From: Phycisphaeraceae bacterium
GTDB taxonomy: Bacteria > Planctomycetota > Phycisphaerae > Phycisphaerales > Phycisphaeraceae
DNA: 64,000 nucleotides
Direction: 5' to 3'
Assembly (NCBI GenBank): GCA_963674705.1
Contig: OY771506.1
Coordinates: 1,984,001-2,048,000 of the forward strand
Positions 1-64,000 of the stretch are shown piece after piece. The position numbers were made by a program, and so were the translations under genes. Position 1 is the first letter of the stretch, and the number at the start of each line of letters is the position of its first letter. The notes beneath the pieces are model-generated. The model was not told the origin of the DNA. It saw nothing but the letters and a program-made list of their open reading frames with translations, and made no database searches.

Positions 1-483
1 ACTGGCACAGCAGGAAGGTGCTGGCCTGGCGATTGAGCAACACGATGGAAGCGTCATTCTGCGTCGAGGCGTTGGAAGAAGCGCTGAGCAAGCACGGCCC
101 GCCGCAGATCATCAACACCGATCAGGGCAGCCAGTTCACCGGCCTGGAATGGACCGAAACAGTGAAGAGCGCGGGCGCGAAGGTATCGATGGACGGCAAA
201 GGCCGATGGATGGACAACGTGTTCATCGAACGTCTGTGGCGGAGCCTGAAGTACGAATGCGTGTACCTGCACGCGTGGGACAGAGGCAGCGAAGCTCGCG
301 CCGGGATCAATGAATGGCTGCGGTTCTACAACACCGAGCGTCCGCACTCGACACTCGCTGGACGGACGCCGGACGAAGCGTATGATGGAAAACCTATAAC
401 CGGACCGCCGCTGGCCGCGGCATAAACCCGTTGGCCCACCTTATTCAGGCCAACCGGCTGTCCAAGATTTGGGGACCAGCTCT
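1..483 (+). mobile_element. IS3-family insertion sequence, 3' part (copy 1, cut by window edge)
   Basis: Reverse-complement match to 7528-8010; transposase C-terminus plus terminal IR AACCGGCTGTCCAAGATTTGGGGACCAGCTCT at 452-483. Confidence 0.95.
3..425 (+). CDS. IS3-family transposase OrfB, C-terminal integrase core (partial)
   Basis: Motifs NTDQGSQF, DNVFIERLWRSLKYE, YNTERPHS; same translation as copy 2. Confidence 0.95.
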   Translation, partial: WHSRKVLAWRLSNTMEASFCVEALEEALSKHGPPQIINTDQGSQFTGLEWTETVKSAGAKVSMDGKGRWMDNVFIERLWRSLKYECVYLHAWDRGSEARAGINEWLRFYNTERPHSTLAGRTPDEAYDGKPITGPPLAAA

Positions 484-885
484 TCTCAATAATCCAGCCT
501 TCCGGATTAACCTGCAACCACACAATGGACAGACACCGCCGAGGATTCGTGCGTACGCGATTATTGACACGCGGCTAATTTAAAATCATTCCTGATTGTC
601 TACCCAGACAAACCCTTACATTTCCCAACATATCTATCTGTATCTGTGATACTTGTCATTCTAAACACACGGCCAATAAGTGAAATCTGTTATTGCAGCC
701 TTTGTTCTTGTTCCTGAAGCGACACGATATGGCACTCGTCAGTACTGATCCGCCGCTGCGATGTAAACCCGGCAATAATCCGCAAGCATAACCACGATTA
801 TATTCAGACATCACTATCTGTTATATTAGACCGCATTGTTTCGGGTTCCATTTTCAACACATCTCTATTTGAAAGGAGCGACTTG

Positions 886-2325
886 ATGTCCAAAGCTCGA
901 ACCTCCCTCTGTTTCTGCGCGGTGCTGCCGTGGCTCGTAGCCACCACAGCGCTGGCGGACGAAAACCCGCCGCCGCCGGACGCCGGCCTCAAGCAACTGA
1001 TGCAGCGGATCGACAATCAGCAGGCCCAGATCGAAGCGATGCGAACACGACTGACCGAAGTCGAAGCCGACAACGCGCGCCTGCGTGCCGATCAAAACGG
1101 CACCTGGCTGACCGAACAGCGCGAAGTGCAGCTTCGTCAGTTGATCAACGAAGTGATCTCGGACGCCGATGCTCGCACCAGCATGCTCGACGACAACATG
1201 ACCGCCGGCTGGGACGGCAACTTCTTCCTTAAAAGCAGCGACAACAGCTTCCTGCTTAACGTCTCAGGTCAGATGCAGTCACGGTTCATGCTGTCCACCT
1301 CGGACAACGCCTACGACGGCGCTACCTCTTCCGATCTGGACAACACACGCCACGGCTTCGAGATGACGCGCATCCGACTGATGTACACCGGGCACGTCAT
1401 CGATCCAACCTGGCGCTACGGCGTGCAGCATGGCTTCAACCAGAACGGCGACAGCCTGCTCCTGGATGCATGGGTCGACAAAGACCTCGGCGACGGCTGG
1501 GCCCTACGCTTCGGCCAATTCAAAACGCCTCTGCTGCATGAGTTCCTGGTCTCGACAAAGAAGCAGCTCTTCGTTGAACGCTCGCACATGGCACAAGCAC
1601 TATCCGGCAGGTACACACAAGGCGTCATGCTCACGAAGCGGACCGACGAGCTGAACCTGTCGCTGGCGCTTAGCGATGGATTGAACGCCGCCAACTCTTC
1701 TTACAGTTCAGAAGGGGTCGAAGGCGTTGCCGTCACCAGCCGCGCCGAGTGGCTTGCGGTAGGCGATAGCTGGAAACCCTACAACGATCTGACCAGTTGG
1801 CCCGATGGCAAGCCCATGGTTGTGATCGGCGGCGCGGGACACTTCCAGCAAGGCGAATACGGCACCGGCGGCACAACCCTGAGCACCGGCGACGAAGCAA
1901 CGACGTATCGCTGGGCCGTCGACACCACGATCGAAAACGGCGGATCGACGTTCCTCATCGCTTTCGTCGGCGACCACGTCCGCGATGCAGACCTTGTGGA
2001 AGATCGCGATGCCTACGAACTGCTCGTGCAGGCCGGTGTATTCGTTACCGAAGACTTCGAACTGATCGGCCGGTACGAATGGGGCAACCTCGATGTCGAT
2101 GGCGTCGAAGACCTCAGCATACTGACCGTCGGCTTCAACAAGTACATCTCCGGACATGCCTTGAAGTGGACCACCGATGTGGGTTACTCATTCAACGCGC
2201 TCAACCGTGTCAAGGTCAACGGCAACACGTTCGGCTACCCGATCGAGTTCCAGGGATGGCGCCCGGATGCTTCCGACTCAGACGGTCAGATTGTCCTGCG
2301 CTCGCAATTGCAGTTACTCTTTTAA
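886..2325 (+). CDS. Outer-membrane porin (OprO/OprP-like beta-barrel) with N-terminal coiled coil
   Basis: Signal peptide, coiled-coil stretch, amphipathic beta strands, RFGQFKTP motif, C-terminal Phe (QLQLLF); SD GAAAGGAG before ATG 886. Confidence 0.75.
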   Translation: MSKARTSLCFCAVLPWLVATTALADENPPPPDAGLKQLMQRIDNQQAQIEAMRTRLTEVEADNARLRADQNGTWLTEQREVQLRQLINEVISDADARTSMLDDNMTAGWDGNFFLKSSDNSFLLNVSGQMQSRFMLSTSDNAYDGATSSDLDNTRHGFEMTRIRLMYTGHVIDPTWRYGVQHGFNQNGDSLLLDAWVDKDLGDGWALRFGQFKTPLLHEFLVSTKKQLFVERSHMAQALSGRYTQGVMLTKRTDELNLSLALSDGLNAANSSYSSEGVEGVAVTSRAEWLAVGDSWKPYNDLTSWPDGKPMVVIGGAGHFQQGEYGTGGTTLSTGDEATTYRWAVDTTIENGGSTFLIAFVGDHVRDADLVEDRDAYELLVQAGVFVTEDFELIGRYEWGNLDVDGVEDLSILTVGFNKYISGHALKWTTDVGYSFNALNRVKVNGNTFGYPIEFQGWRPDASDSDGQIVLRSQLQLLF

Positions 2326-2489
2326 CCAAACAGGAAAGACGTAAAGACCATGTTGCATGGACTTGAAATCCTGACTTACCAGTGACTCCGCTGCCTTCGG
2401 CGGGGCATGGTGTCCCGCGATCAGCACGTCACCTAGCGGCGACGCCGACTGTGGGCCTCCCCTCAGCGCGCGTTGCCGAGGAGGCTCAC

Positions 2490-3668
2490 ATGCCTAAGTA
2501 CATTTTGTTTCTATGTCTGTTTGCCGTAGCCCTCGTCGGCTGCGACAACAAACAACCCCCTGAAAACCAGGAAACCTCAACACAATCCCAGGCCGCGCAG
2601 GATCAACCGCTGCTGTTGCGCGTCGGCCACGTCGGCCACGACCATCACCTCGCGCTCTATGTCGCCGCATTACAAAGTGAACGCTTCAAAGCGGATTACG
2701 ACCTCTACCTCAAGCCGGTCAAAGATCGTGAGGTCTACGAGCTTATCGAAGCGGACCACACCGTCGCGCGACTGCAACTGTTAAAAGTCGGAGGCGGATC
2801 TAAGATGCCCGCCGCGATGAGCCGGGGCGAGATCGACATCGGCCTCGGCGGCGTGACCGCGGTCGCCGCGTTTGCCGACGAGGGTGAACCCTTCAAAATC
2901 CTCTGCCCCTTGCAGACGGATGGTGACATGCTTGTCATGCTGCCGGATTCACCTGCCGAAGACTGGGCATCGTTCGTCAAACTCGCACGTGAATCGGATA
3001 AACCCCTGCGCATCGGCTACAAAGCGCCGGTCGCGGTGGCGAAGCTGATATTCGAGCGTGCCTTGCAGGCTGAAGGGCTCAAGTACACGCTTGATGCCGG
3101 CGACGACGACATTGACATCGTCCTCATCAACTTCGGCTCCGAAGCCGGTCCCATCCCGTTGATGGAGCGCGGCGAACTGGACGGCTACGTCATGAATCAA
3201 CCCGGCGTGGCGATGGCGGTTCATAAAGGCGTCGGCAAAGTCATAGCGCAACTGCGCGACCTGCCTCCCGCCGGGCAGTGGGTGGACCACCCCTGCTGCT
3301 GCGTGACCGCAACCGAAACGACAATGGCAGAGCATCACGAACCGTTGGTAGCGTTTCTCAAGCTGCTCTTGCTTTCGACGCAACTGATCCAGGATGAGCC
3401 ACAGTTAGCAATCGACTCCGCGGTCACATGGGCAAAGAACCCGCGCGAAGTGGAGCAGCAATCGATCCCGACGATCAGCTACGTCTGCGAGCCGACCGAA
3501 TCGTGGCTTGCCGGCATGCGAACGTGGGCCCAGATGGCTGAAGATATCGACCTGTTCAAGGATCGCTACGCCGAAGTCTCGCCGCAGCAGTTCGTGGACG
3601 ACTTATGCGATCTATCCATCGTGAACGCAGCGATGAAAGACTTGCGTGACCGCGGTATGCTTCAGTAG
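2490..3668 (+). CDS. NitT/TauT-family ABC substrate-binding lipoprotein
   Basis: SD GAGGAGG before ATG 2490; lipobox LVGC; GEIDIG and DHPCC motifs; adjacent permease and ATPase. Confidence 0.85.
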   Translation: MPKYILFLCLFAVALVGCDNKQPPENQETSTQSQAAQDQPLLLRVGHVGHDHHLALYVAALQSERFKADYDLYLKPVKDREVYELIEADHTVARLQLLKVGGGSKMPAAMSRGEIDIGLGGVTAVAAFADEGEPFKILCPLQTDGDMLVMLPDSPAEDWASFVKLARESDKPLRIGYKAPVAVAKLIFERALQAEGLKYTLDAGDDDIDIVLINFGSEAGPIPLMERGELDGYVMNQPGVAMAVHKGVGKVIAQLRDLPPAGQWVDHPCCCVTATETTMAEHHEPLVAFLKLLLLSTQLIQDEPQLAIDSAVTWAKNPREVEQQSIPTISYVCEPTESWLAGMRTWAQMAEDIDLFKDRYAEVSPQQFVDDLCDLSIVNAAMKDLRDRGMLQ

Positions 3669-3680
3669 AAAGTAAGTTCT

Positions 3681-4523
3681 ATGTCAGTTTCACGTCAGGC
3701 TTCGAGGATCGCGCTGGGGTTAGTCATCCCCTGCGCGGTTCTCGTGGTCTGGCACTTCGCATCACGCCACAGCGCGGTGGTCCCGTCGGTCGCATCGGTC
3801 GTTAATGTATTGATACATCCCTGGCAATCACCGCCGACGCTTGACTCGACATCGCTGGCATCGGGCGCGTTGATCAGCGTGCTGCGCGTCGCGTGTGGAT
3901 TCACGCTTGCGGCAATCACCGCTGTGCCCATCGGTTTGATCGTCGGGCGCAACCGCACCGCGCGCGACATACTCAACCCCGTCATCGCCGCCGCAATGGT
4001 CATCAGCCCGATCGCCTGGATACCCGTCGCGATCATCGTCTTCGGATTATCGAGCCCGGCCTCGAGTATGTACGGCGACGAAGCATGGCGCTACGGGATG
4101 TTTGACCAACTGCGCTACGCGATCATCGCAGTCATCTGGATGGGCGCGTTCTTCCCGATCGTACTCGACACCGCGGCAGGCGCCTCATCCGTTCGTGAAG
4201 CGCATCTCGAAGCGGTGCAGGTCTACGGCGCAACTCGTATGCAACGATTGCGCTTCGTTATCCTGCCCGCCGCTGCGCCCGCGATCGTCACCGGCCTGCG
4301 CGTCGGCGGCGGCATCGCGTGGCGCGTCATCATCGCCGCCGAAATCTTCCCCGGAACACGTAGTGGGCTCGGTTACATGATTACCACCGCACACGATCAG
4401 GCCGCCTACGAATACGCCTTCGCCTCGATCATCGTCATCGGTGCGATCGGCCTGGTCCTCGACGGCCTGTTACGCCTCGCCGCACACCGGGTCACACGAT
4501 GGCAGGTCAAGGAGCGCTCGTGA
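3681..4523 (+). CDS. NitT/TauT-family ABC permease
   Basis: TM helices; PIAWIP, EAA-like loop, AAPAIVTGLR and IAAE motifs. Confidence 0.9.
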   Translation: MSVSRQASRIALGLVIPCAVLVVWHFASRHSAVVPSVASVVNVLIHPWQSPPTLDSTSLASGALISVLRVACGFTLAAITAVPIGLIVGRNRTARDILNPVIAAAMVISPIAWIPVAIIVFGLSSPASSMYGDEAWRYGMFDQLRYAIIAVIWMGAFFPIVLDTAAGASSVREAHLEAVQVYGATRMQRLRFVILPAAAPAIVTGLRVGGGIAWRVIIAAEIFPGTRSGLGYMITTAHDQAAYEYAFASIIVIGAIGLVLDGLLRLAAHRVTRWQVKERS

Positions 4524-5305
4524 ACGATCAAAACGACATGATCCGATTCGAGCAGGTCGACCGCCACTTCCACACCGAGGCGCGCGGCGAGGTCCGGGCG
4601 CTGCGCCGGTTCGACATGACCGCAAAACGAGGCAACCTGACTTGCGTGCTCGGTCCGTCGGGCTGCGGCAAGACAACACTGCTGCGCCTCGCCGCGGGAC
4701 TGGATAAACCCGACGGCGGACGCGTGTTTCTTAATGGTCAAGCTGTAAACGGGCCGGCGAAGAATATCAGCCTCATGTCGCAGGAAGGTTCGTTACTTCC
4801 CTGGCGAAGCGTGCGTGGCAACATCGCACTGGGTTTGCAGGTGCAGGGCGTCGGCCGCGCTGCAAGGCGCAAACGCGCAGAAGCGTTATTGCAGCGCGTG
4901 CATCTACCAACCAACGTTGGCCGCAGTTATCCGCACGAGTTGTCGGGCGGGATGCGCAGGCGCGTCGCGCTGGCACGGGCGCTGTGCACGAATCCATCCG
5001 TGTTGCTGATGGATGAGCCGTTCGCAGGCGTGGATGAACCGACGCGCCATCAGTTGCAGAACGAATTGCTCAACGTCTGGTCAGCAGATAAACAGACCAT
5101 TCTCTTCGTAACGCACAGCCTGGAAGAAGCGGTCTACCTGGCGGATCGCGTGATCGTGATGACCTTCGCCCGCGCAGTCGCACAGTTCGAGATCGACCTG
5201 CCCCGACCGCGAAACCGCCTGTCTGAACCGTTCGTCAAGCAACTCGTCGCCGTCCGCGAAGCCCTGGAAGCTTCATCGGAATATAACCAGACGATCAAGC
5301 ACTGA
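4520..5305 (+). CDS. NitT/TauT-family ABC ATP-binding protein
   Basis: Walker A GPSGCGKT, signature LSGGMRRR, Walker B LLMDEPF, VTH; GTG start overlaps permease TGA. Confidence 0.95.
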   Translation: MNDQNDMIRFEQVDRHFHTEARGEVRALRRFDMTAKRGNLTCVLGPSGCGKTTLLRLAAGLDKPDGGRVFLNGQAVNGPAKNISLMSQEGSLLPWRSVRGNIALGLQVQGVGRAARRKRAEALLQRVHLPTNVGRSYPHELSGGMRRRVALARALCTNPSVLLMDEPFAGVDEPTRHQLQNELLNVWSADKQTILFVTHSLEEAVYLADRVIVMTFARAVAQFEIDLPRPRNRLSEPFVKQLVAVREALEASSEYNQTIKH

Positions 5306-5482
5306 TCTATTGCAATGACAGGTTGCATTAATGCCCACAAGATGCAATCGGTGTACCTCGATCGTCAAAACACCCAAGCCGATCCACCACATACAATCAG
5401 AACAAATCCCCTATTTTATCTGGTAAAACAGTCTATAATGTATAATGAATGACTCGCACACTTGCAGGTAAAGGGGCGAAAC

Positions 5483-6838
5483 TTGGCACATCACATCCGC
5501 CGATTCGCGTTCATCCTCTTCGTTCTCGCTTTGAACAGCGCTGCTTCAGCGCTACAGAACGATGAAGTGTTTTTGTTCTCTTACTTCGACAGCAACGGCG
5601 AGAACGGCGCGTACCTTGCGATGAGTGAAGATGGCAGAACGTTCACCGAACTTAACGGCGGCAACGTTGTCTTCACCCCGCCCGCGTGGTCCGATGGCGA
5701 TGTGCTTACACGCGATCCATCTATCGTGTATCACGATGGCACGTTTAACATGGTGTGGACAAGCGACTGGTGGGGAAACAATTTCGGCACCGCAAGCTCG
5801 ACGGACCTGCTTAACTGGTCGACGCCGGTGCAGGTATTCCCGTTCGATGGTTTTGCTGCTGAAGATCAGCCTTGGAACGTCTGGGCGCCGGAGTTGCATT
5901 ACGACCCGACCAGCGGTGATCACTTTGTTGTCTGGTCTTCCACGACCGATGCAGAACGCTACGACGGTGACGGCAGCGAGGACGGGCACGGCAGCGACCA
6001 CGTCATGTACTACTCCCGCACGAGCGACTTCCAGACCTTCACGCCGGCGGAAGTCTTCTTCGACCAGGGATGGAGCGTGATCGATGGCAGTGCGGCATAC
6101 GACGACCGCGGCACCACCGATACCAGCGACGATCGTTGGGTAATGGTCGTGAAGAACGAACGTTTAGTGACTGACCCGGACCCGTCGGGCAAGAACCTGC
6201 GCTTGACTTATCTCGACAGCACGATCGATTGGAACACGTTTGATTACTCTGATTGGAGTGCTGCGGAAGACCCGATCATCGGGCAAGGCACCGCGATACA
6301 ACCGGTCGATGCCGAAGGACCAATCCTGGTTAAGAACGGCGACGAATGGCTTATTTACTGGGATAAATACGCCAACGGCGACTACGGCCTGGCGTCATCG
6401 ACAGACCTTCAAAACTGGACGGATGAGACCAATAACTTCCAACTGTTCGATTCGTACGGCAACGAGATCACTCACCCACGCCACGGCACGGTCTTCATCG
6501 CGCCGCGCAGCGCGATCAGCTTCGACATCATGTCCTATGCACGCAGCGACCTGAACAACGACGAAGATATCACGCTCGACGATTGGATCATCTTCACCGA
6601 TTACCACCTGGCTGACCTTTCCGGTTTGAGCGATCCATCACTCTTCGGCGACCTCGACGGCGACGGTGACAACGACTACCTCGACTTCCGCCTGTTCCAA
6701 CTCGACTACGATGCCTACAACGGTGCCGGCAGCTTCCAGGCGATGCTCGCCACAGTCCCCGAACCGATGTCCGCTTTGTCGTTCACAGCCGTCGGCCTAA
6801 CCCTCACCAGCCTGCCCCGCCGCCGACGTGTTGGTTGA
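5483..6838 (+). CDS. Secreted GH43-like five-bladed propeller glycoside hydrolase with dockerin-like repeats and PEP-CTERM
   Basis: FLFSYF, RDPSI, WAPE, IDG, EGP, RHG motifs; DLNNDEDI and GDLDGDGD repeats; VPEP-TM-RRRR tail; start TTG uncertain. Confidence 0.8.
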   Translation: MAHHIRRFAFILFVLALNSAASALQNDEVFLFSYFDSNGENGAYLAMSEDGRTFTELNGGNVVFTPPAWSDGDVLTRDPSIVYHDGTFNMVWTSDWWGNNFGTASSTDLLNWSTPVQVFPFDGFAAEDQPWNVWAPELHYDPTSGDHFVVWSSTTDAERYDGDGSEDGHGSDHVMYYSRTSDFQTFTPAEVFFDQGWSVIDGSAAYDDRGTTDTSDDRWVMVVKNERLVTDPDPSGKNLRLTYLDSTIDWNTFDYSDWSAAEDPIIGQGTAIQPVDAEGPILVKNGDEWLIYWDKYANGDYGLASSTDLQNWTDETNNFQLFDSYGNEITHPRHGTVFIAPRSAISFDIMSYARSDLNNDEDITLDDWIIFTDYHLADLSGLSDPSLFGDLDGDGDNDYLDFRLFQLDYDAYNGAGSFQAMLATVPEPMSALSFTAVGLTLTSLPRRRRVG

Positions 6839-7146
6839 AGTTGACCCCCTAAACCAATCCCCCGCCGCCCGCAAACGAGCGGGCCCGCAACCCCGACTTA
6901 TCCACCACTCTCCGTGCGCACAGCCTTGTCGCGATCGCCCCCCATGCGCACAAACCCGGTTTTTTTGCCACGCTTGACACCCCCGCCACAGACTTCGGCG
7001 CACAAACACGACGCCCCCATCAAATTTTACTCAAAATTTCCAAATTCACACCCGTCCTCGGACCTCAACCCCGCTCTATCCGCCGCTTCGCACGACCTCG
7101 GATCAGGCAACGATCAATCCCGGATGAAAGATTGGGGAACGGTGAT

Positions 7147-7176
7147 AAACGCTGATTAACGCTGATCTTCGCTGAT
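7147..7176. repeat. 10-bp tandem repeat x3 (nnnCGCTGAT)
   Basis: AAACGCTGAT TAACGCTGAT CTTCGCTGAT. Confidence 0.6.
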
Positions 7177-7585
7177 GGGCAGATTGGCGTGAAGCGGTGC
7201 AAGAGAATTTAACAATCCTGCTTGATGGGTGCCACACTTTGACTCAGCAGGAGCAAAGTGTGAATCAACCAGCACACCTTGTCGCTACGCGATCAAGATG
7301 TGGCACCCGGCAATATGATTCTGTGTTGAAATCAGATGTAATGTTACCTAATGACAAGATATTTCCGATGCTAACAACTGAAACCGCAGTGATATATACT
7401 GACTAGCCACGCCACCGGCAGCATTTTGTTAAAGCCTTTATTATAGGGCCTTTACATGAATAGGCCCCTGTAGTATACTTAATTTTGTGAATTATTTGCC
7501 ATTATGAGCATCGAATATGGTGGGTTCAGAGCTGGTCCCCAAATCTTGGACAGCCGGTTGGCCTGAATAAGGTGGGCCAACGGGT

Positions 7586-8467
7586 TTATGCCGCGGCCAG
7601 CGGCGGTCCGGTTATAGGTTTTCCATCATACGCTTCGTCCGGCGTCCGTCCAGCGAGTGTCGAGTGCGGACGCTCGGTGTTGTAGAACCGCAGCCATTCA
7701 TTGATCCCGGCGCGAGCTTCGCTGCCTCTGTCCCACGCGTGCAGGTACACGCATTCGTACTTCAGGCTCCGCCACAGACGTTCGATGAACACGTTGTCCA
7801 TCCATCGGCCTTTGCCGTCCATCGATACCTTCGCGCCCGCGCTCTTCACTGTTTCGGTCCATTCCAGGCCGGTGAACTGGCTGCCCTGATCGGTGTTGAT
7901 GATCTGCGGCGGGCCGTGCTTGCTCAGCGCTTCTTCCAACGCCTCGACGCAGAATGACGCTTCCATCGTGTTGCTCAATCGCCAGGCCAGCACCTTCCTG
8001 CTGTGCCAGTCCATGACCGCAACGAGGTACAAAAAGCCGCGTCGCATCGGGATGTATGTGATGTCGGCGCACCACACATGACCCGGCTGATCAATCTTCA
8101 GATTCCGCAGCAGGTACGGATACACCTTGTTTTCAAGGCATTTGACGCTGGTCTTCGGGGCCTGGTAGATCGGCGTCAAACCCATCTGGCGCATCAATCG
8201 ACGCACACGCTTGCGGCCGACGTTGTAGCCAAGCCGACGCAACCAACGCATCATCTGCCGGCTGCCGTAGAACGGCGTGCACAGGAACTGTCGGTCGATC
8301 AGACGCATCAGCTTCAGGTTCAACGGGCTCTCGCCTTTGCCTGAAAAGTAAAACGACGATCGGCTGATCGACACCAGCCCACACTGACGCACGATGCTCA
8401 GCTCGGGGTGCTTGGGTTCGACCATGTCGCAGCGGCGGCCGTGGCTCAAAGCCCCAACCCTTTTTTT
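7586..8467 (-). CDS. IS3 transposase OrfB (DDE), reached by -1 frameshift from orfA
   Basis: PFYGSR, WCADITY, DWHSR, TDQGSQF, ERLWRSLKYE. Confidence 0.93.
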   Translation of the reverse strand, partial: KKRVGALSHGRRCDMVEPKHPELSIVRQCGLVSISRSSFYFSGKGESPLNLKLMRLIDRQFLCTPFYGSRQMMRWLRRLGYNVGRKRVRRLMRQMGLTPIYQAPKTSVKCLENKVYPYLLRNLKIDQPGHVWCADITYIPMRRGFLYLVAVMDWHSRKVLAWRLSNTMEASFCVEALEEALSKHGPPQIINTDQGSQFTGLEWTETVKSAGAKVSMDGKGRWMDNVFIERLWRSLKYECVYLHAWDRGSEARAGINEWLRFYNTERPHSTLAGRTPDEAYDGKPITGPPLAAA

Positions 8468-8727
8468 AAAAAGTCCTTCTCGATGGTCAGCTCGCCGATC
8501 TTCGCGTGCAGCTCTTTGATCTGCTCGTCGGATGCCTGCGGGTCCTTGCCGCCGCCACGGGCAAAAAGCTGGGCCGCCTCCTGTGCCAGCAGCTTCTTCC
8601 ACCCGCCGATCATGTTCGGATGCACGTCGTACTTCTTGGCGATCTCCGCCACCGTCAACTCGCCACGCAGCGCCTCCAGCGCCACCTTCGCCTTGAATTC
8701 AGCCGTAAATCGTCGTCGCTTGCTCAT
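8446..8727 (-). CDS. IS3 transposase OrfA (HTH)
   Basis: RRRFTAEFKAKVALEAL...IAKKYDVHPNMIGGWKK...IGELTIEKDFLKK. Confidence 0.93.
   Translation of the reverse strand: MSKRRRFTAEFKAKVALEALRGELTVAEIAKKYDVHPNMIGGWKKLLAQEAAQLFARGGGKDPQASDEQIKELHAKIGELTIEKDFLKKGLGL
8460..8473 (-). promoter_or_regulatory. Programmed -1 ribosomal frameshift site (CTTTTTAAAAAAAG)
   Basis: A7G slippery run where orfA (FLKKG) and orfB (FKKRV) overlap in the -1 frame. Confidence 0.85.
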
Positions 8728-9105
8728 CAAGTAAGTCCTTTCAAATCTGCAGACCAGCCCACTTTAACCGGCTGTCCAAGATTTGGGGACCAGCTCTAGA
8801 TGAAGTTGTGTGCTCAGCGTCGTTGCTCATAAGCAAGAAGTCTAAATAACATCCTTATATAGTAGTATCATGTTTGAAGCGGTTCTTTTTTTATGAAACT
8901 GATTTATACGGGATTGGTTAACCTCCCATAAATCTTTTGTCGACTTGTCACAATGGTATTCATACCCGGAATTTGTATGGCGATATAGTAGTATTGTTCT
9001 GACTTTATCAGCCAGTTACTAGGCGTCACTTGATTTCGGTCTGATGGCAGTCGAACGAGCGGGAATGTGTAGTTCTGCGGTGATGGCACCGGAGCGTGTT
9101 AAGTC

Positions 9106-11007
9106 ATGAAGCAGAATGCGATCTACCAGATGATGGCGCAGATGATTGCGTGTGTTGTTGGTGCATTCGCTGTGGGTGTGAGTGTGCTAATTGGGTTTGC
9201 CGGGCTGGGTTTGTTGTCGCACATCAAGTACGCCTTTGCCACCAATCTTTGTCTTAATGAGATGCTACATGATTCGCTGGCGGGCAGGTCGTTGTGGGGT
9301 CGGGTGTCGGAAGTGAACAGCATGGGTTCGCCATGGCACATCGACATCTACCCGACCATTTCGCATGTTTTATATTCTGGTTCAGTGTTCCACTGGATTC
9401 TGTTGCTCGGTGGGTTAGTGGTCGGCCTGTTCCTGGCGATCATCTTTATGATGTTAAAACGAACGGCACGGATTGCTCGTCTTGCTGATAAGACGCAGCA
9501 GCAGCTTATCCGTGAGTTGGACCTACAGAAGCGAGCGTTGGATGAACACTCGATTGTCGCCATCACTGACGGCAAAGGTGTGATTAACTATGTCAATGAT
9601 AAGTTCTGCAAGATGACAAAGTTCAGCCGAGAGGAGTTGATCGGCAAGACATACCGGGTCGTCAATTCGGGCCGCCACTCTAAAGCTTTTTATGATGACT
9701 TCTGGGAGACTATTTCGAGCGGTGAAGTCTGGCAAGGCGAGGTGTGTAACCGTGCGAAGGATGGCAGTCTATTCTGGGTCGAGACAACGATTGTTCCACT
9801 TCAAGATGAGCATGGCAATATCATCCAATACACTGGTATCCACACGGATATCACAAAAAGCAAGCATATCGAAATGAATCTCAGGCAGAGCGAGCAAAAG
9901 AATCGCGCCCTGATCGACCAGACCTACCAGTTCATGGGACTGCTTGATATCGAGGGTCGGGTGCTTGATGCCAATCGTACAGCGCTCTCATTCGCGGGCG
10001 CTACGATGGATGATGTTTACGAGAAGTTTTTCTGGGAGACACCCTGGTGGGCTCACTCTCCGGTGATGCAGGCATATATCCGCGACATGGTTAATCGTGC
10101 TGCGCAAGGTGAGGCGGTGCGGACCGAAGTGACACACCAGGATGCGCAGGGCCAGGTGCGTATCGTGGACTTTTCCATTAAACCCATACGCAATGAAGAG
10201 GGGGCCATCACATGGCTGCTGCCGGAGGGCACTGATATTACCGAACATGTGAACACCGAGAACAAGCTCAAGCAAATTAATGACAAGCTCGTTTCAACGA
10301 ATGCGGAGCTTGAGCAGTTTGTCTACACGGTTTCGCATGACCTGAAGTCGCCGATCGTGACGCAGATGGGTTACATCGGATGTCTTAAGGAGGACCTGGA
10401 TAATGGTAACTACGAGCAGTTAGCCGAATCGATTGATCGGATCGAGAAGGCAACCACCCGGCTTAAGATCAGCGTTGAGGACCTTCTGGAGCTGGCGCGG
10501 ATCGGCCGGATGAATACCGATCGGGAGGCGGTCAAGGTTGGGCCGCTATTGCAGGAAGTGCGTGCTGATCTGGCCGGGATTTTGTCGGAGAAAAAAGTCG
10601 AATTGATTGTTGATGATCCGATGCCGACCGTCGTAGTGAATCGGCGTCGGATGTCTGAAATTTTTGAGAACCTGATCCATAACGCGATCAAGTACGGCTG
10701 CGATGAAAACGGCGGGACGGTCCACATCGGCTGCGATCAGACCGAAGAGGAGACACGTCTGTTCATCCGCGACCAGGGCCCGGGTATCGCGCCGGAGTAC
10801 CATCACAAGGTCTTTGGAATCTTTCAGCGGCTTAATCCGAGTCAGACGGAAGGTACCGGCATCGGTCTGACTATCGTTAAAAGGATCATGGATGAAGTCG
10901 GGGGGCGAGTCTGGGTCGAGTCGACGCCCGGCGAGGGGGCGACGTTCTGGCTGGCGTTTCCTGTCACATCCAAGCCGACTTCAGTGCCGGTCCGGGAAAC
11001 CGCATAG
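9106..11007 (+). CDS. Membrane PAS/PAC sensor histidine kinase
   Basis: Two TM segments, two PAS-PAC domains, H-box SHDLKSP, NLIHNAIKY, DQGPGI, GTGIGL. Confidence 0.93.
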   Translation: MKQNAIYQMMAQMIACVVGAFAVGVSVLIGFAGLGLLSHIKYAFATNLCLNEMLHDSLAGRSLWGRVSEVNSMGSPWHIDIYPTISHVLYSGSVFHWILLLGGLVVGLFLAIIFMMLKRTARIARLADKTQQQLIRELDLQKRALDEHSIVAITDGKGVINYVNDKFCKMTKFSREELIGKTYRVVNSGRHSKAFYDDFWETISSGEVWQGEVCNRAKDGSLFWVETTIVPLQDEHGNIIQYTGIHTDITKSKHIEMNLRQSEQKNRALIDQTYQFMGLLDIEGRVLDANRTALSFAGATMDDVYEKFFWETPWWAHSPVMQAYIRDMVNRAAQGEAVRTEVTHQDAQGQVRIVDFSIKPIRNEEGAITWLLPEGTDITEHVNTENKLKQINDKLVSTNAELEQFVYTVSHDLKSPIVTQMGYIGCLKEDLDNGNYEQLAESIDRIEKATTRLKISVEDLLELARIGRMNTDREAVKVGPLLQEVRADLAGILSEKKVELIVDDPMPTVVVNRRRMSEIFENLIHNAIKYGCDENGGTVHIGCDQTEEETRLFIRDQGPGIAPEYHHKVFGIFQRLNPSQTEGTGIGLTIVKRIMDEVGGRVWVESTPGEGATFWLAFPVTSKPTSVPVRETA

Positions 11008-11336
11008 GCATCAGTATCACCTAATCTGAATCAGTCAGTAGGCTGAGATTCAGCAGAGTCGCAGTGGTGGGGATCTTTGATCATGGATATTCACAGCACG
11101 TTTGCTTAGCCGACGTGTTGCCTTCCAGGGCGTACTGAACCCACCCATAACAGGCTTGGCGAATCCCACGCTCCCGCACGGGGCTGCCGGCAATCCTGCG
11201 CCACGACAGACCCGTCGCAATGCCACACCACATGGGTTCAACCTCTAAATTCAGTCATGATCAGGCCAAACCCGTCAGCCACGGCACAAAGCCCAATGCC
11301 CGAAGCCCGAACCTGATCGCCCCCCGATCCTGGGAA

Positions 11337-11369
11337 AGGACATCTAATATAACTTATATTAGATGTCCT
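11337..11369. repeat. Perfect 33-bp palindrome (16-bp arms, 1-nt centre)
   Basis: AGGACATCTAATATAA-C-TTATATTAGATGTCCT. Confidence 0.85.
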
Positions 11370-11748
11370 ATGGCAAAGCCCGCTTGATCAGGGAGGGGCG
11401 GGTTGGTGTGTTTCGGGGGTTGGCGGGTCCGATCTGGTGGAAAGTGCTGACGCGACAGCCAAAGGTAATGGCGATTCAGCCGAAAGTGCCGACGCGATAG
11501 CGGAAGAAGTTCCGGGCCGAGGCCGGTCTTACGTGCAATCTAAATCCAACCATAACGGGTGCTACGCATGGATTATGTACGCTCAAAAGGTAACCCGGGT
11601 GAGTTTTTTTGGCATCGTTCTGTTACCGGTTGACGACGGGCGTGTTAGCTATTACATACAAGTGAATGTGCACAAATACATGTAAATAATCATTTTATGA
11701 ATATATTTTTGATGTAGTTAGTGACACGTTTCTGGGGCTATACCGTGT

Positions 11749-11800
11749 TGGTGAAATTTTTCACAATATGCTTGAATAGTTCATTTAACTGTGGTATCCT
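11749..11800 (+). promoter_or_regulatory. Sigma70-type promoter with upstream palindromic operator candidate
   Basis: GTGAAATTTTTCAC at 11751-11764; TTGAAT-17bp-TATCCT with extended TG; conserved at 15274-15323. Confidence 0.7.
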
Positions 11801-11873
11801 CAGGTCATCTTGAGTCGGGTCCGAGGCCCGGCTGTTGGTTTACGCTTCACTTATCGCACTTGGAGAAAGCAAC

Positions 11874-12449
11874 ATGTCACGATCTCTACTTACCACGACT
11901 CTGGTCACCGCCATTTCAATCATGACCTTCCAACCTTGCTCCGCGGCTGTCATCGACACGCTTGATACCGCCGATGGTTTCAATGACAGCTTCAATGGGA
12001 CCACCGCCGTCGCGAACGGTGATGGCACGGTGACACTCACAAGAACCGTTGCCAGCGTGGATGCCGGCATCAACTGGACCGACATGGGCTCGAAGATTCA
12101 GCTAACCGGGCAGAACGTATTGCAACTCACGCCTTCGGCGGCGGTTAACGGCGGGTACTACGGCGTCAACATCCTGTTCTTTGATGCTGCGGATCAATAT
12201 CTGTCAGAGAAGGTGTGGATCACAGATACGAACGACACCGCAATGCAGCAGTTGAGTGACATTCAGGCGTTAGCGGGTGATCCGAATGCCGCGAGTTTTG
12301 TGCTGCGGTTCCGCATCCAGCCATGGGGCCAGGCCGGCGCAGCGTTTACATTCGATCAGATCGAGGTCGTGCCGGAGCCTGCGTCGCTCGCTCTATTGAC
12401 GATCGGCGGTTTGCTGATGATGCGTCGGACCGGCAGCCGTGCGGTCTGA
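11874..12449 (+). CDS. Small secreted PEP-CTERM protein (probable beta-sandwich, non-catalytic)
   Basis: SD GGAG, signal peptide, VPEPASL-TM-RR; paralog of 15397-16083. Confidence 0.85.
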   Translation: MSRSLLTTTLVTAISIMTFQPCSAAVIDTLDTADGFNDSFNGTTAVANGDGTVTLTRTVASVDAGINWTDMGSKIQLTGQNVLQLTPSAAVNGGYYGVNILFFDAADQYLSEKVWITDTNDTAMQQLSDIQALAGDPNAASFVLRFRIQPWGQAGAAFTFDQIEVVPEPASLALLTIGGLLMMRRTGSRAV

Positions 12450-12533
12450 GATTCGTTGCGTCAGTTAAGCACCTGAAGTTGTATTAAAGTTTGTACTACG
12501 GAATAATCGAAGCATATTGAAGGATCGAGCGGC

Positions 12534-13271
12534 ATGGTCGTTTCCAAACAACATCGTCGGGCGTTTACACTGATTGAACTGCTGGTTGTGATCTCGATCA
12601 TCGCGTTGCTGGTCGGGATCCTGTTGCCGGCCCTGGGCGCGGCGAGGGCATCTGCCCGAAGAGTGGCCTGTGCATCGAATGTGCGTCAGGTTATGCTTGC
12701 GATCACGATGTATGCGGACAACTTTGACCAGGTGCTGCCGCCATTGCGTAGCGGCCCCTCCCTCTCTGATTGGAACGACTGGTCCGGGGTGTTGGTTGAT
12801 GGCGGGGTCGTCAGCGATGAAAGAATGTTTAAATGTCCGGACGACCAGGTGGAGCGCAATCCCCTGTACGAAGATGAATCCGACCGCAGTTATGCGGCGA
12901 ACGACATGCGGTTTAATTATGTGTATCTGACCGCGAACGATTACCGCTCCCCCTGGCCGTTCTATATCGACAACAACCGGACTTATAACGGCATGCCTCC
13001 GGCCAGGTTTGATGAAGTGCCTGCGCATGTCTTCATCATCGGTGAAAACTACAGCGAGCCGACCCTTGCCGGATCGGGCGCCAAGGTGCACAGGCCTGAG
13101 TTTGAATCCATGATGTTCAAAGCCGCGAAGGTCCACGGCGAAACCGGGGGGAACTACGGCTTCGGTGACGGGCACGTCGCGTTCATGAGTTATGAAGATG
13201 TCTCTGAGCTTCGGCCCGACACGCCCTACGGCAAGGACCTGAACGATCACTGGAAGTGGTTGGATCGATAA
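12534..13271 (+). CDS. Prepilin-type N-terminal cleavage/methylation protein (DUF1559-like, H-X9-DG)
   Basis: [55 protein letters not shown]. Confidence 0.92.
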
Positions 13272-13328
13272 CGATTGCACTTCGCATCATTACCCTGATT
13301 GTGTTTTCTTAGATTCAAAGGAAGCATT

Positions 13329-15176
13329 ATGCCTCACGCCTTTGGCCGCATCGTATTAGCACTGACCGTGCCGGCTTGCCTGCTGTTTGCTCCCTCCGTT
13401 ACTTCTGCGGGTGATCCGACTGCGATTGGTGTATTGGTTCCGTGGTACGGCGACGGCGACGCGGAAGGCTGGCACAACTGGGCGGCGATGGGGCACGACC
13501 CGGATCAGATTGTTGACGGCCGACGTGATATCGCTTCGGCGCATTATCCCCTGATGGGGCCGTACAAATCACACGAAGGCAACACCGAGAACTGGCAGCT
13601 CGCTTACGCTGAGGCGATGGGGCTGGATGTGTTGTTGATTGATTACTACACGCAGAACCTGCCCGGCAAGTCTGTTTATTACGACTACACCGTTGACATG
13701 CTGGACAAGGCTGGCGGCAGCGAGCTAAAGATCGCGATGCAGTACGAGCCGAAGATCCACACGCAGAACTGGGTGCGTAATTACAACGGCGATCGCGCGG
13801 CGATGGTGGCGGCGGTGAAAGATGACCTGCGTCATATCTATGACGTGTTGGCGGCCAAGCCATCCTATTGGCGCGTCGACGGCAAACCCGTGGTGCAAGT
13901 GTTCGGCCAGACATGGACCCTTACCGCGGTGGAGTGGGTCGACGTTGTATCTACTCTCAACTCAGAAGGTCGAGAGCTTTATTACATGGGCGACGCGGTT
14001 GGCGGTGGTGATCTGGCAAACTGGTACCCGCAATTCCAATCGCACTTGAACTGGAGTCTGTACTACGAAAGTATCGAAGGCGCGCAGGGTTGGGATGCAA
14101 ACTACGGCTTTGCCCACAGCGTTAACAGTCAGCCGTTGAACTGGGCGTCGGCCGGCGCGAACCGCCAGGCGGTGGGTATTGCCTGGGCGGGTTTCGATGA
14201 CAGCGGTGTTGATGGTTGGGGGTCGGGCACACGTTTCGTCGACCGGGATAACGGCTCGTTCTACCGTGCCAGTCTTTCAGCATTGAACAATCTTAATCAT
14301 GAGTGGCGCGTCTTTACGACGCTCAACGACTGGAACGAAGGGACCGAACTGGAGCCGTCCTTTGAGTACGGCTATCAGTACGCGATAGAAACACTCAAAC
14401 ACATCGAAGCCTGGAAGGGGATTGATCTGGATGAGGATGCGTTGCAGGACGTCACCGAAACATATTTTCCGGATCTGGTAAGTCAGTGGGATCATGGGGA
14501 CGATCTGGCCATGCTAAATGCTTCTGCGTCGGTGGCGGTCGATGCTGCAAATCCGGAGGCATTCGATGGAGATGCGGGGCGTTTCTGTCGGGACGGTGAA
14601 GGTTCGGCGTATATCCAGTACGTGTTGGCGGATGACATTGGGGGCTTTCGTATATCGGGCTGGTCTGAGTCTGATGCGCCGCAGTCGCACATGTTGTTCT
14701 TCAGCTCAGCGGACGGCATCAACTGGACATCGCTTACGACGACGGTGACGGATAAGGGCGGCGACGCATGGACACGGCATCTATATAAAAGCGACGGCTC
14801 ATTACCCGCGGGGCACAGGTACCTGCGCATACAGTGGCCGCAGACCGATGGGCCGAACGATGTCACGCAGATCGGGGAAGTGAAACTCTACGACACACAG
14901 ATGATGCCCATTTATCGTCTGGCGGGTGATATTGATGGTGATGGCTATGTCGGGCTTAGTGACCTCGATCTCGTGCTGGCCAACTGGAATACTTCGGTGT
15001 CGTCAGAATACGCAAACGTTGATGTTTCGGGTGACGGCTTTATTGGTCTGGATGACCTGGACATCGTGCTTAATCATTGGAATCTGGCAACGCCACCGCT
15101 GATTGGCGCGACCCCCGAGCCATGCAGCCTGGGTCTATTTACCTGTAGTGCGGGCTTGATGCTGCTGCACCGATGA
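13329..15176 (+). CDS. Secreted GH71/GH99-like glycoside hydrolase with beta-sandwich domain, dockerin-like pair and PEP-CTERM
   Basis: PWY, HYPLMGPY, YWRVDGKPVV, GFDDS, NDWNEGTELEPS; two GDxxGDG.VGL.DLD repeats; TPEP tail. Confidence 0.8.
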   Translation: MPHAFGRIVLALTVPACLLFAPSVTSAGDPTAIGVLVPWYGDGDAEGWHNWAAMGHDPDQIVDGRRDIASAHYPLMGPYKSHEGNTENWQLAYAEAMGLDVLLIDYYTQNLPGKSVYYDYTVDMLDKAGGSELKIAMQYEPKIHTQNWVRNYNGDRAAMVAAVKDDLRHIYDVLAAKPSYWRVDGKPVVQVFGQTWTLTAVEWVDVVSTLNSEGRELYYMGDAVGGGDLANWYPQFQSHLNWSLYYESIEGAQGWDANYGFAHSVNSQPLNWASAGANRQAVGIAWAGFDDSGVDGWGSGTRFVDRDNGSFYRASLSALNNLNHEWRVFTTLNDWNEGTELEPSFEYGYQYAIETLKHIEAWKGIDLDEDALQDVTETYFPDLVSQWDHGDDLAMLNASASVAVDAANPEAFDGDAGRFCRDGEGSAYIQYVLADDIGGFRISGWSESDAPQSHMLFFSSADGINWTSLTTTVTDKGGDAWTRHLYKSDGSLPAGHRYLRIQWPQTDGPNDVTQIGEVKLYDTQMMPIYRLAGDIDGDGYVGLSDLDLVLANWNTSVSSEYANVDVSGDGFIGLDDLDIVLNHWNLATPPLIGATPEPCSLGLFTCSAGLMLLHR

Positions 15177-15273
15177 TCAATATGATCTAGAGGCAGGGGA
15201 TATGCCTGAAAACGGGGTTTATATCGTTATCTGACAATATCTTAAGTAAAATCGCTAACGCTCTCATCAAACA

Positions 15274-15323
15274 GTGAAATTTTTCATAACATGCTTGAAT
15301 AGTTCATTTTGGCGTGGTATGCT
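15274..15323 (+). promoter_or_regulatory. Duplicated promoter/operator
   Basis: GTGAAATTTTTCAT; TTGAAT-17bp-TATGCT; homologous to 11751-11800. Confidence 0.7.
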
Positions 15324-15396
15324 CAAGCTATCTGGGCCCGATCGTAAGGCCAGGCATTTGAATCACGCTTCCACCTTCGCACTTGGAGAAAGCACC

Positions 15397-16083
15397 ATGA
15401 CACGATCCCTGATCGCCGCAACCCTGGTCACCGCCTTTTCAATCGTGGCCACGCAGCCCTGTTACGCCGACGTCATCGACACGCTGGATACGGCCGATGG
15501 TTTCAACGACAGCTTCAACGGCACCACCGCTGTCGCGAACGGCGACGGTACGGTGACGCTTACCAGAACCGTTGCCAATGTCGATGCCGGTATCAACTGG
15601 ACGGATATGGGATACAAGATCCCGATCGGCACAGACAACATATTGCGTATCACACCGACCGAATCGGTGAACGGCGGGTTCTACGGCGTGACGCTGTTGG
15701 TGTTTGACACATCCGATCAGTTCCTTGCCGAAATGGTCTGGATCGGCGACACCGACAGCACCACGATCCAGGAAATGCCTGATGTTGCTGCATTCGTGGA
15801 CAATCCTAGTGCGGCGAGTTTTGTTTTGCGGTTCCGCATCCAGCCTTATGACCAGGCCAATGCTGCTTTCACGTTTGACCAGATCGAGGTGACAACCGAC
15901 TCATCTATCCCGGGCGACATTAATGGCGACGGGTTTGTCGGGCTGGATGACCTTGACATCGTCCTGAACAATTGGAACGCAGGCACGCCGCCGAACGGTG
16001 GCAGTCCTTCGATCCCCGAACCGGCATCCGTTGTGCTGCTAAGTTTGGGAGCAACCGCCTTGTTGCGTCAGCGTAGCGCATGA
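15397..16083 (+). CDS. PEP-CTERM protein, paralog of 11874, with single dockerin-like repeat
   Basis: Shared VIDTLDTADGFNDSFNGTTAVANGDGTVTLTRTV; GDINGDGFVGLDDLDIVLNNWN; IPEP. Confidence 0.88.
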   Translation: MTRSLIAATLVTAFSIVATQPCYADVIDTLDTADGFNDSFNGTTAVANGDGTVTLTRTVANVDAGINWTDMGYKIPIGTDNILRITPTESVNGGFYGVTLLVFDTSDQFLAEMVWIGDTDSTTIQEMPDVAAFVDNPSAASFVLRFRIQPYDQANAAFTFDQIEVTTDSSIPGDINGDGFVGLDDLDIVLNNWNAGTPPNGGSPSIPEPASVVLLSLGATALLRQRSA

Positions 16084-16123
16084 TGAGCTTGTATTGATCC
16101 TCCTGTAAGTGTTTGCCGAGTTG

Positions 16124-16162
16124 AGGTGGCCGGGTTTCCAATCGTGGGAGCCCGTCCCACCT
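16124..16162. terminator. Imperfect intergenic hairpin (terminator or mRNA stabiliser)
   Basis: AGGTGGCCGGGTTTCC...GGGAGCCCGTCCCACCT; no U-tract. Confidence 0.4.
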
Positions 16163-16300
16163 GAACATGATGTGTTGAACATTGCAGCAAGGGCGGTTGT
16201 TTATAGCTACGACTTATTGATCCACCCGGTGTGTCGCGCCCGAATCAGTACCCGTGTTGGCCCGGCAGGTTATGCCAAAGCCTGAGACTTCGATCGGTAA

Positions 16301-17764
16301 ATGATGGTGTTACGACGAAGAAATGTGTCGATCAGGTTATTGAGCGTTTGGCATCCCGGTTGGTATCTGTTGATCCTTGCGGTTGCCGGCCTGGTGTACC
16401 TGCTATTCAGTAGTAACGAGGAACGCTTGGATCAAACGCCGGGCGGCCGGGTGATCGTGCATTACTGGGAGAAGTGGCCTGGCTTTGAAGCAGAGGCGAT
16501 GCAGGCTGTGGTTGAAGATTTTAACGCGTCGCAAGACCGCATCTATGTGAAGATGTTGTCGGTCAGCGGGGTCGATCAGAAGTTGTTGCTGGCGACGGCG
16601 GGGGGGAATCCGCCTGATGTTGCGGGGCTGTGGACGCGGTCGGTTCCTGTCTTTGCGGAAAAGGGGGCGCTTGTTCCCCTTGATCCTTATCTGAACCATG
16701 AGGGGATTACCGAAGCGGATTACATCCCGTCGATCTGGGCGTGTTGTCAGCACCGGGGATTTACCTGGGCGTTACCCACAACGCCGGCATCGGTGGCGCT
16801 GCATTGGAACAAGCGGTTGTTTGTAGAAGCGGGGCTCGATCCCGAGAAGCCGCCGACCAGTATTGCCGAACTCGAAACCATGGCGGAGCAACTCACGATT
16901 GTTGAGTTGAAACGAGGTGGTGAATCGGTTCGCGTGCGATTCACGGAACTATCTGAAGCCGAACGTGAGCGAAAAGACTTTCGGATCATTCAGCTTGGTC
17001 ATTCACCGATGGTGCCGGGCTGGTGGACGCCCATGTGGGGGTATTGGTTCGGCGGAGCACTTTCGGAAGATGAGCGAACAATTACCGCGGCGGATGCGCA
17101 GAATGTAAAAGCGTATGAATGGTTTGCCGGCTATTCACAGAAGTATGGCAAGCGGAACCTGGATGCATTCGGCGCATCGTTCGGCAACGTCGCTTCGCCA
17201 CAGGACCCGTTTCTGAGTGGCCAGGTAGCGATGGTGTTGCAAGGTGTGTGGATGTACAACTTCATCGATCAATTCTCGCCGGGATTGCAGTGGGGGGCGG
17301 CGGCTTTCCCATCAGCGCTGCCTGAGGGTTCTGCGCCTGTGACGGTGATTGAATCGGATGTATTGGTCATCCCTCGCGGCGCAAAGCATCCGGATGAAGC
17401 ATTTGAGTTTATTTGTTACGTCAATTCGCAAGGCCCCATGGAGAAGCTTTGCCTGGGCCAACGCAAGTTCAGCCCACTTGCTGACGTTAGCGATTCGTTT
17501 GTCCGTGAGCATCCGAATCCGTTGATTCAAGTGTTCATGGACCTGGCAAACAGTCCGAATGCTGTATCTACGCCTCAGCTTTCGATATGGAATGAATATC
17601 AGGATGAGATGCAGGTAGCTGCGGATCGCATCAATGCGGGTTCGGCGACAGCCGGGCAAGCATTGGAAGAGGCGCAGCAGCGCGTGCAACGACGGTTGGA
17701 CCGGGTCGTGCGACGCTGGGACATGGTTCGCGATGAACGGTTAGCTGAATGGGGCGGGTCATGA
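16301..17764 (+). CDS. Carbohydrate ABC transporter substrate-binding protein
   Basis: N-terminal TM anchor; AGGNPPDV, LVPLD, WNKRLF..AGLDPEKPP, FLSGQVAM. Confidence 0.9.
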   Translation: MMVLRRRNVSIRLLSVWHPGWYLLILAVAGLVYLLFSSNEERLDQTPGGRVIVHYWEKWPGFEAEAMQAVVEDFNASQDRIYVKMLSVSGVDQKLLLATAGGNPPDVAGLWTRSVPVFAEKGALVPLDPYLNHEGITEADYIPSIWACCQHRGFTWALPTTPASVALHWNKRLFVEAGLDPEKPPTSIAELETMAEQLTIVELKRGGESVRVRFTELSEAERERKDFRIIQLGHSPMVPGWWTPMWGYWFGGALSEDERTITAADAQNVKAYEWFAGYSQKYGKRNLDAFGASFGNVASPQDPFLSGQVAMVLQGVWMYNFIDQFSPGLQWGAAAFPSALPEGSAPVTVIESDVLVIPRGAKHPDEAFEFICYVNSQGPMEKLCLGQRKFSPLADVSDSFVREHPNPLIQVFMDLANSPNAVSTPQLSIWNEYQDEMQVAADRINAGSATAGQALEEAQQRVQRRLDRVVRRWDMVRDERLAEWGGS

Positions 17765-18648
17765 CAAGCAGTGAACGTCACAACCTGATGAAAGGATTGG
17801 CTTTTATCAGCCCGTGGATCATCGGCTTTGCAGCATTCGGGCTGTACCCGTTGTGCATGTCGCTGTATTACTCGTTCTGTGATTACGATGTGCTCAATCG
17901 GCCGGTGTTCGTCGGAACGCTGAACTACCAGGACATGGTGGTAGATACGGTTTTCTGGAAGTCGCTCTATAACACGTTCTACTTTGCGCTGTTCTCGATC
18001 CCGTTGGGATTGATGCTGGCGCTATTGATTGCGGTGATGCTGAATCAGCAGATTCAGGCAAGGCCCGTATTCCGCACGGCGTACTACCTGCCTTCGATCG
18101 TCCCGTTGATTGGTGTGTCGATGATCTGGTTATGGCTGTTCAACGGCGATTACGGCCTTGTGAATTACGTGCTATCGTTGATCGGCTTGAAGGGGCCCGG
18201 TTGGCTTACGGATGAGGGGTGGGTGAAGCCGACGCTTGTGCTTTCGGGTGTCTGGCAGATTGGGGGGACGATCGTGATATTCCTGGCGGCGCTACAGGAT
18301 GTGCCCAGGTCTTTATATGAATCGGCGCAGATCGATGGTGCATCGGCTCCGACCAGGCTGATGCATATTACCGTGCCGATGATATCGCCGGCGATCTACT
18401 TCAACCTGGTGATTGGGATCATCGGAGCGATGCAGGAATTTGTCAGGCCGTTCGTGATGCTTGACGGGAGCGGGCCGAATCGCTCTGCCTTGTTCTTCGC
18501 GGTCAACCTGTACAAGAACGCTTTTTCTTACTTGAACATGGGCTACGCCTGCGCGATGGCCTGGGTGTTGTTCGTGATCATCATTGTCATGACGTGGGGG
18601 ACGACCCTAATGTCGCGCAGGTTTGTCTATTACGGGGGGGATGGATAA
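17761..18648 (+). CDS. Carbohydrate ABC permease 1
   Basis: FISPWIIGF, FLAALQDVPRSLYESAQIDGA, MGYACAMAW. Confidence 0.93.
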   Translation: MTSSERHNLMKGLAFISPWIIGFAAFGLYPLCMSLYYSFCDYDVLNRPVFVGTLNYQDMVVDTVFWKSLYNTFYFALFSIPLGLMLALLIAVMLNQQIQARPVFRTAYYLPSIVPLIGVSMIWLWLFNGDYGLVNYVLSLIGLKGPGWLTDEGWVKPTLVLSGVWQIGGTIVIFLAALQDVPRSLYESAQIDGASAPTRLMHITVPMISPAIYFNLVIGIIGAMQEFVRPFVMLDGSGPNRSALFFAVNLYKNAFSYLNMGYACAMAWVLFVIIIVMTWGTTLMSRRFVYYGGDG

Positions 18649-20009
18649 TGAAGAAGGTACTTCAGCGGCTGATGCTTTATTCTGTTCTGATAGCTGGGGC
18701 GCTTCTATTCACGATCCCTTTGCTATGGATGTTGTCTACTGCGCTTAAGCCGATCGACCAGGCGATGAGTTCGCCGCCGCGTTGGTTGGCGTATCAACAG
18801 CGGATGATTGTGGACGGTCAAAGTGTTTCTGTGGGTGTGGGGGATCTTCCCGAAGATGCTGGGCCGGATTCGCCGATTACGGTCAGTATCGCATATCAGT
18901 GGGTGCTTGATGTCAACGGCGAATCGGTCCCCGTTAAACGGGTGGATAGAGATATTGATCTGAAAGATGACACGCTGGTTACAGTAAGTGCAAACTACCA
19001 TTTATATGTACAGCACGGGGGGGCGTGGCGGCCGGCGCGCATCAAGGAACCAAATGATGCGTCAACGCCAGACAAAGCAGTTGAAGTCGTGTTGGCAGAT
19101 GATGAAGACTACATGTTGAAGGCTCGTGTCAGTCAATCACAAATCCGCAAAACCTATGACAAAACAATCGAAGAGGTTAACTCGACGTTCGGTCAGAGCG
19201 AGAGGCTTGTTGTTTCGTCAGACCGATTAAGCAGGATTGTAGTGCCTTGGGAGAGCCGGACGGAACTGTCGCACGTGTTTGTCGAGCAGCAGGAAGCGGT
19301 GGCGGGCGACCTGGACACGCGGGTATCGTTTCTGTGGGGCAACTTCGGCAAAGCAATCAGTGCGATGAAGATATTCCCGTTTTACCTGAAGAACACGGTA
19401 ACGTTGTGCATCTTGACCGTGATCGGGGCGGTGTGCTCGAGTACGTTGGTTGCGTATGGTTTTTCTCGGATTGATTGGCCGGGGCGGGATAAAGTATTTC
19501 TTGTGGTGATGGCAACCATGATGATCCCGTTCCCGGTGCTGATGGTTCCGCTGTTTACCATGTTCCGAAACGTGGGGTGGATCGGCACGCTCAAGCCGTT
19601 GTGGGTCCCGACTTTATTCGCCGGGGCGTTTAATATCTTCCTGCTTCGTCAGTTTTTCCGGACGATCCCCAAGGGGCTTTCCGAGTCGGCAAAGATCGAC
19701 GGCTGCAGCGAGTTCCGCATCTTCTGGCAGATCATCCTCCCCCTGGCGCGCCCGGCGATTACGGTTGTCGCATTGTTCCAGTTCATGGGTACGTGGAACG
19801 ACTTCCTCGGGCCTTTGATTTACCTGACGGATCAGAAAGACTTTACACTGGCGCTGGGTTTGCAGTTCTTTCAGAGCCAGCAAGGCGGTACACAATGGCA
19901 CTACCTGATGGCGGCGAGCTGCCTTATCGTGTTGCCGGTTATCGTGTTGTTTTTCCTTGCACAGAAAACATTCATCGAAGGGATATCCATGTCCGGCCTG
20001 AAGGGATGA
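18648..20009 (+). CDS. Carbohydrate ABC permease 2 with large extracytoplasmic insertion
   Basis: ATG overlaps upstream TAA; AYGFSR, FLLRQFF..IP..L.ESAKIDG, WNDFLGPL, FIEGISMSGLKG. Confidence 0.92.
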   Translation: MKKVLQRLMLYSVLIAGALLFTIPLLWMLSTALKPIDQAMSSPPRWLAYQQRMIVDGQSVSVGVGDLPEDAGPDSPITVSIAYQWVLDVNGESVPVKRVDRDIDLKDDTLVTVSANYHLYVQHGGAWRPARIKEPNDASTPDKAVEVVLADDEDYMLKARVSQSQIRKTYDKTIEEVNSTFGQSERLVVSSDRLSRIVVPWESRTELSHVFVEQQEAVAGDLDTRVSFLWGNFGKAISAMKIFPFYLKNTVTLCILTVIGAVCSSTLVAYGFSRIDWPGRDKVFLVVMATMMIPFPVLMVPLFTMFRNVGWIGTLKPLWVPTLFAGAFNIFLLRQFFRTIPKGLSESAKIDGCSEFRIFWQIILPLARPAITVVALFQFMGTWNDFLGPLIYLTDQKDFTLALGLQFFQSQQGGTQWHYLMAASCLIVLPVIVLFFLAQKTFIEGISMSGLKG

Positions 20010-20075
20010 AGCGGAAACCGGACACCCGCACGGCTCGCTGACACGACTCATCATCAAGTAAGACAAAACGCGAAC

Positions 20076-21203
20076 ATGCACAACACGAAACTACAATTTG
20101 CAGCTCATGGCTTAACACACCAGCCCCGGTTGCCGATGGCGTTCGGCCACTTCTTGCCTTGGTATACACTGAAGGCGGATGCGCACGCGCTTACGCCCGA
20201 TGAGTTATCCACGATACCCGCGCCGCCGCAAGTGATGGATAGCCGGCATTGGCAGGATTCCGGATCGGGATATCGTCGCAGCCATCTGGGTTTGCCGAAG
20301 ATCGGCCGATATGATTCGCGCGATCCGCAAACGATTCGCTGGCAAATTGAGCAAGCCAAGGCGGCGGGCTTGGCAGGCTTTATCATTAACTGGTATGGCC
20401 AGAATTCGATCGAGAACGTGATCACGTTAGCGGTGCTCCGAGAATTCGAGCGATGGAACCACGATCATCCTGATGACCCGATCTTCTATTTTCTATCGAT
20501 TGATTCACAGGCGCAGCTACCGACTGAAGGCAAAACGTCAGTCTCGCTTGAGCAGGACCTGCAATACATCCGCAAGCACCTGATCCGGGCCGGTTATCTG
20601 TTGCGTGATGGGCAGCCGGTATTGACCTGTTTCCCTTATCAAGAAAACATCAGCGACTGGCTTGATGCGATCAGCAGCGTGTTCGGTGCAGAAGTGCCTG
20701 ACTTCCTTTGGATGAACGAGCCATGCGGCAAGGGCGAGGCCGGCTGTTTCCTCTGGGTGCAACCTGATTCAGCAACGATCGATCTGACCAGTTCATACAC
20801 ATGGAACGACCCGGATAACATCGGCGAAGATTGGGCGGTTCAACAATACGCGCGTTGGTCAAACAAACACCTGGAATACCGTTATGGGATGGCGGGCATC
20901 TGGCCGGGCTTCAACGATACGCTTGTAACGTGGGCGTGGAAGCCTGAAACAAGACACGATAAGGCCAGGCCTCGCATCATCGCGCGTGAAACGGATAAGG
21001 GTAACACCTACGCGCGCATGTGGGACATCTATCTGAACGCGATCCGGGACCCCGCCATTCTCCCGCTGCCGCTGGTGCAGATTGTGACATGGAATGACTG
21101 GGCCGAGGACACCGCGATCGAACCGTCCCGCGATTACGAGCAGAAGTACATCGATCTTACAAAAGAGTATGTCGGCAAGGCGCAAGAACTATGGAAGTAT
21201 TAA
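20076..21203 (+). CDS. Cytoplasmic GH71/GH99-like glycoside hydrolase
   Basis: LPWY, PKIGRYDSRDP, AGLAGFIINWYG, WPGFND, TWNDWAEDTAIEPS; no signal peptide. Confidence 0.75.
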   Translation: MHNTKLQFAAHGLTHQPRLPMAFGHFLPWYTLKADAHALTPDELSTIPAPPQVMDSRHWQDSGSGYRRSHLGLPKIGRYDSRDPQTIRWQIEQAKAAGLAGFIINWYGQNSIENVITLAVLREFERWNHDHPDDPIFYFLSIDSQAQLPTEGKTSVSLEQDLQYIRKHLIRAGYLLRDGQPVLTCFPYQENISDWLDAISSVFGAEVPDFLWMNEPCGKGEAGCFLWVQPDSATIDLTSSYTWNDPDNIGEDWAVQQYARWSNKHLEYRYGMAGIWPGFNDTLVTWAWKPETRHDKARPRIIARETDKGNTYARMWDIYLNAIRDPAILPLPLVQIVTWNDWAEDTAIEPSRDYEQKYIDLTKEYVGKAQELWKY

Positions 21204-22417
21204 ATCCCCCCGTTACCTCATTGGTCCATTCACGAAGGCTGATCCTGACGCCTCGGCCAGGGTCGGATTGGGCAAGCGAGATGGTCCTCAATCCCGCTCT
21301 GATTAAGGACCCATCGAGCGGTCGTTGGCACATGCTTTTCCGCGCAACCGGTCCGGGCAAAACTCTGCCAAGACCGGACCAGCCCGCGCCTTATCCGGTT
21401 TGCCTGGGTTATGCCTGTAGCGACGATGAAGGCGAAACGTGGGAAGCGGACCTGTCGCGCCCGGCTCTTGCCCCGGCTATTTGTGAATCGCCAAACGACA
21501 TCGTCGTACGCGATATTCATGGGCATGATGTCACGAATTATGCAAACGGTTCTATCGAAGACCCCCGATTATTCCGGCTCGACAATGATTGCTATATGAC
21601 GGTTGCCTGTCGCATGTTTCCGCCGGGCCCGTATTGGATCAAGGACGATCCGAAACAATGTGCGCCACGATGGATAGCCACCGACAGCCACGACCTCGGC
21701 CGGGCTGCGCGCGATAACGTAACGGTAAGTGTTCTTTATAAAGTCGATCTCGATGCGCTTGGGAAGCGATTGTATGACGAAGCGTTTACTTACATCACTC
21801 ACCTGACCCAGCCTGAGTTTGGTGAAAATCGGGACGTGCTGCTGTTCCCCGAACGCCTGATGATCCACGGCCGGCTACGCTACGTTTGTCTGCATCGGCC
21901 GTGGGAAGCACAGCACTATCCGGGCGGGACGCCAACGCTCAAGCCTTCAATCTGGATGTGTGCATCAGATAAACTTGAAGGGATACATGCCGAGGTTCAG
22001 AGCCAGACATTACTCGCCTCGCCCAGATTCGCATGGGAGCGAGACCGCATCGGGGCAAGCGCCCCGCCGTTGAAGATCGGGCAAGGCAAGTGGCTGTTGA
22101 GCTATCACGGCAAACGCGATGCGGCGGAGGGGTACACCCAGTCGTTCATGATTCTTCAAGAGGATGGGCTGGGCCTGCCCCGGATCAAGCATCGCTGTCC
22201 GGATCGGATCTTGATCCCCCATCAGCCTTGGGAGAGGCCGGGCAAGTTCCCGACGCCCTGCCTGTTTGTGACGGCGATGATCGAGGCGGGCCCGGACGAG
22301 TTTGTGGTGGCCTACGGCGCCGCGGACGAGCGTGTGGGAATCGCCCGTTTGAGACGCCGAGAGCTGATCCAGCACGTCATGCGGTTCGATTGCGAAGGTA
22401 AATTACTCAATATATGA
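21191..22417 (+). CDS. GH130-family glycoside hydrolase/phosphorylase
   Basis: VLNPA, IEDPRL, NRDVLLFPE, HRP, WERDRIGASAPP, WLLSYHG, YGAAD. Confidence 0.78.
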   Translation: MEVLNPPVTSLVHSRRLILTPRPGSDWASEMVLNPALIKDPSSGRWHMLFRATGPGKTLPRPDQPAPYPVCLGYACSDDEGETWEADLSRPALAPAICESPNDIVVRDIHGHDVTNYANGSIEDPRLFRLDNDCYMTVACRMFPPGPYWIKDDPKQCAPRWIATDSHDLGRAARDNVTVSVLYKVDLDALGKRLYDEAFTYITHLTQPEFGENRDVLLFPERLMIHGRLRYVCLHRPWEAQHYPGGTPTLKPSIWMCASDKLEGIHAEVQSQTLLASPRFAWERDRIGASAPPLKIGQGKWLLSYHGKRDAAEGYTQSFMILQEDGLGLPRIKHRCPDRILIPHQPWERPGKFPTPCLFVTAMIEAGPDEFVVAYGAADERVGIARLRRRELIQHVMRFDCEGKLLNI

Positions 22418-22475
22418 CAATAAGATGGGAATATTCGCCGACGTTCTCCGGCTTGTATAATAATTCACCATTATA

Positions 22476-22504
22476 TTGAAAATTTCACCAATATTGGCTA
22501 TACT
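22476..22504 (+). promoter_or_regulatory. Promoter of LacI gene overlapped by operator-like motif
   Basis: TTGAAA-17bp-TATACT; reverse complement TGGTGAAATTTTCA matches the motif at 11749. Confidence 0.65.
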
Positions 22505-22553
22505 TAACTATATTGCTAATGTTTGTTGTGCCGCCACTGGCGGGTAGAGTTGT

Positions 22554-23564
22554 ATGAAGTCGCAAAAGAAAACCCCAGCCCGGAGTAAATATACCAAGTC
22601 GAGCATCTCGATTTCGGATGTGGCTGCCCATGCCGAGGTCTCGGTGGGGACCGTCTCGCGCGTCATCAACCGCCACCCGGCGGTCTCCGGCGACCTGCGC
22701 CGGAAAGTCCTGCTCAGCAGCAGAACACTCGGGTTTGTGCCGCGCCAGGTACAGCGCTGTGTTGCGATCGTGACTGGCAGACAGAGCACCGCGCTGCCCG
22801 TCGGGTATGTCAGCGTCCTGACTTCCATGGTGTCGCGCGTTCTCGCTTCCAAGCGCATCTCGGTTGAATTGATCGATATCGAAAATCTTGACGATGTGTA
22901 TGAAGCGCACATCGACGGGATGATCGGGATTGTTTTTGATGAACGCCTTGCCGATATCAAGCATGTCCCGAACCTGCCTATCATCGCGATCAATAAGCCG
23001 ATGGTCGATCGTGGGATCCACAGCATTTATGCCGACCATTACCACCAGGCGGTGCTTGCCACGGAACACCTGATCGAGCACGGCCACCGACAGATTGCAT
23101 TCCTGGCGATCCAGTCCGACGAATGGGGCAGCCAGCAGAGGCTCAAGGGTTATCGCGATGTACTTCAAAAGCACGGCATCAAGATCAATCCACAATGGAT
23201 CCAATACACGCTCAACACGCCCGTCTATGAAATCCTTGCGCGATGGCGCGATCGGCAGATCACGGGCATCCTGAACTTCAGTGAAGATACGTCGCTGGAG
23301 GTGTTGCACATCCTCAGCAACGTACTCGGCCTAAAAATCGGTTGCGACATCTCTACCGTCAGCCTTGAAGACTTACCAATCTACAAGTACTTCACCCCGC
23401 CACAGACCGTGGTGCGCCAACCGCTGGAAGACCTGGCGCGATTGGCTGTTGAAAGCCTGGTGAAGTTGGGCGATCGGCCTGATGAAGACACATCCTGTTT
23501 AGACATCTGCCTGCCCACCGAACTGATCGCACGCGACTCGGTGGCGATCATGCCCGGCAAGTAG
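22554..23564 (+). CDS. LacI-family transcriptional regulator
   Basis: ISDVAAHAEVSVGTVSRVIN HTH; HLIEHGHRQIAF; PPQTVVRQP; ELIARDS. Confidence 0.95.
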   Translation: MKSQKKTPARSKYTKSSISISDVAAHAEVSVGTVSRVINRHPAVSGDLRRKVLLSSRTLGFVPRQVQRCVAIVTGRQSTALPVGYVSVLTSMVSRVLASKRISVELIDIENLDDVYEAHIDGMIGIVFDERLADIKHVPNLPIIAINKPMVDRGIHSIYADHYHQAVLATEHLIEHGHRQIAFLAIQSDEWGSQQRLKGYRDVLQKHGIKINPQWIQYTLNTPVYEILARWRDRQITGILNFSEDTSLEVLHILSNVLGLKIGCDISTVSLEDLPIYKYFTPPQTVVRQPLEDLARLAVESLVKLGDRPDEDTSCLDICLPTELIARDSVAIMPGK

Positions 23565-23623
23565 TGGTATTCGAACTGTATCCGGTGAATATGAAGTTCT
23601 CTCGGGGTTTTGGGGTTTATATC

Positions 23624-23790
23624 TAGTGCGGTCCAAACCGTATTCGGGAAGCTCGCACCAAAAGATAGAGACTAATCCCACTGGATCGAGGATTTTTGTC
23701 CCGGATATGTGACACTTCGCGGTGGTATCAGGCGGCGCGAGAAGGTGGGGGAGAGGTCCGGTGCGGATCGGGCCTGCTTGGCGTTCCTTC
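23624..23790 (+). mobile_element. Non-coding end fragment of an IS-like element
   Basis: About 155 bp near-identical to 42543-42710 (GGTCCAAACCGTATTCGGGAAGCTCGCACC...). Confidence 0.8.
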
Positions 23791-24189
23791 GGCTATGGGC
23801 CACTTCAGTCATTTCAAACTGGGTAAACTGTGATATGCGGGCATATTTGATCTTGATCAAAGGTTAAAATATCTCTTGCATCTGCCCCCGGCCGGCACTA
23901 GACTTCAGTGATCTTAAGTCGGGCCGGAGGAGTGAGAAAGCGTGTGTTCTGTTGTCTCATTACCTGCGGTATATGCGCCGCTTAAAGATGCCGGGTCACA
24001 ATGTTACTGCACATCAAGGCCAACTGCGTTTTGGGATTGGCATCGCTTCGCTGCGCCGCTTCTGCAATGCTGCATGCGCACTCACCTGCGGGTACCAAGC
24101 CACATGCCGGCATGACGCACTTCAGTTATGCACAAACGTTGATGCGGGTGGGTTTTTCTTTTCCAGCTAGATGGTACAGGAGCCGGGTG

Positions 24190-27100
24190 ATGTCCTATCG
24201 TTTTAATTGCAACTACATCGCAACATTCAGTGCTGTTCTTGCCTTACTCGTAGCTCAATCATCATATGCCGTTGTTGCGACATGGGACGATGGTGGAGCC
24301 GACCCGTATTGGAGCACGCCGGAGAACTGGGTGGGTGATGTTGTGCCCCCGAACGATGGGACGGCCGATATCCTGTTTGATCAGAAGCCCAATCCATATC
24401 CTGAAACAACGGTGCCGTGGTCAATCAATTCACTTGAGTTGCTGCTCGATTATTACGATGGATTCACGCTTAGTGGAGAGCCTATCACGCTTGGCGGCGG
24501 CGGGATAACCACATCGATCTCCGAGTCTTACCAAAACGCCGGCACCACTATCTACAACTCTTTTAATCTATCTTCACCGCAGACATGGCAGATAGGCAAA
24601 GAACGGTTCGAATTGTCCGGCAATATCACGGCGGACGGGCATCACCTTACGATTGATAATACGTATGAAGTTGTCTTGTCAGGTACGAATGACTTCTCCG
24701 GCGGTTTATCAAAACAAGGTCCGGGTATGCTGTACTTTAACAGCACGCCGACGGTCAGTGGGCCCATTATTATTAATGAAGGCTCGGTATCCATCCCAAC
24801 ACCCACTTCAAGCGGTGTAATACTCAATGGCGGCGGGATCGACCTTCGCTCCGATGCGGATATTGCTTTACTTATTGCTCCCGGATCTACAACGGGTACG
24901 CTTACCTGGAACAATCAGGGTTCGATCACATTCGGTGGAACGAATATCCTCGATATCGGCGCTCTGGGTATCACCGGGCCGCTTCGGCTCGGATCAAATG
25001 GAAGCAGTTCAATTGACTCATCGGCAGCATTGATACCTGATCCAGTATCCAAGACGCTTTACTTCGGGGCCGGCAGCCACGAGTTAACCTTGAACAACGT
25101 GCTTGAGGATAGTCCAGCCGGACCAACGAATGTTGACTATGACGGTCCGGGTAGAACTGTTCTCAATGGTATCAACACGTATACGGGCCTCACCACGGTT
25201 TCGTCGGGTAGAGTCACTGCCAACACACCTGAATCTTTTGGTTCCAATCTCTCACCGACAATACTGGATGGTGGCGAGATTATTCTCAATGCCTACAGCG
25301 ATGAGCCTTTTGTCGTGAACGGCGGCAGCTTGGTGGCAAGCAAGAATGCGGGTTCAACAATCGATATTGCTGGTGGTCGGGTAGAACTTTCCGGAGCGGT
25401 TCTTGATCCGGTCTTTACAAACACAATCAATGCCAGTGGCGGGTACTTGAAGTATTACATTGGCAGAACGACTGGAACCGTTGTCGGCCCCATTAATCTT
25501 ATCGGTGGCGGGGAGTTCACAATCGAAGATAGTTCCTACCAGGGCAAGGGGACACTTATCTTCAATAACACGATAAGCGGCGACGGCACAATCATCTTCT
25601 ATAGCGCCGACAACACGATTGTAAACACCACCATGACACACACGGGCGATGTGGTCATTGGTAACTACTCGCAATCTGTGACTTTCGCACAAACGCAAGC
25701 GTTCGGCGGTGACCTGATTATTGATGGGGGCGTCCTGAACAACAATGCCCCGAATACTATTCCGGATTTGATCATTCTAAATGGTGGCGTGCTTGAAGGT
25801 TCTGCCCCGTTAACCGTGCTTAACCCCAGCATCAACATAGCGGCCGGCCATAGGAATACAATTAACATCCCCGGGGGCCTGGTTGGTGTTGATGAGTTCC
25901 GCATGGATGCGTTTTACGACATCCGCCTGCTGGACTTTGGGACGCTCAGCAATCCCAGCGTTGATTTGCAGAAAGGGCGTCTGGTGATCGCTGCCGCCGC
26001 CGCAGAAGCCATCAACGGGCCGATCCGAATTCCCGACGGTGCTTTTGCTGAAGTCGGAATCATCGGCAACCAACCCGTGATGGCCGACATCGACCTGAAC
26101 AACAGCACCGGAATCTCATTCTCCGGCGCGTTAACGGATGAAAACACCTGCTACATCGGTGGAACCGTCAGCCTGGGCACGGTTGGCGCGTACATTGGTG
26201 GGACCGACGATCACGGAACCAGTTCGGAAGCCGACAGCATTTATATCAGCGGCCGAATATCCGGCGGCGATCTGACGAAGGTTGGGACAAACTGGTTAAG
26301 GATTACCGGGGCGGACAACACGTATACAGGCGCCACCATTGTCCAAAGTGGGGAACTTATTGTTCAGGGAGAGGGTCACCTGTCAACCACCGAGGCGATC
26401 TATGTTCACGGCGACGGGCGCTTCGTCGTCGGTAATGACTCGGATAGCGGTAATCAAGATTGGGTGGCGGATCACATCCCGGTTGTCTTGGATAATGGGA
26501 TCGTGCAATTACGCCATTATACCTATCAGAAGTTGCCGGATATTGACGAGACTTTTGGTCCGTTGCGCGCGGCAAGCGGGACCGGGATGGTTCTCTTGGA
26601 CGGTTCCGGTAGCGGGGGATCTAACGGCGAAATGTCACTTCGGTTTGCCAAACTCGAACGTCAGAATACAGCGGCCTTGATTTTCGATTCTCCGGGCGGC
26701 TATCTCGGCACCGGTGATGGAAAGAGTGTTTACTTCACGGAAGAACCTGATTTAACAAACGGGATCATCGGTCCATGGGCCATTGTTTCTAATCCAAGTT
26801 ACAACAGATACGACTTTGCCACTTACGATTCAGTGAAAGGTGTCGGCGCTTTATCGGCAACAGGCAGGCCCGAAGATATCAACGCGGCATCCATAACGGA
26901 TCATGTACGAATCGTCTCCAGCGCCGAGATGTCGGCTGACCGGCAGGTCTATTCTTTAAATATCGATGCAAGTGTTGATCTGGGGGGTCACACCCTGTCG
27001 ATCGAAAGCGGTGGCTTAATTTTAGATGGCGGATCAATCAGTAATGGTAAATTAACTGGTGGTAGCGGATCGCATCCTGAATTGTATGTCTTTGCAGCAC

Positions 27101-28431
27101 CCAACAGGTCGCTCGATGTGGACATTATCGATTCTCAAGCCGGTTCGACCGATCTCATCTTGTCTACCATGACCTTAGAGGATAATTTGATCAGGCTCTA
27201 CCTGGGTGGCAATAATGACTACACCGGTACGACCTATATCAACGGTGGGATCAGGGCCTATTTAAGAACCGCCAACGCGATACCGGTTGGAGGGGATGTC
27301 GTCATTAATGGGGGTTTATGTAATACATATTCTGCTTCGCAGACCGTGGAATTTGGAAACCTCACGCTTCGTAATGGCGGGATCATGAGTTCTGGTCTAC
27401 CCGGCGGTTTTCAGGCCGAACAGATCAACGTTGAGTCGGGGAAAATCGAGGGCGGGCTCAGAGGCGACGCGCCGCTTATCAAGACGACGACGGGCACGTT
27501 GATTATGAGTTCTTCCAGATCAGACGGCGCCGACTATGATTATCGAGGCGCTATCGATATCTATAACGGCATCTTGATTGCAGAGGATTCATACGTGTTG
27601 GGGTCCGGCGTCGTGACACTTCATGAGGGGGGGCGGTTGGTCATCGAGCAAGAAGTCACCTACGGGAATCTTGTGATGAATGGCGGTGATCTGGCAAATG
27701 GTTATGGAGATAGCATATTTGAGGGCCCGATCGAAGTGGTCGATGATTCGCGAGTCTTGACATTCCATGGGCTCGCCGGGTCAACAAACCGTAATAGTAA
27801 CAGCTACGCTATCGCGCCCTCCGCGATGGATGTTCATCTGGCGGGTGATGTGACAATCGCATCCGCTAAAACATTGTCAACATTAGGTGAAGGTGAATTG
27901 ACAATCAGCGGGAGCCTGATACTCCATGACAACGCTGCGCTCGACGGCGTGGCGCTCGTTGAACCACAATCTGGAAAACGCGTACAAGGCACCGGCACGA
28001 TTGTTGGCGACGTGGTTGTTGGAGATGGCGCATACCTGATCCCCGGCTTCAGTGCCGGAACCCTCACAATCGATGGCGATTACACACAACTGCTTAATGC
28101 CATCATGCAGATAGAAATCGGTGGGACGGCTGTCGATGAGTATGACCAACTGGTTGTCAGCGGTATGTTCCTCGCAGGCGGTGTGTTCGAGTTGTCACTG
28201 ATTAATGGATACGTCCCACGATACGGCGATGTGTTCGATATTCTGGACTTCAGCGGGTTAGTGCCCGGTAGTAAATTTGACGAGTACCACTTGCCCGGGC
28301 TTGATCCGGGTATGACCTGGGACACATCCGACCTGCTGATCACCGGCGAAGTCCGAGTCGTGCCTGAGCCAACATGCAGCATGATAATGGTCCTTGCTTT
28401 AGTTCTATCGTGTCGACGTCGTAGGCGGTAG
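24190..28431 (+). CDS. Large PEP-CTERM surface protein with autotransporter-associated beta-strand repeats
   Basis: Signal peptide from ATG 24190; WDDGG..WSTPENW; repeated NTYTG.T.V..G.L; PGFSAGTLTIDGDY; YDQLVVSG; VPEP-TM-RRRRR. Confidence 0.9.
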   Translation: MSYRFNCNYIATFSAVLALLVAQSSYAVVATWDDGGADPYWSTPENWVGDVVPPNDGTADILFDQKPNPYPETTVPWSINSLELLLDYYDGFTLSGEPITLGGGGITTSISESYQNAGTTIYNSFNLSSPQTWQIGKERFELSGNITADGHHLTIDNTYEVVLSGTNDFSGGLSKQGPGMLYFNSTPTVSGPIIINEGSVSIPTPTSSGVILNGGGIDLRSDADIALLIAPGSTTGTLTWNNQGSITFGGTNILDIGALGITGPLRLGSNGSSSIDSSAALIPDPVSKTLYFGAGSHELTLNNVLEDSPAGPTNVDYDGPGRTVLNGINTYTGLTTVSSGRVTANTPESFGSNLSPTILDGGEIILNAYSDEPFVVNGGSLVASKNAGSTIDIAGGRVELSGAVLDPVFTNTINASGGYLKYYIGRTTGTVVGPINLIGGGEFTIEDSSYQGKGTLIFNNTISGDGTIIFYSADNTIVNTTMTHTGDVVIGNYSQSVTFAQTQAFGGDLIIDGGVLNNNAPNTIPDLIILNGGVLEGSAPLTVLNPSINIAAGHRNTINIPGGLVGVDEFRMDAFYDIRLLDFGTLSNPSVDLQKGRLVIAAAAAEAINGPIRIPDGAFAEVGIIGNQPVMADIDLNNSTGISFSGALTDENTCYIGGTVSLGTVGAYIGGTDDHGTSSEADSIYISGRISGGDLTKVGTNWLRITGADNTYTGATIVQSGELIVQGEGHLSTTEAIYVHGDGRFVVGNDSDSGNQDWVADHIPVVLDNGIVQLRHYTYQKLPDIDETFGPLRAASGTGMVLLDGSGSGGSNGEMSLRFAKLERQNTAALIFDSPGGYLGTGDGKSVYFTEEPDLTNGIIGPWAIVSNPSYNRYDFATYDSVKGVGALSATGRPEDINAASITDHVRIVSSAEMSADRQVYSLNIDASVDLGGHTLSIESGGLILDGGSISNGKLTGGSGSHPELYVFAAPNRSLDVDIIDSQAGSTDLILSTMTLEDNLIRLYLGGNNDYTGTTYINGGIRAYLRTANAIPVGGDVVINGGLCNTYSASQTVEFGNLTLRNGGIMSSGLPGGFQAEQINVESGKIEGGLRGDAPLIKTTTGTLIMSSSRSDGADYDYRGAIDIYNGILIAEDSYVLGSGVVTLHEGGRLVIEQEVTYGNLVMNGGDLANGYGDSIFEGPIEVVDDSRVLTFHGLAGSTNRNSNSYAIAPSAMDVHLAGDVTIASAKTLSTLGEGELTISGSLILHDNAALDGVALVEPQSGKRVQGTGTIVGDVVVGDGAYLIPGFSAGTLTIDGDYTQLLNAIMQIEIGGTAVDEYDQLVVSGMFLAGGVFELSLINGYVPRYGDVFDILDFSGLVPGSKFDEYHLPGLDPGMTWDTSDLLITGEVRVVPEPTCSMIMVLALVLSCRRRRR

Positions 28432-28705
28432 TATTCTTGCCCGTCCTCCGCGATTAGTAAACAAGATACGATGCATGCAATTTGAGATGGCTCTGGTATT
28501 GTGGAACTCTGTTTGACTGTTTTGAGCGTGTTTTTGCGCAGCAGACAAATTATGAGAAACTCTGGTGTTTTGTTTGCTTGTGTCGGCCCAGCGGCTTGTG
28601 ACTTGGGTTAACGACAGATTATCCCCATGGTTCTACGAACAGCAGCTATGATTAAGTGAGGGCAGGTCTTATCTATGATGTAGGTTTCTCATTCGGGAAG
28701 CTTGC

Positions 28706-29929
28706 ATGCAGCTACTGAATAACACCGCAGCCCTTAGGATCATCGATAGCGTCGCCATCGTCTTGGGACAAGCCATGCAACTTGCGCGGGCACGGGTAGC
28801 GTCTGTGGGCTCATCGGTGCTCAGGATGATGGCGGAGCGGGATCACGCACATGGCGAGTCAGATCTGCTGCGGCGTGAGTTGGAGGTCTTCCGAGCCCAG
28901 CGTGAGAACATGCAACCTCACAAACGACCGGAGTACCCACCCGAGCAAAGACTGGCGATCCTGCAGATCATGAGGCTGCGGGGCTGGAACGCGGTCGTTA
29001 CGGCCAAACGGTTCGTGCTTCATCCGAATACCGTCCGCGCCTGGGTTCAGGCCGTGGAGGGGCGTCGTGAATCGGGTCGTCTGTTGGGTGATCTACCGTG
29101 GAACAGGGTCCATGATGCGGTACGTTGGGCGGTCCATGAATTACGTCGTCTTTGCCCTGAACCAGAGATCGGCACCCGAACGGTCGCCAGGCATCTGCTT
29201 CGCTCTGGCATTCAGATCAGCCGGAGCACGGTGCAGCGGGTATCACGTGAAGAGAAGCCACCAAGCCCCAGGCGATCGCGAGCCGGGATGCTGGAAGCGG
29301 CGGGGGCCCAACCGCGTCATCTGCTGGCACCGGTGTCTCCTAACGAGGTCTGGCATCTGGACTTGGCTGAACTTCGTATCGTGCGGTTCCGCTATACGAT
29401 TGCAGCGCTACTGGACGGCTACTCAAGGAAGCTCTTGGCACTCAAGGTCTACCAGAGCTCTCCGAACAGCGCTGACATAGTTGGTCTCATGCGGGATACG
29501 ATCCACCGGTTCGGATCACCGAGATTCCTCATCACGGATCATGAATGTCAGTTCAGGTGGCGCTTCCGCACAGAAGTGGGGGAGCTGAACGTGAAAGTCG
29601 TTCGGGGCCGGGTGCGTTGTCCGGCGTTCAACGGCAAAGTCGAGCGGTTCTTTAAGACCTTACGTACATGGCAACGCCGGACCTTCCTGCCGCTGAGCCT
29701 GTCGGGTATTCAGCGGAAGCTGGATGTGTTTCTTTACTGGTACAACACCGAGAGACCACACCAGGGGATCAAAGGGCTGACGCCAAACGAGGCTTGGGCG
29801 GGTGAAACGCTGACTGGCTCGATCGCGTTCCGGTCAGCAAGAAGCGTATCGCCTCGCATCCGTATCAGACGGCGTTCATGCCGTGGCGACCCGTGCCTAC
29901 CGTCGATCCGTGTCCGTGTTGCCACCTAG
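28706..29929 (+). CDS. DDE integrase-core transposase (IS3/IS481-like superfamily)
   Basis: HTH; WHLD, LLDGYSR, LITDH, NGKVERFFKTL, YNTERPHQGI. Confidence 0.88.
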   Translation: MQLLNNTAALRIIDSVAIVLGQAMQLARARVASVGSSVLRMMAERDHAHGESDLLRRELEVFRAQRENMQPHKRPEYPPEQRLAILQIMRLRGWNAVVTAKRFVLHPNTVRAWVQAVEGRRESGRLLGDLPWNRVHDAVRWAVHELRRLCPEPEIGTRTVARHLLRSGIQISRSTVQRVSREEKPPSPRRSRAGMLEAAGAQPRHLLAPVSPNEVWHLDLAELRIVRFRYTIAALLDGYSRKLLALKVYQSSPNSADIVGLMRDTIHRFGSPRFLITDHECQFRWRFRTEVGELNVKVVRGRVRCPAFNGKVERFFKTLRTWQRRTFLPLSLSGIQRKLDVFLYWYNTERPHQGIKGLTPNEAWAGETLTGSIAFRSARSVSPRIRIRRRSCRGDPCLPSIRVRVAT

Positions 29930-30316
29930 AAAACCAATCCACGAAGACGCCGAACCTCATCGGATGCGCGGTGGCTGCGTCTTTGCCTCGCCACGGGACT
30001 TCTACGTGTGTCAAAGAGCCATCGAAAATGCCTCGATTATGCAGTCACAAACCGTCGGGCCACTACACGGTTACAATCGATCGGGTGCCTTCAAAACAGG
30101 CAAGAGCATAACGTGTTGTGCCTAACCGTTTAATACTATCTGGCGTTTTAACCCAATGTAATACTTTTGTGGCAGATCAAGTCCATACCGGGTCCGTTAC
30201 CCGCAAGAGGCTGAATAATCTTCATGCATGGATGAGCACGCTTTTGCCTATACGAATGTTAAGACGCTCGAGGTTCGAGCGAGGTCGTGTTGTTCTTAAC
30301 AGGTTTGGACTAGACC

Positions 30317-30697
30317 TTATCTTGATTTCATTTCACGGTGACATGGCGATTGGGCTAGAGTGAAAACCAACACTTCTTCACCCGTGACGGTGCTAACATC
30401 GTGATGAAGACTCACAACCTTAGTACCAGTTATGTCGCTTATCATGGCTTCCATCAGCGGACGCGCGGTTTCAATCAGGTGCGTCCGTACCTGCTTGAGT
30501 AAATCCCGCCCCTTCTCCGAGGGCAGCGTTTTAACCAAGTGCTGCTCCGCGGCGGTCAAGACACCCTCAAGCCGGACTACAAGAAAGTCCCGGATCAAAT
30601 GTGCGCGAATACCTTTAGGCCCCCGCCCCATGTAATCCTGTTCAAAACGGCTAATCGCTTCGCAGACTGCGGCCTCAATTTCGCCTAGCGTTTTCAT
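30317..30697 (-). CDS. DUF2294 / MpsC-family protein
   Basis: MKTLGEIEAAVCEAISRFEQDYMGRGPK...RLEGVLTAAEQHL...GRDLLKQVR...SLHHDVSTVTGEEV. Confidence 0.88.
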   Translation of the reverse strand: MKTLGEIEAAVCEAISRFEQDYMGRGPKGIRAHLIRDFLVVRLEGVLTAAEQHLVKTLPSEKGRDLLKQVRTHLIETARPLMEAMISDITGTKVVSLHHDVSTVTGEEVLVFTLAQSPCHREMKSR

Positions 30698-30879
30698 GAT
30701 TGCCTCGGTTGCGTGATTCAATATTGACGTAACATCTGTGAAATCAATGAGACGTGGCTTGCCGGACCCAATAATACCGCCACCACATTGATATGTCCTC
30801 TGGTACTTATTTTACCCAATATCAAACGGGATTACTTGATATGACTTGCTTTCCCAAACAAGCCCGCTATTGTGTAGAT

Positions 30880-31022
30880 AGTGTCGAAGCCAAGGCGGTG
30901 CTATATCGGTTTCGATATCGGATGACTAGGTAAAGGGCAGACCGAATAAGAGGTAGGCCCGTTGACAAGTAAGCCGATGTGGTTCACCACCCCCAGGGTG
31001 CGGAACCACATCGGCTTTTTTT
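30880..31022 (+). promoter_or_regulatory. Conserved leader RNA / transcription attenuator, copy 1
   Basis: TCGGATGACTAG..GGGC-stem-AGGCCCGTTGA..AGTAAGCCGATGTGG; terminator AAGCCGATGTGGTTC/GAACCACATCGGCTT with T-run; repeated at 32864. Confidence 0.85.
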
Positions 31023-31109
31023 CTTGCTGATATCAGTGACTGTTCAGGATGCCTACAAAGCAAGAAATTTCTTTGATTGCAGGTCATCAACGTACAAAAG
31101 GAACCCGTC

Positions 31110-31388
31110 ATGTCCACGATGAACGCGCCGACACTTCAGCCAGCAGGTAGTGACAACCGGTGGGAACATATCGGTGAAAGCCAGGGCTGTGCCAACCACG
31201 ACCATGACATTGTGCATGAGTTGAGTCGGCGCCTAGACGCCGTCTGGCGATACGACCAGTTCATCGCTAACGCGGAAGGTCGTGAAGCACTTCAGTCGTG
31301 CTGGAGAGAATTCAAGGAGCATGATATGCAGAGCATCATGCGTCTGAAGGCGATTTTGAAGAATGAGATTATGAATGGCTGTTTCTGA
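31110..31388 (+). CDS. Small helical hypothetical protein (possibly ferritin-like)
   Basis: SD AAGGA; NHDHDIVHELSRRLDAVWRYDQFIANA; first gene after leader 1. Confidence 0.7.
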   Translation: MSTMNAPTLQPAGSDNRWEHIGESQGCANHDHDIVHELSRRLDAVWRYDQFIANAEGREALQSCWREFKEHDMQSIMRLKAILKNEIMNGCF

Positions 31389-31429
31389 CTCGTATTGATC
31401 ATTTGTGACAATAACCAAAGCAGGATGCG

Positions 31430-31819
31430 ATGAATGAGAACCGACTGACGATGGTCCAGCAGGTGGCAAGGGCAGCCAGTATCTACCAACAACAGCAAAC
31501 CGGTCATGCTCCTAAGAGAGTAACCGTCGTATTGGGCGAGGGGACGCTGGTAATCACGCTACACGGTGCTCTTACTCCCGCAGAACAGGCTTTGGCTGTG
31601 AATCCGGCTGGCGCCGCGGAGGTGCAGAACTTCCATCGTCAACTCTTCGCCAATAGTTCCGATTCACTAAGGAAGGAGATTGAAGCGATCACCGGAATAG
31701 ATATACGTGATGCGGCCTTGGAGGTTGAAACATCGACCGGGTCCGTGTTACACGCCTTCTCCGGCGGCACCGTGGTTCAGGTATTTCTGATGGCTGAGAA
31801 TCTGTCTGTGGAAATATGA
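31430..31819 (+). CDS. DUF2294 / MpsC-like protein
   Basis: QQQTGHAPKRVTVVL..TLVITLHGALTPAEQAL aligns with GRGPK...LEGVLTAAEQHL. Confidence 0.8.
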   Translation: MNENRLTMVQQVARAASIYQQQQTGHAPKRVTVVLGEGTLVITLHGALTPAEQALAVNPAGAAEVQNFHRQLFANSSDSLRKEIEAITGIDIRDAALEVETSTGSVLHAFSGGTVVQVFLMAENLSVEI

Positions 31820-32034
31820 GATGCGGTAACAGAGGACACGCCGCCGGATCCCAACACGGGGTGATTGGATGGGGCATGTTATCACGGATTCGCAGCAAGA
31901 CGGTCGATGCCATCCATTGACAGCGGGCATTCACCCAATTCTCCCGGGCGCAAGATAATTCAGGTAACGGTACGCCGCGATAGTTAAATCGAATTTGTCT
32001 TGTACAAGTTCGATTCATTGAAAGGAAAATGATT

Positions 32035-32187
32035 ATGTTATGGACAATTACAATTATTGCAGTCGTATTATGGCTGCTTGGACTTCTAACCTCTTACACG
32101 CTCGGCGGTGTAATTCACATTCTGCTTGTGATAGCGCTCGTTGCGGTAGTCATTCAATTGATCCAGAATCGCAGGCTCTCGACGTAG
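32035..32187 (+). CDS. lmo0937-family (DUF5670-like) 50-aa membrane protein
   Basis: Not in ORF track; SD GAAAGGA; MLWTITIIAVVLWLLGLLTSYTLGGVIHILLVIALVAVVIQLIQNRRLST. Confidence 0.85.
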   Translation: MLWTITIIAVVLWLLGLLTSYTLGGVIHILLVIALVAVVIQLIQNRRLST

Positions 32188-32218
32188 GAGGCACGCTCAA
32201 ATTCAAAAGGCACGTGGA

Positions 32219-32428
32219 ATGGTAACAATCAAACATTATTCAGAGAGATCTCGACTATCAACATCTCGCTCGGAGGACAACTCGCGGCAAGTCGGGGAAC
32301 ACCCGCCCTCTCACGACGACATCAGCTATCGAGCATATGAGATCTATGTCAGAAATGGCTTCATCCAGGGTCAGTGTAAGCTTGACTGGCATCAAGCGGA
32401 GTGTGAACTGCTAAACAAAAATACATGA
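32219..32428 (+). CDS. DUF2934-domain protein
   Basis: PSHDDISYRAYEIY...G...DWHQAECEL. Confidence 0.8.
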   Translation: MVTIKHYSERSRLSTSRSEDNSRQVGEHPPSHDDISYRAYEIYVRNGFIQGQCKLDWHQAECELLNKNT

Positions 32429-32789
32429 CAAAAGCAATACACGGCGATAGGGCAATCATGGCAACCGTTTAACATACGGGTATTACTGCTAGGCAGAGAC
32501 GGTTGCCGGCCTTACGGAGGGTAAAGGCCGGCACCGGCTGCCCGGTGGGGAATTGGAGTTTATTGACAGATAATAATTACGGTGGCAGCGGAGCAATGAT
32601 GTAAGCAGCAACGTGATCAATCTACAAACGTTTGGTAAGGGGGAACTGCATGCGAATGTGGATGCTTGCCAGATATGATGTGTAGTGACATCGATTGGAT
32701 CGCAGGACGAGGTCGACGGGTATATCACTGCAGCGATGATGTTTGTTAGGCATATATTGATTATTCCCTTGTATGTTACGACAAGAAGT

Positions 32790-32966
32790 TTGATTTAAAT
32801 GCCCTGTTGACTATAATAGATACGAAAATGGAGCCGGAATGAAGTAGATGAAGGTCTCCAGCTTCGGATGACTAGCTAAGGGGCAAGTCGTACACCGCGA
32901 CAGGCCCGTTGAAGAGTAAGCCGATGTGGTTCAGCACCCCAGGTGCCGTTCCACGTCGGCTTTTTT
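32790..32966 (+). promoter_or_regulatory. Promoter plus conserved leader RNA / attenuator, copy 2
   Basis: TTGATT..TATAAT (32790-32817); motif 32864-32966 ends in AAGCCGATGTGG/CCACGTCGGCTT with T6. Confidence 0.85.
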
Positions 32967-33006
32967 GTTTTACCGATTTAGGCCAGCAATGACTGGATTT
33001 ACAACA

Positions 33007-33414
33007 ATGACAAAAGGCATGGCAATCCCAACGATGACACAACAGGTGGAACAACTGGTTATCGCCCAACTCAAACAACAGACCGGCAAGGCGCCGGCCT
33101 CAGTGACGATCGTGTTCTACGGAAGTAGTCTAGCGATCAAGCTGCATGAAGCTCTGTCACCTACCGAGTTAGCAATGCTTAGATGCCCAGAGGGTGCTGA
33201 ACGAGTACAGGAAGTTCAACGCCGATTCTTCTCCAATACATTATCTGTGTTACGGGAGGAGATCAAACGGATCATGGGTCTACACATAGAGGAAGGCAGT
33301 ACCGAGATACAAGCAACGACGGGGACCGTAATCCATACGCTTGGAACAACCAACATTAAGCACAAAATCATGTCCGCTCAGATGGTTTCATGGGACAGTT
33401 GGAGTGGTAGTTGA
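33007..33414 (+). CDS. DUF2294 / MpsC-like protein (divergent)
   Basis: KQQTGKAPASVTIV..LAIKLHEALSPTELAM; paralog of 31430; real start lies after the terminator. Confidence 0.75.
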   Translation: MTKGMAIPTMTQQVEQLVIAQLKQQTGKAPASVTIVFYGSSLAIKLHEALSPTELAMLRCPEGAERVQEVQRRFFSNTLSVLREEIKRIMGLHIEEGSTEIQATTGTVIHTLGTTNIKHKIMSAQMVSWDSWSGS

Positions 33415-33568
33415 CTACCGATCAGAAAGCCCCATCTGCTGACAGACCAGATGGCGAATGGTTTACACGAGAATGAAATTTACAGCTTTATATACAGGAG
33501 AGGTGAGTGTGATGCCTGAATCAATCGGAATAACCTCCCAATCAAACTATTGACCTCATCAGAATTGG

Positions 33569-34477
33569 ATGATGCTCGTGATTTCAACCAGCTTCGATTA
33601 TAAGAAAATCTCGCCCAGAATAGATCCTTCACAACGCCGTCTTGATTGGCCGGTCATCATTGCCATAGGCAGCCTGCACCTGAGCTGCTTGGCGGCGCCT
33701 TGGACTTTTTCATGGACAGGACTGATGCTGGTGCCTTTACTCTACTGGGTGAGTATCGGTCTGGGCATCGGTTTAGGCTATCACCGCCTGCTAACACACC
33801 GGTCCTATCACACGCCCAAGATGGTTGAGTATCTGCTGACAATATTCGCTACACTCAGTTGGCAGGGCGGCCCGGTCCGTTGGGTTGGCACCCACCGCCT
33901 GCATCACCGCGATTCGGACAGGCCGGCAGACCCGCATTCGCCGCGACACGGATTCACATGGGCTCACATTCTTTGGTGCATGTACCAGGATGGCCAAGGT
34001 TTTAAACCGAATGCGGCCGCATTGGATCTTGCTCGCGACCCTGTTCATGCATGGCTCGACCGCTACTTTTATATCCCACAGTTCGTTCTCGCCGCAGTAC
34101 TGTGCGTGGGTGGCTGGGCTCTAGGCGGCCACGAACTGGCTCTGTCATGGCTGGTATGGGGTATCGGCGTGCGTACTGTTCTGGGCTATCACGGCACATG
34201 GTTCGTCAACTCGGCATCACACACTTGGGGTTACCGTAACTTCAATACGAATGACAACTCGCGTAATAACTGGTGGGTGGCACTTCTCTCATTCGGCGAG
34301 GGCTGGCATAACAATCATCACGCACAGCAACGATCTGCGGCACACGGAATGCGCTGGTACGAGTTTGACCTGACGTACTGGACGATCCGCCTTATGGAGA
34401 CTGTTGGTTTGGCCAAACAAATAGTACGGCCCCGTCGCCCCTCTATGACTGTGCCTCTTCTGCGTTCATCAAGTTGA
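33569..34477 (+). CDS. Delta-9-type acyl-lipid/acyl-CoA fatty acid desaturase
   Basis: His boxes YHRLLTHRS, HRLHH, GEGWHNNHH; DPHSP; VNSASH. Confidence 0.95.
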   Translation: MMLVISTSFDYKKISPRIDPSQRRLDWPVIIAIGSLHLSCLAAPWTFSWTGLMLVPLLYWVSIGLGIGLGYHRLLTHRSYHTPKMVEYLLTIFATLSWQGGPVRWVGTHRLHHRDSDRPADPHSPRHGFTWAHILWCMYQDGQGFKPNAAALDLARDPVHAWLDRYFYIPQFVLAAVLCVGGWALGGHELALSWLVWGIGVRTVLGYHGTWFVNSASHTWGYRNFNTNDNSRNNWWVALLSFGEGWHNNHHAQQRSAAHGMRWYEFDLTYWTIRLMETVGLAKQIVRPRRPSMTVPLLRSSS

Positions 34478-34522
34478 TCGCAAACGTAACATTCCATCAG
34501 TCACAATCTGGATATAGCACAC

Positions 34523-34960
34523 ATGGCTACCGTTAAAGATATTCTTGTTAATAATGATCGCCCGGTCCCCAGCATCGGTCCGCAAGTTACAGTGCTGCAG
34601 GCAGCAAAGCAAATGAACGGTTACAAGGTTGGGGCCTTGGTTGTATGTGCGAATGGAGAATGCCTGGGCATCTTTACTGAACGGGATCTGTTACGGTGTT
34701 TTGCGTCAACACCAGACGTATTGCAGCAGACATTAGTTGACGCAGTCATGACCCGTGACCTGCTGGTTTGCTCGCCAAACACAACAATAAAAGATGCTCG
34801 GCTTCTGATGGTGGCTCGGAAAATTCGCAATCTGCCGGTTATCGACACCACAGGGGCCGTGATAGGCTTGATCTCGCTCGGGGACCTGGATGCCCACGAA
34901 CTAGGTGATCATGAGTTAGAGAATCACTACCTGAAAAAGTATCTATACACTCGCAATTAA
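34523..34960 (+). CDS. CBS-domain pair protein
   Basis: VGALVV..GIFTERDLL; VMTR; IRNLPVID..GLISLGDL. Confidence 0.92.
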   Translation: MATVKDILVNNDRPVPSIGPQVTVLQAAKQMNGYKVGALVVCANGECLGIFTERDLLRCFASTPDVLQQTLVDAVMTRDLLVCSPNTTIKDARLLMVARKIRNLPVIDTTGAVIGLISLGDLDAHELGDHELENHYLKKYLYTRN

Positions 34961-35010
34961 GTTTATACACAATCGGTCGAGACAACGCCGTTCAGGGCAT
35001 GGTTCAATAA

Positions 35011-36591
35011 ATGGTAGAGACTTGCATACAGTATGGTCAGGATGCGCGTGATGCATTACGCCGCGGTGTCACCAAGCTTGCGCGTACTGTCAAAGTTACC
35101 CTCGGCCCATCCGGTAAAGCTGTAGCGATACAAAATAGCTGTGATTCGCCATCATTCAGTAGAGACGGAGCCACGGTTGCATCGCAGATCATTTTGAATA
35201 ACCCCATCGAAAACATGGGTGCACAGATGATTAAGGAAGTAGCGGCCAGGTGCTCGATTGATGCCGGCGACGGTACAACAACCGCCATTGTTTACGCGGA
35301 AGCCATCTTTCTACAAGGTCTTAGGAACGTGGCTGCCGGCGCAAACCCGATCGAGGTCCAAAGCGGTATCGCCAAAGCCGTAATGGTAATTGTAACCGAG
35401 CTTAAGCGGATCTCCAGGACGGTTACAACCCCAAGCGATATCGCTCGGGTGGGCTTCTGTGCCGCGCATCAGGACGAGGATATCCTCCTAATCCTTACAA
35501 AAGCAATAGATCTCGTTGGCGGCACCGGTGTAATCACCGTCGAGGAAGGCCAGTCAAGAGAAACCGTGGTTGAATACCTCCAAGGGATGCAATTCAACAA
35601 AGGGTATGCCTCGTCTTACTTCGTCACAGATCAGCCCAAGATGAACTGCACGCTCGAAGACGCCTTTGTGCTTATTCATGAAAACAAATTGAATTCGGCG
35701 GTGAAACTGCTTCCTCTTCTAAGTAAGGTCGCCGAGGCTGGCAAACCCCTTTTGATCATCGCCGAGGACTTCAGCCGTGATGTCCTTGCAACGCTCATAA
35801 TCAATATAAGCCGAGCAGCCCTGAAAGTATGTGCGGTCAGAGCCCCCAGCTTTGGAAGCAGCCGCAAGGACCTGCTTGACGACATCGCCATGTTAACCAA
35901 GGGGCGAGCCATCACGGATGTGCTGGGTCTGGACATCGCGAAGCTTGATCTCGAAGATCTAGGCCGCGCCAAGAAGATCGTGATCGACAGCGACACAGCC
36001 ACGATCATCGTCGATTCGAACCATTCGGCCGTGATGAATGCGAGGCTAGCGGCACTGAAGAAGGAAATCGACTCACATCCGGACAAATACGAGCAGCGGT
36101 TGCTAAGGGAGCGTGTAGCTCGGTTATCCGGCGGTATCGCCCAGATCATCGTGGGGGGCTCAACAGAATCAGAGATCAAAGCCAGGAAAGCCCGATTCGA
36201 CGACGCCGTTCATGCATGTAGAGCCGCCGTCGAAGAAGGGATTCTGCCCGGCGGCGGCAGCGCAGTCCTACGCACCCGCAAGCTATTGTTAGCCTTGAAG
36301 CGGTCATGTGTCGGTGACGAGCAAGTCGGTGTAGATATTATTTGGAAGGCGGTTGCGGCCCCAATTATTCAGATCGCTAGGAACGCCGGCCACAACGGCT
36401 CCGTAGTCGCCGACGTGGTGGAGCAATCAACCGAGTTGAATTATGGATTTGATGCCATCACAGGGGAGTACGGCAATCTTATTGAGATGGGTGTTCTGGT
36501 ATCCACTAAGGTCGAACGCATCGCCTTCGAGAAGGCCGCATCGATTGCGGGACTGCTTTTGAATACTGCTGCCGTGATTTCCAGGATTTAG
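35011..36591 (+). CDS. groEL: Chaperonin GroEL (divergent paralog)
   Basis: VKVTLGP, AGDGTTTA, GMQFNKGY.S.YF, KPLLIIAED, ERVARLSGG, AAVEEGILPGGG. Confidence 0.93.
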   Translation: MVETCIQYGQDARDALRRGVTKLARTVKVTLGPSGKAVAIQNSCDSPSFSRDGATVASQIILNNPIENMGAQMIKEVAARCSIDAGDGTTTAIVYAEAIFLQGLRNVAAGANPIEVQSGIAKAVMVIVTELKRISRTVTTPSDIARVGFCAAHQDEDILLILTKAIDLVGGTGVITVEEGQSRETVVEYLQGMQFNKGYASSYFVTDQPKMNCTLEDAFVLIHENKLNSAVKLLPLLSKVAEAGKPLLIIAEDFSRDVLATLIINISRAALKVCAVRAPSFGSSRKDLLDDIAMLTKGRAITDVLGLDIAKLDLEDLGRAKKIVIDSDTATIIVDSNHSAVMNARLAALKKEIDSHPDKYEQRLLRERVARLSGGIAQIIVGGSTESEIKARKARFDDAVHACRAAVEEGILPGGGSAVLRTRKLLLALKRSCVGDEQVGVDIIWKAVAAPIIQIARNAGHNGSVVADVVEQSTELNYGFDAITGEYGNLIEMGVLVSTKVERIAFEKAASIAGLLLNTAAVISRI

Positions 36592-36738
36592 TCGGTGGTG
36601 AGAATAGTGATGCTGGCTGATGTGTATGTCGCACGTCATGCGACAGGTATCAGGGCCGCTTTGAATAATTGCTGGTACTGAGGATAACCACAGACGCCAA
36701 GAATTCGACGTCGACCATATCATCGAAAAACGCACCTG

Positions 36739-37149
36739 ATGAGTGAGGAAAGCAAAATGTCTTCCATATCACCGACAAGTACGATAGCCGTCGTGGATAT
36801 TCCGGATAAGTACGGTATCACACGACTCAACAGAGCCACCTGGAGCAGGAATCCACGTGCAGTAGAGTTTTTGCTTGCTAAAGGGGCCAATATCAATGGT
36901 CTGGGCTACCACGGGCACACCTTGCTCCAGAGCGCCGCTATCTGCAATGACATGCCTTGGACCAGGCTGCTTCTGGATTACGGCGCAGATCCAAACGCTT
37001 TGGATCCAGGCAACGGACTGTCGGCTTTGAATTATGCAGTGCAAGCCGGACACAAGGAGATTGTTGAACTACTGCTTGCCCATGGCGCTAAACGAGGACG
37101 ATCAGTGCCGCACGATCAACCATTGCCGGCAGATGAATCCGAGACATAA
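36739..37149 (+). CDS. Ankyrin-repeat protein
   Basis: VEFLLAKGANIN, LLLDYGADPN, SALNYAVQAGHKEIVELLLAHGA. Confidence 0.88.
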   Translation: MSEESKMSSISPTSTIAVVDIPDKYGITRLNRATWSRNPRAVEFLLAKGANINGLGYHGHTLLQSAAICNDMPWTRLLLDYGADPNALDPGNGLSALNYAVQAGHKEIVELLLAHGAKRGRSVPHDQPLPADESET

Positions 37150-37160
37150 AGATTATTTGA

Positions 37161-37421
37161 ATGAGCAACCACAAACATGACTTCCCAACCCGAGCGAGAG
37201 AGATGCCTTCGATGGTCCACTATCTTGCTGAACATCAACAGAGCATTACCGGGCCCAGGACCTTGGCCCAGACATTTACCGATTATCGGCGACTTTTACT
37301 ATCCGGAGCGGTCAAACTGGTCAGATATGAACATGAGCAAATCCTAAGTATGAACCCAGACAAAGTGAACTGGATCGACGCCTATGAATGGTGGAAGAGT
37401 AGTTCTGAAACAATGTCTTGA
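37161..37421 (+). CDS. Hypothetical protein
   Basis: Co-directional ORF filling the gap; no recognisable motif. Confidence 0.4.
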   Translation: MSNHKHDFPTRAREMPSMVHYLAEHQQSITGPRTLAQTFTDYRRLLLSGAVKLVRYEHEQILSMNPDKVNWIDAYEWWKSSSETMS

Positions 37422-37496
37422 CGACATACGAGATAGGCCCGCCTCAGTATTTGGGGTGATGCCGTTTGAATCACAGAGAGGTGGTGAGCATAAGCC

Positions 37497-38925
37497 ATGC
37501 GCTTATTCCTAATCAATCCGTCCAACCCGTTGGTGAGCTTGGCTCAACGCAGTCGTTGGCGGAAGTACCGTGTATGGAAGCCGCTGGGGCTTATGGTGAT
37601 CGCAGCTCTGACGCCTGAAGCGGAATGGGATGTGACAATCATAGACGAGAATCTCGGTATGCCGGACTATGCAAATCTACCCCGGCCCCGACCTTGTTGG
37701 CATCACCGCCTTTACCTCGCAAGCACCTCGGGCTTATCAGATCGCGGCTATATTCCGTAGCATGGGTGTGCCTGTCATCATGGGTGGCATCCACGCATCG
37801 ATGTGTACCGATGAGGCGCTGGAGTATGTTGATACTGTTGTACAGGGTGAGGCCGAATCTATCTGGCCGTCGGTGCTCCTTGATGCCCAACACGGCATGC
37901 TGAAACGGCATTATATTGGTGAGTCAGCCGATCTGGCATCCGTACCACCGGCTCGCCATGACCTGTTGACGCATGGCTACGCATTCGGCTCCATCCAAAC
38001 CACACGCGGCTGTCCTTTGAATTGTCACTTCTGCAGTGTGTCCGCTTTCAATGGACATCGTTATCGCCATCGTCCAATAGGTGATGTGGTTGATGAGCTT
38101 GCGATGATACCAGAACGTATGGTTCTGGTAGTGGATGATAACTTGATCGGTACACGCGATGAGCACATCGTGCGTGCCAAGAAGCTATTCCGTGCCATCA
38201 TCGACGCTGGCATCAACAAGAAGTGGATATGCCAAGCAACCATTAATCTTGCAGATGACGAGGAATTGCTTCAATTGGCGAGGCGCGCTGGCTGTGTCGG
38301 TGTGTTTATCGGCTTCGAAACAACCTCAGACGAGGGGCTGGTTGAATTGGGTAAACGCTACAACATCCTCAAGGGTGGCGATCTGCGAGCCAGTGTCAAG
38401 CGCATCCACCGTTACGGCATTTCGATCGTGGGGTCCTTCATCATGGGGCTGGATAGCGATAAAGTAGGTGTGGGCAAACATATTGCCGAGACCGCAAGCT
38501 ATTATGGCGTGGACCTACTGAACCCCGTATTCATGACACCGTTACCTGGAACACGGCTGTGGGAAAATATGAACAAGCAGCATCGTATAGCTGCGAATCG
38601 TTATCCTGAAGAATGGAAGTACTATACCCTCAGCTATCCTGTGGCCCGGCACTGCAATCTATCCTGGCGTCAGCTAATTAATGAAATGAATCATTGTTGT
38701 CGAAATTTCTATTCGCCGCTCACGATGCTTAAACGCATTGTCGGTAGCATCAGGCACTGGCGAAGCCCACTGACTATGCTCGTGGCCAATCTGTCTTACC
38801 GCCGTAATTGGCTATCAGATCACCGGGCGATGCACAACATGGACACTAGCCGTGGAACTGAGTGGGACGGAAAGGATGGTCGATCTAATACAAAGTCTTT
38901 ACCTGGCGAATGCGGTCCGCAATAA
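37497..38925 (+). pseudogene. B12-binding radical SAM protein split by a single-base frameshift near 37686-37689
   Basis: N-part KPLGLMVIAALTP..IIDEN..YANLPRP continues as PDLVGIT in another frame; GGIHAS, GEAE, RGCPLNCHFC, IGFET. Confidence 0.85.
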
Positions 38926-39354
38926 GCAACGATATACTCGAGCGTGAGTTCAAGATCGTACGTCTTCTGTGTCGAAAACCTTGTTGCTGATTATGCATGA
39001 AAAGTAACTTATGCCACAGGCTAGATGGGTATCTCGTTGACGAGCAGAGGAATCATAAGGCGAGTCGGGTACACTGATTTTAGCCTGAAGTCAGCAAATC
39101 GTCAGCACTGATGTATCAGTTTTCAGAATGACGGTAAACCCACAAGTGTTCGATGTGCCGCCGGTTGCTCCGGATTGTCCCAATTGGCCTGACACATTGA
39201 TTTGCATCTGGCCAATGTGCATCTGGTTATGAGACCCCTGACAGCAGCAACTCTGAAGCGGTCATTTATACTATGTCCAGAGTGGTTGCGTAGTGTCGTG
39301 TGCGACACGCGACAACTCGGTTCGCAGACAGTAGCCAAACGAACGTCTGTCGAC

Positions 39355-39651
39355 TTACTCATCTTGACGTCGGCTTTCATCCACCATCGCGGCGCGGACA
39401 GCGGCACGGGGGGAATCGACGTGGCCGGTGGCGAGGATCGCGACAAAACGCGGTTCATGGGTAGTGCCTGAGTATTGCCATGCATAACATATGCGAGCCC
39501 GTTGATGGCCATGAAGAGTGAAGATGTGAACATCCCCCTCCCAGATGATCTGGCCCGCCCGATCTTCGCGTATACGAACAGAATCCTTGAGCGTGGCATC
39601 GCACCCATGCTGCTCATGGATCACTTTTTTCAGTTGTTCGATTAGTGACAT
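39355..39651 (-). CDS. Hypothetical protein, probably conserved
   Basis: HGC..WEGDVHIF.L.GH.RA..CYAW..FVAIL pattern resembles an uncharacterised family; lies downstream of the RRM gene. Confidence 0.65.
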   Translation of the reverse strand: MSLIEQLKKVIHEQHGCDATLKDSVRIREDRAGQIIWEGDVHIFTLHGHQRARICYAWQYSGTTHEPRFVAILATGHVDSPRAAVRAAMVDESRRQDE

Positions 39652-39672
39652 GACGTATTATCCGTGAGGGCG

Positions 39673-39708
39673 CAAGAAAATGCCCGTCACTACAACGAGT
39701 GACGGGCA
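39673..39708 (-). terminator. Intrinsic terminator of RRM gene
   Basis: 11-bp perfect stem TGCCCGTCACT/AGTGACGGGCA followed by TTTTCTT on the minus strand. Confidence 0.8.
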
Positions 39709-39738
39709 ACCGTTTACGTGATTGATTATGCGTGCGAC

Positions 39739-40017
39739 TTAGTAACGCCCGCCACGGTTTCCGCCGCCTGGGCGGGACTCGCGGGGCTTGGCTTCGTTGA
39801 CGTTGAGGCTGCGACCTTCAAACTCGTTGCCGTTAAGCTCGGTGATTGCCTTGCCAGCACCTTGATCATCCATGGTGACAAATGCGAAACCGCGTGGCCG
39901 GCCGGTCTCGCGATCTGTGACGAGTGCCACCTCACTGACCGTGCCGTAGTTGCTGAACAGGTCTTCGAGGTTCTCCTGCGTGGTTTTAAAACTGAGATTG
40001 CCGACGTAGATCTTCAC
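39739..40017 (-). CDS. RRM (RNP-1) RNA-binding protein
   Basis: GTG start with [15 protein letters not shown] (RNP2), RGFAFVTM (RNP1), Gly/Arg tail. Confidence 0.95.
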
Positions 40018-40605
40018 AATAAAGCTCCTGGGGAGAGGCGTACGTGTGGGCTGCCAAACAATGGAGCTTTGCGAGCGACTCAAGATTGGGTCCGGTTAGA
40101 GCCGGACTCTTTATATTATATGGCCATTCGTCTCAATTACAATATGACGTTATTTTGTCCTTGGCCAGTATATCCATTGACCGCGTCTTAACCGCAATCG
40201 TAGGGATCGCCTCTCCCTATGTCGGGCTATACTTATAGTTCATACACATGTTCCAGAATAAACTATCGCTTTTTATATAAACCAACGCTTTGCCAGCTAA
40301 TCCGATCTACAATGAAGATAATAAAATGGTCTGAAGATATGGAATGCCAATATCTTGTCGGTTCCCATTGTTCGAGTATTAACGGCGGCATCTGGATGCC
40401 GCCCTTGCAAGACCAAAGACTATCATGAACATACTGCTAAGGCGCATAATTCATGGGCAAAAGCGGACAGTGCCCGACATTATGAGCCACCTCCGGCCGT
40501 GGGCCACTTCACTGCATCTCAAGTGGTCGCGTTGAATCACACTTCTGAGTGTTTAAACGCGGTATTAGATGTGCAATACGGAGCCAAATGATAGGTGATT
40601 AGAGC

Positions 40606-41028
40606 TTAAACCTTTGATGCCGGTTCCGTTGAGCATGCGTTGTTCACGCATTTGCGTGAGAAGCATTGAAGGCGGGGTCGGACTTTCGCGAAACCTGCGT
40701 ATAGAACGTCAAAGATCGATCGAAGGATCGGCCAACCCGTCCAACGCCAGAGCCAACCCATCCCAAGGGCATCGTAGATTCGGCGGAAAGCTTCCATGCC
40801 CGTGACAACGGAGCCGTCTGGTAAGATCGCGTGTATGCGTGCGTGGACGGCGGTCAGTGTCAGTCCGAATTGGCCGGCATCGAATCCTGGTGCAGTAATA
40901 TCGACTGGCTCGATCACACCCTGTTTATCATGTCGGGCGATCACACGCACCTCGCGCTTGCACAACGGGCACAGTCCGTCGTAGAGCATCTTGATTGGCG
41001 CTACCGGAATCTGATTTGTATCTTTCAA
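40606..41028 (-). CDS. DCC-family thiol-disulfide oxidoreductase (DUF393)
   Basis: LYDGLCPLCKRE; IHAILPDG..TGMEAF. Confidence 0.88.
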   Translation of the reverse strand: MKDTNQIPVAPIKMLYDGLCPLCKREVRVIARHDKQGVIEPVDITAPGFDAGQFGLTLTAVHARIHAILPDGSVVTGMEAFRRIYDALGMGWLWRWTGWPILRSIFDVLYAGFAKVRPRLQCFSRKCVNNACSTEPASKV

Positions 41029-41044
41029 GTTGCAGTCCTTTGCT

Positions 41045-41398
41045 TTATGCTGAGCGTCGGGCTTTGATAAAAGAAAGAATATAAGCAGTCAGCAACGTGA
41101 CACAGATAGTCAACGTGATCAATTGTGCCGATCGAGCGGCGTTGCTCAAATCCACCCACTTAATAAATACACGCGACGAACCGACAGCGGCCAGCAACAC
41201 GAGAACCGCAGCCACATGGATTGCTACCTTCAACGCCTTGGGGTTCATTGCCACCAACCCGCACATCAGCAGTGGGCCTCCGATGAACGCGGGAATCAAA
41301 GCGGTGATGCTGCTGGTGCCGGTCCCCAAGTAGAAGGCCACACCGGTCAAAATCAGACATAGGCCGCCGATGATCGTCAGCAGGACAGTTATTCGCAT
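41045..41398 (-). CDS. Small 4-TM membrane protein
   Basis: Four hydrophobic segments; SITALIPAFIG; SFIKARR; SD GAGG. Confidence 0.75.
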   Translation of the reverse strand: MRITVLLTIIGGLCLILTGVAFYLGTGTSSITALIPAFIGGPLLMCGLVAMNPKALKVAIHVAAVLVLLAAVGSSRVFIKWVDLSNAARSAQLITLTICVTLLTAYILSFIKARRSA

Positions 41399-41531
41399 GG
41401 TTTACCTCGAAAGGACAATAGGCTCATGAAGCCTGCCAGGCAACTGCGCCAGTTCAATTAAGTATCGGGATTCCTCTGTTGCGATTTAAGTCCACCTAAA
41501 AGGCTTACATGGGACTAGCTGACTTATATGT

Positions 41532-42041
41532 ATGCCCGCAGTATTATTAAACACGATGCGACGTAGCGTTGTACATAACTGGCTAGGGTTGCTGGCGTGG
41601 ATTGCTGTCGCATTTGTGCCAGCGACAACGGCTGCGTTCATTGAGACCGGCTCTTGGTATGACTCGCTCAACAGTCCCGCATGGACGCCACCATCTTGGG
41701 TGTTTGGGCCTGTATGGACATTGCTTTATCTACTCATGGGTATCGCGGCATGGCGGGTTTGGATAAAACATGGATTCGCTGATCCCCAAACGCGGTTTGC
41801 GCTGGTGGTCTTTCTGCTTCACCTGATCTTTAACGCTGCATGGACGTGGCTTTTCTTCGGTCAGCACATGCCCACCGCTGCGGCTATTGATATCGTAATT
41901 CTCTGGGCGATGATTCTTGTACTGGGGGTGCTGTTCTGGAAGCGTGACCGAGTTGCGGGCGCTCTCCTTTTGCCATATTTACTTTGGGTGACATATGCGG
42001 TAACGTTGAGTATTGGATTTGCGATTATGAACTCGATGTAG
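41532..42041 (+). CDS. tspO: TspO/MBR tryptophan-rich sensory protein
   Basis: WYDSLNSPAWTPPSWVFGPVWTLLY; NAAWTWLFFG; LLLPYLLWV; start may be 41556. Confidence 0.93.
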   Translation: MPAVLLNTMRRSVVHNWLGLLAWIAVAFVPATTAAFIETGSWYDSLNSPAWTPPSWVFGPVWTLLYLLMGIAAWRVWIKHGFADPQTRFALVVFLLHLIFNAAWTWLFFGQHMPTAAAIDIVILWAMILVLGVLFWKRDRVAGALLLPYLLWVTYAVTLSIGFAIMNSM

Positions 42042-42244
42042 AGTAGCGCCGTAAGATACCGACCATATCAGATTGGGTCATATGTAGATTCATGCAAGTA
42101 AATGGACCAATATGCGCAAGCAATCGTGGGTATGTTCCTGCGCGTACCTTGTCTTCTTCATGAATCGACCTCCTAAATTAGGGCTGATTCTTGTCGATTT
42201 ACTCACACTCCGCTTGGATCAGTGTTCCCGTGAAGGTGCATTGA

Positions 42245-42540
42245 TTACCCTGTATTCCTAAGGTCAGCAGCTATCGCTTGAACGGTGCCGCGGATGGCGT
42301 GTTCGATCTTCGGGGTTGTTGTGACATCTTCCCCGGCATTTTTACGGCGCCACAACTCTATCTGAATAAGGTTGAGCATATCGACGTATGGTGTGCGGAC
42401 ACGGATGGTTCTTTCAAGCCAAGGTGCTTCTTTAAGCAAGCGCGGTTGTCGCTTGATATGCAATACAGCGTGGCGAGCCTTCTTAAACTCGTCTGCGAGT
42501 GCTTGCCAAATTGGTTCAAAGGTTTGGGGTTTGGCTGCTA
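42245..42540 (-). pseudogene. ppc: C-terminal remnant of phosphoenolpyruvate carboxylase, truncated by an IS end
   Basis: ..IWQALADEF..VLHI..LL..PWLERTIRVRTPYVDMLNLIQIEL..TVQAIAADLRNTG-stop; reading frame runs to the element end at 42543. Confidence 0.85.
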
Positions 42541-42542
42541 GT

Positions 42543-43165
42543 TAGAGTGGTCCAAACCGTATTCGGGAAGCTCGCACCAAAAGATAGAGACTAATCCCAC
42601 TGGATCGAGGATTTTTTGTCCCGGATATGTGACACTTCGCGGTGGTATCAGGCGGCGCGAGAAGGTGGGGGAGAGGTCCGGTGCGGATCGGCCTTACTTG
42701 GCGTTGCTCCGGGGGTGGTCCATAATATTGGGCAGTTGTTATTACTGCACTTAGGGGAGTGGAAAAGATGCTGCCGCGTTGGGTGATTGTGTTGTTTGCA
42801 TTGCTTACCGAGGCTTGGTCGGTCCGCCGAGATAACCAGATCCGGTTCCTGAAACTTCAACTCGAACTGTACAAGGGGAAGGTGCCAGGCAACCGTGTGA
42901 TCCTGTCTCCGGAAGAGCGTCGTCGCATGCTTCGGTTGGGCAAAAAGCTGGAGCATCAAGGTAGATGATCTCGTCGGGATCGTGAGTGTCAAGACGTACA
43001 GGCGGTGGTTGCGTGAACAAAAAGAGGGCCGAGAGCCGGGTCGAGTTGGTCGCCGCCGCGTAGTTCCTCCTTCGTTCCGCGCGTTGATCCTTCGCCTGTC
43101 CCGTGAGAACACCGGCTGGGGCGTTCGGCGGATCGTGGGAGAGTTGAAAAACTGGCGCTAAGCGG
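42543..43165 (+). mobile_element. Degenerate IS: terminal sequence plus frameshifted, truncated integrase-core transposase N-terminus
   Basis: TAGAGTGGTCCAAACC end; MLPRW..RRDNQIRFLKLQLE, then a shift into LILRLSRENTGWGVRRIVGELK. Confidence 0.82.
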
Positions 43166-43809
43166 ACGCGGACCAAGGATGCCGGACCTCAATGGTCGGG
43201 CTGGGGCCAACGACCTCGTGGCGGTGAATGAGGCCGGCTTTCGCAAACTACTCACTGGCGGGTCCTATGGGACGATGCCGAATAGATGCTTGGAGCCCCC
43301 GCGTTCGGTCAGCGACCACTTGACAGAGGCTTGCTCATAGATGCCCGACAAATTGAACCGGCCCCAGCAGGCGGTGGTTTTCGCCAAAACTGCAAATGGA
43401 CCACTTCAAGATCATTTCTTCCATGCTCTGCTGAGCAGCGGTCTTTTTTGACGCGCCGATCGAGCCATATTTGTTCGTTAAGTGAAATTATTAAAAATGC
43501 ATATTATCTCATAAATGATCTTGTAATTTGAATATCAATCAATTAGCCTCTCTTTAATATTTACATAGAATGAAATATTCTATGGTTGTTACGTGCTGTT
43601 ATTCGCTTACAGGATCAACACTTGTGGTAGTACAGCGACAATATCAGGGTCGCTTTTCAAGTCTGGATCAACTCGGAGGATCAGGGTGCTCGGTTACATG
43701 GGGAAGCTAAGAACAGGGGAATCATTAACTACCAGAACATTTCAGATGCTTGCAGGGCGGTGTTGTGTACGAACGTCAATTCACTCACTTGTATAGGGGA
43801 CACCTTTCG

Positions 43810-46800
43810 ATGGTCACAACACGAATGGATCGGATCAGGGGCTTGTTGTCGGTAGCAGCGTTCGCGGTTGCGGGGGCGTGCCTGCCGGGCAACTTGCAGG
43901 CTCAATCGGGGCCGGTGCTTTACTGGCCGATGGATGAGGGCACGGGAACGACGATTGCGGATGAATCGGGCAACAGTAGTGACGCTACGATGCAGGGGGC
44001 TGCGGTCTGGGCTGAGGGTCGGGTTGATATGGGGATCGATCTGACGGATTCGAGCACGGGTGATTACATCATCAAGACTTCGCCGGCGTCATTCCCGACG
44101 ACCGCGATCTCCACCAGTTTCTGGGTGCGCACCACAGACAGCGGTGATGCGCTGACATCCTATGCGACGGGTACTTATCACGACGGCAATATGTGGTTGA
44201 TCATCGACAGTTCCAATGTCAGCCTCTATCGCGGGGAGCACTCGATACCATCAGGCAAAGCGATCAATGACGGCGAGTGGCATCATGTTGTCGTGACCTG
44301 GCGGAATACCGATGGTATGTGCCAGTTGTATGTTGATGGCCGCAGGATCTGGCAATATGCGATGCCGAATTCGATCGGCACGTCGATCGCATCAGGTGGA
44401 ACGCTTATCGTCGGTCAGGAGCAGGACTCGGTCGGAGGCGGATTCGAGGCGTCTCAGAGCTTCGAAGGCGACATGGATGAGTATCGGATATACGACCGTG
44501 TGCTGAGCGCGTCAGAGGTGCAGGATCTTTATGCGGCGGACCTGGGCACGCATCTAATGGTGCATTACCCGGCGGATGAAGGAAGTGGTACGTCGGTCGG
44601 CGATAGCTCGGGCAATGATAACGATGCTGTACTCCAGGGCAGTGTCGCCTGGTCGACCGGGAAGTTTGCTACGGCGTTGGACTTTACCGCGACAGGTATA
44701 GCAGATTACGCGATCAAGAATCCTGTTGAGGTATTCCCCGCGACGGCCATCACGACAACCTTCTGGATCAAGACGACCGACAGCGGCAACGGCATTCTTT
44801 CGTACGCGACGGGGACCTATCACAGCGGGAACGAATGGCTCATCATGAACAGCGACAATCTCCGCATTTACCGCGGGGAGTATTCCATGGCCGCCGGAGA
44901 ATCTGTCAATGATGGCAGTTGGCACCATGTCGGTATTACCTGGCAAAGCAGTGACGGCAATACACAGATTTATATTGACGGTGACTTGGAAGCTGAAGGC
45001 ACTTTGGCGCAAGGGACGATGATCCCCAGCCATGGTTCGTTGGTGCTGGGGCAGGAGCAGGACAGCGTTGGGGGCGACTTTGAATTGTCACAAGCGTTTG
45101 AAGGCGAACTCGAAGATGTCCGCATCTACAGCTATGTGCTGAGTCGTGAACAGATTCAAGACACCATGGCAATCGGAGGAAGCGGACCTGCGAATTATGT
45201 CTACGGGATGTGGAACTGGGATCAGACAATCCTCGGCGACAACGAACGCATCGAGGAGCTTGTGCAGTTCTGCCTGGATCTGGGCATTACCGAGATCGGC
45301 TTCACGTTGAACTGGAACGAGCCGTTTGTTGAAAATCCGAACAATATCCCGGCGCTTGAAGACATGCTGACACGGCTTCATGCCAACAACATCAAGGTCG
45401 AGATGCTGGCCGGCAACTCCAACTGGATTTATCACTACGACCAAGGCCCGTTGCAGGGCAAGCCGGTGGGCGGTGAAGGTTACGACTTCGGCCGAAAACT
45501 ACTGGAGCGTTTCGTCGAGTATCAGAACGAGCGATATCTGACTCATCCCGAGCAGTGCTTCGATGGTGTGCGTCTTGATGTCGAACCACACGGTTTAAGG
45601 CCACCGGTCACCAATGGAGAACTCGCTACGGATGACCCGCGTCGTGTGGCCGGTGGAGACGACGCGGTCGCCGTGTCTGGATTCGACACCGAGCCTTATC
45701 TGTACATTACCTGGGATCCGGACTTTGTGAACGGTGATGGATTACCGGATGGTGCCTATACAGAGACTTCGGTTGCTGAACGTAACGAGATCATGCTCCG
45801 TTTCTGGGACGCGCTGAAGCGTTACAAAGCGATATTACAAGATGACCAGGGGACCGGGCATATCACCAACAATCCGCAAGCGGTTGCTCAGTTCCTTCAG
45901 ATGTCCACCGACCAAGTCCCTTGGTACTGGACGATCGGTGTTCAAGATGAAGAGGGCATAGCACTGATCGATGCCAACGGTGATCCGTTACCGGGTAATC
46001 CGGGCCACGCCATGGTCGACCATGACGGCGATGCCGGCACGCCGGATATTGAAGTATTCAAGGCGGCGCTGAGTGTGCCAGACAAGGTCGCACTCATGGG
46101 TTACCGCGATCATTATGAAGACTTCGATCCGGATACCGGGGATTTGCGCTGGTGGCGAGGCGTTAAGCAATGGAACGAAGGAGACACTGGTGAAGCGCCT
46201 GTTGGTGGGCCGCGCGGAGCTTTGCCGTTCCTTCAGAGTATCAATAAACCGACCAGCGTTGGCTTGGAGTTCATCTCCGAGTGGGCATTGGGTTTCAACA
46301 GTGATTACGTAACCTATTACAACGATCCCTACGTGCAACTTAAGAACACAATCGCCCAGGTCGGCGACGAGTTGGAAACCTTATATCCAACCATTCGTGG
46401 TATTCGATACCACGAGTATTACGAACCTTTGCCGGGTAAACCAGCGGAAGCGGGGCAGATATTCGAGACCTTCTCTACATGGGTTAATGACGAACTGTAC
46501 ACCGCAGGCAACCTTGCCGATTGGCAGGCTTTCCATAACGTGACGCCCAATCAGACGCCCACGCTCCCCGCTTTGGAGAATGTCCCGGTCGTTACAGATC
46601 CTGATGCGTTAACGCTGACATTGGAAGGCGGCAGCAACGACTTCAGCCCGGGCCCGGGTAAGAGTGGGTATATCAAAGCGACCATCAATGGTCTGCCGAC
46701 GGGAACAAGTGCTGACGACTTCTACATCGTCGCCCATGTGAAAGTGCTTGGCGACACCAATTACTTCCAAGGCGGCCACGGCATCACCGAAGATATCGGC

Positions 46801-48684
46801 AGCTTGCTGAAAGAAGACAACGGTGCCGTCGATGCCAGCGGTTTCTTCCATGTCGCACCGATCCGCATCGGGGATATCTCCGTCGCCAAGATCGTGTGGT
46901 GGCTCGATCTTTACAACGCCAACGGCCACTTCATCCGCCGCTTCGTGCTTGATCCTAACGATCCGGACGATCCGACGCTGAAGACCGATCGTTTCTACGA
47001 TCCGCAGGACCCGTTGAACATTGACGTTCAAGGCTTGCTCCCGACGCCGATTGACCTGACGTTCAGCAGTATCACTGTGAATAATGTGCAGAAGGTTGGT
47101 GGAACGATCAGCGGTACGGTGACGGGCTTCCCGCAGGGGACGGATATCGCCAATGAATATCATGTGCGAACGTGGGTCCAATTACTACAGGATGGGATCG
47201 ATGCCGGCCTTCCGGCTGAAAACTTCCCGAACGATACGAATCCTAACTGGCGGGCTGAGCAGAACGGGTGGTCTGTACTGGACTACGATGTCGAACTGGA
47301 CAGCAATGGTAACTTTACAGCTGTTAACGAACGGCCGATCAATCCGACCGGTGATTCAGCCAGCTATGGAGAAACCAACGGCACCTACAAGATACAGATC
47401 AGTGTCCATACCAACGGTGATGATGGTATGGCACGGCTCGGTTTCCCGACAGCAGAGTCGCCGAATGATGGGATGAAGCCGACCATCTCTCGCTACCTGG
47501 ACATGGACTTCTCCATCGTTGATTCGATGGATGGAGACGAAGCAGTTTCCGCGGGTGTAGATCACTTCGATGCGGGTTACGAGGTTGGCGCACACTTTAT
47601 CGGTGTGGATTCACTCAACGGCAAGATATCGGGCAATGTGAAAGGGCTCTCGCCGACAGGTACGTATACCGTGCGTGCTTGGATCGAGTTCCAGGAGTAT
47701 GACCGCAACATCTGGCACATCCGTTGCCCTGTCGTAGCGATCGCTGACAACGACACCGGCTACTTCGAGTTGCCCGTGGATGTCACACAATTGATTCCCA
47801 GTGTGCCGGCCGGTGATGGTATTACTGTTGCAAGCCCGCGTAATGTCTGGATCTCTGTGCATGATGACACGATGGACCTGAACCAGTTCCCCGAGATATC
47901 AGCAACGGACGGTAATCCAGAAGGCAGTAACCCACCTGATGTGACCGTCGATAATGACGATTGGATGGGCAGGTTCTTCCATATGGATGATTCATTCGTC
48001 TACTACGAGGGTTTCCGGCCGGATACCGATACGAGTGTTCCCACATCGGCGCCTGCTCAAGCCACTTCGCCTGCTGCAAGTGCGATTGATTCGTCTTCGA
48101 TCGAGCTGAGCTGGAGTCATTCCTCCAGCAGTTCAAACGAGGAAGTCGGATTCAAGATCGAAAGACAGAGCGGGACAGATCCTTTTGTTGAGATCGCAAA
48201 GATTCATGGTGGCGAACTGACAACGTTCAGTTATGAGGACACCGGCCTATCGGCATCGACAACTTATGTCTATCGGGTCACGGCGTTCAATGACACGGGC
48301 AACTCACCGATATCAGCAACCGCAACAGAGACAACGCTCCCCGCAGGACCGCCATCGCTTCCAGGTGTGACGTGTGTGACCGGTGGGATGAGCGGCCGAG
48401 TTGAAGGGCGCATCCTCAATATGCCTGGCGGCAATTACAACGTCAGGACATGGGTGAAGTCTGACATCTATTACAAGCAAGGTGTAGACACCGCTCCGGA
48501 AGCCGATGGCAACTTCAATGCGCCACACCTGTGGGCATCAAGCGGCAGTCAGGTCTATGTGACGCTGCATCCTGATGCGGATGATCCGTGGGGCTCGAGT
48601 GATGCGGCAAATATCAGTACCGGTAATTGGCCGACAAGCCTGGGCAGTAATGTAGTGGTTTTTGGTCCGTTCACTGTGCCATAA
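43810..48684 (+). CDS. Large secreted multidomain protein: 2x LamG/pentraxin, putative TIM-barrel hydrolase-like domain, repeats, FN3
   Basis: Signal peptide; two DG.WHHV..TW / GQEQDSVGG.FE domains; FDGVRLDVEPH, LMGYRD; GFKIERQ..YVYRVTAFN; no PEP-CTERM. Confidence 0.85.
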   Translation: MVTTRMDRIRGLLSVAAFAVAGACLPGNLQAQSGPVLYWPMDEGTGTTIADESGNSSDATMQGAAVWAEGRVDMGIDLTDSSTGDYIIKTSPASFPTTAISTSFWVRTTDSGDALTSYATGTYHDGNMWLIIDSSNVSLYRGEHSIPSGKAINDGEWHHVVVTWRNTDGMCQLYVDGRRIWQYAMPNSIGTSIASGGTLIVGQEQDSVGGGFEASQSFEGDMDEYRIYDRVLSASEVQDLYAADLGTHLMVHYPADEGSGTSVGDSSGNDNDAVLQGSVAWSTGKFATALDFTATGIADYAIKNPVEVFPATAITTTFWIKTTDSGNGILSYATGTYHSGNEWLIMNSDNLRIYRGEYSMAAGESVNDGSWHHVGITWQSSDGNTQIYIDGDLEAEGTLAQGTMIPSHGSLVLGQEQDSVGGDFELSQAFEGELEDVRIYSYVLSREQIQDTMAIGGSGPANYVYGMWNWDQTILGDNERIEELVQFCLDLGITEIGFTLNWNEPFVENPNNIPALEDMLTRLHANNIKVEMLAGNSNWIYHYDQGPLQGKPVGGEGYDFGRKLLERFVEYQNERYLTHPEQCFDGVRLDVEPHGLRPPVTNGELATDDPRRVAGGDDAVAVSGFDTEPYLYITWDPDFVNGDGLPDGAYTETSVAERNEIMLRFWDALKRYKAILQDDQGTGHITNNPQAVAQFLQMSTDQVPWYWTIGVQDEEGIALIDANGDPLPGNPGHAMVDHDGDAGTPDIEVFKAALSVPDKVALMGYRDHYEDFDPDTGDLRWWRGVKQWNEGDTGEAPVGGPRGALPFLQSINKPTSVGLEFISEWALGFNSDYVTYYNDPYVQLKNTIAQVGDELETLYPTIRGIRYHEYYEPLPGKPAEAGQIFETFSTWVNDELYTAGNLADWQAFHNVTPNQTPTLPALENVPVVTDPDALTLTLEGGSNDFSPGPGKSGYIKATINGLPTGTSADDFYIVAHVKVLGDTNYFQGGHGITEDIGSLLKEDNGAVDASGFFHVAPIRIGDISVAKIVWWLDLYNANGHFIRRFVLDPNDPDDPTLKTDRFYDPQDPLNIDVQGLLPTPIDLTFSSITVNNVQKVGGTISGTVTGFPQGTDIANEYHVRTWVQLLQDGIDAGLPAENFPNDTNPNWRAEQNGWSVLDYDVELDSNGNFTAVNERPINPTGDSASYGETNGTYKIQISVHTNGDDGMARLGFPTAESPNDGMKPTISRYLDMDFSIVDSMDGDEAVSAGVDHFDAGYEVGAHFIGVDSLNGKISGNVKGLSPTGTYTVRAWIEFQEYDRNIWHIRCPVVAIADNDTGYFELPVDVTQLIPSVPAGDGITVASPRNVWISVHDDTMDLNQFPEISATDGNPEGSNPPDVTVDNDDWMGRFFHMDDSFVYYEGFRPDTDTSVPTSAPAQATSPAASAIDSSSIELSWSHSSSSSNEEVGFKIERQSGTDPFVEIAKIHGGELTTFSYEDTGLSASTTYVYRVTAFNDTGNSPISATATETTLPAGPPSLPGVTCVTGGMSGRVEGRILNMPGGNYNVRTWVKSDIYYKQGVDTAPEADGNFNAPHLWASSGSQVYVTLHPDADDPWGSSDAANISTGNWPTSLGSNVVVFGPFTVP

Positions 48685-48773
48685 CTGGTTTATGTTTGAC
48701 CTCCATATTTCCCTTTCAGCGGGGGCCCTGCGGGGCTCCCGCCTTTCGCGTTTCACGGCAAGCGATAAAAGAT

Positions 48774-48835
48774 ATGAAAAGCAAGCCAACCTTCTTTGCG
48801 TTCTGCCTTTTGATCCTGTTGCCGGCTACGGCATG
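48774..48835 (+). pseudogene. Signal-peptide-only stub of a truncated secreted protein
   Basis: MKSKPTFFAFCLLILLPATAW fused directly to IS66-like DNA. Confidence 0.5.
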
Positions 48836-48940
48836 GGTGACCAGGCCGGCGCCACCGCCGCCACCCTCTACAGCCTGATCGCCAGCGCCGAACGCCAGAA
48901 CTTCGACCCCCAACGCTACCTCACCAGCGTCCTGGCCAAC
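48836..48940 (+). mobile_element. IS66 transposase (TnpC) C-terminal fragment
   Basis: GDQAGATAATLYSLIASAERQNFDPQRYLTSVLA resembles the IS66 G..AA..YSLI.TAK....DP..YL..VL pattern. Confidence 0.75.
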
Positions 48941-49560
48941 TAGAGTGGTCCAAACCCTCTTCGGGAAGCCGGGTATGATTTTTTTGTGGTGCTGGCCCGG
49001 TGAATTTCAGATTTCTTTAAGACAAATCGGGGGTGTTTGGGGTGTGGTAGAGTGGTCCAAACCCTCTTCGGGAAGTCGGGTATGATTTTTTTGTGGTGCT
49101 GGCCCGCTGGATTTCAGATTTATTCAAAAAGATTTGGGGGTGCTTCAGCGGGAACCAGTGGGGCGAAGGGGGCCAGGCAAATCGGCATCGACTGGCAATC
49201 CGCCGGGGGTGGTCCATAATGTTGGGCACTTGCCAATACTGGACTTAGGGGAGTGGAGAAGATGTTGCCGCGTTGGGTGTTTGTGCTGTTTGTATTGCTC
49301 AGCGAGGCCTGGTCGGTCCGTCGAGATAACCAGATCCGGTTTCTGAAACTCCAACTCGAACTGTTTAAGGGGAAGGTGCCGGGCAACCGTGTAATCCCGT
49401 CGCCGGAAGAGCGGCAGCGGCTGATTCGGTTGGGCAAAAAGCTGGAGCATAAAGTAGATGATCTCGTCGGGATCGTGACTGTCAAGACCTACAAGCGCTG
49501 GCTTTGAGAAGAGAAGGCGGGTCGGGCTCCGGGTTGCGTAGGCCGACCGCGCCGGATGGC
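48941..49560 (+). mobile_element. Degenerate IS with tandemly duplicated 107-bp end and truncated transposase (49253-49507)
   Basis: TAGAGTGGTCCAAACC at 48941 and 49048; ORF homologous to 42759 with a premature TGA. Confidence 0.82.
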
Positions 49561-49672
49561 GGGCAACACATATATAATCCGGTTGCAGCATTCTTTGATC
49601 GGCGGCGCTCAAACACACCCACAATTCAGATGATGATCTATCTGTACAGCGAGGGTATCAGGGTGGGAAGGT

Positions 49673-49698
49673 AACCCATCTGACATGTCAGATGGGTT
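49673..49698. promoter_or_regulatory. Perfect 26-bp palindrome, candidate GntR operator
   Basis: AACCCATCTGACA/TGTCAGATGGGTT about 70 bp upstream of the TTGACA promoter. Confidence 0.55.
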
Positions 49699-49766
49699 CA
49701 GACAGAGTATTGTGCTGGCTTTCGTCGTCATTTTCCTTTTAAAAGAGCTAATATTACTGAAATACA

Positions 49767-49795
49767 TTGACATTTATATATTGGTACTGTATTTT
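49767..49795 (+). promoter_or_regulatory. Sigma70 promoter, likely leaderless transcript
   Basis: TTGACA-17bp-TATTTT ending 6 nt before ATG 49802; no SD. Confidence 0.6.
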
Positions 49796-49801
49796 ACTGA
49801 C

Positions 49802-50602
49802 ATGTTAGATGTAATCGATAAACGAACTGGGGATAAGTTGAGCGACAGGGCCTATCGCTATATCTGCCAGCAGATGCTGCAGGGGCGGGTGGTTGCAGGG
49901 TCGCGGCTGAGTGTCGGAATGCTGGCGAATGAGATCGGGATTAGCCGAACCCCGGTTTCCGAGGCTCTGAAACGCCTAGAGTTGGAGCACGTGGTGGAGC
50001 GCGTGCCGAGGGTTGGCACGATCGTTCGCCGACCCTCTGTTGATGAGATTGGCGATTTATACGACCTGCGTGAGATGCTGGAGTCGTACGCCGCGGCGTG
50101 TTCGGCCAGGCGGTCGAACGCGGAGCAGGTCCGGCAGTTGGGCGAATTACTGGCGCAGCTCCGGCAGTTATGCGTGGACCTGCGTAACTCTGAAGAATCT
50201 TATCTCACCACGAAGCAGACCCAGCGTTTTCTTGCGCTGGATATGGCGTTTCACGCGATTATCCTTCAGGCGGTCCGCACGCCGCATGTGCGTCGGATTA
50301 TTGAGGATACGCGTGTCTTCACGACCATCTTCTGCACCCGCCGCGAGGATTACTACGACTTGTCGGTGATTGCCGGGGTTTATCTATGGCACGGCCGTAT
50401 CTATCGCGCTATACGGCGTGGTGATGACATTGTCGCACGCAAAGCTATGGCGGAGCACTTGCGTGTGGGGCGTGAGGGTGCCCTGAAGTATCTCAGGCGT
50501 CACCAGGGCCAGGAAGATTCGGTGGATGTGGATTTAAAAGCATACCTTCCCGACGGTATGCGCAGTCTGGTTGATGACGAGGATGAAGATAGTTCTCGGT
50601 GA
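49802..50602 (+). CDS. GntR-family regulator (FCD domain)
   Basis: LANEIGISRTPVSEALKRLE wHTH; LYDLREMLE; LDMAFHAII; H..I..AIRRGD..A..AM.EHL. Confidence 0.93.
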   Translation: MLDVIDKRTGDKLSDRAYRYICQQMLQGRVVAGSRLSVGMLANEIGISRTPVSEALKRLELEHVVERVPRVGTIVRRPSVDEIGDLYDLREMLESYAAACSARRSNAEQVRQLGELLAQLRQLCVDLRNSEESYLTTKQTQRFLALDMAFHAIILQAVRTPHVRRIIEDTRVFTTIFCTRREDYYDLSVIAGVYLWHGRIYRAIRRGDDIVARKAMAEHLRVGREGALKYLRRHQGQEDSVDVDLKAYLPDGMRSLVDDEDEDSSR

Positions 50603-50688
50603 TCCGGTGGTTGATATTGCGGATTGTCTGAGTGTTGTTGATGTGTGTCGGATTGATTGCTGGGGGCAGTAACTTGGAGGTGTGTTGT

Positions 50689-51537
50689 ATGTCTTCGTTG
50701 AGGCTTAAGAATGTGTGCCGGGGTCGCGGGTTTACATTAATCGAGTTGTTGGTGGTGATCAGCATTATTGCGTTGCTAGTGGGGATCTTGTTGCCGGCCC
50801 TGGGGGCCGCGCGTGCATCTGCGATCAACGCGAAGTGCCTGTCCAATGTGCGTCAGGTGGCGACCGCGATGATCACCTATGAAGTAGATCATCGTCGGCT
50901 CCCGGCTCATGTCAACGAGTATCTAAGCCCCATGCCTTGGGGGCATCAGTTGAGCTTGCCGGGGTATGGTCCTGATAACCCTCGAGATACCCGTGTCCTG
51001 CTTAAGCCTTATCTTGGGACGGCGAACTTTCTTTCTTGTCCTTTTCTAGATGAGTTTGATCGCTCTTTGTCTACGTACGAGTCCGGATACTCTCGCGTGT
51101 ATGGTGACTATATCCTGGTGCCGGGCTACTACCAAGACCATGAACCCGGTGAGAACTGGGATTACTACAAAAAGGAAACGTTCTGGATTCGTAGTGATGT
51201 CCGCTGGATCTATGAGGATTATGAGGTTAATGCCTTGGTGGGTGATATGTTCTTTCGTGTGAGTAGCAACGGGGAGGTACGAGTTAATCATACGCGGGGT
51301 GTCGACGGATTCAGGCTGGAATATCACGTCCCGACCAGCTCAAGCGATTACGCGGATACATATTACATCGGCACCTTCAGCAACGAAGATGTTCGCGACA
51401 AGCTTTCCGCCAACTTTGCCATGAAGGATGGCTCAGCCTCGACACAGCAAGGTAGTGATGAGGTGATGTGTGACCTTGAGGTTCCGCGTATGGATCTGGC
51501 ATCGACGTGGAGCAACCGCATGCCTGTTCAGAAGTAG
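50689..51537 (+). CDS. Prepilin-type N-terminal cleavage/methylation protein (DUF1559-like)
   Basis: [46 protein letters not shown]. Confidence 0.92.
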
Positions 51538-51664
51538 ATGTTAAAGCGGATGTGTCCGCTTGTGTGTTGATCTTTCCGGGAGTGATATATGTACCGGCCG
51601 ACAGAACGAGCTGGTGTCGTTGCGAGAACTCTTAATCAATCTTATATCGCAGAATTGGAGGAAT

Positions 51665-52690
51665 ATGATGAGACATTTGGGAACAACCTTTGCAGTGTGT
51701 GCCTCGGCTTTGTGTTCTGTCGTGGTGGCAAGCTCCGCCTTGGCCGCACCGAATTATAGTGATGTCGTGCTTGCGGATAATCCCGTTGCATACTTCCGGC
51801 TGAATGAAGACTCCGGCTCGTTGGCTCTGTCCAAAGTCAATACCGCGACCCATGTCGGTTCGTTGGTCGGCACGGGCGGGGACCTGACTTTTGATGGCCT
51901 GCAGTCGGCAACGCATTTGGGGTTTGATGACGGCAATACGGGGCTGCTGCTGGATGGCGTGAACGGAAGCGGTATCGACTTGGGCGCCAGCGTCTCTACC
52001 GCGATGGTGGGTGCGTCCGGTATCACAACGGAATTATGGCTGCACGAAAGCAATATCAGCACCGTCTTTGAAGACCGAACCGCTTCGATGCTGTACGCCG
52101 GCGCCGCCGCGGGCATTAATATCATCGTACGCGGTAACAATGTTCGTGTCGGCGGTCGCTCACATCATTCTGATTTTTACAACAGTGGGTCCTATGTGGT
52201 CCTACCTGATGATTCACTAGGTGGGTGGATTCATGTTGTCGGTGTTGTGGATTATGCGAACAGTCAGATACGCACGTACATCAATGGCGTGCTGCAGGAT
52301 ACCTCGACGGCGATGTTCCAGAACTCGACTTTTATGGAAGGCGCATATTCCACATGGACCGACCGCATCGGTAATTCGGCAGATAATTCCAGTGGTGCGC
52401 CGATTAGTGTGTTGCAGGGTGGTATCGATGAGGTTGCCTACTACAACCGCGCACTTTCTGATCAAGAAGTGCTGACTCACTTCATGTCTGCTTTTGAAGA
52501 AGGCAGCTCGGGTCTTCCCGGTGATATCAATGGCGACGGCTTCGTAGGCCTGGATGACCTGGATATCGTTCTGAACAACTGGAATGCCGGCACCCCGCCG
52601 AACGCGGGCTCGCCGAATATCCCTGAACCCGCTTCCTTGGGAATGATGATCGTTGGCGGCATGTTCGTGCTGCGGCGTCGCTGCTGCTGA
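51665..52690 (+). CDS. LamG-domain PEP-CTERM protein with single dockerin-like repeat
   Basis: YSDVVLADNPVAYFRLNE; WIHVVGV; IDEVAYYNRALS; GDINGDGFVGLDDLDIVLNNWN; IPEP. Confidence 0.9.
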   Translation: MMRHLGTTFAVCASALCSVVVASSALAAPNYSDVVLADNPVAYFRLNEDSGSLALSKVNTATHVGSLVGTGGDLTFDGLQSATHLGFDDGNTGLLLDGVNGSGIDLGASVSTAMVGASGITTELWLHESNISTVFEDRTASMLYAGAAAGINIIVRGNNVRVGGRSHHSDFYNSGSYVVLPDDSLGGWIHVVGVVDYANSQIRTYINGVLQDTSTAMFQNSTFMEGAYSTWTDRIGNSADNSSGAPISVLQGGIDEVAYYNRALSDQEVLTHFMSAFEEGSSGLPGDINGDGFVGLDDLDIVLNNWNAGTPPNAGSPNIPEPASLGMMIVGGMFVLRRRCC

Positions 52691-52705
52691 TACTGTGTTG
52701 CTGGT

Positions 52706-52748
52706 CAAGTGCCATACGGTTGCTACGTTCCCAGCCGTATGGCGCTTG
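52706..52748. terminator. Intergenic 17-bp hairpin
   Basis: CAAGTGCCATACGGTTG/CAGCCGTATGGCGCTTG with GU pairs; no U-tract. Confidence 0.5.
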
Positions 52749-52959
52749 CCGGCATTAATCCGTCACGGTCATTGACGTCCTAATGGCTAATTGAATCTGA
52801 TGGCGTGTGTATTTCTACCGGGTTTCTCGGTCGTGTTGCAAGCTCGATGTGTATTGGTCTGAGAGTTTGTCGGGGATCAGATTTGTATGCTTCTTTGCCT
52901 TTGGATCACAAGGTAAATGCATGCAGTGTCCCGCCGGGGTGTGAAGGTGTAGTTCCATC

Positions 52960-54360
52960 ATGACGAGTTATATCAACCGATTTTGGCTTTCCGTGCTGCG
53001 TTCAAGCATACTTTGCCTCGTGATGGTGTTTTTCTTCGGTGGCGTGAAGGCGTATGGCCAAACCACGCTTTTTAACGGTGAGCAAGTCCCTGGGGTCGTC
53101 ATTCAACATTCACCCGCATCGACCGGCGTGTTCCTGGGATCGCCTTCTCTGGTGATTCTGCCGGGCGGTGAATACATCGCATCATTTGAGTACTTCGGGG
53201 CCAGCGGCAGCCGTACCGACGTTTACAGATCGACCGATGAGGGTCAATCGTGGTCGATGGTCAGTGCGATGTTCAATCAGATATGGAGCAACTTGTTTGT
53301 TCATGACAACGACCTCTACAGCATCGGGACACGTGTTGCGCACGGCGATTTGATCATCCGCAAATCAACCGATGGGGGGGTAAGCTGGACATATCCGAGT
53401 GATGCGAGCACAGGGCTGTTAAAGGAGAGCACCTCGGTCGGGTATCACACCGCACCCGTTCCGGTGGTCGTCGCCAACGGCAGGATCTGGCGTGCGTATG
53501 AAGATATCGGCGGCGGGGGTAGTTGGCCCAACTACTTTCGTGCGGGGGTGATGAGTGCGCCGTTGGATTCCGATCTTCTGGATGCGGATAGCTGGGAATA
53601 CACCAATCTTTTGGCAAGGGACCCGCAGTGGCTCGGAGCGGTCGGCACATTTAATGGCTGGCTCGAAGGCAATGCCGTGGTCGACCGTAACGGGCAAGTC
53701 GTTAATGTGCTGCGTGTAGATGTTGGCGCCGGTCAGCCTGAGTTCACCGCTATCGCACGTGTTGAAGATAACACAACGCTGACTTTCAATCCCGATAGCG
53801 ATCTGGTGCCTATGTCTGGAGGCGCAAAAAAATTCACCATCCGGTACAACGAGTTGACCGACTCGTACTGGACACTGGCGAATATTGTCAATCAGGATAA
53901 CTATGATCCAGATGTGCTCCCGGGAGCGATTCGTAACACAATCGCGGTGATGGTGTCCACGGATCTGACCGACTGGTCAGTCAAAGAGATTGTACTGCAG
54001 GATTTAACCGATCCAGAGAATATTGCTTTTCAATATCTGGATTGGCAGTTTGATGGTACGGATATTGTCGCCGTCTCACGTACGTCGTATCCCGATGGTC
54101 TTGGTGGGGCCGATGATTATCACAACTCCAACTTTATAACCTTTCACCGTTTCGAAGATGTCTTGCCGGAGCCTTCTATCCCAGGTGATGTCAACGGGGA
54201 TGGGTTTGTTGGGCTGGATGACCTGGACATCATTCTGAACAACTGGAATACAGGGATTGCGCCGGGTTCCGGATCGCCGAGCATCCCTGAGCCGTCAGGA
54301 TTTGTTCTTGCGGTATTGAGTTCGGGGGCCCTAGTCGGGCGTCACAGTAATAGGAGGTAG
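52960..54360 (+). CDS. Asp-box (BNR) sialidase-fold glycoside hydrolase with dockerin-like repeat and PEP-CTERM
   Basis: GSPSL; RSTDEGQSW, KSTDGGVSW; GWLEGN; FQY.D; HNSNFITFHR; IPEP. Confidence 0.85.
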   Translation: MTSYINRFWLSVLRSSILCLVMVFFFGGVKAYGQTTLFNGEQVPGVVIQHSPASTGVFLGSPSLVILPGGEYIASFEYFGASGSRTDVYRSTDEGQSWSMVSAMFNQIWSNLFVHDNDLYSIGTRVAHGDLIIRKSTDGGVSWTYPSDASTGLLKESTSVGYHTAPVPVVVANGRIWRAYEDIGGGGSWPNYFRAGVMSAPLDSDLLDADSWEYTNLLARDPQWLGAVGTFNGWLEGNAVVDRNGQVVNVLRVDVGAGQPEFTAIARVEDNTTLTFNPDSDLVPMSGGAKKFTIRYNELTDSYWTLANIVNQDNYDPDVLPGAIRNTIAVMVSTDLTDWSVKEIVLQDLTDPENIAFQYLDWQFDGTDIVAVSRTSYPDGLGGADDYHNSNFITFHRFEDVLPEPSIPGDVNGDGFVGLDDLDIILNNWNTGIAPGSGSPSIPEPSGFVLAVLSSGALVGRHSNRR

Positions 54361-54473
54361 GGGGATTGTTCGCTTCGTGTGATTTTTAGATTGTATTCAT
54401 CTCGTAGAAGGTAGGTATTTAGTTAATGTTGGTTTCATTTTTTAACTTTTACGTAACTCTTGGAGGAAGAAAG

Positions 54474-55379
54474 ATGTTGAATCGTGTACTTACTAAGGTC
54501 GTTGGCGCATCGATTATAACGGCGGTGTTGGGGGTGCATGTTTCCTCGGCGGTCGCGGGTTACAGCGATGCGGTGCTGGCGGATAACCCACTGGCTTACT
54601 TCCGCTTGAATGAAACAGCCGGCTCGCTGGTCAATTCAGAGGTTGGCGGTTATGGCGGCTCGGTGATCGGCACGGTGGGCCTGGCCGATGCGGGCCCGCA
54701 GGTAGCAGTATTCGATGGCTTTGATGCGGCCAATACCGGCGCAACGTTTGTTGGCGCCGACGGGAACGGTATCGATCTTGGCGCGGGCATTTCTACCGCC
54801 ATGGTGGGTGCATCTGCGATCACAACTGAGATGTGGATATCCAAGGCTGCGTTGTCGACAGGTATCTACCAGGACAACGCAGCTTCTGTGCTTTACACAG
54901 ACGCCGCAGCCGGCGCTAACATCGTTATCCGCGGGAACAACCTGAAGGTCGGTGGACGCTCCACCAGCTCGGACGGATTCAAGTCCATTGCATACGGCGT
55001 GAATACCTCCGTTTCCGTCCCGGGTGACTGGTACCACATCGTCGGTATCCTAGATTTCGCAAACAATGACATCCTGTTGTATGTCAATGGCGTACTCGTG
55101 CAAAGCAATACATCCGCGGGGTTCTCTCAGTCGACTTACGCCAGCGGTTCGTACTCAACCTGGACCGACCGTATCGGTAACGTGGCGGGCTCGGGCGGGC
55201 TTCCGGATAACGTGATTACCGGTGCTATTGATGAGGTCGCCTACTACAACCGCGCATTGACCGCCGAGGAAGTGTCGGCCCACTATGACGCCGCATTCGT
55301 GCCGGAGCCGGTCTCATCGATGCTGCTGGGGATCGGCTCGCTGTGCTTCCTCGCTACCCGACGACGTAGCGCACACTGA
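54474..55379 (+). CDS. LamG-domain PEP-CTERM protein (paralog of 51665, no dockerin)
   Basis: SD GGAGG; shared YSTWTDRIGN and IDEVAYYNRAL; VPEP. Confidence 0.9.
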   Translation: MLNRVLTKVVGASIITAVLGVHVSSAVAGYSDAVLADNPLAYFRLNETAGSLVNSEVGGYGGSVIGTVGLADAGPQVAVFDGFDAANTGATFVGADGNGIDLGAGISTAMVGASAITTEMWISKAALSTGIYQDNAASVLYTDAAAGANIVIRGNNLKVGGRSTSSDGFKSIAYGVNTSVSVPGDWYHIVGILDFANNDILLYVNGVLVQSNTSAGFSQSTYASGSYSTWTDRIGNVAGSGGLPDNVITGAIDEVAYYNRALTAEEVSAHYDAAFVPEPVSSMLLGIGSLCFLATRRRSAH

Positions 55380-55394
55380 TAGAAATTAACTTAC

Positions 55395-55429
55395 CCGCAT
55401 CGGCCTTTACCGGTCGGTGTGGACTTTTC
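55395..55429 (+). terminator. Probable intrinsic terminator
   Basis: CCGCATCGGCC/GGTCGGTGTGG then ACTTTTC. Confidence 0.5.
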
Positions 55430-55498
55430 GTGCAATGTGAAGTGATTGCCCGGTGATCGAAAATAGTGTTGCAAGGATGTAGTGAGGTAAGTTGATTC

Positions 55499-57142
55499 AT
55501 GATATCTATTAGAAGATTCAGTGCATGTGCCGCCGCTTTTTTCGTGTGTATGCTTGTTTACCCGGCTCCGCGCACACATGCCGAAGATTTTCGCCTTGCA
55601 CTGCATTCGGTGGTCGAGTCTGTTAATACGATGACGATGTCTACGGCCATCGAGCTCCCGGGGCAAGCGGGGTAGTCTCAAACCGTATTCCTTCAGCATG
55701 ATGGTGGGACGGTCACGCTTGCGGCTGAGTCGAAAGCTGATAACCAGGTCTGGCAACTTGAGCGTCTGCCTGGATTAACCTGGCGCATTCGGGCGTACAA
55801 CGGAGATGGGTATCTATCAGTTGTTGTTGATAACAAGGCACTGTATGGCGGAAGCCATGTAGCTGTTTTGCCATGGACCGACTCGGAGAATCAACGCTGG
55901 TGTGTCACTTGCGATAAAGATCTGTCGGTGGCGATACGACTCAAGACAAAGCCCTATCAACTTCCGGTGAATACGCTAGCGAAAGGCAAGTTGCAGGTTG
56001 ATGTGTCAGAGTTGGAAGGCAGCAACGGCAATCTGTGGAACTTCAAGGCGGTGGAGAAGCTTGATTCACCGTCCATCGTCAAAGCGCCGAATGGCGATCT
56101 TGTTGTATATATGAAGAAAGACGGTGATCTATCCAAAAGCCGTGGTAAGTCCGGGATGCTGTTTCGGTCTAAGGATGGCGGAGATAGTTGGGTGAGGCTC
56201 GCGGATATCTCTGCAACGTATGGCCCGACACTGTTCACGCTCAAAGACAAGCTCTGCATGTTGGCTGGTGTGGATACTAAACTCGTTCTGCGGGTAAGCG
56301 AGGACAACGGTGATTCCTGGACCGAACACGTTATCAAGAATATCGGGCACGGGCTTGAGTCCGGCGGAGGGGCACCGGTCCTGTTTGCCGATGGTGTTTT
56401 GTATTACAGCTTCATGGATTACGGCGGGCCGAGAGGCTGGCCGAACAGTTTCCGACTATACGTCGCATCGTGTCCGGTTGAATCAGATATCACAGATCCT
56501 GCAAACTGGATTATCACTGCTCCTAGGCCATTCCCGAAAGAGCCAGCCGTATCCGGCACACGGAATGGCTGGCTAGAACCCAACGTCCTTAAGGCGCCAG
56601 ATGGTGATATCTGGCTGATTGCGCGGGTTGATCACATCGCAAAAGGCAACACCGGCGCTTACCTCAGGCTTTCATCTGATAGAAAGCAGATTGAGTTTGA
56701 TAATGTTTATCCCGCACCCGAGAATAGAACCGGGTTTATAACCGCGCCATGGGCTGCTCCTGCTAAGTTTCATATCGTTTACGACGAGAAGTCGGGCAAG
56801 TACTGGATGTTGGCGAATCCGTATTGTGGACCGCCGGCAAAAAACCGTTGGCACCCGTATGTGCGTAATGTCCTTGCGTTGTATTCCAGCACTGACATGT
56901 GGAACTTTGTCCTGGTCGATAGGCTTCTGGAAGACGACCAATTCTCCGATTGGGGGCAATCAAACTTACGCACGGGTTTTCAGCAGCCCTCATTCATTAT
57001 CAGTGGTAATGACCTCTTGTATGTTTCCAGGACCGCATACGGCACTTTCAACAACTACCACGACGCGAACATGATTACCTTTCACAAGGTGGCAGATTAC
57101 CAACGGATGCCATATCTCAAGCCTGACAACATAATGCGATAA
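55499..57142 (+). pseudogene. Ricin-B-like plus Asp-box propeller hydrolase with a single in-frame TAG (55673-55675)
   Basis: ATG 55499 is in the same frame as ORF 55868; signal peptide then AEDFRLALHSVVESVNT aligns with paralog AEDFEDALYSVVDSVDT; only stop is codon 59. Confidence 0.85.
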
Positions 57143-57213
57143 TCACACGACCCAAAGGTAATAATGCCTAGACATGGACCGCATCAAGCAAGATATCAAA
57201 ATCGACCGGGAAC

Positions 57214-58914
57214 ATGCCGGTTGAATTCTTATCACATCAAAATGAGGGTTTAATCGTGGAATCAAATCTACCTGCCAGCATACAATCGCAGACCAACGGA
57301 CAACGTCACCACCCATCGCGCAGAATCATTTTATCGACGCTTCTATTTGTATATGTGGGCTTTTCAAGTATTCAAGTATTAGCCGAAGACTTTGAGGATG
57401 CATTGTATTCGGTTGTGGATTCTGTTGACACGATCCGGGTGAGATTGTCTTCAATCGGTGATTTATACATGCAGCGTGATTTACCGGGCACCAATGTCAA
57501 TCTTGCTTTCGATTCCATAACCTCTCCACAACAAATTTGGCACATGGAGAAACTCGATGGAATGGTGTGGCGGTTTATACCATCCACAATGGGTGGCTAT
57601 CTGCGGGCGACTTCAGAGAATGGCTGGTTAAACTGCAATAATGTTGTATTGGCGTCATGGAATAACTGGGACAGTCAGAAGTGGGGGATAGCATGGTGTG
57701 GTGGCGGGTTGGTGAATTTTAATCTCACGGGTGTGGATTATCAGCTCTGTGCGAACTCCGGTTCTGACGGTTGGGGGGCAGGGGATAATGTTGAGATATA
57801 TGAACCCATGGACTGGGGGAGTGAAAAATGGGATATCTCAACTGTTGAAAACCTGGATTCGCCATCAATTATTAAGGCACCGAGCGGGAATCTTGTTGTA
57901 TACCTGAAGTACAACAACAACTCAGATTCAAGCTCAGTTGGAAAGCTGTATACATCGGATGATGGGGGTGCAACATGGGATAGTTTGCCTGATTTACCTG
58001 AGTCATACGGGACATATGCTCCGACGCTTTTCACACATGATGGCGATCTGTATATGCTTTCATGCGAAGGGTACAATCTTATTCTTCGCAAAAGCATCAA
58101 TAGCGGGAGCAGTTGGACAAAAACTGTGCTAAATACCTTTGGCCAATTGCTGGAATCAGGAGGAGGCGCACCGGTATTAGTCCATGACGGGTATGTTTAC
58201 TATGGTTTTATGGACAAGGACTACTGGCCAGTATATCCAATACAATGGCCAAGGTATTACCGATTGCGTGTGGCTTCATGCTCAACAAGTGTTGATATTA
58301 CTAATCCATCAAACTGGACTATTACTACACCTGAAGCGTTTCCCTCTTACCCCGCGGTGTCAGGGACTGAAAACGGCTGGTTGGAGCCAAATCTAGTTCC
58401 AGGGCCCGATGGGAAGATCTGGTTGATCGCAAGAGTCGACCACCAGGCCAATGGAAATGTTGCGGCCTGCCTGAAGCTCAATAGTGCCAGAACGGATATT
58501 GAGTTCAATAATATTTATCCGGCGACCGGATTGAATACAGGATTCTTCACGGCCGGATGGGCGGGTTCGGCGAAGTTTCACATCATCTACGATGATGTTT
58601 CGTCAAAATACTGGGTAATGTCGAATCCCTACAGGGGTGCCCCGTCTACGAATACTCGCCATCCATATGTCCGCAATGTACTTGCTCTGTATTCCAGCAC
58701 CGATCTCAAGAATTACATTCTGGAAGACGACCTTATCGAAGATGATATATCGGCTAGTTGGGCCGAGTCGGCATGGTGTACTGGATTTCAGCAGCCCGCG
58801 TTCATTATCGATGGTTCGCATCTCCTATATGTATCAAGAACCGCATACGGCACGTTTGATGATTATCACGACGCTAACATGATCACCTTTCATAAGAAGT
58901 TGAACTTCAGGTGA
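57214..58914 (+). CDS. Secreted ricin-B-like plus Asp-box sialidase-fold hydrolase
   Basis: QQIW, SQKW, SEKW (QxW) repeats; DSPSI; TSDDGGATW; NGWLEPN; HDANMITFHK; start may be GTG 57256. Confidence 0.85.
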   Translation: MPVEFLSHQNEGLIVESNLPASIQSQTNGQRHHPSRRIILSTLLFVYVGFSSIQVLAEDFEDALYSVVDSVDTIRVRLSSIGDLYMQRDLPGTNVNLAFDSITSPQQIWHMEKLDGMVWRFIPSTMGGYLRATSENGWLNCNNVVLASWNNWDSQKWGIAWCGGGLVNFNLTGVDYQLCANSGSDGWGAGDNVEIYEPMDWGSEKWDISTVENLDSPSIIKAPSGNLVVYLKYNNNSDSSSVGKLYTSDDGGATWDSLPDLPESYGTYAPTLFTHDGDLYMLSCEGYNLILRKSINSGSSWTKTVLNTFGQLLESGGGAPVLVHDGYVYYGFMDKDYWPVYPIQWPRYYRLRVASCSTSVDITNPSNWTITTPEAFPSYPAVSGTENGWLEPNLVPGPDGKIWLIARVDHQANGNVAACLKLNSARTDIEFNNIYPATGLNTGFFTAGWAGSAKFHIIYDDVSSKYWVMSNPYRGAPSTNTRHPYVRNVLALYSSTDLKNYILEDDLIEDDISASWAESAWCTGFQQPAFIIDGSHLLYVSRTAYGTFDDYHDANMITFHKKLNFR

Positions 58915-58990
58915 TGACAAGCGCTGTGCGTCTCAGTCCTGAGTATGCGATTGTGTGTGATGTAATTCTGCATTTAATCTGTGAAGTCTA

Positions 58991-61609
58991 ATGTCAATTA
59001 AACCAATTATTTTAGCTGACAACTGGTCGTTATCTCTCAAGCATGCTCCCGAGGGGGCGGAAGTCCCCAAGACTATTCGCGGTGTAAAGATACCCGCCAA
59101 GGCGCCCGGTAGTGTGTATACCGACCTGCTGGTGGCGGGCTTGATCGAGGACCCTTATGTTGGGCTAAACGAGTTAGAGACACATTGGATCGGCAAATGC
59201 GACTGGGTCTACGAGACGGAGTTTCACGTCGAGGCGAGTGTTCTGGGGGAAGCGCGCGTCGAAGCCGTATTCGATGGGCTTGATACCATCGCTGATGTCT
59301 CGATCAACGGGCAGAAGATCGGCTTGGCAGAGAATATGCATCTTCGATATCGATTCGATGCAAAGCCTTACCTGCGCGAGGGCGCGAATCAGCTTACCGT
59401 TCACTTCTATTCTTGCATGGTGCACGCGTATCAGGTTGAGCAGGAGGTGGGGGAGCGTCCTATTGGCGGCATAGGCACGAATGAGCCCCTGCCTTACAAC
59501 ATGATCCGCAAGATGGCGTGTAACTTCGGCTGGGATTGGGGGCCACGATTGTTGACGTGTGGTATCTGGCGGCCCGCGCGGATCGAGGCGTGGTCCACCG
59601 CACGGGTACAAGATGTCAGGCCGTTGGTGACGAAGGCGGATGAGAATGACGCAGTCGTTAAGGTCCATGTGGATTGCGATCGTGCGGAATCGCATGATAA
59701 GCAAGCTTATCACGTACAGGTGGTATGCACGCTGTATGATCCTGATAACAGAGAAGTGGCGAGACGCGACGCGGCTCTTCATGCTGATACCGAAATGATG
59801 GAGCTTCATGTCGACAAACCGCGATTGTGGTGGCCGATCGGTTATGGGGATCAGCCTTTGTATCGGCTGCATGTTGAGGTTAAAGACCCCGCCGGGCAGG
59901 CAATTGATTGCGTGGATAAGCGGATCGGCTTGCGCACGGTCGAATTAAACATTGAGCCTGATGCACAGCCATATGACAAGATGGGGGGCTTGATCCAAGG
60001 CGAAGCATTCGAGATTAAAGTCAATGGCCAGCGCGTCTATTGCAAGGGCGCGAATTGGATCCCCGATGACTGCTTCCCGCACCGGGTTACAACAGACCGC
60101 TATCGTCGGCGTTTAGACCAAGCGATCGAAGCGAATATGAACATGGTCCGCGTCTGGGGCGGCGGCACATATGAAGACGACATCTTCTATGATTACTGCG
60201 ATGAGAAGGGCCTGCTTGTGTGGCAGGACTTCTGCATGGCGTGCGCATGTTACCCAGAGGAGCAGCCTCTCTGGTCCTTGATCGAAGCGGAAGCGTATGA
60301 CAATGTTGCACGGCTGTGTTCACACCCCTCGCTCGTTATCTGGGTGGGATCAAACGAATGTATCTGGGGCACGTTCGCCTGGTCCGCGTTTGGCGATATC
60401 CGTACTGAAGGGAAACTCACCTGGGGCGAAAAGTATTACCTGGAGCTGTTCCCGAAGGTCTTGAAGGATCTTGATCCGAGTCGCCCCTATTGGGCAAGCA
60501 GCCCTTACTCGGGGTCGATGGATCGACATCCCAACGATAATGAGTACGGGAATCGACACATCTGGGACGTTTGGGGTTCTGAAGGTTGTAGTTATTACAA
60601 CTACCTCAGCCACTACCCACGTTTCCTTTCGGAGTTTGGTTTCCAGGGGCCCCCGACCTGGCCCACGCTCAGCCGCGCCATCCCCGAGCAAGAGCGCCAA
60701 TGGTTCTCTGAAACGTCGCTGCATCACAACAAACACAAGTCCGGCCAAGAGCGGGGCCTTAACCTGTTGCGAGATTCATTCGTCGTGCCTGAATCATTTG
60801 ACGATCAGGTATTCCTGGCATCGATCAACCAGGCCAGGGCTATCACGCTTGGTTCTGAGTGGTACAGGGCGTTATCGCCATGGTGCAGTGGCGTACTGTT
60901 CTGGCAGCTCAATGACTGCTGGCCCGTAAGCAGCTGGTCGGCGATCGACGGTGATGGAAGGCCCAAGCTGCTGTGGTACGGCGTTCAAAAATCCTTCCGC
61001 CCTCGGCTGATGACTATCAAACCCGCGGCGGTCACGCCCAGTGGCGAGGATGTCGGGCAACTGGCGGTCTACCTGCACAACGATCATCACGAGCCGTGGG
61101 TCGACACGTTGACGATCTGCAAGATGAATCTGCAAGGGCAAACACTCGATACGCTGTCCCGGCCAATCGAGGTTGAGCCGCGTGATAATCAACGCATCTG
61201 CCTGCCAGAAGACTGGACGGCCGGCCCGGGCCAGTTCATCCTGGCGGAACTGGATCAGGCTGTCGATGACGATAAGGCCTGGTGGTTTCACAAGCATGAC
61301 TACGAGATCAACTATCCCGAAACCGACTTGAAGTACGTCCTGCGTGATGAAAAAGATGGGGGGCAAACACTCATCGTGACAAGTAATGTTGTCGTGCGCG
61401 ATTTGTGCCTGTTGGCGGATCGGATTTGTGAATCCGCAGAGGTTGATCAGCAAATGGTCAATCTCCTGCCGGGCGACCTGGCGATATTCCGCATCTACTG
61501 CAATAAGCATCTTACGCTTGACGAGTTGACACGAGAAGATGTCTTGCGTTGCATCAACACGGTTGTGAGGTCGCAATCCGATAAGAGCAGCGCCCTTCAA
61601 CATGCATAA
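58991..61609 (+). CDS. GH2 beta-mannosidase-like enzyme
   Basis: FDGLDT, RK..FGWDWGP, KGANWIP, NMVRVWGGG, WQDF, WVGSNE, FLSEFGFQ, WQLNDCWP. Confidence 0.93.
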   Translation: MSIKPIILADNWSLSLKHAPEGAEVPKTIRGVKIPAKAPGSVYTDLLVAGLIEDPYVGLNELETHWIGKCDWVYETEFHVEASVLGEARVEAVFDGLDTIADVSINGQKIGLAENMHLRYRFDAKPYLREGANQLTVHFYSCMVHAYQVEQEVGERPIGGIGTNEPLPYNMIRKMACNFGWDWGPRLLTCGIWRPARIEAWSTARVQDVRPLVTKADENDAVVKVHVDCDRAESHDKQAYHVQVVCTLYDPDNREVARRDAALHADTEMMELHVDKPRLWWPIGYGDQPLYRLHVEVKDPAGQAIDCVDKRIGLRTVELNIEPDAQPYDKMGGLIQGEAFEIKVNGQRVYCKGANWIPDDCFPHRVTTDRYRRRLDQAIEANMNMVRVWGGGTYEDDIFYDYCDEKGLLVWQDFCMACACYPEEQPLWSLIEAEAYDNVARLCSHPSLVIWVGSNECIWGTFAWSAFGDIRTEGKLTWGEKYYLELFPKVLKDLDPSRPYWASSPYSGSMDRHPNDNEYGNRHIWDVWGSEGCSYYNYLSHYPRFLSEFGFQGPPTWPTLSRAIPEQERQWFSETSLHHNKHKSGQERGLNLLRDSFVVPESFDDQVFLASINQARAITLGSEWYRALSPWCSGVLFWQLNDCWPVSSWSAIDGDGRPKLLWYGVQKSFRPRLMTIKPAAVTPSGEDVGQLAVYLHNDHHEPWVDTLTICKMNLQGQTLDTLSRPIEVEPRDNQRICLPEDWTAGPGQFILAELDQAVDDDKAWWFHKHDYEINYPETDLKYVLRDEKDGGQTLIVTSNVVVRDLCLLADRICESAEVDQQMVNLLPGDLAIFRIYCNKHLTLDELTREDVLRCINTVVRSQSDKSSALQHA

Positions 61610-61673
61610 GAAATGGGGCATACACACAAACGCCACGCACACGAGTTGATGGAAGAGTCAATCTTAGTCGACT

Positions 61674-62627
61674 GTGCAATTGATAAGGAGCACTGGATTG
61701 AATGTTGATTCCCGGTTGAGTTTGCACGGCATTTTTCCCCCGATGGTTACACCATTGAATGGGCCTGACAGCCTTGATATGGCGGGCACCGAGCGTTTGA
61801 TAGAGCATATGCTCGCCGGTGGCGTACATGGATTGTTTATCCTTGGCACGACCGGCGAAGGGCCCGGCTTGAGTTACAGGGTCAGGCGTGAATTGATTCA
61901 GCATGTCTGCACGCAGGTTAATGAGCGTGTGTCGGTGCTCGTCGGTGTGACGGACACATCGCATGCCGATCTCAAGCAGATGATTCAAACTGCTGCGGAA
62001 CACGGGGCGGTCGCAGCGGTGGTCGCGCCGCCCTATTATTCCATCCCATCGCAAGAGGAGTTGGTGAGTTACTATCGGCGTGTCGCTGATGAGTCACCTC
62101 TACCGATCGTGCCTTACAACATGCCTTCTTGCACGAAGGTGCATATCGAGTTAGACACGCTCCGCAAGATGATAGGCCACCCGAATATCCTTGCCTACAA
62201 AGACAGCTCGGGACGCATGCTGTACTTCCAGCAGGTCTTGCATCTACTCAAGGAATTCCCGGGCAAGACCGCATTGATGGGGCCGGATGAGTTACTCACT
62301 CAGGCCCTCTTGCTTGGGGGGCACGGCGGGATCTCCGGCGGTGCAAACCTATTTCCCCGGCTGTACGTCGATCTATACGACGCGGCAATGTCAGGCGATT
62401 TGCTTACCCTGCGACGACTGCAGGCCATCGTGATTCAGGTGTCAAGCATGTTGACGGGCGACGGTAGCTATGGATCAATCATCATCAAAAACCTTAAATC
62501 CGGCTTGTCTTGTTTGAATATCTGCGACAACCACCTGACCGAACCTTTCGGGCGTATCGACGACGAAGCATTCGACGCGATGCGTCGTTGTGTGTCTGAA
62601 GTTGAATGCCAGTTGGCCAGTGTCTGA
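61674..62627 (+). CDS. Dihydrodipicolinate synthase / N-acetylneuraminate lyase family aldolase
   Basis: GIFPPMVTP, LGTTGE, PPYY, YNMP, Schiff-base Lys in KDSSG, GGISGGAN. Confidence 0.92.
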   Translation: MQLIRSTGLNVDSRLSLHGIFPPMVTPLNGPDSLDMAGTERLIEHMLAGGVHGLFILGTTGEGPGLSYRVRRELIQHVCTQVNERVSVLVGVTDTSHADLKQMIQTAAEHGAVAAVVAPPYYSIPSQEELVSYYRRVADESPLPIVPYNMPSCTKVHIELDTLRKMIGHPNILAYKDSSGRMLYFQQVLHLLKEFPGKTALMGPDELLTQALLLGGHGGISGGANLFPRLYVDLYDAAMSGDLLTLRRLQAIVIQVSSMLTGDGSYGSIIIKNLKSGLSCLNICDNHLTEPFGRIDDEAFDAMRRCVSEVECQLASV

Positions 62628-62668
62628 CGCGGCCCGTTACATCTAACGAGTTTAAACTTGGGAATGCA

Positions 62669-64000
62669 ATGCCTGAAGCATACGAAATGAACCTGTCATT
62701 TGTCGACATCGTGACGCTGTTTGCTTATCTCGGAGCTATGGCGTTGATGGGTTTGTGGTTTTCACGGAAGAACACGAACACCGAAGAGTACTTTGTGGGC
62801 GGCCGATCTTTCCCCGGCTGGGCGATCGGTCTGAGTATGGTCGGGACGTCGATCAGTTCCGTAACTTTTCTTGCGTTCCCCGGTGATGCATACAAAACAG
62901 CATGGTTGCGATTCCTGCCCAACCTGATGCTGCCTGTCGCGGTGCTGATCGCCGCCTTCGTATTTCTGCCGTTTTTCAGGCGAGGAGGGCTGACCACCGC
63001 ATACGAGTATCTCGAAGAACGGTTCGGGCCCTCGATACGGGTCTATGCATCGTTCGCATTCATCGTCGCGCAACTTTGCCGTGTCAGCATCATCCTCTAC
63101 TTGATCTCACTGGTGGTTCACGAGATGACTGGCCTGGACCCGACGCTCTGCGTCATCATCGGGGGCCTGTTCGTCGGCTTCTATACTATCATTGGCGGTA
63201 TCGATGCTGTTGTGTGGACAGATGTGGTGCAGACGATCGTGCTGGTATCCGGGGGGCTTATCTGCATGGGATACATTGTCAGCCACCTGCCCGGCGGCCT
63301 GGGTCAGATATTCGAAGTCGCTTCCGCGCACAATAAGTTCGCATTGTCGGAGGTGACCGACGGAGTAACTGCCGCTCAGACATGGAACCTGTCGCTATCT
63401 GAGAAGACGTCGACCATGATGCTGGTACTGGGTCTGATGTGGTATATCACGGAGTTCTGCTCGAGCCAGAACGTGGTGCAACGTTACGTGGCGGCGAAGA
63501 GTTCTAAAGAGGCTCGACGGGCCATGTACATCTGCGCCGCCTCCTGCGTCCCGATTTGGGCGTTCTTCATGTTTCTTGGGACCAGCCTGTTCGTTTACTA
63601 CCAGGTGTTCCCTGATGAGCGTGCTACTGAGATGCTTGTCGGTATCCGTAGGGCCGAACAAGTGCTGCCGTATTTTATCATGACGACACTGCCCACCGGG
63701 TTGGCCGGGCTTGTTATCGCAGCGGCGATCGCAGCCGCGATGAGTTCACTCGACTCATCGATCAACGCGATCTCGACGGTTGGGGTGGTGGATATCTACC
63801 GTCGGCATCTAGTCAAGGGGCGGGGAGACAAACACTATCTTAAAGTGGCGTGGGCAATCGCGACCGCAGCGGCACTCTTTATGATCGGCGGCGCGATTTG
63901 GCTTGCAAGCATCGAAACCAAGACACTGCAGGATACCGCAACCGTCATTACCTCTCTTGTCTCCGGCGGGATGCTCGGCATCTTCATGATTGGCTTTTTC
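62669..64000 (+). CDS. Sodium:solute symporter (SSS, SiaT-like), runs off window
   Basis: Not in ORF track; EEYFVGGRSFPGWAIGLS..TSISSVTFLAFPG, TAYEYLEERFG, GGIDAVVWTDVVQ, AAMSSLDSSIN. Confidence 0.95.
   Translation, partial: MPEAYEMNLSFVDIVTLFAYLGAMALMGLWFSRKNTNTEEYFVGGRSFPGWAIGLSMVGTSISSVTFLAFPGDAYKTAWLRFLPNLMLPVAVLIAAFVFLPFFRRGGLTTAYEYLEERFGPSIRVYASFAFIVAQLCRVSIILYLISLVVHEMTGLDPTLCVIIGGLFVGFYTIIGGIDAVVWTDVVQTIVLVSGGLICMGYIVSHLPGGLGQIFEVASAHNKFALSEVTDGVTAAQTWNLSLSEKTSTMMLVLGLMWYITEFCSSQNVVQRYVAAKSSKEARRAMYICAASCVPIWAFFMFLGTSLFVYYQVFPDERATEMLVGIRRAEQVLPYFIMTTLPTGLAGLVIAAAIAAAMSSLDSSINAISTVGVVDIYRRHLVKGRGDKHYLKVAWAIATAAALFMIGGAIWLASIETKTLQDTATVITSLVSGGMLGIFMIGFF

Follow-up and report, generated by a model that had tools for sequence, protein, structure and literature searches.

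A stretch of 64,000 nucleotides from the genome of a Phycisphaeraceae bacterium (assembly GCA_963674705.1, contig OY771506.1), which we refer to as the window, carries three genes of the DUF2294/MpsC family (PF10057) arranged around two copies of an RNA leader. The question raised by this locus is what these proteins do beside such leaders and to which signal they respond. In the accessible part of PMC6689103 no function is assigned to MpsC; mpsC is described there as dispensable for growth and transport, since its deletion causes no growth defect and the gene is unneeded to complement E. coli, and mpsA is reported to be down at 5% CO2.

The features of the locus are listed in Table 1. The three DUF2294 genes and two leaders that had been proposed from the sequence are all present: each protein passes the Pfam gathering cut-off of 23 bits for PF10057, and both leaders fold. 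Paralogs B and C share 37% identity and A and B about 30%. Transcription of A runs away from leader 1, and a search upstream of A for an attenuator-like hairpin with a U tract found none, in agreement with the original prediction that A is divergent from leader 1 and has no attenuator of its own; a simple terminator scan of the same region was also negative, which is weak because that scan missed both real terminators. The two divergent paralogs do lie downstream of the attenuators as claimed, C after leader 2 and B after leader 1, with the correction that B is the second gene, behind a 92-aa ORF. Across two islands, both flanked by IS elements, the source genome (96.6% complete) has 6 copies of the leader and 5 PF10057 genes. 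The second island, at 3.57-3.61 Mb, accounts for four of these leaders, which precede a copy of the 92-aa ORF with a B gene, a CBS fragment with a ferritin, an ORF with Hsp20-groES-groEL, and an outer-membrane barrel, and for two of the PF10057 genes; here the genome's second A-type domain follows a receiver domain in one fused protein, encoded downstream of a CheB-CheR-PAS-HWE kinase. A CsrA paralog is also present in the second island, and an RRM protein is encoded in the first island at 39739-40083.

Table 1. Features of the DUF2294 locus, with positions counted from the first nucleotide of the window
Feature	Position	Strand	Evidence and remarks
DUF2294 paralog A (canonical, 126 aa)	30317..30697	-	PF10057, 128 bits; candidate RNA-binding antiterminator
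Promoter of leader 1, sigma-70-like	30846..30873	+	By eye; similar hexamers precede the island-2 copies; missed by consensus scan
Short 5' hairpin preceding leader 1	30883..30916	+	Present in copies of the source genome
Leader 1 putative antiterminator hairpin, type I motif	30917..30978	+	Fold and alignment
Leader 1 intrinsic terminator	30971..31023	+	Fold; overlaps antiterminator base; 8.4 kcal/mol advantage over antiterminator
92-aa ORF, no Pfam family	31110..31388	+	Also separates leader from B-type gene in other genomes
DUF2294 paralog B (129 aa), conserved acidic subfamily	31430..31819	+	PF10057, 71 bits
DUF5670 small membrane protein	32035..32187	+	Pfam
DUF2934 protein	32219..32428	+	Pfam
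Promoter of leader 2, sigma-70-like	32790..32817	+	Consensus scan, 10/12 matches
Leader 2 putative antiterminator hairpin, type I motif	32865..32923	+	Fold and alignment
Leader 2 intrinsic terminator	32918..32967	+	8.8 kcal/mol advantage over antiterminator
DUF2294 paralog C (B-type, more diverged)	about 32989..33414	+	PF10057, 55 bits; start codon uncertain
ppc 3' remnant adjoining IS remnant, outside the circuit	42245..42541	-	PEPcase model positions 822-919 of 919

Leaders 1 and 2 (about 30917-31023 and 32865-32967) show 81% column identity when aligned and fold more stably than 200 shuffled sequences (z of -6.9 and -5.0, respectively). This leader, which we call type I, consists of a 60-nt hairpin whose internal loops are symmetric and which shares part of its sequence with an intrinsic terminator. 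Scanning metagenomes for the leader pattern gave at least 132 stretches, and viral contigs gave 8 pattern matches, 1 of them a true leader. The terminator pattern was missing in 11 of 151 distinct pattern matches, some of which are contig-end cuts or chance matches; these 11, together with copies longer than 64 nt or truncated at the 5' end, were left out of an alignment of 137 distinct copies from metagenome stretches, genomes and one viral contig. The 21-pair hairpin is paired in 94.4% of the cells of this alignment and 12 of its pairs have changes on both sides, a covariation score that exceeds all 500 shuffles and all slid controls, the latter being at most 48% paired. The basal pairs provide no covariation evidence because they were set by the search pattern; the upper helices do provide it. 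RNAalifold recovered 17 of the 21 pairs unaided. The type I leader is a real RNA, and its consensus is one unbranched hairpin with non-paired loops whose nucleotides are highly conserved. The basal stem and the terminator share a strand, 3' in the former and 5' in the latter, and in both window leaders the terminator is the more stable of the two structures (Table 1), so that read-through would require something to hold the hairpin. Each window leader therefore has what defines an attenuator, namely an upstream hairpin that is conserved and whose formation precludes that of an intrinsic terminator. The Rfam covariance models gave no match in the window at gathering score, and only two chance rows at E 5-8. 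The leader appears undescribed, in a comparison covering sources other than the 107 protein-binding candidates in the supplement of PMC11109978. The Rhodopirellula-1 motif (Weinberg 2010, PMC2864571) is likewise a hairpin repeated in Planctomycetes and absent from Rfam; we rejected it as the identity of our leader, as the rows in the accessible part of its supplement have another sequence and no such overlapping terminator.

The distribution of the leader follows that of the DUF2294 genes. Among the 151 genomes of one family (f6), 43 have leader and gene, 6 the leader only, 11 the gene only and 91 neither; a PF10057 gene is therefore found in 43 of 49 leader-bearing genomes versus 11 of 102 leader-free ones, an odds ratio of 59 among kin that are not independent. 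The original prediction had staked the protein-leader tie on the motif not occurring in genomes without DUF2294, and on this point it is formally contradicted by the 6 leader-only genomes, all of which are fragmented drafts of 100-980 contigs, with one of the leaders at a contig end. A renewed search with protein A in 5 of the 6 gave no match, and the stretches of 9-18 kb around the leaders of all six contain no DUF2294. Despite their draft state, these genomes remain evidence against the tie. In a sample of 150 genomes of the phylum the type I leader occurs in 3, all among the 13 that are PF10057-positive and all with the leader followed by B, and none of the 137 PF10057-negative genomes has a leader of either type. 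Among the matches listed, both B-type loci that were fetched by protein alone have a leader just upstream (2/2); B-type genes without a leader were seen in three genomes. Proximity is not the rule: of 107 metagenome copies, 18 have the start of B no more than 330 nt away, and of 116, 22 have a divergent A within 300 nt. Most leaders are thus far from the gene, an arrangement compatible with a trans-acting factor.

Genomes without type I leaders often show an A gene followed by a promoter-like site, a second hairpin (type II) and a CO2-handling gene. The type II hairpin is related to type I, is shorter and also overlaps a terminator. Of the 27 A loci that are stand-alone and have no type I leader (a count that leaves out loci L290 and L308), the next gene is CO2-handling in 11: PEPCK in 6, SbtA in 2, beta-carbonic anhydrase in 2 and a NuoL/DabB-like subunit in 1, the weak calls being two PEPCK of the ATP type below cut-off, one broken SbtA read by eye and one beta-carbonic anhydrase below cut-off. 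The other 16 are followed by DUF4914, ArgG, unrelated or unnamed genes, or are cut at a contig end. In one genome a type II leader precedes the gene for a DUF2294-PEPCK fusion. Over 11 sequences, the same ones from which the structure was derived, 89% of cells are paired and there are 29 double changes versus 11 in shuffles; taken by itself, the number of covarying pairs is not significant (42 of 500). In the 150 phylum genomes the type II model matched only its 8 training genomes. It also yielded one near-copy before SbtA and seven new matches, of which three, all from one genus, precede PFOR and one each precedes PEPCK, a transposase, a contig end and an unnamed gene that follows DUF2294. 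Type I leaders are not recognised significantly by the type II model (best E 0.47), so the kinship of the two RNAs rests on their shared layout and weak cross-matches.

The evidence from Firmicutes consists of three records of a plasmid collection, all three of its matches being from that phylum: DUF2294 lies before sbtA on an Anoxybacillus plasmid, after ndhF-dabA on an S. pettenkoferi plasmid, and before an MFS transporter in the third, where the type I model detects a leader. In the clostridial Acetoanaerobium record the type I model, run blind, placed a leader directly after DUF2294 (22.7 bits, E 0.002); neither the type I nor the type II model matches the leader that precedes ndhF on the staphylococcal plasmid. 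Because gene and leader share a mobile island, co-occurrence alone could be hitchhiking, with a different protein of the island (CsrA paralog, 92-aa ORF or RRM protein) binding the hairpin while DUF2294 rides along. The IS elements at the island borders, the CsrA paralogs found after type I leaders (5 of 81 ORFs scanned, and one in island 2) and a GGA in the leader would suit such an arrangement. We consider it very doubtful, as the GGA sits in the basal stem and not in a hairpin loop, and the type II and Firmicutes loci pair leader and DUF2294 without such an island. To judge from these sequences, the tie between leader and DUF2294 reaches beyond one island and one phylum.

Protein comparisons separate two subfamilies. 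The A domains of both leader systems have G24-R25-G26-P27, R42, K68, R71, R79, H98 and D100 invariant, and R25, R42, K68, R71 and R79 are invariant across 39 A proteins. A proteins are not basic overall (median pI 6.4). The B subfamily is large and conserved (3513 matches); it is more acidic than A, and in it R42, K68, R71 and R79 are replaced, with T at position 42 in 95% and H at position 71 in 91% of 45 proteins. It has invariant residues of its own, H45, H69 and R70. The AlphaFold model of A (pLDDT 92) has a predicted alpha-beta-beta-alpha-alpha-beta-beta order and sets K68, R71 and R79 along one long helix. Fold searches with this model produced no clear relative among known RNA-binding proteins, an outcome that establishes neither absence nor novelty: the best Z was 6.7, RbfA (KH type II-like) reached Z 5.7 (rmsd 3.9, 88 residues aligned), level with unrelated folds, and Foldseek returned nothing at E 0.001. 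The ESM Atlas returned PF10057 clusters only and no usable match with those skipped. Sequence and profile searches of solved structures found no match. Among 120 longer homologs, 48 are receiver-domain fusions, PAS and PilZ domains occurring in single ones; by its domain order, the receiver-DUF2294 layout is that of an output domain.

A tree of 89 A domains places all 47 type-I-linked rows, kinase-controlled fusions included, in one group (56 rows, SH-aLRT 81) and all 10 type-II rows, with 3 Firmicutes rows, in a second (30 rows, SH-aLRT 95). The tree is quick and unrooted, with 47 of 86 inner branches open, leader labels taken from the RNA and moderate support. Members of two host families (f1 and f6) are found in both groups, so the split follows leader type and not host family.

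From these comparisons we lean towards the view that A-type DUF2294 is a protein-dependent antiterminator that acts on the leader hairpin. Termination would be the default; A would bind the internal loops in trans and hold the hairpin, giving read-through into the general-stress genes. The binder could be A itself or the receiver-DUF2294 fusion behind the kinase of island 2, and with the fusion read-through would depend on phosphorylation. The original prediction gave the antiterminator role to all three paralogs; strong comparative support extends to A and the receiver fusion, and does not extend to the B subfamily, which is without the invariant basic residues. B is likely a feedback regulator rather than an RNA binder: B and C would be produced only once transcription has read through, and would then restrain or fine-tune A, probably by pairing with it. 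The logic could also be different, with B/C or an A-B heterodimer as the binder, or with binding that favours termination. B lies close to the leader in the 18 metagenome copies cited above, the usual position of an autoregulator, and has invariant residues of its own; however, type II genomes mostly have A alone, and because the conserved hairpin excludes the terminator, stabilising it yields read-through, which makes such a logic highly unlikely in our estimation.

The genes behind the type I leaders bear on the signal. We extracted 124 ORFs and scanned 81, leaving out B-type genes and spurious-looking ORFs. The families found include CsrA (5), CsbD (4), receiver domains (4), DUF3309 (3) and BON (2), besides Usp, phosphoketolase and acetate kinase, which we take to be a general-stress set. 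None of the 81 belongs to the carbonic anhydrase, SbtA, Dab, PEPCK or PFOR families. As the original prediction stated, the window has no mpsAB-like transporter; DabA, SbtA and beta-carbonic anhydrase, the three families covered by the search, have no match anywhere in the source genome. By this search an MpsAB/DAB inorganic-carbon locus is missing from the source genome, and one is found in part of the sister clade. The ppc remnant noted in the same island is real, but it lies 9 kb away beside IS debris, and we rejected it as evidence of CO2 sensing; a motif scan of the source genome printed no intact ppc.

The proposal that the type I circuit of the window senses CO2 or bicarbonate differs from our preferred explanation in the signal alone. 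It could draw on that remnant and on CO2-handling genes, and these genes are tied to the sister clade. The composition of the 81 ORFs, the missing inorganic-carbon genes and the separate grouping of the type-I-linked A proteins with kinase-controlled fusions make it decidedly unlikely. CO2 sensing is unlikely here because the leader fronts general-stress genes in a genome with no DabA, SbtA or beta-carbonic anhydrase match, and the signal in the window would be a general stress cue. The CO2 part of the original prediction is thus unsupported for the window and gains support for the sister clade, whose leaders precede PEPCK, SbtA, carbonic anhydrase and PFOR; there the A proteins and type II leader would do the same job for CO2/bicarbonate-handling genes, and CO2 sensing is plausible.

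We also considered a riboswitch, in which the leader would respond to a small molecule or ion (bicarbonate, Na+ or a nucleotide signal) and DUF2294 would merely be co-regulated in the pathway. The highly conserved loops, the up to 27 type I copies per genome, the 6 leader-bearing genomes without the gene and the coherent CO2 gene set behind type II leaders are all compatible with a ligand. We regard a riboswitch as unlikely, since A is upstream of or divergent from the leader and therefore outside its control, the consensus folds as one unbranched hairpin, protein clade and RNA type go together, and a single ligand would not explain the unrelated gene sets of types I and II. Returning to protein-dependent antitermination, the sequence patterns likely describe protein antiterminators of a new family, which would control two regulons. 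More tentatively, DUF2294/MpsC proteins may be RNA-binding antiterminators of a family so far unrecognised, with a hairpin family of their own in Planctomycetota and Firmicutes, one branch being a CO2/bicarbonate switch for PEPCK, PFOR, SbtA, carbonic anhydrase and MpsAB/DAB and the other being rewired, in Planctomycetota, to a general-stress regulon that is driven by a kinase and comprises up to 27 leaders.

Two known systems offer comparisons. The BglG/SacY/LicT proteins act on RAT sequences, imperfect hairpins with internal loops over an intrinsic terminator, with termination by default and a regulator gene that adjoins its target. Our leader is similarly built and the regulator gene is similarly near its target, but the window hairpin, at about 60 nt, is twice a RAT; the three window proteins have PF10057 only and no CAT or PRD domain (nor is a PRD found among the 120 longer homologs), and the leaders front stress or CO2 genes instead of sugar operons. 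ANTAR proteins (AmiR, NasT, EutV) use an all-helical domain that binds twin small hairpins. DUF2294 resembles them as a small domain, alone or behind receiver or PAS domains, with many leader targets per genome; it differs in its alpha/beta model and in its single long hairpin, and no ANTAR Pfam match was found in the three window proteins or the 120 longer homologs. By analogy, the DUF2294-leader system would work like BglG or ANTAR and be a member of neither.

Our searches found no literature linking DUF2294/MpsC to an RNA leader, with thin coverage of subscription papers. The proposal is small, a 126-aa protein and a 60-nt RNA, and offers a testable candidate function for a widespread protein encoded beside the staphylococcal bicarbonate pump. 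It provides two RNA motifs that Rfam lacks, suggests control of the general stress response at the RNA level in Planctomycetota, and is a candidate answer to how non-photosynthetic bacteria tune CO2-uptake and carboxylation genes to CO2. If true, the CO2-switch branch would explain why mpsC lies beside mpsAB yet is dispensable, and why mpsA drops at 5% CO2. Staphylococcal MpsC and Bacillus YbcI belong to the same PF10057 family, and the window proteins fall in another clade, near stress genes. In B. subtilis, ybcI presumably ends the ndhF-mpsB-canC operon. The available text on this operon (bioRxiv 10.64898/2026.09.08.750065) mentions neither mpsC nor attenuation. A candidate terminator-bearing or small RNA upstream of ndhF is recorded as RsaX05 in the accessible part of PMC2790875 and as ncr181 in that of PMC2965217.

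The Phycisphaeraceae genome (G000) carries a second stress island (loci L001-L003) with four additional leaders. Its genes include a CsrA paralog, a ferritin and Hsp20-groES-groEL, as well as a receiver-DUF2294 fusion encoded downstream of a CheB/CheR-PAS-HWE kinase. The window's DUF502-ankyrin-radical SAM block is present there again. The 3' end of the window's CBS gene reappears in this second island as a 60-aa fragment fused immediately downstream of a leader, the flank of which matches the sequence following window leader 2. This arrangement is a sign that the two islands have exchanged or rearranged sequence.

DUF2294 also occurs with leaders in other genomes and contigs. At L186 (G011:C69), a type II leader, the shorter relative of type I, lies upstream of a GTP-type PEPCK carrying the DUF2294 domain at its N-terminus. 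Within genome family f6 (L249, L251, L255 and L264), a third, longer, terminator-bearing leader, matched by neither the type I nor the type II search model, lies about 200 nt 3' of canonical (A-type) DUF2294 genes; among the genes that it precedes are one for a NuoL-like subunit and a beta-CA-like one. On an Anoxybacillus plasmid (L283), hairpin-terminator leaders that score significantly with neither model flank a DUF2294 gene on both sides, upstream of sbtA. A contig from a viral collection (L165) has a true type I leader immediately 5' of an A-type gene.

Features of the window, the second island and the Anoxybacillus plasmid
Feature	Location	Remark
Repeated inverted-repeat-like end	window, near 23600-23750	
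rve-type transposase and two IS remnants	window 28706-29929, 42650-43200, 49100-49620	
92-aa ORF	window 31110-31388	His-rich, helical; no Pfam family
CBS gene	window 34523-34960	
DUF502-ankyrin-radical SAM block	window 36739-38925	
LamG, PEP-CTERM, sialidase-like and glycoside hydrolase gene cluster	window 43750-62627	with GntR regulator
Second island	G000:C1:3564000-3611000	
CBS fragment	G000:C1:3581744-3581926	
Leaders flanking DUF2294	L283, 7820-7985 and 8370-8470	

The glycoside hydrolase cluster is unrelated to the DUF2294-leader finding. The 92-aa ORF occupies a recurrent position, between the type I leader and the gene of the acidic (B-type) DUF2294 subfamily. In genus g58 (L286-L288, L291), B-type genes abutted by a FloA gene occur with neither leader nor A-type gene, and look like an island remnant.
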